This document shows positions 1-64,000 of a DNA stretch of 64,000 nt, piece by piece. The stretch's first letter is position 1. Every line of letters begins with the position of its first letter. The stretch is taken from the NCBI RefSeq assembly GCF_030684315.1, contig NC_081385.1, positions 19,993,247-20,057,246 of the forward strand. Direction: 5' to 3'. Position numbers and translations under genes: made by a program. Source of the stretch: Stegostoma tigrinum (Eukaryota). A model generated the notes under the pieces. It saw nothing but the letters and a program-made list of their open reading frames with translations. It made no database searches and had not been told where the DNA came from.

Positions 1-210
1 GTCTCTCTTGCTATTTTATCCTCAAGTTTATTGGCACCATCAAAATTTACAGATGAAATGAAATTTTATTTACGCTTTGTTTGACAGCATTCTGTAGATT
101 TTAACTTGTAATCTTTGTAGTTAATAATGTCTACTGCCAGTTTAATGTCTGTCAGGAGTTCTACTGTGGTCTGCTGGGCCAGATGGGGGAATACAACTAA
201 TTTAATAACT

Positions 211-410
211 TCACCAAAGAGGCTCCATCCCTGCCCCTTTGACTTGTCTGTCTCCTGTCTCCACCTATCTTCTCCTCTATCCATCTTCTATCCACCTCCC
301 CCTCTCTCTCTGTTTATTTCAGAATCCCCTTACCCTTCCCCATTTCCGAAGAAGGGTCTAGGCCTAAAACATCAGCTTTCCTTCTCCTGATGCTACTTGG
401 CCTGCTGTGT
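211..410 (+). mobile_element. Penelope-like element (PLE) terminal fragment
   Basis: Pyrimidine-rich stretch ending in 'gaagaagggtctaggcctaaaacatcagctttcc...gatgctacttggcctgctgtgt', the same motif as the PLE-type ends at 21333, 39107, 39466 and 46934. Confidence 0.6.
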
Positions 411-488
411 CTGGGTGGGATGCTCCAAGGGGCAGTGTGGACTTGTTGGGCCAAAGGGCCTGTTTCCAAACTGTAGGGAATCTAATCT
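410..488 (+). mobile_element. 3' fragment of HE1-like SINE
   Basis: 'gtgtggacttgttgggccaaagggcctgtttcc..actgtagggaatct' matches the 3' ends of the SINEs at 2351, 28902, 31784 and 44297. Confidence 0.6.
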
Positions 489-720
489 ATAAAAGGTAAG
501 CATACTAAATGCCTTCTTCACTGTCATGACTACCTGCATTCTAAGTTCTCTCTCATTCCTTACCAGCAAAAATAGGACCTTGGAGTAACTAGAACTTCAG
601 AAAAATATGACCCAATTTTTTTTCAAGCTCATTTTCATAAGGTTACCTCCCTTTTGGATTTGAATGTAGTTGAAACTTTTCACTGTCTTCCTCTCAGTTG
701 GTGCTTCTGTTCATTGAAAG

Positions 721-874
721 ATGGCACACAATTTTACTGATGCTGATTGTTACGAAAAAAATTTTAATTCACGGATGTATTTGGAAACATATTTTATCTC
801 TCTATCTGGTCATGTACAGGATGAGAACTATATATCTTTTGTTCTGCAGAATTTGGTAAAAACTTTTTCAAATG
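721..874 (+). CDS. NNMT: NNMT/INMT-family methyltransferase paralogue A, coding exon 1 (MAHNFTDADCYEKNFNSRMYLETYFISLSGHVQDENYISFVLQNLVKTFSN-G)
   Basis: ATG at 721; 154-nt exon ending G|gtgagt (phase 1). F-T..Y...F..R.YLE.Y pattern as in the NNMT N-terminus; collinear with paralogue B exon 1. Symbol is family-level. Confidence 0.9.
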
Positions 875-2350
875 GTGAGTAAAATCTTTGGTGCTAATTC
901 ATCAGCCGGTAGCTCGCTAAGCAAAGTATAATGTGTTAATTTGTGAGCGCTCAGTGAAAATGTTAGTAGGCAATTGCTCACCTTGTTATTCCTTACTATT
1001 TGTAGCTGATATATGAAAGGTTCTTAAGAGTACAAGCTATTGGACTTTGAATGATGTTCTGGATTCCACAGCAAAATTAGCCCTAGCCTGTTGAATCTGT
1101 TCAGTATGTTCTGAATGAATCTAAATTGTCTTCCCCTAATTCCCTAGTTACAAGCCTCATGCACATGATTACTAAAGCAGTAAAACAGATAACCACCTCT
1201 GATCTACACTGCAGCAACATTATGAGACAGGGTATAGCCATATTCTCATCATTATCTATGGAATGTTTGCAAACAAATTCATCAAATGCAATAGTTACAG
1301 ACTTAACAGGCTTCGGGATTCAGGATAAATTAATAATAATGGGAAGGTCAAAATGGAACTAACCGGGAGGGAAAGAAAGACTTGTTCTCATTGAAATATT
1401 TCCATTCGTATGCTGTTGCATACGTTCAAGTGTTGTTTAGATTTTCTAATAGAATAGTTAGGTTATTCTAAACTTGTGTAAGTCACAAATTTAACTCCAA
1501 ATTGAGTATTGTGTACAGTTCTATGTAACACACTGTAAGAAAGGTGCGAATGAATTGGACAGCATGCAGAAAAAGTTGACAAGAATGGTTAGAGGGGTGA
1601 GAAATTTCACTTCTAAAGGTAGATTGTAGAAGCTTGGGGCCTTCCTCCTTAAAGAGGAGAAAGTGTAGTGTTGGACTTAATAATGATATCTTCAAACCAG
1701 ACCATTCAGGGTTAGTCATTAAAGATTCATTGCTCATAGCTATTGAAGTAGACAAATACACAAAAATAGGTCTAGTGTAAAAAACATTTCTGTTTTGACT
1801 GGGGCTGGGGGTGGGAAACTATACAACTTTGATTGTCTTTGGAACCATTCTTGTATGTAGTTAAAAAGAGCTTCCAGAAAATCATTTCAACTTGTTTTCT
1901 GCACAGTTGAAGTTTTGGAAAACTACTGGAATTATTGAAAAATGGGCATTCACCACATAACCTTAGATGCAGAATAGTACTGATATCAGGGACTTTACTC
2001 CACTCATCATACTTTTCTCCATCGAGCTGAGGTTTACGAGATCGGTGCTATGGAATCTGAAAGCTCCGTGTGCCACCGTCACCAAAGTTTGCAATGGATA
2101 GAAGGCAGTAATATACATATATATAAAACGTAAGTAGTTTAAGCTGATAGATTCACTTATTAGTTTGCATTTGTCTCTATTAAAGTGCATGTGTCTTCTT
2201 GTATTAATTTTGATCAGGCCTTAAAGATCCCTTGAGGTACTTTCAGCCTAACAATGCAGAAAGCTAATAGTAGATTTGGTAGAACTTTGCAAAATCATGA
2301 GGGGTCTGGACAAAGTTGATTGGGAGAAACCCTTCCCTCTCATGAAAGGG

Positions 2351-2651
2351 GTGGCTCAGTGGCGTAGCAGTTAGCACTGTTGCCTTACTGCACCAGGGAC
2401 CTTGGGTGACTTTCTGTGTGGAGTTTGCATGTCCTCCCAGTGTCTGTGTGGGTTTCCTCTGGGTGTTGGTTCCCCCCCACAGTCAAAAGATGTGCACGTG
2501 AGGTGGAGTTTCCTCGTTAAATTGCCTGTAGTGTCCAGGGTGTTTAGGTTAGGTGGATTAGACGCAGGAAATGCAGGGGTAGGGGAATGGGTCTGGGTGG
2601 TGTGGACTTTTTGGGCTGAATGGCCTGTTTCCATATTGTAGGGATTCTATG
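2351..2651 (+). mobile_element. tRNA-derived HE1-like SINE inside a decayed CR1 3' fragment (~2280-2930)
   Basis: A-box head 'gtggctcagt...ttagcactgttgcc', core 'tgtgtggagtttgcatgtcctcccagtgtctgtgtgggtttcc', CR1-like tail 'ggcctgtttccatattgtagggattctatg'. Confidence 0.8.
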
Positions 2652-3658
2652 AGAATAAAAGATTTAAATGTGATTTCCAAAAAATATGATGTTTGAAGAA
2701 ATGTTTTCACGCAATGATTGTTGGGAGTCTGGACTACACAGCCTGGAATTGTGGTGGAAGCATGTTCGATCAGGACATTTAAGAGGGTATGAGATGACTA
2801 TGTGAATTGAAACAATGTGCAGCAGCACAGGCTAAAGGCAAGAGAACATCATTAAGCCATGATCCTTATTTGGAGAAGCAGTGCAATGGACCAAATTATC
2901 ACCTTCTGCAGCAAAATGATTCTCTGATCCTATAATGGTCAGAAATGCTGATTTTAGTTACTATTTGTTAATCATGCCTTGGGTGTGGTTAAATGACGTT
3001 GTGATTTTCAAAAACCATGGCATAATTCAAATCAGGATATCGTGTGACTTGGAGAAGAGCTTATAGGAATTAGGTTGTGCTACCATGCTTCTGTTGCTTT
3101 CAGGCGGCACAGATTAAAGGTGCTTTTGAAGGAACTTCTTAAATTCTGTGTCTTTTCTCATGCGACTTTGCAGCCCTTGCAATATTTTTGTTATGCCTTA
3201 TGGTTTTATTTTAACATTCTTATTCACCAGCATATGTGTCTTTATAATTTATTTTTGTACATTTTTTCTTTCAGATTTTATATTGTCTCTAATTTCGTTA
3301 GTCATCAAAGTACTTATTTTGGTTGACAGGATACTTCCTTGGGGGTATAATCTGGATCAATTTATGAATTTTTTTTTGAATGCCTGTTGCTGAATTTCTG
3401 TCAGTTAACCCTATACCAAGGTTGCCCAACATACTGTGGGTAGTCTCTGTTTAATTACATTCAGGTCAACATTTCCTAAACTTTAAATCATAGTAACTGC
3501 TTTGTGTTTCTATCTTTCTAATACAATATCGAAGTTTATTATATTTAGAATTTTTAATACATATTCATGCACCTGTATATTGTGAACTAAATCTACGTGA
3601 TAAGTCAGTACTAATATATATATATATATATCTAATAGGGCATACCATCTTGCTAATT

Positions 3659-4648
3659 AGAACATAGAACATAGAACAGTACAGCACAGAACAGGCCCTT
3701 CAGCCCACAATGTTGTGCCGACCATTGATCCTCATGGATGCACCCTCAAATTTCTGTGACCATATGCATGTCCAGCAGTCTCTTAAATGACCCCAATGAC
3801 CTTGCTTCCACAACTGCTGCTGGCAACGCATTCCATGCTCTCACAACTCTCTGCGTAAAGAACCTGCCTCTGACATCCCCTCTATACTTTCCACCAATCA
3901 GCTTAAAACTATGACCCCTCGTGCTAGCCATTTCTGCCCTGGGAAATAGTCTCTGGCTATCGACTCTATCTATGCCTCTCATTATCTTGTATACCTCAAT
4001 TAGGTCCCCTCTCCTCCTCCTTTTCTCCAATGAAAAGAGACCGAGCTCAGTCAACCTCTCTTCATAAGATAAGCCCTCCAGTCCAGGCAGCATCCTGGTA
4101 AACCTCCTCTGAACCCTCTCCAAAGCATCCACATCTTTCCTATAATAGGGCGCCCAGAACTGGACGCAGTATTCCAAGTGCGGTCTAACCAAAGTTTTAT
4201 AGAGCTGCAACAAGATCTCACGACTCTTAAACTCAATCCCCCTGTTAATGAAAGCCAAAACACCATATGCTTTCTTAACAACCCTGTCCACTTGGGTGGC
4301 CATTTTAAGGGATCTATGTATCTGCACACCAAGATCCCTCTGTTCCTCCACGCTGCCAAGAATCCTATCCTTAATCCTGTACTCAGCTTTCAAATTCGAC
4401 CTTCCAAAATGCATCACCTCGCATTTATCCAGGTTGAACTCCATCTGCCACCTCTCAGCCCATCTCTGCATCCTGTCAATGTCCCGCTGCAGCCTACAAC
4501 AGCCCTCTACACTGTCAACGACACCTCCGACCTTTGTGTCGTCTGCAAACTTGCTGACCCATCCTTCAATTCCCTCGTCCAAGTCATTAATAAAAATTAC
4601 AAACAGTAGAGGCCCAAGGACAGAGCCCTGTGGAACCCCACTCACCAC
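3659..4648 (-). mobile_element. 5'-truncated young CR1 LINE, copy 1 (C-terminal RT part of ORF2, open frame 3746-4648)
   Basis: SGVPQGSVLGPLLF, KFADDTK, LYKTLVRPHLEYC and FFTQRVV..WNALP motifs; (ATGTTCT)n 3' tail at 3659-3678. Confidence 0.95.
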
Positions 4649-5582
4649 TCTAACAGTAATAGTCATAGTTTCTTACTATACATCCTGTCCATTATTAAAA
4701 CCAAGTACATTCACATCCGTAACACAGGAAACTTTGAACTTGCCTTAACTTCGGTGCTGCTGAAACTTTCCAATACCAATTCTTTCTAAGACAGACAAAG
4801 CAAATGCTGGTATTCATGTCAATTTGTTATTAATTGGGCCACAGTGACTATCCCCAATTTATTACTATTCAGGATGGGTTACACCAAAATGGTTATGCTC
4901 CCAGGTGAAGAGGAATGGATTGGCTGCCCTTCTTAATTCAACACTCTTGCTTGGCCCCAACAAATTTAATTTGAAAAGTATCCCTTGCCTCACAATGCCT
5001 TTTCCTAACCCAATTAGATTTTTCTTTTAAATAGAACCAAATTAACCAGGATCTCTTGAATTAAAGGAAAAAGGATGAATTTGTTGGCTGTGAAACATGA
5101 GAAATGTTAATTAAATGCAACACACATACCATGTAAATTAAGTAGAGGCAACAGTTGAAAAGAAATGCAAAGTGTAAACTCTTGCTCCCACATTGTATGC
5201 TCACATTGAGTTTATATTAATGGACAGTAAGCTATTTATCTATGAAAAATTAAAATAAAAGCAGAGACGGAGCAATTAGATTGTATAGGGACAGTAACTG
5301 AAAGCTGAGGGCGATGTTCCCTCTCGGGTGTGTGACTGCGTGTTGTGTGCATTGTGTTCCACACACAATTATGGGAGTGATGTCACCATGTTCCACAAGC
5401 TGCTACCATGGCAGTCCACACAGAAGAACAAAGAATGAGAAAGAACACTGGTTCGGAGACTGGCAATGTGATTAATTGAACACACAAGAAACATTTGATT
5501 CAACTTATGAATCCTTTCAATCTTAGCGGATTTGCATTACTCCTTCCCTCTGATTGGTTATCTGGCATTTGAATTTTCCTAG

Positions 5583-5787
5583 GTCCAAAACTGCAGACCC
5601 TGCTTGAAATTGGATGTGGTCCCACTCTTCACTGTGCTCTCTGTGCCACAGAATATGTGGAGGAAATTGTTTTGTCTGATTTTGCTTCGAGCAACCGTAA
5701 GGAGATTGAGCTGTGGATACAAAATGACCCAGGAGATTTCGACTGGAGCCTAATTGCAAAACGTGTGTGTGAACTGGAAGGCAACAG
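5583..5787 (+). CDS. NNMT: Methyltransferase A exon 2, copy 1 (PKLQTLLEIGCGPTLHCALCATEYVEEIVLSDFASSNRKEIELWIQNDPGDFDWSLIAKRVCELEGN-R)
   Basis: ttttcctag| acceptor and AG|gtaatt donor; 205 nt, phase 1 to 2. SAM-binding motif I (LLEIGCGP), FDWS and CELEGNR typical of NNMT/INMT/PNMT. Confidence 0.9.
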
Positions 5788-7020
5788 GTAATTATTAAGT
5801 AGCCCTGATTTCTTTTTTAACCAAACTTGCCTCTTTAACAACTAACCCCACTCCCACAGCTACCTTCATATCCCCACCCCATCTTACTATGTGTCATTCC
5901 CATAACAACTCGTCACTCGGTTGATATCCAGTGAAAGACCAGCACTCCTGTAGCTGCATCCCTTTAATCCAATGCCACACTTTTTCCAAAATTCACTATG
6001 GACTCACGGTTTTTCCTAGTGCAGGAGGCAAATATCACATGCAGGCAAACAATTGGACCAATCCATATATAAGCCTTTATTTACAGACAGCAAACATGAA
6101 CCCAAACAAAAGCAACTTAAACTGATATTCTCTCCACAATTAAAAGAGAGATCATAAGCAACGAATATTTTACAGTCTACAATTGTCTGCTGTACTCAGC
6201 TCTCAACCATTGGATGCAGGTGCAATGAGATTCAGTATGGCTCGTAACACCCTTAACATGGACAAAGACAGCTTCCTCCTCCTCCTCACAAGACTGCTCC
6301 CACTCACCCAGTTCCTCAGCTTTGAGCACATTGCCTTGTTGCCTGCTGTAAGTACAACACAGCAGGATGGTGCAGCGTCCTCCATTCAGACTATACTGGA
6401 CAGCCCCTCCCCACAGGAGCAGAACCATATCTTCAACAGAGCATCCAAGTTCAGCGGGCAATACAGAAGGCAAATGGAATGCTGGCCTTTATTTCAAAGG
6501 AAATGGAGCATAGAATTAGCATAGTTTCTTGCTGAAACTATATAAGGCAGTAGTCAGCCTTATGGTTTTATTTTAACATTCTTATTCACCAGCATATGTG
6601 TCTTTATAATTTATTTTTGTACATTTTTTCTTTCAGATTTTATATTGTCTCTAATTTCGTTAGTCATCAAAGTACTTATTTTGGTTGACAGGATACTTCC
6701 TTGGGGGTATAATCTGGATCAATTTATGAATTTTTTTTTGAATGCCTGTTGCTGAATTTCTGTCAGTTAACCCTATACCAAGGTTGCCCAACATACTGTG
6801 GGTAGTCTCTGTTTAATTACATTCAGGTCAACATTTCCTAAACTTTAAATCATAGTAACTGCTTTGTGTTTCTATCTTTCTAATACAATATCGAAGTTTA
6901 TTATATTTAGAATTTTTAATACATATTCATGCACCTGTATATTGTGAACTAAATCTACGTGATAAGTCAGTACTAATATATATATATATATATCTAATAG
7001 GGCATACCATCTTGCTAATT

Positions 7021-8010
7021 AGAACATAGAACATAGAACAGTACAGCACAGAACAGGCCCTTCAGCCCACAATGTTGTGCCGACCATTGATCCTCATGGA
7101 TGCACCCTCAAATTTCTGTGACCATATGCATGTCCAGCAGTCTCTTAAATGACCCCAATGACCTTGCTTCCACAACTGCTGCTGGCAACGCATTCCATGC
7201 TCTCACAACTCTCTGCGTAAAGAACCTGCCTCTGACATCCCCTCTAGACTTTCCACCAATCAGCTTAAAACTATGACCCCTCGTGCTAGCCATTTCTGCC
7301 CTGGGAAATAGTCTCTGGCTATCGACTCTATCTATGCCTCTCATTATCTTGTATACCTCAATTAGGTCCCCTCTCCTCCTCCTTTTCTCCAATGAAAAGA
7401 GACCGAGCTCAGTCAACCTCTCTTCATAAGATAAGCCCTCCAGTCCAGGCAGCATCCTGGTAAACCTCCTCTGAACCCTCTCCAAAGCATCCACATCTTT
7501 CCTATAATAGGGCGCCCAGAACTGGACGCAGTATTCCAAGTGCGGTCTAACCAAAGTTTTATAGAGCTGCAACAAGATCTCACGACTCTTAAACTCAATC
7601 CCCCTGTTAATGAAAGCCAAAACACCATATGCTTTCTTAACAACCCTGTCCACTTGGGTGGCCATTTTAAGGGATCTATGTATCTGCACACCAAGATCCC
7701 TCTGTTCCTCCACGCTGCCAAGAATCCTATCCTTAATCCTGTACTCAGCTTTCAAATTCGACCTTCCAAAATGCATCACCTCGCATTTATCCAGGTTGAA
7801 CTCCATCTGCCACCTCTCAGCCCATCTCTGCATCCTGTCAATGTCCCGCTGCAGCCTACAACAGCCCTCTACACTGTCAACGACACCTCCGACCTTTGTG
7901 TCGTCTGCAAACTTGCTGACCCATCCTTCAATTCCCTCGTCCAAGTCATTAATAAAAATTACAAACAGTAGAGGCCCAAGGACAGAGCCCTGTGGAACCC
8001 CACTCACCAC
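7021..8010 (-). mobile_element. 5'-truncated CR1 LINE, copy 2
   Basis: Identical to copy 1 except G7247 (Tyr to Ser in ORF 7108-8028). Confidence 0.95.
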
Positions 8011-8944
8011 TCTAACAGTAATAGTCATAGTTTCTTACTATACATCCTGTCCATTATTAAAACCAAGTACATTCACATCCGTAACACAGGAAACTTTGAA
8101 CTTGCCTTAACTTCGGTGCTGCTGAAACTTTCCAATACCAATTCTTTCTAAGACAGACAAAGCAAATGCTGGTATTCATGTCAATTTGTTATTAATTGGG
8201 CCACAGTGACTATCCCCAATTTATTACTATTCAGGATGGGTTACACCAAAATGGTTATGCTCCCAGGTGAAGAGGAATGGATTGGCTGCCCTTCTTAATT
8301 CAACACTCTTGCTTGGCCCCAACAAATTTAATTTGAAAAGTATCCCTTGCCTCACAATGCCTTTTCCTAACCCAATTAGATTTTTCTTTTAAATAGAACC
8401 AAATTAACCAGGATCTCTTGAATTAAAGGAAAAAGGATGAATTTGTTGGCTGTGAAACATGAGAAATGTTAATTAAATGCAACACACATACCATGTAAAT
8501 TAAGTAGAGGCAACAGTTGAAAAGAAATGCAAAGTGTAAACTCTTGCTCCCACATTGTATGCTCACATTGAGTTTATATTAATGGACAGTAAGCTATTTA
8601 TCTATGAAAAATTAAAATAAAAGCAGAGACGGAGCAATTAGATTGTATAGGGACAGTAACTGAAAGCTGAGGGCGATGTTCCCTCTCGGGTGTGTGACTG
8701 CGTGTTGTGTGCATTGTGTTCCACACACAATTATGGGAGTGATGTCACCATGTTCCACAAGCTGCTACCATGGCAGTCCACACAGAAGAACAAAGAATGA
8801 GAAAGAACACTGGTTCGGAGACTGGCAATGTGATTAATTGAACACACAAGAAACATTTGATTCAACTTATGAATCCTTTCAATCTTAGCGGATTTGCATT
8901 ACTCCTTCCCTCTGATTGGTTATCTGGCATTTGAATTTTCCTAG

Positions 8945-9149
8945 GTCCAAAACTGCAGACCCTGCTTGAAATTGGATGTGGTCCCACTCTTCACTGTGCT
9001 CTCTGTGCCACAGAATATGTGGAGGAAATTGTTTTGTCTGATTTTGCTTCGAGCAACCGTAAGGAGATTGAGCTGTGGATACAAAATGACCCAGGAGATT
9101 TCGACTGGAGCCTAATTGCAAAACGTGTGTGTGAACTGGAAGGCAACAG
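8945..9149 (+). CDS. NNMT: Methyltransferase A exon 2, copy 2
   Basis: Identical to 5583-5787 including splice sites; which copy is spliced cannot be told from sequence. Confidence 0.8.
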
Positions 9150-10382
9150 GTAATTATTAAGTAGCCCTGATTTCTTTTTTAACCAAACTTGCCTCTTTAA
9201 CAACTAACCCCACTCCCACAGCTACCTTCATATCCCCACCCCATCTTACTATGTGTCATTCCCATAACAACTCGTCACTCGGTTGATATCCAGTGAAAGA
9301 CCAGCACTCCTGTAGCTGCATCCCTTTAATCCAATGCCACACTTTTTCCAAAATTCACTATGGACTCACGGTCTTTCCTAGTGCAGGAGGCAAATATCAC
9401 ATGCAGGCAAACAATTGGACCAATCCATATATAAGCCTTTATTTACAGACAGCAAACATGAACCCAAACAAAAGCAACTTAAACTGATATTCTCTCCACA
9501 ATTAAAAGAGAGATCATAAGCAACGAATATTTTACAGTCTACAATTGTCTGCTGTACTCAGCTCTCAACCATTGGATGCAGGTGCAATGAGATTCAGTAT
9601 GGCTCGTAACACCCTTAACATGGACAAAGACAGCTTCCTCCTCCTCCTCACAAGACTGCTCCCACTCACCCAGTTCCTCAGCTTTGAGCACATTGCCTTG
9701 TTGCCTGCTGTAAGTACAACACAGCAGGATGGTGCAGCGTCCTCCATTCAGACTATACTGGACAGCCCCTCCCCACAGGAGCAGAACCATATCTTCAACA
9801 GAGCATCCAAGTTCAGCGGGCAATACAGAAGGCAAATGGAATGCTGGCCTTTATTTCAAAGGAAATGGAGCATAGAATTAGCATAGTTTCTTGCTGAAAC
9901 TATATAAGGCAGTAGTCAGCCTTATGGTTTTATTTTAACATTCTTATTCACCAGCATATGTGTCTTTATAATTTATTTTTGTACATTTTTTCTTTCAGAT
10001 TTTATATTGTCTCTAATTTCGTTAGTCATCAAAGTACTTATTTTGGTTGACAGGATACTTCCTTGGGGGTATAATCTGGATCAATTTATGAATTTTTTTT
10101 TGAATGCCTGTTGCTGAATTTCTGTCAGTTAACCCTATACCAAGGTTGCCCAACATACTGTGGGTAGTCTCTGTTTAATTACATTCAGGTCAACATTTCC
10201 TAAACTTTAAATCATAGTAACTGCTTTGTGTTTCTATCTTTCTAATACAATATCGAAGTTTATTATATTTAGAATTTTTAATACATATTCATGCACCTGT
10301 ATATTGTGAACTAAATCTACGTGATAAGTCAGTACTAATATATATATATATATATCTAATAGGGCATACCATCTTGCTAATT

Positions 10383-11372
10383 AGAACATAGAACATAGAA
10401 CAGTACAGCACAGAACAGGCCCTTCAGCCCACAATGTTGTGCCGACCATTGATCCTCATGGATGCACCCTCAAATTTCTGTGACCATATGCATGTCCAGC
10501 AGTCTCTTAAATGACCCCAATGACCTTGCTTCCACAACTGCTGCTGGCAACGCATTCCATGCTCTCACAACTCTCTGCGTAAAGAACCTGCCTCTGACAT
10601 CCCCTCTATACTTTCCACCAATCAGCTTAAAACTATGACCCCTCGTGCTAGCCATTTCTGCCCTGGGAAATAGTCTCTGGCTATCGACTCTATCTATGCC
10701 TCTCATTATCTTGTATACCTCAATTAGGTCCCCTCTCCTCCTCCTTTTCTCCAATGAAAAGAGACCGAGCTCAGTCAACCTCTCTTCATAAGATAAGCCC
10801 TCCAGTCCAGGCAGCATCCTGGTAAACCTCCTCTGAACCCTCTCCAAAGCATCCACATCTTTCCTATAATAGGGCGCCCAGAACTGGACGCAGTATTCCA
10901 AGTGCGGTCTAACCAAAGTTTTATAGAGCTGCAACAAGATCTCACGACTCTTAAACTCAATCCCCCTGTTAATGAAAGCCAAAACACCATATGCTTTCTT
11001 AACAACCCTGTCCACTTGGGTGGCCATTTTAAGGGATCTATGTATCTGCACACCAAGATCCCTCTGTTCCTCCACGCTGCCAAGAATCCTATCCTTAATC
11101 CTGTACTCAGCTTTCAAATTCGACCTTCCAAAATGCATCACCTCGCATTTATCCAGGTTGAACTCCATCTGCCACCTCTCAGCCCATCTCTGCATCCTGT
11201 CAATGTCCCGCTGCAGCCTACAACAGCCCTCTACACTGTCAACGACACCTCCGACCTTTGTGTCGTCTGCAAACTTGCTGACCCATCCTTCAATTCCCTC
11301 GTCCAAGTCATTAATAAAAATTACAAACAGTAGAGGCCCAAGGACAGAGCCCTGTGGAACCCCACTCACCAC
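10383..11372 (-). mobile_element. 5'-truncated CR1 LINE, copy 3
   Basis: ORF 10470-11390 identical to copy 1. Confidence 0.95.
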
Positions 11373-12306
11373 TCTAACAGTAATAGTCATAGTTTCTTAC
11401 TATACATCCTGTCCATTATTAAAACCAAGTACATTCACATCCGTAACACAGGAAACTTTGAACTTGCCTTAACTTCGGTGCTGCTGAAACTTTCCAATAC
11501 CAATTCTTTCTAAGACAGACAAAGCAAATGCTGGTATTCATGTCAATTTGTTATTAATTGGGCCACAGTGACTATCCCCAATTTATTACTATTCAGGATG
11601 GGTTACACCAAAATGGTTATGCTCCCAGGTGAAGAGGAATGGATTGGCTGCCCTTCTTAATTCAACACTCTTGCTTGGCCCCAACAAATTTAATTTGAAA
11701 AGTATCCCTTGCCTCACAATGCCTTTTCCTAACCCAATTAGATTTTTCTTTTAAATAGAACCAAATTAACCAGGATCTCTTGAATTAAAGGAAAAAGGAT
11801 GAATTTGTTGGCTGTGAAACATGAGAAATGTTAATTAAATGCAACACACATACCATGTAAATTAAGTAGAGGCAACAGTTGAAAAGAAATGCAAAGTGTA
11901 AACTCTTGCTCCCACATTGTATGCTCACATTGAGTTTATATTAATGGACAGTAAGCTATTTATCTATGAAAAATTAAAATAAAAGCAGAGACGGAGCAAT
12001 TAGATTGTATAGGGACAGTAACTGAAAGCTGAGGGCGATGTTCCCTCTCGGGTGTGTGACTGCGTGTTGTGTGCATTGTGTTCCACACACAATTATGGGA
12101 GTGATGTCACCATGTTCCACAAGCTGCTACCATGGCAGTCCACACAGAAGAACAAAGAATGAGAAAGAACACTGGTTCGGAGACTGGCAATGTGATTAAT
12201 TGAACACACAAGAAACATTTGATTCAACTTATGAATCCTTTCAATCTTAGCGGATTTGCATTACTCCTTCCCTCTGATTGGTTATCTGGCATTTGAATTT
12301 TCCTAG

Positions 12307-12511
12307 GTCCAAAACTGCAGACCCTGCTTGAAATTGGATGTGGTCCCACTCTTCACTGTGCTCTCTGTGCCACAGAATATGTGGAGGAAATTGTTTTGTC
12401 TGATTTTGCTTCGAGCAACCGTAAGGAGATTGAGCTGTGGATACAAAATGACCCAGGAGATTTCGACTGGAGCCTAATTGCAAAACGTGTGTGTGAACTG
12501 GAAGGCAACAG
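12307..12511 (+). CDS. NNMT: Methyltransferase A exon 2, copy 3
   Basis: Identical to 5583-5787 including splice sites. Confidence 0.8.
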
Positions 12512-13184
12512 GTAATTATTAAGTAGCCCTGATTTCTTTTTTAACCAAACTTGCCTCTTTAACAACTAACCCCACTCCCACAGCTACCTTCATATCCCCA
12601 CCCCATCTTACTATGTGTCATTCCCATAACAACTCGTCACTCGGTTGATATCCAGTGAAAGACCAGCACTCCTGTAGCTGCATCCCTTTAATCCAATGCC
12701 ACACTTTTTCCAAAATTCACTATGGACTCACGGTCTTTCCTAGTGCAGGAGGCAAATATCACATGCAGGCAAACAATTGGACCAATCCATATATAAGCCT
12801 TTATTTACAGACAGCAAACATGAACCCAAACAAAAGCAACTTAAACTGATATTCTCTCCACAATTAAAAGAGAGATCATAAGCAACGAATATTTTACAGT
12901 CTACAATTGTCTGCTGTACTCAGCTCTCAACCATTGGATGCAGGTGCAATGAGATTCAGTATGGCTCGTAACACCCTTAACATGGACAAAGACAGCTTCC
13001 TCCTCCTCCTCACAAGACTGCTCCCACTCACCCAGTTCCTCAGCTTTGAGCACATTGCCTTGTTGCCTGCTGTAAGTACAACACAGCAGGATGGTGCAGC
13101 GTCCTCCATTCAGACTATACTGGACAGCCCCTCCCCACAGGAGCAGAACCATATCTTCAACAGAGCATCCAAGTTCAGCGGGCA

Positions 13185-13555
13185 ATACAGAAGGCAAATG
13201 GAATGCTGGCCTTTATTTCAAAGGAAATGGAGCATAGAATTAGCATAGTTTCTTGCTGAAACTATATAAGGCAGTAGTCAGATCTCAACTGGAATATTGT
13301 GAACAGTTTTGCGACTTATCTAAAGAAAGATATACTGGCATTGAAGACAGTCTCTAGGCCAATACCAGGAAAGGACAGACTGTCATATGAGGAGAAGTTG
13401 AGGACATTGGGTCTCTACTTGTTGGAAATAGAAAAATGAGAGGCAACCCTATTGAAACATACAAGATTCTTAGGAGACTTAACAGGGTAAATGTGGAATG
13501 ATTGTTTCCCCTTGTGGTTGAATCTATGACAGAGGGCATAATCGTAGAATACGAG
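13185..13555 (+). mobile_element. Decayed CR1 ORF2 3' fragment spanning the right triplication breakpoint
   Basis: 'ctgaaactatataaggcagtagtcagatctcaactggaatattgtgaacagttt' reads LKLYKAVVRSQLEYCEQF; followed by 'ttgaaacatacaagattcttagg'. Confidence 0.75.
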
Positions 13556-13829
13556 ATAAGAGAAGCCATGCTGGCTCTGCTCTGCTATTACAAGCTTTAT
13601 CCAACCGAAAAGGGATATTACTCACAACGAACACGCTTTTGAGCTGGGTTGTTGGAATGTCCTTCCTCTCAGACTCAGAGCTGGCCCTCTTCCATGAAAA
13701 TAGGACTTGTAGGTCAGGGAGGATCCTCTCCTGGGTCTTCTTGTGTTGCTATACAGTCTTCTACCACAAGTCTTGCTGCGAGTCCTCACTGAGGGAATGG
13801 CTTCCAGGTGTGTGTTTCATTGACACATC

Positions 13830-16470
13830 ACATAAATCGACAAGTCACATAGATCCCATGCATCTTAATCTTCTGGATAAGCCTACCATGAGGGACCTTG
13901 TTGAATACCTTACTGGAATTCATGAAAACAACATCCACTGCTCTACCCTTATTGATCGAAAATCTCGAGGGGGTAACAATCAAGTTAATAAGACATGGAC
14001 TGCGCTGCACAAAGCCATGCCGACTGTCCCTAAATAGGCCATGCTTTTCCAAATGTGCGTAAATCCTATCCTTAACAATTCTCTCCAATAGCTTCACAAC
14101 CACTGATGTGAGACCCACCAGTCTCTAATTTTCTGGAATATCCCTATTTCCTTTTCTGAACAGATAAACGTTAGTTACTCACCAAACCTACGGGACATCT
14201 CTAGTGGCTAGTGAGGACACAAAGGCCTTTGCCAAGGCCCCAGCAATCTCCTATCTCACCATTCTCATTAATCTGGGGTAGATACCATAGGGTCCTGGGG
14301 ACTTACTCACTTTAGTACTCTTCAAGAGATCCAACACCACTTCCTTCTTCATCTCAAAATGCCCTAGCGTTTTAGCATGTTCCACACAAATCTCACTATC
14401 CTCCATATCCTTTTCCTGGGTGAATACTAATACAAAATACTCGTTTAGGACATCACTCACATTCGCTACCTCCAAGCACAAATTCCCCCCTTTATCTTTG
14501 AGTGGTCCTAACTTCTCCCTAGTTATCCTCTTCTTTTTGATGTATCTATAGAATGCCTTAGGATTCTCTTTAATCCTACTTGCTAAGGTCATTTCATGGT
14601 CACTTCTTGCTCTCCAAATTCCCTACTTGAGTACTTTCCTGATTTCCTTATATTCCTTACTGGCCCTGTGCGGTTTTATCTTCCTAAATCTTACATATGC
14701 TTCTTTTATCCTTTTGACTAAATTCACAACCTCCCTCATTATCCAAGGCCCCCTTACCTTGCCATCCTTATCCTACCTCATTACTGGAAGATGCCAATCT
14801 TGAACTCTCTCCAACAGGTCTTTAAACAGTTCCAACATGTCAAATGTGGACTTGCCTAATAACAACTCCTCCCAATTAACACTCCCTAGCTCCTGTCTAA
14901 TGCTGATGTAATTCACTTTCCCCCAATTTGGTGCCCTCCTGCAATGTCCTGACTTACCCTTGTTCATAGCTATCTTAAAATGTAAGGGGTTGTGATCACT
15001 GTTACCAAAATGCTCTCCCACTGAAAAGACAGTCATCTGGCCAGGGACATTAACTAATACAAAGTCCAGTATAGCTCCTCCTCTAGTTGGACTATTCACA
15101 TACTGTTTCAAGAAACCCTCTTGGATGCACATAACAAATTCCATCCCATCTAAGCCTTTTCCTGTAAGGGAGTCCCAGCAAATACCAGGGAAGTTAAAGT
15201 CAACCACTATGACAACTCTGTTTTATTGCTCCTTTCCATAATCTGCCTAAATATTTGTTCCTCAGTCTCTCTGTGGCTGTTGGGAGGCCTGTAGTATAAT
15301 TCAAGCAGAATTATTGTACCCATTTTATTTTTGAGCTCTACCCACATTGCCTCGGTGATGAGCCTTCCAGTGCAGATGTAACATTCTCCCTGATTAGTAA
15401 TGCAACTCCTCCATCTCTTTTACCTTCCTCTCTATCTCGTCTAAAACGACAAAATGCCTGGAACATTGAACAGCCAGTCCTGTCATTCATTCAGCCAAGT
15501 ATCTGTAATGGCCATAGCATCATAATCCCATGTACTGATCCAGGCTGTAAGATCATCTACTTTACCTTTAATACTCCCTGCATTGAAATAAACACCCTTC
15601 AGCCCATTAGTATGAACATGTGTTCATTTATGTGTCTCTGCTTCTCTTTTCTTTTGGATTTACTGATCGTAACATCTACCTTCCTCTCAATCCCTCCACT
15701 TGCTGACCTGCTGCTCTGGTTCCCAGCCCACTGCTACTCTAGTTTAAACTCTCCCAAGTAGCACGAGATAACCTCCCTGCGAGGATATCGGTTCCCCTCC
15801 AGTTTAAGTGCAGCCCATCCCTCTTGCAAAGGTCATTCCTGCCCCAGGAGAGATCCCAACGATCCAAGAAACTGAAATCCTGCCCCCTGCACTTGGTCCT
15901 TCTCCACACAATTATCTTACCTATCTTTCTATTCCTTGGCTCACTAGCACGTGGCACCGACAGTAACCCAGAGATTACTGCCCTCGAGATAACAAAGTGT
16001 GGAGCGGGATGAACACAGCAGACCAAGCAGCATCTCAGGAGCACCAAAGCTGACGTTTCAGGCCTAGTCCCTTCATCAGAGACATCTACCTGACTGAACC
16101 TCCAGTGTAACCACATCCCTGTAACTAGTGTCTATTACACTCTCTGCCCCTGCATGCTCCATAGTGTATCCAACTGCTGCTCCGACCAAACAATGCGGTC
16201 TGTGAGGAGTTGCAACCTGTCACACTTCCTGCAGACATAGTCATCAGAGACACTAGACTGCTGCCTGATCTCCCACATCTGGCAGGAAGAGCACACCACT
16301 GCTCTAACTGCCATCTCTGCCCCTTCTTACTAAGAAAGATAAAAGAATCTTACCTTGCCTGCCTTATTCACTGAAGCCCCGTATTCACCTAAACCCACAC
16401 TTACACCGATTAGCTGCACTGACTGGTTCCTTATGTTACCGTGCATTCTTTACAAGCAGACCAAATACCT
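13830..16470 (-). mobile_element. Old, internally deleted CR1 LINE: 5'UTR, ORF1 (zinc-finger/zipper plus SGNH esterase), APE endonuclease and RT N-terminus
   Basis: ATG at 16314 gives MAVRAVVCSSCQMWE...DYVCRKCDRLQLL. Esterase motif DLCKRDGLHLNWRG (15739-16116 ORF). Endonuclease DFNFPGICW, PTRGGAILD, SDHN (14773-15207). Also IKENPKAFYRY...KSPGP and LTSVVVKLLE...HGF. Many stops and frameshifts. Confidence 0.9.
15987..16080 (-). mobile_element. PLE terminal fragment nested in the CR1 ORF1
   Basis: 'gataacaaagtgtggagcgggatgaacacagcagaccaagcagcatc...gctgacgtttcaggcctagtcccttcatcag'. Confidence 0.7.
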
Positions 16471-16799
16471 TGTAGACTATAACAAACTTACTAGCAGCCT
16501 CTCTTAATGTCTCTCCTCTCTTTTTTTGGTTAGGGGAGGAAGGAAGGATAAAAACACTGCAGCAATGTAATGTTTGGGTCTCACCATTCCTTGACACTGA
16601 GTTCTTCCTCACTTTACTGATGGTTCATGTTGACTGTGCCATCTTCTCCCAGAATGCTCAGCAAAGTCTCTTGCCCTCCTCTACTAATTGCTCCTCCCAC
16701 TGCTTATCACCTGGGAGGGGGTGGTATTCTCCCTCACTCTGCTGATTGGTCGTGGTGACTATACCGACTTCTCCCAGAATGCTCAGCGAGGCTGGATCT

Positions 16800-17540
16800 A
16801 TTTTCCGGGGATCTTCAGAAGCTGAGGGGTAACCTTATAGAACTTTTAAAAAATCATGAAGGGTATCAATAGAGTGAATAGACAAGGTCTTTTTCCCAGA
16901 ATAAGGGAGTCCAAAGCGAGAGGGATAGGTTTAAGGTGAGAGGGGAAAGATTTAAAAGGGACCTAAGGAATAACCTTTTCATGCAGAGGGTGGTGTGTGT
17001 ATGGAATGAACTGCCAGAGAAAGTGGTGGAGGCTGGTACAATTACATTTAAAAGGCATCTGGTTGGGTATATGAATGGGAAGGTTTTTGAGGGTTATGGG
17101 TCAAATGCTGATCAATGAGACTAGATTAGTTTGGAGTTTTGAAGAATGAGAAATGATCTCATTGAAGCACATAGCATTCCTATGGGGCTTGACAGAATAA
17201 ATACTGCGAGGTTGTATCCCCTAATGGGTGAATCCAGGACCAGAGTGAAGACCAGACTCAGAATAAAGGGATGCCTATTTAAGACTGAGATGTGGAGGTA
17301 TTTCATCTCTCAAATGGTTATGAGACTTCGGAACTCCTTTCAATAGAGAGCTGTGCTGCTAGAGTCCTTGTGTATATTTTAGGCTGTGATAAATAGATCC
17401 CTGATCAGTTAGGTAATCAAAGTCTAAGGGCAGGAAAGTGGAAGTAAGGAATATCAGAACAACCATGATCGCATGGAAGGGTGGAACAATCTCAAGGGGC
17501 TGAGCAACCTATTCCTGTTCCTATGTTTTATGGTCTGAAG
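16800..17540 (+). mobile_element. Two adjacent decayed CR1 3' fragments
   Basis: ORFs 16936 (RGERFKRDLRNNLFMQRVVCVWNELP) and 17146 (RNDLIEA..GLDR...FISQMVMRLRNS) are CR1 ORF2 C-termini. Confidence 0.8.
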
Positions 17541-17661
17541 GTCTTTTAAGGACCTTTTAGAAACAGGACTATTAGAAATATAGTTCAAGCATGTAATGCA
17601 AGTCACCTCCTTTGTCATGGCTAAGTGATTGTCTGTGCTGCACTGAGTTTATATCTTACAG

Positions 17662-18073
17662 GGGAAAATGGATGGAGAAAGAGAAGAAGCTAAGGGATTC
17701 CATTAAGCAAGTTTTGAAGTGTGATGTTCATCAAAGTAACCCTCTGCATCCAGTACAACTGGAACCTGTTGACTGCATATTGACAGCCTCATGCCTCGAG
17801 GCTGCCTGTAAGGATGAAGCAGCTTACCGCACTGCTGTTAGAAATATAACCTCTCTGCTAAAACCAGGTGGGGTGCTCATTATTATTGGTGACATGAACC
17901 AGGCTGTTTATAAGGTCAATGAGTACAACTTCTCAATCTTGCCACTTGATCGTACATTAATGAAAAATGCTTTGGAGGAAGCTGACTGTGAGATTAAACA
18001 GTTGGAAACATGTAAATCAGTCACTTGGTCAGGCAATGACATGATATTTTTCCTAGTTGCTCAAAAGAAATAA
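17662..18073 (+). CDS. NNMT: Methyltransferase A exon 3 (GKWMEKEKKLR...KCDVHQSNPL...CLEAACKD...LLKPGG...FFLVAQKK*)
   Basis: tcttacag| acceptor, phase 2, 412 nt to TAA. With one exon 2 the CDS is 154+205+412 = 771 nt (256 aa). KCDV, LLKPGG and LVA.K family motifs. Confidence 0.92.
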
Positions 18074-18363
18074 AACAGCTTCATGCTGAATCAATTTTGC
18101 AACTGTTATACATTTAACCTGTTTAAAAGCTAATGCACATGCAAAGTGAAAAATGAATGCTATTAAAATGACTCATGGTATTTGCTCATCATTGCCTTAA
18201 TTTTGTTTGTATGCTCATTTCTGAAATACAAGTTGTAAACTCAATAGAGCTTAATAAAGACCTACACTCCAGTACAGTTCAAAGAACTTATTTTATTGCT
18301 TTAGAGGTGCTTTCTGTTCCCTATGACACTCTCATTCATATTATATCATATATGTGTAGTAAT

Positions 18364-18547
18364 TGAAATGACGTCAGCCAGGTAGACCTCAGAGAATATG
18401 TGTTCCCTGATTGGAGCTGCTAATCTCCAGCTGGCAGGTAAGAACAGGAGTGTCAGACATCCTGCTCACTCTGAGAGCTGGATCAGTGTCACATGTAAAT
18501 AAAGGGTGGCTTGATGACAGGGCACCAGCCCCTGTGGAGTAATTTCA
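18364..18547 (+). mobile_element. Short solo-LTR-like repeat
   Basis: TGAAAT...ATTTCA inverted termini and internal AATAAA; homologous to 21461-21669. Confidence 0.5.
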
Positions 18548-18854
18548 ATGTCCTAGATTAAATTCTGGCTGACCCGTCAGGGGTCTCTGAACTTTCTCTG
18601 TAATCTCAAACTTGATGAAAACCTGTCTCACTGCAAATAAACCATTCACTTAAATTTTCCAGCACCACTGCACAGTGGAAGCACTGTGTATCACCCACAA
18701 GGTACACATCTCAGTAAGTCCTGTTCAATAGTCACTTCCAAGTCAGTAGCCTCAACTAACTAGAAGAAAGGCAGCAGCATTCCCATGGGAACGTGGACAC
18801 TCTATGATTTCCCCTCAATTAATTCTAAAATGTAATGTCCTAAAAGAAGGAGAA

Positions 18855-19345
18855 AAGGTTCAGAAAAGATTTACAAGGATGTTGCCACATTTGGAGGATT
18901 TGAGCTATAGGAAGAGGCTAAATATGTTGGGGCTATTTTCCCGAGAGCATTGGAGGCTGAGAGGTGACCTTATAGAGATTTATAAAGTCATGAGGGGCAT
19001 GGATAGGGTAAATAGGCACGGTCATTTCCCCATGGCTGGGGAGTCCAAAACGAGACAGCATAGGTTCAAGGTGAGAGTGGAAAGGAATAAAAAGGACTTC
19101 AGGGACAATATTTGCATGCAGATGCTAATGCGTGTATGGAGTGAGCTCCTAGATGATGTAGTGGAGTTTGGTGTGATTGCAACATTTAAAAGACATCTGG
19201 ATGAATAAAAGACTAGGAAGAGTTTAGAGGGATTTAGGCCAAATGCTGGCAAATGGGACTAGACTTATTTAGGATATCTGGTTGGCATGGACAAGTTGGA
19301 CCGAAGGGTCTGTTTCCATGCTCCACAACACTATGACTCTATATC
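18855..19345 (+). mobile_element. CR1 LINE 3' fragment
   Basis: EKVQKRFTRMLP...LGLFS...LRGDLIEIYK...FKRHLD followed by a CR1 3'UTR ending 'ctatgactctat'. Confidence 0.88.
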
Positions 19346-20705
19346 TGAAGCCCTCCCTCCCACACCAGCACTTTGGGCACACATTCTTGATGTTGACATT
19401 CCATGGAAGCTCTCTAGATTGATTTCCTGGATAAGACAGTTGTCCTATGATGTGGGGTTAAGAGGATTGGATCCATTGCTCTTTGGAATTAGCACTGGTG
19501 AAAAGTGATTTCATTCAAACATCTAAGTTTCAAAGGAAACTTAAAATTGTACATTTTGAGTAATTGCTTAAACCTGGAGAGTCAAAGGTAAAGGGTTACT
19601 GTCTCAGAATAAACTCTTAACTACTTAAACCCAGATTAGGAATTTCTTGTCTCAAGCTTTATGAATCTTTGGAACGTGGCCTGTCTGTCTCTGTCTCTCC
19701 CTCCCCCTACATCCACCCACGCAGCAGCTGATATGCTTAGCCCTGACATGAATTTACCTCAGAAATAGACATTTTGTCTCTTAGAGAGATATGGGGTATG
19801 CACCACCCTACAGATCTCCAATCTGTGTGCTCCTCCAATTCTGGCCATGTCAAGTTAAATCACACCACCGTTAGCTTGTGTGCCTTCAGCTGCAAATGAC
19901 GGCCGTCAGCTTTGGATTTCTCTCCCTATCACCCTGCCTCGTAACAACCACCTGAAATAATCTGACAATCCATCTCAAGGCAAATAGGACTGGACTGCAA
20001 ATGTTTAAGGAATGCCTTGCACTTTACAAGCATACACACACTGTTCATAACTCCCCTCTCCCAGGCTGCTGCCTAGGCCACCTGCAGACAGCTGTTCATC
20101 GGCACTTATAGGTGAACTGAGGACAAATAGAACCCTGGGGAGATGGCCCAGGGCAGGTTGCTGCTTGCAAATGGGAGCGCTGACAGGTGGTGCAAGTTTT
20201 CTCATCTGTCCACTTCTGGGAGCTTAAAATTCTGCTCCATTTGAACATTCAGAAAGCTTTTAGACATGCATTCAAAGAAAACTCATTTTCAGCGTTATGA
20301 AGGAAATGCTGATATGTGGGATTAAACTGGACTGATTCTAAATATGATTAATTCAAGTTAGTCAGCTTTGCATTTCCCCAACCTACATAGTCAAGCTTAG
20401 ATCCAGCTGCCCTTATTTCCGTATTCCTTATCAGGAATAGTGTTGGAATACAGTCTGAGTAAATTGACAGGTCATTGACTAGACTTTAGAATTCTGACAC
20501 AATTAGGGGACTTTGAACTCCTCATAAAACAGGATTTGATAGGTTTTATTCCCTGCATTGAACATAAATAACTAACTGTGATAAAAACACTTCACAGCAT
20601 GAATTTTGGACAATGACCATGAGAGAAAAATCATACACAGCTTTTCAGGAACCTCTCTCCGTCTTGAAACAAAGCATTTTTCTAAAGTGACTTTTACATG
20701 CATGG

Positions 20706-20725
20706 ACCGCCCCTTTAAATATAAC
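20706..20725 (+). promoter_or_regulatory. GC-box plus TATA-like element upstream of methyltransferase B
   Basis: 'ccgccc' then 'tttaaatataa' about 60 bp upstream of the ATG at 20784. Confidence 0.5.
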
Positions 20726-20783
20726 GTGGGTTGGGAACGGCCAACGAACTTTCCACTCAATCCACTTCTCTACTGGAGGCAAA

Positions 20784-20937
20784 ATGGAACTAAGTTTTAC
20801 TGACGGAAATTATTATGAGAAAAAGTTTGACTCTCGCATTTATTTGGAAACATATTATGCTTCTCCGCTTGGTAATCGCATGGAAAATGATTTTTTGCCT
20901 TTTGTTCTGAAGAATTTGGTAAAAGTTTTTTCCGGGG
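20784..20937 (+). CDS. NNMT: NNMT/INMT-family methyltransferase paralogue B, exon 1 (MELSFTDGNYYEKKFDSRIYLETYYASPLGNRMENDFLPFVLKNLVKVFSG)
   Basis: aaaATGG start context; 154 nt; G|gtgagt donor; YLETYY motif. Confidence 0.93.
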
Positions 20938-21235
20938 GTGAGTAAGGTTTTTGGCTTTCATAACCGAACTGAATTGCTCAATGTTGTTCTGAAGGGCGAC
21001 ACCCTAACTTGTGAATCTCTGACTGCAACTTTACAGATCAGTTAACTTATTGCTCATTGGAATTTCTAGTTACTTTAATCAGTGTATTCAGGACAGGTGA
21101 GACTTGAACACATCCTCCAGTCTCAGAGGTAGGGGGTACATGAACCCCAATATACAGGGCTAGAATCTGATCCTTCTGGCTCAAGGAAGGGATATTACCA
21201 CTGTGCCAGAAGAGGGCTCACAAAACACATTTTTT

Positions 21236-21458
21236 TATGGATGTGAGTTTGCTCGCTGAGCTGGAAGGTTAGTTTTCAGATGTTTCATCACCATTCTAGG
21301 TAACATCATCAGTGAGCCTCCGACGAAGCTCTCCGATGAAGGGTCTAGGCCCAAAACGTCAGCTTTTGTGCTCCTGAGATGCTGCTTGGCCTACTGTGTT
21401 CATCCAGCTTCACACTTTATTATCTTGGATTCTCCAGCATCTGCAGTTCCCATCATCA
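21236..21458. mobile_element. Two back-to-back PLE terminal fragments (- at 21236-21330, + at 21333-21458)
   Basis: 'gagtttgctcgctgagctggaagg..ttttcagatgtttcatcaccattctaggtaacatcatcagtgag' abuts 'gatgaagggtctaggcccaaaacgtcagc...ctccagcatctgcag'. Confidence 0.7.
21276..21315 (-). ncRNA. Minimal type I hammerhead-ribozyme-like motif in a PLE end
   Basis: Minus strand reads UCA CUGAUGA U GUUACC-uagaau-GGUGAU GAAAC AUC UGA: intact core boxes, paired stem II, 3-bp stem I, NUH triplet. Confidence 0.55.
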
Positions 21459-21460
21459 CT

Positions 21461-21669
21461 TATAATGAGGTCAACCGGCTGGAACTCACGGAATGTAAAT
21501 TCCCTGAATGGGGCTGTTAATCTGGCCGAATGACATGAAATGGTTGGGTTCAGAGATACTGACTCTCTGGTATCTGACACTATATGAGGCAGTACTATAG
21601 TCACAGACTGTTTATGTGCAGATAAAGGGGAGTTGCTGACAGGATAATAGCCTCTGTGGAGTTATTTCA
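21461..21669 (+). mobile_element. Short solo-LTR-like repeat, same family as 18364
   Basis: 'taatgaggtca..ttccctgaatggggctgttaatct...ataaaggg...ctgtggagttatttca'. Confidence 0.5.
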
Positions 21670-23149
21670 GAAGGATTTAATTGGGTAAGTGGGTATTAAT
21701 GTAGGAGTGACAGGATGGATTAGACTATTGAGCCCTTTTACACTGAAGTAGTGTAGACGTTCTGAGTGGCGGATCAGGCGAGACAAGCGAAGGCTTGCAG
21801 TGTTTGCCAGGAAGAGAGGAAAAGCTAATTGGGGCACATTTGACTGTGTGGTGAAGAGTATTCCATTATTAACTGTAAGAGAAAATGCCAAAGTCTACTG
21901 AAAGCAAGGGAATGAGGAGTAAAAGTTACCATCCAAGATGGTAATGGAGTAGGACTCCTGGGCCGGAGCTCGTACAGTCCATCCGTTTCTTTTTATTTCT
22001 GAGTTATTTTGTACCTGCCCTCGGCATCGGTGATGTCTGTATGGCGTGAAAGCCAGTACGGTCCCCTGGCCCCAATGCGGACCCGGATCCCCGCAACCAG
22101 CGCAGACCCCAGGCCCCAGCAGGGCCCCTGAGCCCAGGTCCCAGTGGCGATCCAGACTCCTGCTCTCAAGGTGAACTCCTGCACAGTCTGCGTTGCAATT
22201 ATTCTTTGTCCGAACGCTTGTTTCTCTATTTTTCTAACGCATTGCCAGGCTATTAATCTTTATTTCTCTTTTTTTTCCCTAAGAATTCACACTTAAGAAT
22301 CTGTACCTGAGATGAGCCAATAAGTGGTGACAGTAAACTTTTCACTGTGCCTACTTGAGAGGGTTTGATAATAAAGATAATTTAAATTCTGAAATGGGCT
22401 GCTTGGGCCAAGAATACAGGGTTTACGAAGGCCCTAAAACAGCCAACATAAGCATGTGCCCATTTTATACTCTGAAGTCCTTCCCCTGGCACAGTAGGTA
22501 ATGACAAACAAAAGATACCCTTACCCCATACCTGAGGGAGGCATTGGGCCAAATACAGATTCCTTCCTCAGGACTTCATTGCAATTTGTCAACACCCTGA
22601 GTGAGATAAGTTATACTGTCAGTCAATGCATTTGGAGCCATTTGCCCTCCAGGGTACAAGCAACAATGGGCCAAATGGCCACCCTCCTTCAATGCTGTAA
22701 CCATTCTGGGTGAGTCTAGGAGAGAAGTGATCATTTGAACTGAGGGAGGGATGAGAGAAAAGTTCAGGGGAGCATCAGTGTGTTCCAACTGGGGGGGAAT
22801 TGAGGAATTGGAAAGAGAAATGTTGCGGAAAGTAAAAGACTAAAGTCACCATCATCCCATGCTGTTCCTCGAGAGAGTGGCAGCTGGTGCTCAATATAAT
22901 TTGAGCATCACCATGTCTCAGGTCCATGATTACGTTAACTGTGTTATTGGTTCCAGCCTCTTCTTTTTTAGTCTTCTAGTGGGCCATTTGTTAAATGTTT
23001 AGTCGTAATTCAGCCCTAGAGTCCTGTATTTCAACCTCCTTGGGAATCTGCCGAGGTGGCCGTTACAGACCTGGGCAGTGGGGCATAGAGGGGCAAATAA
23101 ACATGGTTACCTGCTGCTCATTTGTGGTTCTGTCCATGTGCAGGTCAGA

Positions 23150-23292
23150 ACATTCTGAGGAAGGGTCACCGGATCCAAAACGTTAACTCTGATGTTTTTT
23201 CTTCACAGATGCTGCCAGACCTACTGAACGTTTCCAGCAACTTCTGTTTTTGTTCTTGATTTACCGCATCCGCAGTTCTTTCAGTTTTTATT
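23150..23292 (+). mobile_element. PLE terminal fragment with decayed hammerhead-like motif
   Basis: 'ttctgaggaagggtcaccggatccaaaacgttaactctg..cacagatgctgccagacc', same family as 44098-44237. Confidence 0.7.
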
Positions 23293-23758
23293 TACATTGC
23301 AGACCTTGAACACTTATCGTCTGAAATGGTTTTCCTCACGTCATTCTTGCTGCTTTTCTCAATTAATTTAAAACCCCTCCCCTTCATTCTCCATCCTTTT
23401 CATGAATGGGAGGAGTTTCTCTATCAAATACTCTCCACACCCTTTATCATTTCCAGCTCCAATGTAATGTTGAAGTTGGGGGTTAAAAACAGGTGAAAGG
23501 GTTTCCCAACGTTGCATATTATTGAGAAATTTCATTCCCTGACGTGCAATAGTTTAACTGTGAAGTAATATCACTATCATCAGGAAGCAATGGGGATGGT
23601 GAGAAGGAATGAAAAGTTACCCTGATTCTTGCATACCAACTCAAGGAGGTGAATGTTGATCTTCATAAATATCTCATAGCGGTTCCATCAATACTGCTCA
23701 TATTATACTTTACAACTTTATTTCCCAACTAATGACTGGGGGTTGATTTTTATTCCAG

Positions 23759-23963
23759 ATTCCAGATTCCACACCCTGCTTGAAATTGGATGTGGTCCCT
23801 GTCTTCACTGTGCTCTCTGTGCCACAGAGTATGTGGAGGAACTTGTTTTGTCTGATTATGCTTCCAACAATCGTCAGGAAATTGAGCAGTGGTTACAAAA
23901 TGATCCAAGAGCTTTTGACTGGAGCCCAGTTGCAAAATTTGTGTGTGAGCTAGAAGGCAACAG
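23759..23963 (+). CDS. NNMT: Methyltransferase B exon 2 (DSRFHTLLEIGCGPCLHC...FDWSPVAKFVCELEGN-R)
   Basis: ttccag| acceptor and AG|gtaatc donor; 205 nt; SAM motif I. Confidence 0.94.
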
Positions 23964-24120
23964 GTAATCAATAATAGCTCTGATATGCTTTGCTGTTTTT
24001 AATAGAAAAAACTGCCTATTGGTCCATATGCATGATCCAATTTATCACTGACACTTAAAGACCAAGCAAATTGTGGGTTTGATCCTTAAATTGCATTGAA
24101 TTACCTGACCTCCCCTGGTG

Positions 24121-24525
24121 TGATTTGATTTGATTTATTATGGCTGTGTACCAAGATTCAGTGAAAAGTATTGTTTTGTGTGCTATCCAAACAAATCATT
24201 ATAGGTACATCAAAGTAATTGAATGGAATGCAAAATATAGTGTTGCAGCTGCAGAGAAAGATCAACTTTAATATATGTGAGGCTCATTCATAAGTCTGAT
24301 AACAGCTATTCTTAAATCCGTGGAGGTGCTTTCAAACTTTTGTATCTTCTGCCTGATGGAAGAGAGTATGACTGAGGTTGGAGGTGTCTTTGTTTGTGTT
24401 GACTGCTCTCTCAAGGCAGCGGGAAGTGTTGACCAAACCAATGGGACAAAAGCTGGTTTTTGCGATGGACTGGGTTCCTTTCATAACTCTATCTCTTCAG
24501 GTCTTGGGCAGAGTAGTTGTCCCAC
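24121..24525 (-). mobile_element. Decayed LINE 3' end (Rex1/L2-like)
   Basis: (TGATT)n tail followed by 'tgtaccaagattcagtgaaaag', the reverse of a typical Rex1/L2-type 3' terminus. Confidence 0.5.
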
Positions 24526-25380
24526 TCTGGGTTTGAGGCACTCACTCCGGACTGGAACCTACTGCATTTAATCCTGACTGGAAGGCTGTCCTGTTAAAGA
24601 GTTTGCTCTGTTGGTTAGATATTAAATTGATTCTTGCACTTGTTCAAATGGACTTGATAGGTCCCAGAATTCAACAGCTACTAAACAACAATGGATAGAA
24701 AGAGCTAAAGCAGATGAGTAGCAAAAAAACCGAAATGGCACAACTGGCTTGAAAAGCTGAATAGACTCTTCTCATTTCAATGTTACTACTTTCCTTTCCT
24801 TCCACCCTACCAATCCTGTAACTTTGGTCTCTTCAGAATCCCCATTTTAATTTCTGTGGCATTGCAACCAATGTCTTCAGTCACCAAGGGCTGAGTTCTG
24901 GTTTCGTCTTCCTCACTCAATATCTGTTTCTTGTTTTAAGATGCTGTTTAGAATTCAGTTCTTAAACTAAGCTTTTGGCCATATTCCCTAAAATCGCGTT
25001 ATGTGACTCTCTCCAGTTTAATTTGATCTTGTTCGTGTGAATCTCCTTGAAATGTTTGTTTGTTAAAAGGTGCTGTACAAACCCAACTTGTTGTTGAAGA
25101 ACTTTAAAGACATGACAGAGTAAGGAAATTTTATTTCTTTAAATGAACATCAGCTGACAGAAATACTGTTGTTCACCTCTTTGTGCACATCAACCAGCAG
25201 AGTTCATCCCAAATCTGTCATCACTAAGTTTTTGTTGTGGATTATACCCTTGACTGGAAACTTGCCAGAGCAAACTTTAAGTTTGAAATTCACAATGCAA
25301 ATTGTTCCCTTTTAACATGGGACACTCTGAGTGTAATCTTTGTAGATTCTTACTTCAGGCACTGAGTTTGTATTTTTCAG

Positions 25381-25813
25381 GGAAAAATGGCCCGAGAAAG
25401 AAAAGAAACTGAGAGATTGCATCAAGCAAATTTTGAAGTGTGATGTTCATCAAAATAACCCTCTGCATCCAGTGGAATTAGAGCCCGTTGACTGTCTGAT
25501 GACTTCCTTGTGTCTGGAAGCTGCCTGTAAAGATGAAGCAGCTTACTGCTCTGCAGTTAGAAATGTAACCTCTCTGTTAAAACCTGGTGGGAAGCTCATT
25601 GTGGTCTCTGTTTTGAACGAGACCTTTTATACAGTGGATAAGTACAAGTTCTCATGTCTGAAATTTGATCAGGCCTTTTTGGAAAAAACTTTGAAGGAGG
25701 CGGGTTATGAAATAGAACAAGTTGAAATGTTTATTGCTCCCAAAACTATAAATACTATATCAGACTATGAGGCAGCAATCTTCTTGGTTGCTCGCAAGAG
25801 TGTTTTGTCCTGA
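25381..25813 (+). CDS. NNMT: Methyltransferase B exon 3 (EKWPEKEKKLR...KCDV...SLCLEAAC...LLKPGG...FLVARKSVLS*)
   Basis: tttttcag| acceptor; 433 nt. CDS 154+205+433 = 792 nt (263 aa). ATTAAA signals near 25871 and 25884. Confidence 0.95.
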
Positions 25814-27607
25814 ATCAATAATGCAACTGTTGTAGATTTATTCTGTTGAGCTCTGACCAAAGTTTCAACAATTAAAATACATTATTAAAACAAATCAAAA
25901 TACTTACTTATTATTGAGTTTATTTATCTTAGCTGCTTTACTCACCCTTAAGAAACATAGTGTGCCCAGTTTTCTGAGGATTGATAATCTTACACTGGTT
26001 ACCACCCCACCCCTTCAAATAAAAGAACGTGTTCCATACTTCTGATTGGTGTTTCTGTTCAAGAGTCCCTCAGAAATACAGACCAGTGTTTGCATTCAAA
26101 TTTTTCTTTTGCAGTGTAGAACTGTCAAAGGAACATAAACTATATTCCCTTTTCACAATGGTAAGCTGCCATATTCTGTAAGTGTTTTGATTATGTTGCC
26201 ATTCCTCATTACAGTGATTATATGTAACATTAGCACTTGTCACATCCCTTCTGACTGTTCTACCCCTCCCTAGACATTTGCCAGTTGCATCGTAATGAGT
26301 GGTGCTATTTGGTACCTTATGAAGCTACAATTGTGTTCCCAAGGTCATAAAGATTATGTAATGATTTGTGATTGTCCCCTTGCAAAGTTGTCTGTTTTGC
26401 TGTGCCCTTTCATCAGGTTATCTGTTTGTACTCTTCATTATATGACATTCAGTCCTTGCTATTTATACTATTCATCCTTTATCCCCAATCCTGATTGGAT
26501 AGGGTCTTTTCTTTACAATATACAACTATGTGTCTAAAGGAATTCAGCTAAATTCCTTAACATTAGTTTTAGTTGTACTTATAACTTCAGTATACCTACA
26601 TGTGATGGTAATTTCTTGAAGAGTTACTAATTATGGTGGGATCAGGCTTTCCCTTTTACACTTTACAAAATAACGAGACTTCACTTTCCCACGTAGGAGA
26701 ATGAAGTGTCTCAGAGAAATCTATCTGGTTGTCATGAGTATGAAGGCCATGATTCTGTCTATGAAAACTGCTGCCTCAACTAGTAATTCTCTTCAGCCAT
26801 GGGCAACTCCAGCAATCCCCCATTTAGGCACTTGGCCTAAATGTCAAACTGGCTGACATTTTATGGTACTGACCTAGACAATAATGCCTGTTTTCCCAAC
26901 CTTTGCCACCTACATTTCCACTTTATTTCATTATCCATTGTTATGTTCAATTAACCCTTAAAGGTATGTTTCGAAGATGTTATTTTTGAAGCACATACCT
27001 GTTGTTCAATAGTTGCAAGATGATTAAAGATATGACAAGTTTTAAGATCTGCTCGTGCTTAACTGGCAACAGATTATGTATTTACTTTCTTGTACCAGAT
27101 CTGAAGCTGGTCCCACTGTTGGCAGTAGTCTGTCCATCACTTGGCCCATGAAGATGGTCTGCTAATATTGCTTTGCTAAGACACAGGACATTTATCCCAT
27201 AGTCCCCACCATGGTGGCCTGAGTCCCATTTCCAGATGCTGCCTCACAGCACACTCAACATGGAATCACACTTCCCACATCTCATTCACCTCATCCCAAA
27301 ACAGTGACCTGCAGTTCACACTCTCTCATTCACCAGTACAGCACTAGGCCTTAGGCTCAATGAAAGCCTCAAGTTGTGTTGCTCCTGCAATCACAGACAG
27401 CTCCTCTTGTTCATTTACTGCTGATGGGTTCACTTGTGAGCGGCTCTTTTCAAAATCTTCTCATTACACTTCCCTGTATTTTGAACAAAGGCTCTTCTGG
27501 CAACGAAGTACCCAACAGCAGAACCCACCTTGATGAGCCTGATTAACCAATTCCCTTTGAATCCTAATAATTTAGTGGTTTCTCTCTTGAGCTTTCTATG
27601 CTGCAGC

Positions 27608-27979
27608 AAAGGTAATCTCAACCTTTTCTTGGACCACAGATTACTTGATCTGCATCAACTTAATTTGTCTGTGGCAAGAATAACATTGCTGTATTAGAGA
27701 TTGGCATTATATAGGATACAAGTGAGATCTATGTGTTTTCTAGATGCCCAACAAATGATCGGCATAGTTGGTAGCCATTTTGAAATTTTGAGATGTACTA
27801 CCATAGAAATAGAACATAAATTTCAGAAACTGCAGTGAGTCTAAAATGACACTGAACAAAATGGCCGTGCCCAAATGCAATGCCAATCTCCAATACAACA
27901 ATGTTATGCTTGCCACAGAAGGAATTAGTTTGATGTATGAACGTAACCTGTGGTCCAAGAAAAGTTTCAGACTACCTTT
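27608..27979. repeat. Fold-back element: ~100-bp imperfect inverted arms (27608-27708, 27879-27979) around a ~170-bp spacer
   Basis: Left 'cttttcttggaccacag..tac...ctgtggcaagaataacattgctgtattagagattggcatt' is the reverse complement, with mismatches, of right 'aatgccaatctccaatacaacaatgttatgcttgccacag...ctgtggtccaagaaaag'. Confidence 0.85.
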
Positions 27980-28076
27980 TCTTTTACTTTCTTAATCCAG
28001 AATTGCCATGTTTCTATGTCCATCTCAGTAAAACCACACTTTTTGTTCTTAATTAAGCATTGCTTCTTTGTTGCCT

Positions 28077-28731
28077 TCACGAGTGTTCTCTCTTTATTTT
28101 TGTATATTATGGACCACATCCCCTCAAAATAGTTTAAAAAGCTAACTTTTTCTTATTTTAAAGGTAGTTGTGAAGTGGATGTTCCAGATGCAATGTGACT
28201 GGTCAAACTACTCAATGTTAAGGAAAATACAATTTATTTAGACACTATAGTTAACTACAAACAAAAGAAAGAGGAATTTAGAATAACTTGACTATTGAAA
28301 AACTTAGCCTCATCACAGATACAGTACCTACTACTAATTAACTGTTCCAATATAGTAGCATCCCAAAAGCACACCCTTTGGCAAAAAGGAAAGCTCAGAC
28401 ACAGATTCTCACATGCAGTTCTGCAATCCAAGAGGAGGAAACATCAAGAGAAATTTTAGAGATTGTAGCAGCCAAGAGACATTCACTGAAGCTTACAACT
28501 CTTTTGAGACTCCAAATGCTTCTGGTGTTAATGAACAAAAAACAAAACTCAGAGATCTGGATCTGTGAGAGCTGGCCACACCCATTAAGGCTGTAAAGAA
28601 AAAAAACCCAAGGCCTCACAAGTTGTTTACACAAGTTGTCTTCAGTATACAGTTCAACACTATCTGCCTTACAATCTCTCTTCAAAAAAACCCACGACAA
28701 AATAATCTTTTAAAGTTACAGCATCATCACA
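28077..28731 (-). mobile_element. Probable solo LTR
   Basis: Minus strand begins TGTGATGATGCTGTAACTTTAAAAG, has an internal AATAAA near 28233 and is non-coding; family not identified. Confidence 0.45.
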
Positions 28732-28901
28732 GTCACTTCTGTCTTCTGTGCTCATATTTCCCAAGACGTTTTACTCTTCATCCATGGTTTTCACATCTAA
28801 TATTGCAGTTCAGTCTGTCTCCTAAGCTCAGACTAATCCTCACGATATTTTTTGTATTTTTTCAGTATTTGGAATAATTGAATTCCAATTTGGATGTCCC
28901 A

Positions 28902-29241
28902 GTGGCTCAGTGGTTAACATCGGCTGCCTCATACGCAGCTACACAGGTTTGATTCTAATCTCAGGTGATTGTCTTGTGGAGTTTGCACATTGTTCCTGTG
29001 TCTGCATGGGTTTCCTCCAGGTGCTTTGGGTTCCTCCCACAGTCCAAAAGTGTGCAGGCTAGGTGGATTGGCCATGCTAAATTGCCCATAGTGTCCTGGG
29101 ATATGCAGGCTAGCTGGATTAGCCATTGGAAATACCAGGTTACAGGGATAGCGTAGGGGAGTGAGACTGGTGTTGGATGCTCTTTGGAGCGTCAGTGTGG
29201 AATCAATAGGCCAAATGGTCTGCTCCTAAACTGTAGGGATT
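28902..29241 (+). mobile_element. HE1-like SINE
   Basis: Same head, core and tail as the SINE at 2351. Confidence 0.85.
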
Positions 29242-29989
29242 AAACAACTCTCTAATAATTATTACTTGGATATATAGAGTTTGAATTTTGCAGAAAAGAG
29301 AGAATGTTGCTGAAATATTTTATCCGGGATATATCAGAATAAACACAAGAATGGAAAATTTGAAGCAAACATGACAATTTGTTCCACAGGAGAAAACGGG
29401 GTGCTGATTGGTTGTCAAGTAAACTCTGCTTGAACAAGGCAATGTGCTAGAGAAAACAAAGGGGAACTATTGGCTCCCCATGTTTTTGGGTAAGTCAAGC
29501 ATTTTAGGCAGTTCATTTATACTTGCTTAAAGTGACATTCACTCAGACCCTGGCAGCAGTTCTCTGCCAACTAACAGAACACGTTCAAGCCTTGTGCCAG
29601 TCTTTAACTATCTGGAATCACTGTTCTTTTCAGCAATAATTCTATCAATTATTTTGCTGCAAGAATGGCATATCAGTGGAGTTGATAATCATGATGTATC
29701 CTACATCTTCTCTGCAGGATCATTATTTCCAGTCTGGCTGGGGCAAGTACAAACTGACGATTGTGTTGCTCTACAAAACAACAGCTTGTGCACCAAGTAA
29801 ATTTCTGCTCCTCCTAATGGTGAAGATGAGGAACAGCATGAAAGGCCATGATTCTGACATAATTTAGTGAATATCAAAACAAATATTTAATTTAAGTAGT
29901 TTTTATTTCAGTTTATGAATGTGTAAGCTCTTCTTCCTTGGACAACACTATACAGACACTGATCGCATTTGAATAACAATTTTTCTCCA

Positions 29990-30380
29990 TGGCTATAAAG
30001 TAAAGAGGAGATTGGATAGAGCTACTTAAATACATGCAGGAACTAGACAAAGTAAGTTATGAAGAAACAGTTCCCTTTGGAAGAAGAATTGAGAATTTGA
30101 GGACACAAATTTTAAGGTGACTAGCAATGGAAGTAATAATGACATGAGGAATTAAGTAATTTTACACAGGGAATGGTTAACATCTGTAATGCATTGTCTG
30201 AGTGTCGTGGAGGCAGATTGAATTAAGGCCTTCAAAAGTGAATTGGGTCACTTTCTGAAAAGAAAAAGATGGCAGAATTATGGGGTATAATTGGTTAACT
30301 TGCCCTTTCAGAGACCCAGTATAACACAGGATACACCAAGTCGAACAGCCCATTCTGTGCTGTAAACGTTCTATCAATCT
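29990..30380 (+). mobile_element. Decayed CR1 3' fragment
   Basis: 'agaggagattggatagag...ttttacacagggaatggtt..catctgtaatgcattgtctg' resembles the RGDLIE and FTQRVV..WN.LP regions. Confidence 0.6.
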
Positions 30381-31002
30381 CTGGGATAAGTGAGGCATTA
30401 ATACTTTCCTTGTCAGACTTTGTTGTAACAGCCGGTATTTATTGTGTAATGTCACGGCCAGAGAAAAGTTTACATTGTTGACACGGATTCTTATGGGTCA
30501 TCCCTTAATGTTTATTATTTACTGCAAAGAAAAGCAATTGAACTTTAATCACATCATTTTTGATTGATGATTACTCATAGCTTCTTTCTTGGGGTAAAGC
30601 AATACCATGAAGAAATATTTTTGCCTAACTCTGTAACTTGGTAGCATAGAGAGCCTCTCTTTTACATTCAAGTGATCCAATCGGATCATTTGAGCTTTAA
30701 TTCTAGGTATTTAATTTGGCATACAATTTTTCCATTGCCAATAAGATGCTTCATTTATAAGTTTCAGTGAAGGTTTCATTCTCGAGGAGAATTGACTCTT
30801 TCCCTGGGTTTGAAACAACCTGGCCACTTCTGAAATGATGACGAAAATCATGACCTTAATGGAACAACATCAACAATAAATACAACACTTTAAGAAAACA
30901 GCTCATTCTGTGTTTAAAATAAATGTGCAGATTTTCCCTTTACAGCTTCTCTTGCAAAATCTGTGAAATCCAAACGTGCATAGGCTGTTGGATTCCATTC
31001 GT

Positions 31003-31223
31003 TTAAGTTGAGAGAGTCCATTCTCGAAGAGTCCAAGTAAGGGCAGGGATGCTTCCCACTAATATCCAGCTATGTCTGGAGTAGTCAGCAGAGCTATCAA
31101 TATTACAAAAGTCGGTGGAGCAGCAAAAAATTTTTCTACCTCCAATGATTATACCAGTGGCATCAGCTGTACACTCCGAATGATATGAACATTTCTTGGT
31201 GACCCTTACAATGCCAAGTCCAG
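31003..31223 (-). CDS. Ly6/uPAR (three-finger) protein, last exon (AGLGIVRVTKKCSYHSECTADATGIIIGGRKIFCCSTDFCNIDSSADYSRHSWILVGSIPALTWTLREWTLST*)
   Basis: ttctgttacag| acceptor, phase 1, 221 nt to TAA. Contains K.C, C and the diagnostic CCxxDxCN, then a moderately hydrophobic tail. Confidence 0.88.
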
Positions 31224-31783
31224 CTGTAACAGAATAGATAGATTAGGTTACCTTATCATAGGTTGGTCGACCATAATATTTTAAATACAATCAGCATTAA
31301 TCATTAAAGCTATTACTTGTTTAAATTGGATTCATCAGAATCTTTCCCATTTCAGTGGACAGGTGACTTTGTGATGCGGTGGGTATCTCTACATCAGTGG
31401 TCCAGGTTCAAGACCCAGTCCTGGACCTGATGGCTATGAAAGGATCCATAATGGGTCCAAACAGGTAGATCATCAAACTGGGAATCCTTCTTAAAGGCTT
31501 ATGGTAAGAGCAGAAGAGTTTCCTGGTCAGACATGCAAATTGTGGAGTTTCTTCCTTCAAACCACAGTCTCTGAGGGCTGAGGAACAAAGAGTTAACTAT
31601 ACCTTTACTCTAAGAAGAAGTACTGAACATGTGCATTCAGACCAAAATTGTCATGACTTTAAATCACATAGAACTGAAACTTATGTCAGTCAGGTTCCTG
31701 AAGATGTATTCTTTCACCATCCCTGATGCATAGTTATGTTCAATAAAACCTGTTAATATTTACTCACCCGAGTAACTGGAGTT

Positions 31784-32062
31784 GCACCATGGCTCAGTGG
31801 TTAGCACTGCTGCCTCACAGTGCCAGGAAACTGGTTTTGATCCAGCCTTGGATGACTAGCTGTGTGGAGTTTGCATATTCTCCCTATGTGTGCATGGGCT
31901 TTCTCTGGGTGCTTCAGTTTCCTCCCATAGTCCAAAGATGTACAATTTATGTGGATTAGCCACAGTAAATACTTTGGTTGAGTCTATGTGGAATGGTCTT
32001 TGGAATGCTGGTGTGGACTTGATGTGCCAAATGGCCTCTTTCCACACTGTAGGGATTCTGTG
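31784..32062 (+). mobile_element. HE1-like SINE
   Basis: 'ggctcagtggttagcactgctgcctcacagtgccagg...tgtgtggagtttgca...tccacactgtagggattctgtg'. Confidence 0.88.
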
Positions 32063-33002
32063 AGTGTGGACTTGATCTAACAACATGATACTTTGTGTGA
32101 TTTTTTAAATTAATATTCTTCCTTATAAAATGTGGATACCAATTTGGCTTTGAGCTTTCTTCATTTAGCAAATATGGAAGATGCTGAAGTTGACTCAAAG
32201 TGCATTGAGTCAGTCTAATTGCTAGGGCACTGCAAGACAGTACAGATCTTTTCCCTCATGATGAGACTCCATAAGTTGGCAATAAAGGTCACATAGTTGA
32301 AGTTTCAAGACTCTATGACTAGGACTAATACATTCTAGACCAGTGTTTGCTCTTTCAGGGACAGGTGACTCATGACGAAGATGCTGGTAATGCTGTTAAT
32401 TTAATGGAGCTGATGTACCAAACCTTTCCATACCCTTGGATTTGAACAGCTCAGTTTGATTCTGCTGAATCTTTTAATGAGGTAACTAGGAAAATAAAAT
32501 TATAGACTTATTCCATGGTCCTGACCAATGACAACAGCAACAGTATCAGCAATCCCTGTAACAAAGAAGGAAGCACTAGAGGGCAACAGAAAGAGACCGC
32601 CTTCCTGAAGTCTCAGCTGTACCTGCAAAGCTCTTCAGAAAAGAGTTGGACCTTGGCAAAGTTGCAGGCAAAAGTAAAGGATCTGCCAATGTTGCAGCTT
32701 GAGAGCAACTGATGTGCACGAATGGTTTATAGCCGAACAATTGAAGGACCAGCAGATCAAGAAGAGCTGAAACTACAAATGAACATAGGTGAAGCTTGAA
32801 TATCATCTTCATCTGACAGAATCAGTATTTCTGATTTGGCTTGGACCTTGAAGTTAGAAATGGATACTTGATCGTGAGGTCTCAATGTTTCAACTAGACA
32901 CATGGACATCAAAGCTTCAGGAAGGGAGCATGATGTTGACCCTTCTCAACTATCATCAGCTGTACATAGCAGATCTTTACAATCATCAACGTGCATTTGA
33001 TA

Positions 33003-33228
33003 CAACAATGTGGAATTGGATGAACACAGCAGGCCAGGCAGCATCAGAGGAGCAGGAAAGCTGATGTTTTGGGTTGGGACCCTTCTTCAGAAATGGGGGA
33101 GCAGGGAGGGAGGTCAGAAATAAATAGAGAGAGGAGGGGTGGGATGGTGATAGGCGAATGCAGGTAGCCAGTGGCGGGGATTGGTCAGTGAGGTGAGAGG
33201 AGCAGATAGGTGGGAGAGAAGGCGGACT
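33003..33228 (-). mobile_element. PLE terminal fragment with apparent target-site duplication
   Basis: PLE-type motif flanked by tgcatttgatac and tgcacttgatac. Confidence 0.7.
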
Positions 33229-35539
33229 GAATGCACTTGATACATTCAGGGAAAAAGGTAAAGCCTCAAGAACAGTCTGTCAAGAGTTGGTTTCAATGAT
33301 CCTCAAGCAGGAACTAAAAAGCTACCCAGAGAAAAGACATCTAATTTTAAAGATGAGCAAATATCAGGACAATAATCAACATTTAGAACCGATTGACCTG
33401 CGTAAATGGCAGCCGGGCTGTGAATACTATCAGAATGCCGTAGACACACTTGATGCTTTTAACAGGTAGAGGTTCAAATTCTAAAGCTTTTACAGCTGGA
33501 GATGGCTAACCAAGAGTAATTGAGATGCAGCTATCGTAAAGAGACTACTGAACTAAAAGCTGAGATATTTGCCATCACACAACAAAAATCAAGCCATGGA
33601 GCCTGACAAAGAAAATATTACAGTAAATTTCCATCAGCCTTTGTGCAGAGCAAGTCATTATTCTCATGCAATTGGTTCAACAGACAGATGCAAAGATTCT
33701 TTTCGACTGAATTATTCAGAGTTTCAAGATCTCTGTGAATTATTTAAGAAAAACAATCTTCAATCAACGAATAATAACTTTACAGACTTGCAGAAGTGAG
33801 ACCATTGTTGGCATTTACAGAAGTCAGTCACGGGGATTCCAGTCCTTGTTTATGAAAGTATACAGCTACAGAATGCTAATGACCTTCTGAAAAAGGAATT
33901 GGAACCAATGGCAAAGGACACATAGACCTTAAATCTTCTTCTGGTCAGTCCAACTATTTGGATGACGAGTAGCCAAGAACGTCTTGACAGCCTATGATTA
34001 TTTGATTTTTCTGCCTAGTTTGTAGACCAGAGTGTTACACAAAAACTTCCAATTTACCTTGTTCTAGAAGTTAGTTTTGTTGTTAATATCGCTGCATTCC
34101 ACTTCCAGAAGGATTTCCTAAGATGTTCTTGTCTACAGAGGAGCAGTCTCGTGCTAACATAAATGTGTCCCTTCCTCAGAGAGTCTCACAAGTGCTTGTG
34201 AGAGGGCTAATTTCAGTTCGTCATCTTCCCCGTCGAAGGGTTCTGATAGTTTGAGTGCCTGAGGCTTCCCTGTATCATCACTGATCTTCACTGCTATTTA
34301 GGTCAGAACCAGCTGTTCTAAGGAGTTGCTGGTCCTTCCCAGACAATGTTGAGGGTGCATATACTTCCTACAACTCTGCCAAGACAGCAAAGAACATTGT
34401 TGAAGACTAGTACCTCAAGTGGAAGAGACTTGTTGGGGTGGTGGGTATGGTGGAGAAAGAGTGAGATTCAAGACTTAAATGTTAATGTTAAGTGTTATTG
34501 GTTAAAAAGAACACTGTGGAAGAACGTAAGGGTGGATGTGGATTAAAGGGTTAGATATACTGTTACTCAACTCAGCATTTGCAGAAGGAGCTATGCCACA
34601 GCAATATCATATCTCATGAAATTTGAGCCTGATTCTGTATAATTGCAAATAAGACTATCACCCTTGCCATCCCTTATATGTGATTACCTCAGTAAATCCT
34701 GTTAATGTTCATTTGCCTGAGTTGAGACTTGATCTTACTACAATGACAGGCTAGCAACTTGTTCCATGAAATCTGTAGCAATTGAAACAGACATGAGTAT
34801 GTAGTTCTTTGGCTGCAAATGCCACTCAGTGTTAAATGGAGGATATAAGGTGAGTTTCTTTCTTTTCTTCTTCTCCTTCCCTCCTCTAACTCCTGTTGGG
34901 GTTTTCCCAGTTCCATTTACTGTCCTCTAGTGGACTCTGTTAATTGTTATTCACGGAATTGTACAGCACAGAAGAAAGATATTTGAAAGATATTTTTTAT
35001 GTTTCGCGGCGCTTTGAAAAAGCTATTAAATTAATGCCAATCACCTGCTTTCCTTGCTTAGTGCTGTAAATACTCTCACCTTATTCTTCGTCATTTAAGG
35101 AAGATGACCCTTGCTTCACTGCATGTGTGATCCAGTTTAGGGATTGTCAACAAGCTAATCAACCGAGGGAGGGAGAAAATCCCCGAATGAAGCTCAATCT
35201 TTTCTTTAACAAATAAAAACGATGGTTGTTATTTCCCTCCCTCACTCAATGCTGTTGATGTCAATCGTGCCACTACCAGAATCACCCTTGGTTGATGTGT
35301 ATTTTTCTGATATTCATCAGCTCATTTTACCTTGGTCTGCTGTTTGAGAGAATTGGTGTCTGCACATGATTGTGAAAAACAGTCGCAAACCAGGGAAAAA
35401 CTCTACTGAGGCATTAGCTGTGAGAAAATAGTCTAAATTAATTATTGGGTCACCTACAAGCTTACTGCTACATCCTTAGAAATCTCTGGCTGCAAAGCAA
35501 TGAACATCTTTACTTATAGAAATTAAGTGGTAATTGATT

Positions 35540-35895
35540 TCAGGTCAAAATGGCAGTGTATTACAATCTCAAGGTTCTGGATTCAAGTCCCAGCCCAGAT
35601 GCTGAATATAAAAATCGAGGTTAAAACTTACAGAGCAGTGCAGCCCTAAGGGAACAGTGCTATATCAGAGATGCTAACTTTCATTAGAGACATTAAACCA
35701 ATCTACCTACCTGGGTGGATGCAAAAGACTTCTTCGTACGTTCAAAGAAGAACAGAGGAGATACCCTGGCAATCTGCCCAATAATTATCCTTCAATCAAC
35801 ATCAGCCAAAGAAAATGTGGTCATTAATATATTTCTATGTGTGGGGCTTCCTGAATACAAATTAGCTGCATCATTTCTTATATTGCAACTCTGAC
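35540..35895 (+). mobile_element. Ancient Deu-domain SINE (AmnSINE1/SacSINE1-like)
   Basis: 'gagacattaaacc...ggtggatgcaaaaga...aagaagaacagaggag..ccctggcaat...ttatccttcaatcaacatca...tgtgggg...acaaattagctgc'. Confidence 0.6.
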
Positions 35896-37158
35896 GTCAG
35901 GCCTTGTTCAGGTATGCCAGCTTATAAATTTATAGTCAATGATTCTTGAAATAAGACACAAAAGTGCTGTTGAGATGTCTGGAGAGAATCATGGGGACAA
36001 AAGGTATCAAATCTGTACTGAGTATCTAATTATATATGAATGTAAGTAAAGGAACTTCACAAACATCTGAGGAATTCACATACCTCATTGTTCAAGAATG
36101 GACCAACATCTAACAAATGTGGAGATTCTGGAATAATAACTTTGGTGTTTCACAATGGACAAAAAGCCAAGACATTAAGCACTATCAACACTCCATTGTA
36201 CTGTGATGGTTTCTCCAACACAATCTAAGCCAGATGTTCCTCAAAGGTGTTAACTTAGCATTCATAGGATTGGCCTTGGGGACTGTTATCTTATCATTCC
36301 AGGATCTAGCCAATTCACCAGCATCATCAGCCATCAAGCAGTCTACAGATCAAACTTGAAAATAAGTTAAAGTCATCAAGCAGCTCAAATATTTCACTTG
36401 TTGCAGTTTCAAGTTCACCTGGGAGTCAACTGCCTAGGTGTCTGATTACAAGAAATCTCACCATTTGTTGTGCACCCTTTGCTTTATAAAGATCCTTACA
36501 TCAATTTTAAATCATCATTGAAGAAACCACAGGCCTGCGACATGGGAAACTTGAAATTGTAATTCGAGTTCAAATTAACTATAACCTATAAAAATGCATT
36601 ATCTTCATCAGTATTCAATCTTCCTATTTGTATATAAGACTAACTGTGTGGTTTTACATGAATTTAGGGTAGGTATGTGAGAATACGCAACCTTATTTTA
36701 AACTCTCAAAGGCTGATGTTGAATGATTAGTTGGAATATATATTCAAGGATGATAAGAATAGATATATTTCCTCACACACAGTCACTAAAAGAGCACATA
36801 CAGTCTGTCTGTAATAGTTGCTACACATCAGGAGTACTTCATTAGCTTAAAAATGCTTTTGAACATCCTGTTATCATGAGCAGCACGATACTGATGTAGG
36901 ACTTCATTTTCCTTTCTTTGCTTTTCAAGACTTCTGGTAATTTGAATTGTGCCATCTGAAATTCAATAGATATTTTCTGGAACTTTTAATATGGATATGC
37001 ATTATTGGTGCATCCTTTCTCATTCTATAACAAATACATGATAGGCGTTAGAAAAGAAGAAGTAGTCAGAATGATCCCCAAGACAAGAAATTATTGGGAT
37101 ATAGCTGTCTTTCTCATGCCTTTTATGTGAAATATTTTCAAAAGTGAAACAGACTCAC

Positions 37159-37287
37159 CCTGGCTAAATCCTATTGTTTTCACAGAGGTAAGGCACATTG
37201 TTTTGTTAGATGGACATAACTGGTACCGTGAATTGCATTCCTCTATTAATCTGGTGTCGATACATTGGTAGCAGCTCAAGGTTTCAG
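37159..37287 (-). CDS. Ly6/uPAR protein, first LU-domain exon (ETLSCYQCIDTRLIEECNSRYQLCPSNKTMCLTSVKTIGFSQ)
   Basis: ttacag| acceptor and G|gtgagt donor; 129 nt, phase 1-1. L.CY.C start with five Cys; NKT sequon. Confidence 0.9.
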
Positions 37288-37472
37288 CTGTAATATTAAT
37301 CAAGGGTTATACAAGTTATGATGTCTTGGTATTACGTCGTGAACAAACTACAGAACATAGTTGCACGAGGTAATTTGCAAACCAAATCTATTAATATGTA
37401 TCTACACAGTAAAATTACAGTTTTACCAGATTCATGCAGCAACAATAGCATGTAAGTAATTGGTGAATTTAT

Positions 37473-37605
37473 NNNNNNNNNNNNNNNNNNNNNNNNNNNN
37501 NNNNNNNNNNNNNNNNNNNNNNNNNNNNNNNNNNNNNNNNNNNNNNNNNNNNNNNNNNNNNNNNNNNNNNNNNNNNNNNNNNNNNNNNNNNNNNNNNNNN
37601 NNNNN
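37473..37605. other. Assembly gap (133 N)
   Basis: Run of N. Confidence 1.
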
Positions 37606-37630
37606 ACCACACTCGCCATGCTGCTCCCAT
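37606..37630 (-). CDS. Probable start of the Ly6/uPAR signal-peptide exon (MGAAWRVW..., continues into the gap)
   Basis: ATG at 37630 in tgcATGG context, TTTATAAG about 70 bp upstream, at the position expected for the leader exon. Confidence 0.55.
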
Positions 37631-37974
37631 GCACGTCCTATCCAGTTTTTTTGAGGTGGTAAGGATCTGGGAAGATTTTATGATGCTGAAGAACTCTTAT
37701 AAAGTTCTTTAAAGGCACAACTTAACAAAGGGCAGGAATGATCACTTAAGACTTCTGGTCACATGGTTTACAGACAGGTTAGAGAGATGATTACAAGGAG
37801 TTGGGGGTAACAACATTGGGTAAATTAGAGTTCACAACACTGAGGAGCGCTGGTATATTGGAAGGATCATCGAATCTAACACCATAGATGGAGGGAGCTA
37901 GGGAACAGAAAAGGAGCAGTCACACTGCTGGAGTATACAAGAGATGTCTAAACAGTGAGAATCGTAGGATCATA

Positions 37975-38420
37975 CAATACAGTACTTTAGTACCTGTAGG
38001 TTTGTACCATCAAAATATAAACCACTACACTCGTCCCATTTTCTTGCATTAGGCCCATAGTTTAAATATAATGACACTTCAAGTGCTCATCCAAATACAT
38101 TTTAAAGGTTTTGAGGATTTCCCGCCTCAAATACCTCCTATAGGCACTGCATTCCAGATCTCTACCATCCTCTGGATGAAAACTATTTTGCTCAAATCTC
38201 CTCAAAACCTTCTGCCTTTAATTTTAAAAATGCTTCCACCTTCTTCTCAATGCCTCGACTAAAGGGAATAGCTGTTTTCTATCCACCCTGTCCATGTCCC
38301 TCATAATCTTATACACCACAATCAGGTGCCTCCTCAAACCTTGTCTGTTCCAAAGAAAATAACCTGAGCTTATAGCTAAAATTCTGTATCCAATGGCAGC
38401 ATCCTGGTGAATCTTGTCAG
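37975..38420 (-). mobile_element. Decayed CR1 3' fragment
   Basis: GLRRHLIVVYKIMRDMDRVDRKQLFPLVE in ORF 38224-38538. Confidence 0.75.
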
Positions 38421-39106
38421 CACCTGGAGAGTGTGGGTGTTTATACATATGAATGTGTACTTGCATCTTCTCTCTCCCAAGTAAAGGCAGATGAGAAGTA
38501 CTTGTTGAAAACACTCTACCAGTACCCTCTGACTTCACTCATGGATTGCCTCCTTGGTCTCCGATAGGCCTTGGTCTTCCCTGGTTGTTATCTTTCCCTT
38601 GATATCCTTGTACAATATCTTTGAATTCTTGCAAATCTTGCCCACCAGTGTTTTCTGAGTTGCAGTAGAAGAGCAAATACGTCGACAAGTTTGCTGAAGC
38701 TTGCAATAACTAGCATGGTAAGAGTAGGGGATTTTAGTAACTTTGATATTAATTGGGATAAAATACAAACTTATCAAGGATAGAACAGAGGACTTCCTAA
38801 CTAGTGAAAAGGTAGAAACAATAGTGGTCCAAAGAGACCAGAGATTTAATGTCAGATCGTAAACATGAAGAAAATAATTAAAAGACTAATGCTACCCTTT
38901 ATGTCAAGAAGAATTGAATAGCAGAGTGTAGAAGTCATGCATCAGCCCATACCCGGAATATTACGTGTAATTTTTGGCACCTAACCAAGGATACATTGAC
39001 CTTTGAGGGAAAACAGTTAGATTTGCTGAAAAGAAACTGGAGGAGCAATCTCCAGACAAGGCACTTTCCAGCCTTAAAGTTCCACACCTTTAAAATGTGA
39101 AACAGA

Positions 39107-39765
39107 TAGTAAGAACTGCAGATGCTGGAGAATCTGAGATAACAAGGTGTAGAGCTGGATGAACACAGCGGAACCCAGCATCAGAGGAGCAGGAAGGCTG
39201 AAGTTTCAGGCATACACCTCTCTTCAGAAAATGAAATGAATGAGAATCATTTCTTCCCTTTCTTTCAGTTTGTCATCATGTCCACCCCTCCCCCATCCTA
39301 GTTACTGCCTTTTCTAGTCTGGCAGGAGACACACCATTGTTCTGTCATTGTCATTTTCACATTCCAATGATTTAATCTGAACTATCAACAATTTTTCTCT
39401 GCCAGCACCCTACACCCACTACCCCCACACTCCCATCCCCCAAAACTATAACATATGTGCCATGAGACAGTAGGTACTGCAGATGCTGGAGAATGTGAGA
39501 TAACAAGGTGTAGAGTTGGATGAACATAGCAGGCCAAGCAGCATCAAAGGAGCAGGAAGGCTGACATTTTGGACCTAGACTCTTCTTCAGAAACAAAGAA
39601 ATAAAATGCCATCTCCTCCACACTTCACTTCAGCTCTGATGAAGAGTCATATAGACCTGAGATGTTAGCTTGCTCTCTCTCCATGGATGCTGCCTGACCC
39701 ACTATGATCTCCAGCAGTTGTTGTTTCAGTACAGATTCCAGCATCTGCAGTAATTTGTTCCCTAT
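39107..39765. mobile_element. Cluster of PLE fragments: two minus-strand ends (39107-39230, 39466-39592) around and within a plus-strand PLE 3' relic
   Basis: Repeated 'actgcagatgctggagaat.tgagataacaaggtgtagag.tggatgaac'; decayed hammerhead-like 'agctctgatgaagagtcatatagacctgagatgttagct' at 39632-39670. Confidence 0.75.
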
Positions 39766-40696
39766 ATCTATATCCCAGCCACCTCACAATGAAGGGCCAA
39801 CATCCTTCTTAATCACTTATGTACCTGCATGCAAACCTTTTGTGAACTTGAACTGCTCAGTTGGCATAGAATACACAAGGTGAAGGTTCACCAATGCCCT
39901 ACAGCAAGGCTTCTCCACTATTATACTTCATCTCCCTTTCAGTAAAGGCCAACATTTCATTTTCCTTCCTAATCTCTTGTTATGTTTGCATGCTAACTTT
40001 CAGTAATTCATTTGCAAGGACAACCCTAATAAAAGTAACCCCAGAAATGATTTTAAGTGCATTTTCATTTGTACGATTACAATTAATAAGTCTCAATAAA
40101 GATTCATTTGATGAAAAGAATTTAAAACCCAGTATATTAAATTCTTACCAGTGAGAGAGCAAAGAGCTACAATGATCGCTCCTGTAATGAATTTCATTCT
40201 GACCTTATGCTTAGTTGCTGATTTCTAATCTTCCTTCTTCTCTGTATTCCCTAATGAGAGTGAAACAACAGAATCATTTGAGTCTTATAAAAATAGACAT
40301 CATGTAACTGTTGTAGCTGAAATAAGATTTCATCCCCAAAATCAGAAACATGTAATTAGATTTACTTCCTCAACCTTAGCTAACATATTGATAGATGACA
40401 CTGACTAAACTGCTGAATTGATACATTAGGGCTACATTCTTAATCTCTGCACCATACACTTTAGGAGGACCACTAGACTATTGAATTGAATTAGATGCTC
40501 CCAACTAATGCAATGATATTAGAGTTGTTCACAATGTCTTTTAATTAGGAATAAGAAATTTAGCTACTTTGTTTTTAGAAATTAGACCGTGAGAGGGCAG
40601 AATTGGTGAGGTTGATGCATGTGACATCATCCCTGCAGGTTGATTTCCGTCAAGTGCCCATCCAATTTCCTTATGAAATAAACCAGAAGACACATG

Positions 40697-40880
40697 ACAC
40701 CAGGTTATTGTCCAACACGTTTATTTGAAATCACGAGCTTTTGGATCACGGATGCTCCATCAGATGACTTCTCCTGACGAAGGAGCAGTGTTTTCAAAAC
40801 TTGTGATTTCAAATAAACCTGTTGGACTATAACCTGGTGTTGTATAACTTCTGACTTTGTCTACCCAGTCCAACATTGGC
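40697..40880. mobile_element. PLE-type fold-back relic (arms ~40697-40742 and ~40796-40840)
   Basis: 'acaccaggttattgtccaacacgtttatttgaaatcacgag' versus 'cttgtgatttcaaataaacctgttggactataacctggtgt', with central 'ctgacgaaggagc'. A single arm recurs at ~46075-46190. Confidence 0.75.
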
Positions 40881-43514
40881 ACTTGCACATCTTTCGAAGT
40901 AAGGCATTGTCTCTGCTTCCATTGCTCTCACAGGCAGTGAGTTTCCTCTCCTCAAAGGCACTGTTTTCGGTTGCCAATGAAGAGCAATTTTCCCAAGCTG
41001 CTGGTTGTTTACTAGAGACAGAGTGGCCCATCAGTTTCATGGCAGACTGCCAACTTCATGAAGGTGGTCTCCCAGCAGCTGGCTGGGTGGTAGCACTCCA
41101 CAGGGAGGGCCTCATGATGCCAATGCTGATGCTGGAGGGTTTATCCTCCATTCCGCTGGCCCTGTGTTCTTCGGAGGCGGCCTCAAAATGACTCTGAATT
41201 GCCTCCTTCTGGCAACATCATCTACGAAGTGCTACGTCCTGTGTAAGAATGTGAGAACCACCCTGATGGCTGAAACTCCAGCACTTCAACAAAATCCCAC
41301 TCTCTCCATAGGTAAAAATCCTGCCTGGCCCCTCCTGACATTCCTGTGTGCTTGATGAAAACAAGATCGAAGCCCAGGCTGCACACGACAATCTCCAGGA
41401 GGCAGAGTCCACACATCAACTTTGGAATTCTCATACCCACTTGCTACTTGTTTTAAATCATTGCAGAATCTATCTCCTTCCCCATTTGGTGTTCCAATAT
41501 ATTTGTCATCAATATAAATTTACAGTGCTGGGAAATAGTGTGCACATGATCAGTAAACTCAGAAAGAAGTATGATAACAACTAGGATTTATTTATTTACT
41601 TCCTTTCTTAGAACATCCACAAATTTTTAACAAGATGAGCTTCACAGCTCTAATGACAAAATGCTGCTAAGTTTTAAGACACATCAAAGATTAAATTGAC
41701 TTCAATAGTAGATTACTTAGCAATACAGGACAATATACATTATGTACAAAATGGAGTAAACTATTTTCCCCACAGAGACTGTTCAAGATTAACTAAACTG
41801 TGGAGCTAGCCTGTCTGGATTACACATTTGTGTATGCCTATGGTTTCTAGCTGTGAATTAATTGTGGTCATTCTGATCTAAAAATCGTTTGCTTTAATCA
41901 ATATACTTTCAGCACATGGTTTAGTCAAACCCTGCCTTAATCTTCTTTTCTTTATCAAGTTCAGTTTGGAGGGCTTCAAAACTTAGTGATTGAAACCTGG
42001 AACTGTAGGATGAAATCTTAAATAGAGGGACATATGTAAAAGCTGACATGGCACTATTTGAAGGAATTGCAGCTTCCTTGGTTTCCAGACACAGCCTCCC
42101 AATATCACCGGCCATTTCTTGGTGATTTATTAATTCAGATGCTGTTTAAAGATTTTGTGTGTTTGAAAATACCTGCCTACACAATAACAATTATACTTCT
42201 AAAGTAGTTCACTGGTGGTAGAGAATTTTAGGAGCTCTGAGGATGTGAATGGTTTTATGTTCTTGTTTCACCCTCGTGGTTGTTCTCTGAATGTCTCCAT
42301 GGAATGCAGATATCTTTGAAGGTAACATGTCCAATTTTAGAAAGAAACAGCATCAGTATTGTGTTAAGCTAATGCTGCTGTTTCAACTTTTAGTTTGCAA
42401 GCCCCTATGGTAAATGTGTTTCTGCTTCTAACTTCTGCGTTTACTTAATCTACAGGGTTTTCAGTACCTTTGCTGATGGTCAAAACCACTGAATGTGAAT
42501 GGTAGAATGACTGATGTCTATTGTTAGGTTAATAGCTATAGACTTAGTAAGGGATGTCCATATTCCTTCAACAATCGACCAGCCAAAGGCCTAGTTCAGC
42601 AGTGCCTGGTGACTGAAACTGGGGCCTTTCTGGTCAGAATTGTTGTACCCACTTAGCTTGAGCAGTTTCAGTGAACTGCCTTCATCATAAAGGGCAAAAA
42701 TAGCCAGATTGTTAGAGGCAATTTGATGATTGAAATCACAGCTAATTCATAAAGCTTTCTTACCATTTAATTTTAAAGATCAACATTTAATATATTACAG
42801 ACATAATAAATAAATACAATTATTAAGATATGGTTTAGCTTCTTCAGTCAATATCTTTGAAAAACTTTTGTTGAGAAACTTTTTTTTTCAAACAAGGCCT
42901 ACCAAGTTCTTAACATTTTCTCTTCGGCTTACCTCTTCCATGGGCTTATCTGACCTTTGCCCTATTATTACATACCTTGTAATATAGTGTAAAAGAAGAA
43001 AAGTACTGCTACAAAATATCAAACATGGATAGAGTCAGGGTAATAAACAAAGTTTTGGGACTTTTAACATGTTTTTATCAAGTTTTGTGACTTCTGACTA
43101 TTCACAATTTACTTTGCAATTCGGATTAGCACATCCTAGAATATTAGTGTTACTATGGCTACATGTATGATGCAAGCACATCAGTTAGCTGTTTAAAATT
43201 AACTGCTGTGATAACGTCACATTACAATGATTGGGCTTTAGCTGAAATGATTGTGATGCAACTTGAAACCCAAACGAATTATGATGCTACACTCTTACCT
43301 CATCTTGTGTTTAGGAGAATAACATGTAGTAGCTCTAAGGTGGAATTGCACAGGACCCAATGCGTTAACACTGGCTCTCCCTCCACAAGTGCTGCCTGAA
43401 CTGCTGAGTTTCTCTAGCATTCTTTTTCTTAATTTTTGACTTCAACATTTGCAATATTTTGCTTTTCATTCAGTTTCTGTGAGCAGTTTTCTGACAACGT
43501 TTTGGAGTAATTCT

Positions 43515-44237
43515 GAGGACCCAAACATACCTTCCAGGTATGTCACAGAATCTAGCCTACTGCATTCGCTGCTCACAGTGTGGTCTCTTCTACATTGGGG
43601 AAACAAAGTGTAGACTTGGTGATTGCTTCGCAGAACATCTACATTCTGCTCACGAAAAAGACGCGGAACTATCTGTTGCCTGCCACTTCAATGCACCACC
43701 TTGTTTCCTGGCCAACATCTCTGTCTCTGGCTTACTACAGTGTTCCGGTGAAGCCCAATGCCAGCTGGAGGAACAACACCTCATTTTCTGCTTGTTGACC
43801 CTACAGCCCTCCGGACTCAACATTGAGTTCAATAATTTTAGGGCCTAAACTCTCCCATATCCCAATCCCCCCACCCACACACCAGGCCCTGTTACAACAC
43901 AGCCTGCCACAACACGCCCACTGTTGTTAGTCACTAACAGGCCGCATTAACAACTATTCACCCTTCCAGCCTGATCGTTATCAACTCCTTTGTCCAACTG
44001 TTCTTCTCTCTCTTTGGGCTCTATCAGATCATTTACTCACTACCCCACCCACCTCCCTATTTTCTGCATAGAAGCTGATGTTTCCCACCCACCATCTGTT
44101 CTGAAGAAGGGTCACCAGACCCGAAACATTAACTCTGATATTTTCTTCACAGATGCTGCCTTACTTGCTGAGCTTTTCGAGCAACTTCTGTTTTTGTTTA
44201 TGATTTACAGGACCTGTAGTTCTTTCAGTTTTTGTTT
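43515..44237 (+). mobile_element. Penelope-like retroelement 3' part: GIY-YIG endonuclease plus terminal repeat
   Basis: ORF 43540-43848 reads NLAYCIRCSQCGLFYIGETK.RL...FAEH...VACHFN...EEQHLIF.L.TLQPSGLN, a PLE GIY-YIG domain with CxxC. Confidence 0.92.
44098..44133 (+). ncRNA. Minimal hammerhead-ribozyme-like motif in the PLE terminal repeat
   Basis: GUU CUGAAGA A GGGUC-acca-GACCC GAAAC AUU AAC: core boxes, perfect 5-bp stem II, stem I GUU/AAC. Confidence 0.6.
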
Positions 44238-44296
44238 AGAATCACACTGTATAATAGCTGGATACAAGACCTTATAAAGAAATGTCCAGTAAGTTA

Positions 44297-44572
44297 TGGT
44301 GACTCAGTGGTTAGCACTGCTGCCTCACAGTGCCAGGGACTTGGGTTTGATTCCATCCTCAAGTGACTGTGTGGAGTTTGCACGTTTTCCCTCTGTCTGC
44401 GTAGAGTTCCTCCCACGGCCCAAGGTTTGTAGGATCAGTGGATTGGACATGCCAAATTGCCCGTACTGTTCAGGGATGTGTAGATTAGGTGGGTTATAGG
44501 GGGATGGGTCTGATCCAAGGTTCGGTGTGGACTTGTTGGGCCAAAGGGCCTGTTTCCACACCGTAGGAATTC
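44297..44572 (+). mobile_element. HE1-like SINE, followed by a CR1 3' fragment to ~44920
   Basis: Head 'gtgactcagtggttagcactgctgcctcacagtgccagggacttgggtttgattcc' and tail 'gggccaaagggcctgtttccac'. Confidence 0.88.
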
Positions 44573-46605
44573 AGTGAAGTTGGACCAGTACTCTTTGGAG
44601 TTTCGGAAAAATGACAGGCAACCTTATTGAAACATACAAGATTCTTAGGGGAGTTGACAGGGAAGATGCAGACAGCATCTTGTGACAAGAGTCTAGGACT
44701 AGAAGGCATAGTGTCAAAATAAAGTGTCACACATTTAAGAGAGTAATGAGGAGGAATTTCTTCTCTTATAGGGTAGTGAATCTATGGAATTCTTTATCGC
44801 AGAGGACTGTCAAGGCTGAGTTGCTAAATATGTTCATTGCTGAGATTAAGGGTATCGAAGCTTTTGGGGAAAAGGCAGGAAAGTGGATTTGAGACTTATC
44901 AGATCATGATCTCATTGAATGTCCCTTTGCTTTTTTTTTTATTGGCTGTCCTTGGGCCTCCCAACAAAATGTATAATTTCACATATGACCACCCATTCAA
45001 CCAGTGTATGCCCTTCTCTTGAAGTCTCCCAGTGTTGACCTGACATATCACTGTACTCACCCATGTCATCTGCGAACTTTAAAACTGCATCTTGAACATA
45101 CAGGTCAAGCCATTAATAAATATCAAGGGCCAAATACTAACCCTTGGGTAGCCTCACTGCATTCTCTCCTCCAGTCTGCAAAACATCTTTTTACCATACT
45201 CTGTTTCCTATCCCTGTCAACTTTGTATTCATGCTGTTTCTTCTCTTCTTATTCCATGAGTTTCATGTTTGCTGTCAAATCTACCATGTGCCATTTCATG
45301 AACTACCTCCTGGAAATCCAAATACTCATTATTTTCATTTCCCCTCTTTGTCATCTTCATCACTCAAATCGGTAATCTCAATTTGTCTTTATTTTATCCA
45401 TACTAACATCCCTTCATTAATTTACATATGTCTCAGTTTCTAATTTTGTACCAGATTAACTCATGGTTAACATAACTAGCCTGTAACTATTAGACTTATT
45501 CTTGTATTCTTTTATGAGCAATGTATAAACATTTTCAATTCTCCAGTCCAGTGGCACCACCTTAAAGAACCAAAAGTTTCTAGTCAGTACCTCAGCGATT
45601 TCCACTCTTACTCCCATCAGCATCCTTAGATGCATCTTCTCCTGCCTTGGCAATTCATCAGTTTTGAAAACAGCCTTTCTAATACCTTGTCCTTATCCTG
45701 TACATATCAGAAGGGGTTGAAGATTTCTGTTCAATTTCCCAGCCCTGTCATTTCTATCTGTTTCCATTCTTTCATCCTGTTTCTGACCTACTCTTGCACT
45801 CAAGCCATTGCTTCTTTGAGGTGCCTGAATCCTTTTTATCACCAGTAATTTTTGTCTGACATTGCTTTTTAAAGCTTCTCTGCATTCATCCATTCTGCTC
45901 TGCACCTTTACTTTCATTCCAGGTCTTTCCATGAGCTCAGTCTATTTGTCTTCTTCTTTTCTCAGTCTATTTTTCTCTCCGTCTCACATCTGGTTGTTTC
46001 ATATTTGTGTCGTCTCGATTCTTTCAATTTAAATGTTTCCTTTTTTCTGTCAATTTGATGTCAATTTTCAGTATGTGGAGACGCCAGTGTTGGACAGGGG
46101 TGATCAAAGTCAGAAATCACACAGCATCAGGTTACAGTCCAACAGGTTTATTTGAAAGCCCAAGCTTTCGGAGTCTGGGTCTTTCAGGTGTTAGTGAGAC
46201 AGGCAGTATCAGACAGAGAATTTATTAGTAAAAGATCAAAAGTTCACACCATTGATGAAGATGTACTAAACAACCAAAGATGATGTTAAATTTTTAATCA
46301 CGTAGATTTTAATTGATTAATATGTACATGTAAACTTGGGGTTAAATTATTTATTTGAATGCTAAAATAAATAGGGCTAAATTTCACCAGCTAAGTATGT
46401 ACTTTTGTTGTTATACATATACTTCAAGGGCAAACTGAATGTTTATCAAGTTTCAGTTCTGAAATGTTATGCTGGTGATGATATAGACACAATGGCTTAC
46501 AGTACATCTTCATTTGAGAGCAAACTCTCTGACAGCAATGCATCTGCATAGAAAGAATATAGCAATACATAAATAAGCCTCTGTTTGTAATGATGTCTTC
46601 CAAAG

Positions 46606-46731
46606 TTAGCTTCCTGCAGAAGGGGTATTTTCATGCAGGTTTTGCAAGGCTAAATCAGTCCACTTCATGTCTTGTTCGTTAATGGATTCAGTTGTTCCTC
46701 CATTATCCTGTTCAGGTTCTGGAAGTTCACT
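46606..46731 (-). CDS. ANAPC13: Anaphase-promoting complex subunit 13, last exon (SELPEPEQDNGGTTESINEQDMKWTDLALQNLHENTPSAGS*)
   Basis: cttttgtag| acceptor, phase 0, 126 nt. ELPEPEQDNGGTTES..EQ.MKWTDLALQ.LHEN matches APC13. Minus-strand AATAAA at 46350-46355. Confidence 0.97.
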   Translation of the reverse strand, partial: SELPEPEQDNGGTTESINEQDMKWTDLALQNLHENTPSAGS

Positions 46732-46852
46732 CTACAAAAGACAAAGGAAGAACACAATTATTAAGATCACTATCTTAGTTCACGAAACTAACTTCTGGGT
46801 TCCAATGATTGTCCTATGGAGAAAGATTAAATAGACTGGGTCTATGATATGG

Positions 46853-47060
46853 GATAACAAGGTGTAGAGCTGGACGAACACAGCAGGCCAAGCAGCATCA
46901 GAGGAGCAGGAAGGCTGACGTTTCAGGCCCTTCCTGAAGAAGGGTCTATGGCCGAAACGTCAGCCTTCCTGCTCCTCTGATGCTGCTTGGCCTGCTGTAT
47001 TCATCCAGCTCTACACCTTGTTATCTCAGATTCTCCAGCACCTGCAGCTCCTACTATCTC
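46853..47060. mobile_element. PLE-derived fold-back insertion (~72-bp inverted arms) inside a CR1 relic (~46780-47465)
   Basis: 46853-46924 is the near-perfect reverse complement of 46954-47025; flanked by tgggtctat and tgggcctat. Confidence 0.88.
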
Positions 47061-48210
47061 TGGGCCTATCATCTTTCGAGTTTTGAAGAATGAGGGGTGA
47101 TCTCATTCAAAACGTACCAAGTTTTTACAATGATCAACAGGGCATGTGCTGGAAGGATGTTTCCCCTGGCTGTGGTGCCTACAGGCAGGTACGCAATCTG
47201 AAATTAGGAGGCAGCCCATTTAAGGACTGAGAAGAGGAGAATGTTCTTCACTGAGAAAATGGTGAATCTTTGAAATTCTATGCCCTAGATGGGCAGCCAC
47301 TGAGTATTTTCAAAATTGAGACTGACAGATTTCTATATGTTTAAAACAAAAGAGATATAGGGGTAGTCCAGAAAAAAAATGGTTTCAAATAGAACATCAG
47401 TCATGATCTCACTGAATGGTGGAGCTGGAATGTTCAGCTAAATGGCCTACTCCTGCTCCTATTACGACCCAATAGATTTTCCAAGGCGATGGGCCACTTC
47501 AAGTTTTAATGACCCAAGAGACGCTAACAAGTAGAACTTACTTACCTCTACTTCTACTTCTAATGGTGTAGTATGTGACATTTCAACAACCAACTTCTCC
47601 TGAACAGCATTTACTTGTAGTTAAAAGAAAAGGACAATAACACCATTAAAAATTCCAGCACCTCCAAATGTATAGGGCATATGACTCACACAAATTTCCC
47701 AATGACCTTTACTTGAATAAACGTGACACACATTTTTAAAAAAACGAGATAGCAACAAGTAATAAGCAACAAATTAAAACCAAAAGCTGTCAGACACAGC
47801 AGCCCATTGTGTCTGCTCCACCATTCAATGAGATCATGGTTGATCTTACAACCCTCAAACTCCATTTCCCTGCCTTTTCTTCATCGCCCTTTATAATTTA
47901 TACACCAGCTTCCCTTCCTGCTTCTCGGTTTTATATGTTCAATACAGAGGTTGGCTTTTCTGACACAATTACAACCCTAAAAAAATTTGGAATCTACACA
48001 AAAACAACTAGAAAAGTCTGTTTTATTTGCCAAAATAGGAGGCAGACTTGTTTTCATTTTGCCACACATATGTGGGGACTGCTGTCACTTTTTAAACTGT
48101 TTTTCATTCCAATCACATTTTATCTTTTTCATTCCAAAACTAATAACAATGCACCTTCATACAATTAATATTATTTTAAGATACTATACAAATATAAATT
48201 CTGTACGTAC

Positions 48211-48309
48211 TAGTGGTATTTCCACATCTTCATATGGCAGTTTGTCCTCACGCCATGCATCATCAATAAGATCCAGAATTCTGCCATCTCTTTGTACTTC
48301 ACTGTCCAT
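48211..48309 (-). CDS. ANAPC13: ANAPC13 first coding exon (MDSEVQRDGRILDLIDDAWREDKLPYEDVEIPL); exon extends to 48324 as 5'UTR
   Basis: Near-identical to the APC13 N-terminus; |gtacgt donor; gtacag| acceptor at 48325. Total 33+41 = 74 aa. Confidence 0.98.
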
Positions 48310-48489
48310 GTGTCTTGGTTGACACTGTACGCAAACACAAAACAGAAAATACAGGATTTAGTAAACATAGAGCATACGTGCCTGCATTTATTACACTTTC
48401 ACCCTGGCTCATCTTGAAACTTCTAGCTCCTTAGCTTTTTACTCAAAGGAAGCAAGTCTGTCCCACCCAATACTCTTATCAGCCCTGGT

Positions 48490-49250
48490 TCAGTTAGTTA
48501 CACTTTCATCTCCAAATTAAAAGATTGTATGTTAATGTTCCACTAAAGGTCTTGAGCACAAAACCTTTCATGACACCGCAGTCAGTTGCACTGTGAGAAG
48601 TGCTGTCATTTGGATAAGATATTAAACCGATATTGCATTTATTTTTTCAGATGGATGTAAAGGATCCCCTGACCCTATCTGCAAATGCAGCAGGGGTGTG
48701 ATCTGGGCATGTCGCTCAATATCTAAATTTTCAAACTCATCACAAAAAATATTATCTAGATGTAACAGTGATGCTACTTGTGGGAGCTTGCTCTGTACAA
48801 ATAGGGAGGTGGTGGCCTCGTAGTGTTGTCAATGAAATAGGAATTCAGAACCCAAAACGAATATCACACGACAATATTCTGGGGACGTACATGTTGACGT
48901 CACTATGGCAGTGAAATCTGAATTCAATTAAAATCTGGAATAGAGAGCTACCGTAACAGTAAGTGGATAACCACCACTCAATAACTCACCGGGTTCACTG
49001 CGGTCCTTTAAGGAAGGAAATCTATATCCTTACCTGATCTGTCCTAGATATGACTCCAGATGAACAGCAATGCGGTTGATTCTTAACTGCTTTCTAAGTA
49101 GTTAGGAATGGGCAATAAATATAGACCTAAGCAAATTCCACATCCTACAAAAGAATAAAAATAATTACATCAATATGCAGCAAAACTTCTGGCTGCGAAA
49201 CAAGTTGTAAAATCATGAGGTTGTGAAGACTACTAAATGAATGCAAGAAT
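48490..49250 (+). mobile_element. Deu-domain SINE interrupted by a second SINE (~48805-49160)
   Basis: Deu-like core 'gatattaaaccga..cagatggatgtaaaggatccc...tgtgggagcttgct.tgtacaaat' resumes as a tail 'tgaggttgtgaa...aatgcaag' after an inserted tRNA-headed repeat. Confidence 0.55.
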
Positions 49251-50308
49251 TTTGTTTGGATTGACTGACATAAAATTTGCTGTTGTAATTTGCCTTTTAA
49301 AAAATTGTGACGTACATACTGAAAATCAGTTTGCTCAATGGGATAGTTAGGACGTGCTGACAGCTAATTCAATTAACAATATGTGGCAGATACATTACCA
49401 GACAAAATCTAAGCTAAACAGCCCATCGAGTCTATATTATTTTACTAGCGCCTCTCCGTTTACAGAGAGAAAAACAGAGTTTAAGCTTTAAGACCTACAT
49501 TCCCTTCAGAACAATATTAACTGTTTTCCTCTCTCCAGATGCTCCCAAACCCAAGTTTCTTCAGCACTTTGTTGATATCCCTTGATTTTTCTAAGTGTTT
49601 TCTAAGTGTTTCCTTCAAATGATTTTGCATCTTTGGCCTTTGCAACATATTCATTTAAGCTGGACTTGAAGATTATGTTGCTTTGTTTCAATTTTCCCCA
49701 AGAAGTTTCTCCATTTAACATTGTACATCTTGGGAGTAAAATCTTTCAATTTCATTTTCAGATAACATAATTATACCAAATCTTCTCATAGCTCAATTCC
49801 TTAATCGTGGATGAATTTTTACTTTCATCACATTTGGACATCACCAAAGCTAGTATTTGTTGATCTTCCCTAAGAAGTCCTTCTCAAAAGACTAGCACAA
49901 TCTTCTCAACAGATTCAGCATGAACTGTACTAAGTCAACCTTTTCGGTTTCCATTAGGCTTTGTTATCCTACATGCCAAGCATTTAATCAAATACCTCAG
50001 GTCGCTTGGGTTAATAAAAATCTGGTCACTCGCACATATACTGTTTGTGGGTGCTTCCTGTGTATACAGTACATCAATGGCGACTTCAGAATTTCTTCAT
50101 TGGCTGAGGATCTGTATGGACATTAAACATGTTATAGAAATGTAAGTCTGTATGTCTTTGCTCTGATCTCCTGACTCCGCTTGAAACTTCAAACGTGCCA
50201 CCTCACACATCCATTGGGTTAAAACAAGTAAATGAACCCAGCTGTGTGCCGTTCTGAGGAAGGAACATCGGGATAGAAACATTAACTCTGTTTCTCTCTT
50301 CACAGACC

Positions 50309-50955
50309 CCGTCCCGTCCCTCCCCCCACCGGCGCTGCCCCCCCCCCCAACCGTCCCACCCCGACCCTCCCAACCTGTCCCGCCCCACCACCCTGTTCCG
50401 ACCTGCCCTCCCACCCTGTCCTGCTCCGCCCCTCCCCACCGTTCATTCCCGCCTCACCCCCGCCACGTCCGTCCCACTCCTTCTGCCCGTCCCTACCCTC
50501 CCCACCGCCCTGCCCCTCCTCCCTCCCCAACCCCCGCCACGCCCTGCCCCATCCCTCCACACCCCACCCCTCCCACCACTACCCTCCCCTCCGCGCCGTC
50601 GTGCCCCTTCTGCTCCAACCCCCACTCTTCGTCCCACCCCACCCCCACACTCACCCCGCCCGCATCCCCCTGCCCACACCCCATCCCCCCGCCCGTACGC
50701 CCCCCCAACAGCCCCCGCCCCCCGTCTCCCCCTCCCCCCGCCCCCCCCTCCTCGCCCCGCCCCGCCCCCGTCTCACCCTCGCCCCGCCCCCCGTCTCACC
50801 CTCGCCCCGCCCCCCTCGCCCCGCCCCCCGTCTCACCCTCGCCCCGCCCCCCTCACCCCGCCCCCCGTCTCACCCTCGCCCCGCCCCCCGTCTCCCCGCC
50901 CCCCGTCTCCCCCTCGCCCCGCCCCCGTCTCCCCCTCGCCCCGCCCCCCTCCCGC
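50309..50955. repeat. C-rich low-complexity tract with short degenerate repeats (ctcgccccgccccccgtctcac)
   Basis: About 650 bp of C-runs, G-rich on the ANAPC13 sense strand. Confidence 0.9.
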
Positions 50956-50983
50956 CGATATACCGTCCGGGACTCTCCCTCAC

Positions 50984-51310
50984 CCCCAACAATCCCGATG
51001 AACGGTCCGGCCTCTCCCTGCCTCCCGGTCCCCCCCGATGAACGGTCCGGCCTCTCCCTGCCTCCCGGTCCCCCACGATGAACGGTCCGGCCTCTCCCTG
51101 CCTCCCGGTCCCCCACGATGAACGGTCCGGCCTCTCCCTTCCTCCCGGTCCCCCCCGATGAACGGTCCGCCCTCTCCCTGCCTCCCGGTCCCCCCCGATG
51201 AATGGTCCGGCCTCTCCCTGCCTCTCGGTCCCCCCAGATGAACGGTCCGGCCACAATCAGTAAATAATTGGAGTGAAGTGTTTGATTTCCGATGGAAGCT
51301 CACAGACTTT
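50984..51310 (-). other. ANAPC13: Probable non-coding exon 1 of ANAPC13 (5' end approximate)
   Basis: GG|gtgagg donor at 50984/50983 followed by G-rich intron-like sequence; no minus-strand ATG in the repeat. Confidence 0.5.
50995..51252. repeat. 40-bp minisatellite, 6 full copies plus a partial (gatgaacggtccggcctctccctgcctcccggtccccccc)
   Basis: 'aacggtccgg' recurs at 51001, 51041, 51081, 51121, 51161, 51201 and 51241 with few substitutions. Confidence 0.97.
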
Positions 51311-51315
51311 CAGGC

Positions 51316-51412
51316 GATAACAGAGTGTGGAGCTGGAGAAGCACAACAGGCTAGGCGGCGTCAGAGGAGCAGGAAAGTTGACATTTCGGGTCGGGGTCCT
51401 TCTTCCGAAAAA
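51316..51412 (-). mobile_element. PLE terminal fragment inside the CpG island
   Basis: 'gataacagagtgtggagctgga...cagaggagcaggaaagttgacatttcgggtcggggtccttcttccgaaa'. Confidence 0.7.
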
Positions 51413-51670
51413 GGCTCCGGGCAGTGATTTTGCTTCTCTCCGCGCCGCGAGGTTGTTGCGGCCGTTTCCGAGTGAACAGCACTTTCCTTTCAGTTTTATT
51501 TTGTGCCTGTTCAGTTTTCCAGCCTGTCTCGCCCCCCCTCTCACTGACAAACTCCATGCTCGCCTCCTCAGCCGTGAGGTTTGTTTTCGTCGTTTTCTTT
51601 CCTGAGCCGACAAATAACGGAAAGGCCTGAGCCATCCCCTTTAAGTCGGGTGGCCCTTTCCCTTTAAGCG

Positions 51671-51683
51671 GTTGCCTAGTGAC
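51671..51683 (+). promoter_or_regulatory. RFX X-box-like motif GTTGCCTAGTGAC
   Basis: Fits GTNRCC-N-RGYAAC with one mismatch; 22 bp before the probable THYN1 exon-1 donor (TCG|gtgagt, 51705). Confidence 0.5.
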
Positions 51684-52724
51684 GGAGGCGGGAGGCCCAG
51701 GGTCGGTGAGTGGATTGCAGCGGGGTAGGGGACGGCAGCATTCACAGACTTCAAACAGCACAGTTAAAGTGAAATATCCCTGTGAAATGAACATTTGAAT
51801 TGTAATATTGAAGAGTGTAGAGCTGGGAAGTGTGGCTGGAGTAGATTTAGTGTAGTTCTGGTCGGACAGACTTGGTTGGCTGAATGACCTTTCCTGTGTT
51901 TTATGTTTCTGTAAAATGTGGGCACCAGGGGCATGGCCAGCATTTGTTGATCACCTTTGCCTTTTTAAAAAAAACTTGAATGGTATTTCAGAGGGCAGTT
52001 ACGAGTCTACCAGATTTTTGAGGGTGAGGGCGGCATATGTCCTTTCGTCAGAAACTTTGGTAGACGGATTTTTAATCAGCAAGGGAATCGAGGAAAATGG
52101 AGTTAAGGAACATCAGACAAGCTGCGATCCCATTGAGTGGTGGAGCAGACTTGAGGGCCGAATGGCCTACTTCTGCTCCTGCGTATAATGGTCTTACTGT
52201 CTTAAAAATCCATCTGGTTCACCAGTGGTAATTCCTGACACTAACCTTCAGTTCCAGATTGTGAAACTCCAGATTGTTAAATTCCAGTTCTTTTGGTATT
52301 AACATTTTTGATTTTTTTTAAAAGTAGTAATCTTAACAAACAAGGACTGGCTGAACGTTTTCGTCAAGGCGACTTGGAAAGACTTAGAATTCAAGCAACA
52401 AAGGACAGATTTCCACTTAACAGCACCTTTTACAAATTGAGAATGGCACAAAGTGCTGATTAAAGGATATGAACAGCATGACTTTGTATGTTCCCAATGG
52501 CAATCCACTGAATTAGTTTACATTTGCTAACTTTGAATAGAAAACTGAAGCGTAGAAATGTCATGTTTTGAAATGAAATTGATCTGTAGTCTGATGTAAT
52601 ACCAGTCGATCACATGTCTGAAGAATTCGAATGATTACGTTTTCTTTATTACAGTAATCCCACAGTTGTCTTTAGTTTTGTGTTTGGCACACTGGAATCT
52701 TGTGATTGGTGTCGACATCAATCT

Positions 52725-53200
52725 ATCCAAGGGGATTTACCAGGGTGTTGCTGGGAATAGAGGGTTTGAGATCTAAAAATAGATTGGCAAGACTGGGACT
52801 TTTTTCACTGGTGAGTAGGAGGTTGAAGGGTGACTTCATTGACATCTATGGAATAATGAGGGTCATAGATAAGGTGGGTGACAAGGGTCATTTCCTGAGG
52901 GTGGGGGAGTTCAAAACTAGGGGACATATTTTTAAGGTGAGATTAAAAATTCAAAAAGGACATGAAGGGTAGCTCTTTTACACAGAGTTGTTTGTGTGTG
53001 GACTGAACTGCCAGAGAGTGGTGGAAGCAGGTATAGTTACAACGTTTAAAAGTCGTTTGGATAAGTTTGTGAATAGGATAGATTTGAAGGGATGTTGGCC
53101 AAGGACATGGGCGACTCGGACTAGTTTAGATTGGGAATATGATCTGTATGGACTGGTTGGACCAAAGAATCTGTTTCCATGCCGTATGATGCTGTAACTA
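52725..53200 (+). mobile_element. CR1 LINE 3' fragment
   Basis: FTRVLLGIEGL...LGLFSL..RRLKGD..IYGIMR...TRGH.FKVR. Confidence 0.85.
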
Positions 53201-54891
53201 TGTTTTGGGAATATACAAGGTCATTGCACCATGTTTATATTCTCTGTTCAACACTTGATAATTCTTGCTGAAATTTTCTGCTTATTTGGACCTGAAACAA
53301 CTATCGTATACTTAACTCAAATTGCTGATTGGAAAAAGTGTTTGACAATAAGCTCATTCAGAACTACATTTCCAAATCCAAGTTTCTGTGGAACTGGAAT
53401 GATAAGCTGTGAAATAGTATTTTTACAGAATACAACCATTTGTGGAACAACTGAAATTATTTTACTGCTGGCCAGCTGCAAATCTCAGAGGAGCCAGTCT
53501 TAGTGGAAGCATCAGGTGTCAAGGTGCACAGTGAATTTGCATTTTTCTGCCTTTCAAAAAAAAAATTGGGAAGTTTTCCAATTCTCAGAATATAGTGGAT
53601 TTTTTGGCTTACTTGGTAACATTACTATTTGAAAAAATCATTGCGTTGAACAGTAGATTGAACAATCATTGTGCCTTTGACATAAATTCTCCTGATTTGC
53701 CTTCCTCAACCACAAAAGAAAAAAACTTCTGAATATTGTCAAGCTTTTATGAAAATGTTTTGCAGTTGAGTGATTCCAGTTTTCAACTGGATTTTAGGGT
53801 ACCTTTTCACAAACTTTGGTTGCTGTAAGAGTGTGCTTGTGATTCTGCTGAAAGTAACTTTAGATAATAGCAGGTACTTTCTGGGGCTCAGGATTTCATT
53901 TATTTTTCTGTCATCAGTCAAGAATGCCTTTGTACTTTGGCTCAGATCTTTGTTGAATACATTTATTGTTAAAATGTTGGGCTGCAGTGATCTTGTGAAG
54001 AAGTTTACAGCAACAGGGCTATGGAGGTGTTGGCATAATCATGCACTCAACTTCCTACATCTCATCTAGATTCCCTAGCTCGCTTGCTAGACCCATTGAT
54101 TCCCAAAATCAGCTTTACCATGTATGGATCTTGATCCCACCATCTTTAGCTCCCTAAATTTTTGTCGTGATGATCAGACAGCTAATATTAGCATGTATTC
54201 ATTTTAATTGATTCATTAATTTTAAAACGAAATGATAGCAGTTAAGTTTGAACAATCAGTCTGATCAATAAAATATATGTATCTTCATTATTGTGAATAG
54301 TCAGTTGTTTTCCATCTTGGAATCTTGGTTTTATTGCATTAGTTGATTGGGCCTGTGTGTTTTGTAGTACATGGACTTTTGTGAAGTTTAAATGAATTTG
54401 AAATAAATGTTTCCTGGATTCAGATTAACACCTGATAGATTTGCTAGGAAAATAACATTTTGATAGCTTTTGTTAAAGTGGTTTATTGCTGTTTGGGGAA
54501 AAATGTTCAAATCTCTGTAGTAGAAAATCAGTGACATGTTTGTCATATATGCTCCCACAGATAAGTGATGATGTGTTTTAACGTGATTTCTGAACAAAAA
54601 AACTTCAAGAACTCCTTCAAAATGTGTTCTATAATTGATGGTGAACATTGACTAATGGGATTGAAATCAGTATTGTGGTTTAATAGTATTTTTATTACAA
54701 TTTCCATATAACCATGTTGTCTAATATTTTAAACATTTTGCTCAATGCTGATGTTTGGGGAACAGTTTTTCCTGTTCTGGAATCTCAATGCTATTTTGAC
54801 AGTCAAGCTCGCTTTGTTACAATGCGGTGTTTCATTGGCAATATTATATATTTTTCTCATTATAGGATACAAAAAGGTTGAAAAATCAAAG

Positions 54892-54934
54892 ATGTCTCCA
54901 AAAAACAAAAAACGTGGTGGAAATGGAAAATCAA
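54892..54934 (+). CDS. THYN1: THYN1 first coding exon (MSPKNKKRGGNGKS); exon starts at 54866
   Basis: cattatag| acceptor; basic NLS-like start; A|gtaata phase-1 donor compatible with the next exon. Confidence 0.7.
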
Positions 54935-56224
54935 GTAATACTTTTTCCTATGTTTTGCTAGTGATTCTATGTTCAGTGATGATGGTAACTTAATGTAATG
55001 GCTTTGTAACAGATGAGCATCAAGGAATGATGTATTGCGACTGTGATGGTTATAACAGAGCCATTCTAAGAGTTTCCCTTTTTGCTAAATTATAGGAAAT
55101 TATATGGGGAATGTTTATGTTTTTGAGCTTGTTATAATTTTCTGCCAGTTCCTTCCATGTTGCTGTCTTTTTGAATCCACTGGTCCCTTGGTTCAGTATA
55201 GCTCCAGAGTTTAGAGCATCTCTATCCCTCTTTAAAGATGATAATTATTCATGCATCACCTGACAGTGGATTTCAGCAGGATATTTATAGAGGGTGGCTT
55301 TACACCTGAGACCACTCTTCTGTCAGATGCTTGCACAGATGTTTGGGTGCAGTGTGGTATTGGTAGGATAAGCAACAATGTGTGTGTTCTGAAGTCACAT
55401 GTTGCTTTCTGCACGAAAACCTAAATAATCTTGGCCTTTACTGTCAGCTATTACTGGCTAAATTCAATGAATTATCAGGTCATGAATGTGGATGATTTTC
55501 TTGAAAAGCTTTGAGGTATGATTTATGAATAGATCTTCGTGTATTTGCAGAGTGGTGCAATGTGGTTGAATGTGAGTTCATTTTCAATATAGCAAGTTCA
55601 CAATCACAAGGGTATATGTGCTAATGATGACCAGGCACATTAATTTTGGATTGGGGAAATAATCAGAGTTTTTAGCAGCCAGAATGAAAAAGCAGCAGTT
55701 TAAATCTCAATATTTTACCTGTAATTTTGAAGTAATCTGATATCACATCAAGTTCCTTTCACTTGCCACCCACATGCTCATTGACCTTCATTGCAGCAAT
55801 GCTCAACCAGCAGCCAATGGAAAAATTCTCATCCTTTTGTTTTCAAATATCTCTAAGGTCTTGACCCTTTCTGTCTCTGTAACTTCCTCAGCTCCAATTA
55901 TTCTGATCTTTGTGCTGCTGTAATTATGGTCTTCTGTGCATTCTTAATTTCAGTTAGTTCACAGTTGGTGGCTGTGCTTTTGGCTGTCTAGGCCCTCACA
56001 TCTGGAATTTCTTTAAATCTCCAGCTCTCAAAGGGAAGAGGGGCTTGAAATCTTTAACCAAGTATTTGGCCATCTGCCTTGTGTCCTCCTTGGAGAAAAA
56101 GGAAACTGATGGGAGTTTTGATGGGGGTGTACAAAATAATGACTGATTTGGATTAGGTAGTCAAGGAAAATTGTATTCCCATTAGACGATTATAAAAACT
56201 ATGGAATGCAGATTTAAGATTTTG

Positions 56225-56700
56225 GCAAGAGTGTACAGAATCCTAGAATTGTTACAGTGCAGAAGGAAGCCATTTGGCCCATCTTGTTTGCACTAGCTCT
56301 TTGAGTGAGCAGTTCACAGTGTTGTTCTTCTGACCTTTCTTGGTAAGCCGCATTTTTTTTTCCAAGTAATCGTCTAATTTCCAAGTGAATTTGGCTGTAT
56401 TATGCACTTAAGGACTGCATTCCAGATCTTAACCTTTTTCACATATGAAGTGGTTTTCTTTCTATCACTTTTGCTCCTTTTGTCAATGACTTTAAAACTA
56501 TCCATCTGTTTTCCAATCCTGTCAAGAAACAGTCTCTCCCTATCTACTCTGTTCAGACCCCTCATCGTTTTGAATAACTTCATTAAATCTCCTCTAGGCC
56601 TCCTTTTCTCCAAGGAAAATGGTCTTGAATTCTGCAAACTGTCATCATACTCGAAATTACTCATCTTCTGGAACTGTCCTCATGAACCTTTTCTGCACTC
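56225..56700 (-). mobile_element. Decayed CR1 3' fragment
   Basis: FSLEKRRPRGDLMKLFKTMRGLNRVDRERLF...IWNAV in ORF 56374-56664. Confidence 0.8.
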
Positions 56701-56704
56701 TGCT

Positions 56705-57210
56705 CAAAATAAGAAGAGGATAATTGGAAAGTTCCTCATGTGATGTCATGGTAGTATCCATACCCCTGGACCGAGATACCTGGGTTCAAGTCCCACCTGC
56801 ACCAGTGGTGTGTAATAACATCTCTAAACAGGGTTATTACAAAGATAAGTTAAATTGAAACAAATTAAGATACATTGGACAGTTCTTCTGGCACAGTTCA
56901 GTTGTCCCTACCTCTGAGCCAGGTGGCCTGGGTTGAAGACCCACCTGTTCCAGAATTGTGCAATAACGTCTCTGAACAGATTTTTTTGGAAGCTTTCTAG
57001 AGTATGAGCCACATCTGAACAGCAAAGGAACTTATTAAATAAACTTTTTTGAACTATAATAATAGATGCATTGGAATGGGTTTGTGGTGCAGTAGTAGTG
57101 TCCTACCTCTGGAGTACAGAAGCCTGGGGTCAAGTCCCAACTACACTTAGCTGTATAATAACGCCTCCAAACAGTTTGATTAGAAAATATGAAAAAGAGG
57201 ATACTTTGGG
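56705..57210 (+). repeat. Three diverged tandem units with tRNA-like heads
   Basis: 'tagt.tcc.tacc.ctg...cctggg..(c/g)aag.ccca....taataac..ct...aacag' at ~56740, ~56890 and ~57085. Confidence 0.7.
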
Positions 57211-59282
57211 GTAAGTTAGTCATTGATTCAGAAGAATGGGTGATTTAATGGCGGAGGATAAAGAAAAAAAGTAACACAGGCAATTTGCTGGCAGAAAAAT
57301 TGTTCAGTGATGCGTTTCTAATATATATTTCTTTTATATGTGTCTAAATATGTATTTCAAGAGGACACATTGGTTGAGGAGATGGTAGTGTAGCAGTAAT
57401 GTCATTGAACTAGAAATCCAGAACTTGGGATAATGCTGTGAGGACATCGATGCAAATCGAACTATAGCAGTTGTAAAATTTGAATTCACTTAATAAATCT
57501 GTAACTTTTCTTTTAAAAAAGAGGGTACATTAGTGGAATATGTCTGACTAGTGTGTTTTACAGAGAACTAGCCTCGATTCAGTGTCCTCCTTCGCTCCCA
57601 TGAATGATTCTTGAATTTGTGCTATCATTTAAATATACTGAATCTTAAACTGTAATTGAATCATAAATGGCTGTGTCATTGGATGAAGGCCACTCGACCC
57701 ATCCTGTCTATGCCAGCCCTCTGCAAAAGAAAGTCCGTTAATCTCACCCCTTCTGCTGTTTCCACATAGTCTTGCAAATATTTTCTTTTCAAAAGATTAT
57801 CCAACTTTCATTTTTGCAAGTTCTAATTTTATCTGCCTCCACCACAGACTCCTGTATGTATACTTCTCAAGACTTTATCCATGTTTCTGCTGTTCTGTCT
57901 ACATCTCTATTTGAGGACTCGGGGCAATTAGCTGCTCAATGTACACCACCATGCCGCCACCTGTGATTGCTCTGTCCTATCAGTAAGTCAGGATGCATCC
58001 AGTACGATATGAGGGAATCAAAACAAATAAAACCGGGAGCCAATAGAAATTGCATGGAAAACTGTCCTTTAGTTGGAGTCTATACTCACGAAAAAGGAAT
58101 ATGGTTGTGTTGTCGTTGATCAATTATCTTGGTTCCAGTATTCTAAGAGCATTGTTGTTCAGTTACTTCACCAATGATCTTCCTGCCATCATAAAGTCAG
58201 AAATGGGAATGTGCACTGATGATTGCACGATCAGCACTATTTATGACTCCACAAATAATAAAGTGACCTGGCTATGTCTGGAACATAGTCATACTGATAT
58301 TGTCTCTAATATATGATTCTGTCAGTTGTTGTTTGACTCTACTGTGGAACAACTCTTCAATCGGGAATGAGGACTTAACAAAGTCAACAGGGTGGAGTTT
58401 ACTGTTTTTGCTTCTGTTGTCTAGGTGTCTGATTGTCCATCCAGTTTCATTCCTTCTCTTAAACTTTGTTTTATACAAAGAGTAGCTTGTTAGCTACTTT
58501 TGAGAGCATTTAAGAGTGGACCACATTATTGTGGGCTTGAAGTCACATGTAAGTCTTACTAAATATGGTTCGCAGCACTCCTTCCCTAATGGGCAGTGGT
58601 GAACCACATAGGTTTGTGTAATAAGAGACAATGGTTTTCGGTCAGCATTAGACTGGATTTTACAAAGATTTTACCATTTGAAATTTTACCATTCACCATG
58701 GTGAGATTGAAACCTGTGTGCCCGGAATATCAGTGTGGGTCTCTGATTACTGATCCGGGGACATTACCAACAGCCCACCACCTCTCCCTCTCATTAAATA
58801 ATGCCATTGAACACCCCTCAGCTATTGGATGCTGATAAGTATATATAAAACAGCACCTTCTTTCCCCTGTGCACTGAGTTTCCACCTGCACCAAATTCTT
58901 AAATTAGCAACCATTTCACACAGCCCATAGGTCTTGTCATTTCCACTCTGCAGCGAACTTTTGTAGAGGCTGGTAGCTCAACTGAAGTTGTGACTGCTAA
59001 GTTAGCTTCCTTTTGCAGTAACGAATACCTATTTTCAGGTAAGAAATTTCAATTGATTGATTACTGCTACTCTAGATGGATTCTGTTAAACTAAGCTTCT
59101 TAATTAGCTTGCAGGTTTACATTCTCAGTTAGAGTCTGACTGCATTATTATCGCTTGAAAGAGATTATACCGGGATCAAATTTGTAAGTCAGCACTTATT
59201 TGTTGTCAAATGCATGTCTTGTTTCCACATCTGTGGAAAATATGCTGCTCCTTCCCTGATGTTGTTTGTCCTCTGTTGCTAG

Positions 59283-59485
59283 TAGAATTATCTGAGCCAA
59301 CTGCTAAATCTGCTAAAAAATCACTGGATAACTCAACTGAAGATGTAACAATAGAAAGCTCAACTGATGACAGTAGAACGGTAGCAAAGTCATCAGGAGA
59401 GGATAAGGGCAACAAAGAGACACACAGCTTTTGGCTGATGAAATCAGAACCAGAAAGTCGAATTGAAAATGGTGTTGATGTGAAG
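59283..59485 (+). CDS. THYN1: THYN1 exon (ELSEPTAK...HSFWLMKSEPESRIENGVDVK)
   Basis: EVE-domain signature WLMKSEPESR.E.GVDVK; AAG|gtaatg donor. Confidence 0.95.
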
Positions 59486-60497
59486 GTAATGTGTTATTCT
59501 CATAAGAGGGCGATTTACAATATTATACAGAAGGAATTGTGATGAATGTTGAATTAGGTTTCTTAACTATTGTACAGTTTTTGGCTCCTTACCTAAAATA
59601 GGATAAAAATACATACACAAGAGGAGAAGGTTCACATGTTTGATTCTTGAGATGAGAGTTGTCAGGAAAGAACAAGTGGAATAGGGTGTTATTCCCTGGA
59701 ATTTAGCAGAATGAGAGCTAATCCATAATTTCTTTTAGATTTCATCACAGGGTGGATCCTGCAAGGCTGTTTGCAAAGCTGGGCAGTCTACAGGTATGGG
59801 GTCAAAATCTCAGATAAGGGATCAGCCATTCACTAGCGTGGTCAGGAGATATTTCTTGTATCAGAGCTGTAAATATTTATAATTCTCTACCCCAGAGGGC
59901 TAATCAATATGGTTTTGTTAATATATTCAAGGCTGATATTCTTAAGGTTTTTGGAACCCAAGCCAGTTAAACGATATGAGGATTGTCCCGAAAATGGAGG
60001 TGGTGTAGAAGAAGTAATATGACCTGCACCTGAATTGCTGCTTAAGTTCTTCATACAATTTCATTGGTTGTGCTTTCCTTCTATTTCAAAGCACTGATCA
60101 CAACCTAAACTTGTAAAAAAAAATTAACAGTTTCAATGGCGTTCATCCTAAATGTTTAATGGAGGGACAGTTAAATTACTGCATTGAGAAAATTGAGGAT
60201 GACCTTGCTCAGCAACCAAATTCCAGCCCATTTTAAAACATGAGTAAATGTGAACCTAGTAGTTCCGTAATTTCCCCTGAATTTAGGCTTGTGCTTTTTG
60301 GTGCAGATGTGTGGGGGATTGTGCACAGAATGGATGGAAGGTGAAGGTGAAAAATTAATTGACAAATAGGGTCATTTCTTACTCTTGTGAAATTTTAGTA
60401 TTTACCAAATAAACTTTTCTAGTTATTACTTTGAAGGGGAAAATAAGATAAACAATTCTACATTATAATTAAATTCTTTCTTTGATTCTGTTCTTAG

Positions 60498-60566
60498 TTT
60501 GGAGTTGAGGATTTGAAGGCCCAACAAAATCAGACTGCATGTTGGGATGGTGTTCGAAATTACCAG
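60498..60566 (+). CDS. THYN1: THYN1 exon (FGVEDLKAQQNQTACWDGVRNYQ)
   Basis: ttcttag| acceptor and CAG|gtataa donor; 69 nt; WDGVRNYQ motif. Confidence 0.97.
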
Positions 60567-63523
60567 GTATAACAATACCTCCCAATTGGGATCCTAGTTT
60601 TACAGGGTCAAACTTCATTGGATTGAACCTTTTATTCATGTATAAATATGGAATACTTATAAGGAATGAAAGTTAAAACATCTAGAATAACACCATACCA
60701 TACTAGGACTCGCCATGAATAAGCCCTATTCAGAAGATAATAATTTCAAGGTCAAATTAGATATTTTCTTAGTATCTGATTTTAATTTTTATTTGGAATT
60801 CAGAATTGACAAATATTAAGATTTTAATGAATATTTTAAGTGCACAAATTGCCAGCTGCCTATAATATGTGATATTGGATTGAATGCTCAATGTAGTTTG
60901 TTTTCCATTGACTGAAAGACCAATCTCTGTTTGAAAGTGCAGAAATGTAACCTTTCTGGAACTAATTTGCATTATTTTGTTGTACAAATTTGCTGTCACC
61001 CCCTTATTTCATCCTTCCACCCCAACCCATGCATTTTCCTTTTGAGGTTCTGTGAACGTCAGGCAGTAGAATTTGTTTGATTAAGAGTTTCAAATGACGA
61101 TATGGCTTTATTTGTTGTTAGATTTATCTCATGTCTTTTCTATTTTATGTTATTCAGTTATTACACACCATTGGCCTTGAATTTCCTTTACAGCCACCTC
61201 TGGGCAGTTAGACTTGACAATTATCCAATGTGAATATATGGTGAAGTCTCATTGCCAATTCTGTTACAATGTACCTGAGACAATGTGGTTTTTGCTCCTA
61301 TCCATATGGCCTCATTTAATGATCTTTCTAAGCTATCACTCTTACACACTGCTATAATTGATTGCTTGATCAATATTGAGGCTGCACCACTTACTTTTCT
61401 ATTCTCTTCTTTACCTTGTCTGAATGCTGTATAATCCGGAATGTCCAGCTTCCAATCCTGCTCAGCAAGATATACTTATTAGATTCTCTACTTGCCTGGT
61501 CTCCTTCTGACTGGTGGTCAACCATTCCCCCTCTCTCTGTACTGGGTTGACCATACACTGAAATATGCTATCTATGAATCTGTCAGCTTTGTGACTGGAC
61601 TAGTGCTCAGTGGCCACTCAGGCTCCAAAACCCAGAGCTTGAATTGCTCCAGGTGGAGGCACCTCCTGCTCATGTAGTCATCCAGACTGTCAGGAGTGTC
61701 TAGCATTTCCTGAATAGTGAAGGATGTGAAAATCATGGGCCTTGAGATTTTATCACATAGCTTAAAGTAAATAGAATGTGACCCTTGCTTTTTTGTCCCC
61801 CACCCCCCTTACTCCTATTTAAGTCTAGACTAGAAAAATCTCTGGATTTTATAAATCAATTATAATTTTGCAGTCACCATTCCTGAGACTAGCTTTCAAT
61901 TCCATATTTTATTAATTGAATTTAAATTCCAACAGCCACAGCAATGGAATTGTCCCTTGTCCCCAGAGCATTAGCCTGTATCCCTGTATACTAGCCCAGC
62001 GACATTACTGGACTACACCTCTCCCTTAAGTGCACTTACAATGAAAGTTTTAAGTTTAATGAAGCTGTATTGTTTTGCTTTGATTTGTGGCTTCCATGGT
62101 GGCACATATTGAGTGAAAGCCTCCATTACAAGCCACACTGACTTGTCTCTTTCCGAATCTGGTTCCCTTCATCACAGTGCACAGTCTTCTTCTGTTGGTT
62201 CTAGTGGTATGCACTACACCTCTCACCGTGCTTCGGTGTGCTGGGTGAAACATTTACTTCGTGGAGAATTTTGCAGGCCACCCTTGACATGTCAAGTATC
62301 TGATTGACACAGTCTTCTGGTTTAGTCTGGTGAACATGCAAAAGTGCCATCAGCTTCGGCATTAACACATCTTCACACAAAGGCTAATAATAGAAGTATG
62401 TGACTCTACCACACAAAAATAACAGTAGAATCTGAAATGAATAAGACTTTTAAATCTGAGATTGGCTAGCAAAAAATGAGTAGTTTGTGGAACTAATGGG
62501 TTGGAGTTTGAATTTCACTGAATGATAGAACAGGTCAATAAGATGAATGACTTCATTCTGTCTCACTGACTCGCAGAGGGCTTTGATCATTTACATGTCT
62601 GTTTTTAAAGGCCTGCCACGAAGGCTGGTGCTTTATGTTCCTACAGCAAATGTCACAGTCAGCTGTTGTTGAGCAAAGCTGTCATACAATCAGCTTTTCA
62701 GTTGAAGTCCATACACCCTTTGGGCTCGGTCTTTATGAATAGGCTTCTGCCTGTGCTGCTGATGCTTCCGTTTTTATGTTTCTTGTCTCCGTTTTTTTTC
62801 CCCTTGTTCACTGTAACCACAGTGGAGTGGTACTAGTCAGATAATGGCTCACTGCATTAACAGATTGAAAGTGTTTTAATGATTCTTGAAGAGGCTGAAT
62901 TGCATTTTCTGGACAATCTCATTATATTTTTATTCCTCCAAACGCTCTTGCTCAGAAGTGCTCTTCAAATTATAATGTCCCAAAACTTGGACAAACGCCA
63001 TTATCAAGGGAGGAGAAACGTTTTGAACAGAGCTAAGATTATTGTTAAAAGAAGTTAAGAACTTTTTGATATTATAATCATGTCTATGAATGATTTGTGC
63101 TCAATTTTTCATTCTGTTAGGCTGACTTGCACCCTCTGATAAGGTGTACATCTGGGTGCACATCTGCAGGGAAGACCAGAGTGTACCCTGAGACATGTAA
63201 TTACTAACATATCTGTATTTACCACTTGATATGAAATTCGGAAGAAGGTTTAGTGATTTTGGGCAGTCTAGCTTGTATTTTCATCCCTTTTACTCCTTTC
63301 AGAGACTTTTGAAAAACAATTTTGGTGTTAATGGTTTGGAAGCAGAATAAACTGTTCCTCACAAATAGATGAACAACTGGTTGAGTAAGAAGGTTGATTG
63401 CTTTTTATATACTGCATCCATGTGAGTATATCAACTGTATATCCCAGGCTAAAAGAAAATCTCTAAATTTAGATACAAGGTGTAAAGTGAGATCATAGAT
63501 TATTTTGTGAATTGTGTTAACAG

Positions 63524-63616
63524 GCTCGAAATTTCATGAGAGATATGAAGTTGGAACAGCTGGCCTTTTTCTACCATAGCAATTGTAAAGAGCCTGGAAT
63601 TGCTGCACTCATCAAG
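63524..63616 (+). CDS. THYN1: THYN1 exon (ARNFMRDMKLEQLAFFYHSNCKEPGIAALIK); gene continues beyond the window
   Basis: taacag| acceptor and AAG|gtttgc donor; 93 nt; ARNF..MK...AFFYHSNCKEPGI motif. Confidence 0.97.
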
Positions 63617-64000
63617 GTTTGCATCTTTAACAGCTACTAACCTGTTAGTATGAGTTTTGAACTGTTTTGTGCCTGTTTGAGCAATAATGGTACTTATGAG
63701 ATAAGAACAGTGTAACAATTGTGACATTTTGTTTCCAGCTTTGGTGAGGAAGTTGTTATTACAGCATTTACATAATGTATCAACTTCACCTCTGGTCATG
63801 AATTCCAAATTATTACATGCTCTGACTAGGTTAAGAAAAGGCAATTTTAATGAATGACTTTTCTCCTTGACTTAGCTGCAGAAATGTATTCCATGGTCCA
63901 TAATTAAAATGTTCAGTATAATTAATAATCCAGTCTGCCAATGATGTATAAAATAAACAATACAGTTTATAGCAAATGCCTTCATCCAAGTGCAGAAATG

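Follow-up and report, generated by a model that had tools for sequence, protein, structure and literature searches.

The closest described counterpart of the locus studied here is the duplication of exon 3 in human FANCB, which yields an exon 3-exon 3 transcript with a stop at the junction and undergoes somatic reversion (PMC5823675). The doubled transcript was present at a level that tracked the genomic duplication and was plentiful (82% in fibroblasts), so nonsense-mediated decay (NMD) can be incomplete (PMC5823675). Clusters of mutually exclusive exons (MXEs) consist of tandem homologous exons of equal length. A frameshift on joint inclusion is their commonest feature in human (377 clusters, 60%; bioRxiv 10.1101/133215), and a duplicated arm of an intronic stem can make competing pairings (PMC6071210). 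False exon gains are a described class of assembly error, in which near-identical adjacent exon copies stand on one scaffold beside an odd partial '-like' model, and some false duplicates are joined gap-free by wrong gap filling (PMC9516828).

We analysed a 64-kb stretch of Stegostoma tigrinum DNA (the window), which carries a methyltransferase gene, A, and its tandem paralogue, B. As in FANCB, one coding exon of A is repeated head to tail together with flanking intron. The features, in window coordinates, are as follows.

721..874, + strand: gene A coding exon 1, 154 nt, single copy, ending in phase 1, donor ATG/GTGAGT
3195..6556, + strand: repeat unit 1 (3362 bp), haplotype T/T; in order, intron-1 tail, antisense LINE (presumably CR1-type), exon 2 copy 1, intron-2 head
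3749..4672, - strand: 308-codon open frame, the reverse transcriptase end of a 5'-truncated young LINE, presumably CR1-type, carried in each unit (Pfam RVT_1, E 5e-13); repeated at 7111-8034 and 10473-11396
5583..5787, + strand: 205-nt exon 2 (copy 1), phase 1 to 2; encodes the glycine motif EIGCGP and columns D85 and N90
6557..9918, + strand: repeat unit 2, haplotype G/C, with a private T>G at 7247
8945..9149, + strand: exon 2 copy 2, identical; after copy 1 it reads a TGA stop at 8967-8969
9919..13280, + strand: third repeat unit, with haplotype T/C; the 1-bp microhomology is base 13281
12307..12511, + strand: exon 2 copy 3, identical
13155..13537, + strand: decayed sense-strand LINE remnant, containing LYKAVVRSQLEYCEQF in translation (tblastn, translation)
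17662..18073, + strand: exon 3 of gene A, 412 coding nt including the stop codon; one copy
20784..25813, + strand: intact tandem paralogue B, 263 aa (exons 20784-20937, 23759-23963 and 25381-25813)

The three head-to-tail 3362-bp units fill 3195-13280 and are followed by one shared base, G13281. In a self-BLAST the array matched itself over 6725 nt at 99.955% identity. Only 2 of the 3362 columns vary between units, namely unit position 691 (T, G and T in units 1, 2 and 3, at 3885, 7247 and 10609) and unit position 2817 (T, C and C, at 6011, 9373 and 12735). There are no indels, and the T9 run and the (AT)9 tract inside the units keep their length in every copy. Both internal junctions read gtagtca/gccttatgg, and all three exon 2 copies have the acceptor CCTAG/ and the donor CAG/GTAATT; an exon plus both its splice sites is repeated head to tail within one gene, which defines a tandem exon duplication. 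No N bases occur within 3195-13281, and outside the array the 64 kb hold no other exact 60-mer repeats, save 5 that belong to a tandem repeat at about 51 kb. The triplicated pattern far exceeds chance. Self-BLAST and junction reading thus bear out a preliminary description of this DNA, which had reported three near-perfect units with two SNPs among them, an identical 205-nt exon 2 with intact splice sites in each, and a sole exon 1 and a sole exon 3.

The consequences for the reading frame were obtained by scripted exon joins. Without exon 2 the frame stops at 61 aa, with one copy it gives 256 aa, and with two or three copies it stops at 127 aa with the tail RSKTADPA. The same joins reproduced two earlier claims, that joint inclusion stops after 127 aa and that the 256-aa enzyme comes from exactly one copy. 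Rescue of the frame by three copies (615 nt in total, which restores the frame by length) was considered and rejected, as the stop in copy 2 precedes it. The premature stop lies 180 nt (two copies) or 385 nt (three copies) upstream of the last exon junction, in both cases beyond the 50-55 nt above which a stop is expected to trigger NMD. The single-copy coding sequence (771 nt) has no stop and no frameshift, and its splice sites are intact; AATAAA occurs at 18069 and 18253.

We consider it probable that the array is a real intragenic triplication, begun at a non-homologous junction and extended by unequal crossover, and that it acts as a near-null allele of the NNMT-like gene A through the premature stop and NMD. 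Initially, replication slippage or end joining would have fused 6556, in the old LINE remnant of intron 2, to 3195, in unique intron-1 sequence, so that exon 2 was copied along with 2388 nt on its upstream and 769 nt on its downstream side. The pair would then have become three, all sharing one junction, by unequal crossover between the copies. The LINE remnant at 13155-13537 spans the right breakpoint and continues collinearly beyond it. No homology was found between the two breakpoints (BLAST, 400 nt each, no match at E 1e-3), and their microhomology is 1 bp, with a chance probability of 45%. An origin by non-allelic homologous recombination (NAHR) was rejected, as homologous repeats were not found at both breakpoints and the 1-bp microhomology stands alone. 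FANCB also has short junction microhomology, but of 4 bp and with two copies instead of three.

Since each copy keeps the same constitutive splice sites in a like context, most transcripts of such an allele would carry two or three copies. Their translation would stop at codon 128, 180 nt or more short of the last junction, and exon 3 would be lost; under the established rule NMD would clear such transcripts. A full-length mRNA would need two copies skipped, or recombination back to one copy; if each copy were included independently at 95%, single-copy inclusion would amount to about 0.7%. The frame logic and the NMD-competent position of the stop support the earlier suggestion that A is lost or damped through NMD. 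In FANCB, too, the stop falls just past the exon-exon join and the array can revert by recombination, whereas A is a redundant paralogue in an assembled wild-species genome, known here from sequence alone. By sequence logic, the exon 2-exon 2 junction is the same in a linear doubled transcript and in a back-spliced exon 2 circle.

It is worth stressing that the animal may instead have one copy, or some number other than three, if during assembly haplotypes were left uncollapsed, a gap was filled wrongly or a graph loop was traversed more than once. We regard this as somewhat unlikely, yet a caveat to this effect in the preliminary description deserves to be kept, given that the units are 99.94-99.97% identical to each other and that the junction falls in a repeat-family remnant. 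Additionally, the window does contain a gap, although its sole N run (133 N at 37473-37605) lies 24 kb from the array. Against an artefact, one non-homologous junction is present twice, and there are three unit haplotypes differing by substitutions only, which is more than the two alleles that one diploid could directly supply. No similar exact duplication occurs elsewhere in the 64 kb, and just a 13-nt word is common to both sides of the N gap. A gap between duplicates, used as a mark of false duplication, is absent. Compared with the false exon gains, as far as PMC9516828 describes them, the array is gap-free, carries three haplotypes and repeats an exact junction. The integer copy number, the identical gap-free junctions and the zero indels support a real array. 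A GC-rich low-complexity 1-kb tract at 50.3-51.3 kb is resolved, which hints at a long-read assembly.

A database model, P0001 (Stegostoma tigrinum NNMT-like, partial, 276 aa), has the structure exon 2-exon 2-exon 3 and would imply an in-frame protein product of the array in which exon 2 is present twice. Some in-frame options are open, namely an internal donor at +114 (ACC/GTAAGG) and internal AGs at +109 and +166. In the window, however, the P0001 join would have to use an acceptor 5 nt upstream, where TT stands in place of AG, the sole in-frame upstream AG (-56) is closed by TGA, and the internal donor agrees with the consensus at 5 of 9 positions, the true donor at 8 of 9. P0001 also has no exon 1. 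We find a doubled-exon protein barely credible and do not accept P0001 as proof of it, because of the non-AG acceptor; nor is it independent proof of the array, as it may derive from the same assembly as the window.

The array had also been called very recent. In sequence terms this holds; in time, two substitutions correspond to roughly 10^4-10^6 generations at a related shark's rate. Counting both differences as new mutations and taking the epaulette-shark mutation rate (7e-10 per bp and generation; PMC10587355), we obtain about 2.8e5 generations (3.4e4-1.0e6, Poisson error alone). Should they instead stem from allelic variation or consensus errors, they set no bound on the age. The unit divergence of 0.04% is under the allelic diversity reported for the related shark (pi 0.002, or 6.7 differences expected per unit; PMC10587355) and near the consensus-error level.

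By its profile matches, gene A is a member of the NNMT/PNMT/TEMT family (PF01234) of class I SAM-dependent small-molecule methyltransferases. Its exons 1, 2 and 3 line up with successive stretches of the profile, at positions 5-51 (29 bits, E 7e-07), 57-121 (79 bits, E 4e-22) and 124-261 (129 bits, E 2e-37), each above the curated cut-off of 25 bits. Human NNMT likewise has three coding exons, and the solved structures nearest to A are NNMT (E 5e-57), then INMT and PNMT. The SAM-side and core columns are intact (Y11, F15, Y20, G63, G65, D85, N90, D142, C165 and Y204). Among them, G63, G65, D85, N90 and D142 are conserved against rodent NNMT and presumably include the SAM-binding glycine motif and the acidic residue after strand 2. 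Column 197 of A is Gly, with Asp one column on at 198, and none of the 11 other shark proteins has Asp at 197. Y20 and D197 are both indispensable in human NNMT (PMC8956669), and A has only the former. We call A NNMT-like by sequence, and its nicotinamide methylation is putative.

The acceptor side of A has changed. L164S affects a column that is Leu in 10 of the 11 other shark proteins, C213I and S163A fall in columns invariant in all 11, Glu stands at 167 as in INMT, and the C-terminal loop is shortened. Among the 12 shark paralogues compared, A has the longest branch (0.52 versus 0.03-0.31). Of 100 columns that do not vary among the other 11, it breaks 12, against 0-7 for the others; on these sequence measures it is the fastest-evolving of the set. 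Five of 8 outgroups gave a significant relative-rate test, but only 1 of the 4 from bony vertebrates did, and the 4 shark outgroups may not be true outgroups. In the tree, built from A and 20 named proteins chosen from 127 (leaving out P0001, the Heterodontus PNMT-like P0045, fused or partial models and unnamed records), A sits in an open fork of 12 rows. Neither a close orthologue from another shark nor an intact 256-aa A protein was present among 59 matches, or among the best 120 of 147, and identity to proteins of other sharks reached 60-70% at best. None of 5 candidate proteins of 91-2000 aa matched exon 1 of A, in a weak search that missed exon 1 of other sharks too.

Such divergence could mean that A was silent or dispensable before the triplication, the array being neutral debris in a dying gene. 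The pocket changes, the shortened loop and the 60-70% ceiling in other sharks fit this idea, and in human INMT changes at L164 reduce or abolish activity (PMC10844679). The altered pocket would, however, be compatible equally well with a new substrate, and the open 771-nt frame, intact splice sites and conserved SAM-side and core columns speak against a gene already decaying. The dN/dS between A and B is 0.41 (bootstrap 0.28-0.59), and together with the open frame this suggests that A was useful until late. We consider prior death of A very unlikely.

A near-null allele would probably be tolerated, as A evolves fast and has an intact paralogue, B, next to it; with A the most divergent shark paralogue compared and B only 2.7 kb past its stop codon, the loss may matter little. 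B has the same exon phases as A, and its spliced translation is identical to P0009, Stegostoma tigrinum NNMT-like. A TATA box that by eye seemed decayed in A relative to B was discarded, since 528 of 1000 shuffles matched the local alignment of the 200-nt upstream regions. Rfam gave no matches over 1-26000, and Pfam on 9 candidate frames at 33-62 kb gave a sole weak match (E 0.046).

The preliminary description had also seen in the array a starting point for mutually exclusive exons. Of this idea the frameshift stood, the steric and U12 routes did not, and the RNA-pairing route found no support above background. The array would be real and splicing would usually pick one copy, so that A is dimmed rather than lost: sense LINE remnants in the unique flanking sequence would base-pair with the antisense LINE of each unit, looping out extras, and NMD would remove the remaining multi-copy transcripts. 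Joint inclusion of exon 2 does shift the frame, and inverted matches flank both sides, with 3804-3991, for example, pairing with 16847-17033 (65% over 191 nt) at -157 kcal/mol versus -87 for shuffles; in 4 of 4 candidate pairs, none of 100 shuffles reached the observed pairing. These pairs were, however, chosen after the fact from homologous repeats. In a positional control with the same geometry along the rest of the window, the 5' score was matched at 10 of 41 positions, the 3' score at 15 and both at 6 (the positions overlap), and we did not retain docker/selector pairing, which is above shuffles yet at background level by position. With both candidate arms upstream of the exon, some pairings would skip all copies. 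The introns between copies are 3157 nt long, so there is no steric block (donor to branch point <50 nt), and with 0 of 4 donors U12-type and all sites U2-type there is no U2/U12 incompatibility. The copies are indistinguishable by exon sequence and encode one identical peptide, so exclusive use would bring no gain yet. In contrast to the MXE clusters as those sources (10.1101/133215; PMC6071210) present them, the copies are identical and lack steric, U12 or above-background docker/selector features. Exclusive splicing is, in our opinion, quite unlikely.

Bolder still, and a long shot, is the proposal that the array is common to zebra sharks and that its three identical exons already behave as MXEs through LINE pairings and NMD. 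Unequal crossover would shift the copy number between 1, 2 and 3, making it a reversible dimmer of a shark-specific methyltransferase with a new acceptor pocket. The locus would be an MXE cluster whose exons have not yet diverged, and it would put to a natural test the model that a duplicated stem arm leads to competing structures.

No paper on this locus was found in the open-access literature, by title or abstract start, among the matches listed. By analogy with the FANCB exon 3 duplication, an exon triplication that breaks A is a familiar class of mutation, and either outcome, a real or a false array, is unsurprising to a specialist. If false, the array would be a false exon gain that has already yielded a wrong public protein model, P0001. 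Judged from the sequence, the triplication most likely switches off a fast-evolving spare gene copy. If real, it would be a clean natural case of a tandem paralogue lost through exon triplication, as well as a test of the vertebrate spliceosome facing three constitutive exons that are identical, which is where models of MXE origin assume the process begins.

Self-comparison of the window bore out the triplication within gene A, an NNMT-like methyltransferase: as the preliminary description had claimed, three near-identical units are accompanied by one exon 1 and one exon 3. Over 3195–9919 we found 3 mismatches at offset 3362, which reduce to two variable columns among the three units, matching in number the SNPs that had been reported. 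The units show no indels among them, the T9 run and the (AT)9 tract included, and both internal junctions are identical and without a gap. In every unit exon 2 is the same 205 nt with the same acceptor and donor.

721–874: exon 1 of gene A, single copy
17662–18073: exon 3 of gene A, single copy
Unit position 691: variable column 1, T/G/T in units 1/2/3
Unit position 2817: variable column 2, T/C/C in units 1/2/3
3655–4672, again 7017–8034 and 10379–11396, minus strand: young 5′-truncated LINE with 308 open codons, RVT_1

A single exon-2 copy lets gene A encode 256 aa. Two or three copies end the product after 127 aa, with 180 or 385 nt left to the last junction, in agreement with the earlier claim about the frame. 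With zero copies the stop falls at 61 aa, within the last exon. Since every copy carries the complete splice signals within kilobases of the same surrounding sequence, exon definition should include all of them. Independent inclusion at 0.95 would leave exactly one of three copies in 0.7% of transcripts (2.7% at 0.9), with a ceiling of 44%. The main product would thus stop early, in a position competent for nonsense-mediated decay (NMD), and if translated would lack all 136 exon-3 residues. The position of the stop fits the suggested inactivation or damping of gene A through NMD. The array is probably a near-null allele. Human FANCB behaved in the way proposed here: the doubled transcript tracked a genomic duplication of exon 3, and somatic reversion occurred (PMC5823675). 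Through the triplication, the AATAAA hexamers at 4589 and 5254 recur at 7951, 8616, 11313 and 11978, so that extra ones follow exon-2 copies 1 and 2 and could permit premature polyadenylation.

The preliminary description had also proposed a starting point for mutually exclusive exons (MXEs). The frameshift speaks for this (60% of human MXE clusters have one, according to 10.1101/133215), but on joint inclusion it removes products and selects no exon, and steric and U12 routes are absent at the array. We tested the competing-structure model (PMC6071210) through LINE pairings. Sense remnants on either flank are potential partners for the antisense LINE of the units, and in some configurations a single copy would remain. 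A choice of this kind is possible, but its scores do not exceed background, with equal or better values at 10/41 (5′), 15/41 (3′) and 6/41 (both) of the overlapping control positions. We consider it very improbable that the array is a newborn MXE cluster whose copy number serves as a dimmer.

The earlier caveat about an assembly artefact is upheld, in that the units diverge by an amount that alleles or errors could produce, and a repeat remnant holds the junction. False exon gains usually involve a gap and low depth, and in some cases wrong gap filling has joined the copies (PMC9516828); the gene A array has no gap. Both occurrences of its junction are exact, its units represent three haplotypes, and the window holds no similar duplication elsewhere. 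An artefact is rather unlikely, but the copy number could be wrong even with a real junction.

The sole N run of the window (37473–37605, 133 N) has no overlap between its flanks, the longest shared word being 13 nt. At about 59400–59490 on the plus strand an exon-like frame, FWLMKSEPESRIENGVDVK, is followed by a GT donor; we take it to resemble the start of the THYN1 EVE domain, and it had no Pfam match. At 50300–51260, a GC-rich low-complexity tract with tandem repeats of 37–75 nt and 40 nt adjoins a CpG-rich stretch and is possibly a promoter region.

Each of the three exons of gene A matches Pfam PF01234, in the order of the profile. Among solved structures NNMT is nearest, followed by INMT and PNMT. 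Spliced gene B, the intact tandem paralogue, is identical to the Stegostoma tigrinum NNMT-like protein P0009, which makes the window zebra shark-like. Gene A itself matches a single database protein, P0001, from the same species, a partial model of 276 aa (exon 2, exon 2, exon 3) that omits exon 1 and joins two exon-2 copies in frame (5578–5787, 8940–9149). In this window the join needs an acceptor shifted 5 nt upstream from the true acceptor and preceded by TT, which marks P0001 as a prediction forced into frame. With this non-AG acceptor and exon 1 missing, we reject it as proof of a doubled-exon protein; it is probably a wrong annotation produced by the array. It shows at least two exon-2 copies in an annotated assembly, but that may be the window's own. 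None of five candidate proteins scored against gene A exon 1, in a weak search that missed the exon 1 of other sharks too.

The left breakpoint lies in unique AT-rich intron; at the right one, a decayed LINE on the sense strand continues its reading frame across the breakpoint. BLAST comparison of the breakpoint regions found no homology between them, and microhomology is 1 bp (chance expectation 45%), which excludes non-allelic homologous recombination for the first junction. End-joining or template switching would account for this junction, with unequal crossover as the later step. The young antisense LINE, presumably CR1-type, is cargo, situated away from both breakpoints; it has a short tandem 3′ tail, and in its frame the private SNP at 7247 replaces Tyr with Ser. 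Much of the unique sequence of intron 2 is taken up by another antisense LINE, longer and decayed (13700–16400, minus strand), which retains an endonuclease domain (Exo_endo_phos_2, E 8e-06).

At the epaulette-shark mutation rate of 7e-10 (interval 1.4–14.1e-10; PMC10587355), the two private substitutions translate into a star depth of 2.8e5 generations (3.4e4–1.0e6, Poisson error alone). Should these differences be allelic or erroneous, the array could be of near-zero age; gene conversion could make it older than estimated. Its description as very recent agrees with the two substitutions, less so with an upper bound of 1.0e6 generations. Only 0.02–0.5 coding substitutions are expected over that span, so the intact frame is uninformative on selection since the event. 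The span falls short of the ages typical of alleles at a long-term Ne of ~710,000, the value in the same paper, which makes a segregating allele plausible, with rate and Ne borrowed from another species.

Genes A and B share 62.5% identity (dS 0.575, dN 0.235, dN/dS 0.41, bootstrap 0.28–0.59). By exon, dS is 0.26 in exon 2 against 0.57 and 0.82 in exons 1 and 3, possibly through old gene conversion between the paralogues. Exon 2 of A (5583–5787) and B (23759–23963) are 87.5% identical in nucleotides, much closer than exons 1 and 3, on small counts. In the tree, gene B and a Chiloscyllium protein form a fully supported pair; gene A has no resolved placement among 12 shark rows, and its branch is the longest of the sharks (0.52 vs 0.03–0.31). 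Of 100 columns that do not vary among the other 11 shark proteins, gene A departs from 12, against 0–7 for the other proteins. A relative-rate test favoured faster change in gene A for 5 of 8 outgroups, though for just 1 of the 4 bony vertebrates. The shark proteins found include no close gene A orthologue.

The SAM-side columns of gene A are kept and its acceptor pocket is altered (L164S, C213I, S163A, E201Q; exons at 721–874 and 17662–18073). Its C-terminal loop is shortened. A substrate peculiar to gene A is possible. Human INMT activity depends on L164 (PMC10844679), and human NNMT requires D197 (PMC8956669). D197 is absent at that column in 12/12 shark proteins, and at least 11 of 12 share with INMT a Glu at 167; the label "NNMT-like" may therefore misstate activity. 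Gene A is therefore best described as a PF01234 family member, a putative methyltransferase either relaxed or specialised, rather than as an established nicotinamide methyltransferase. The array, known here from assembled sequence, would add a further case to a familiar class of allele, here affecting a redundant paralogue.
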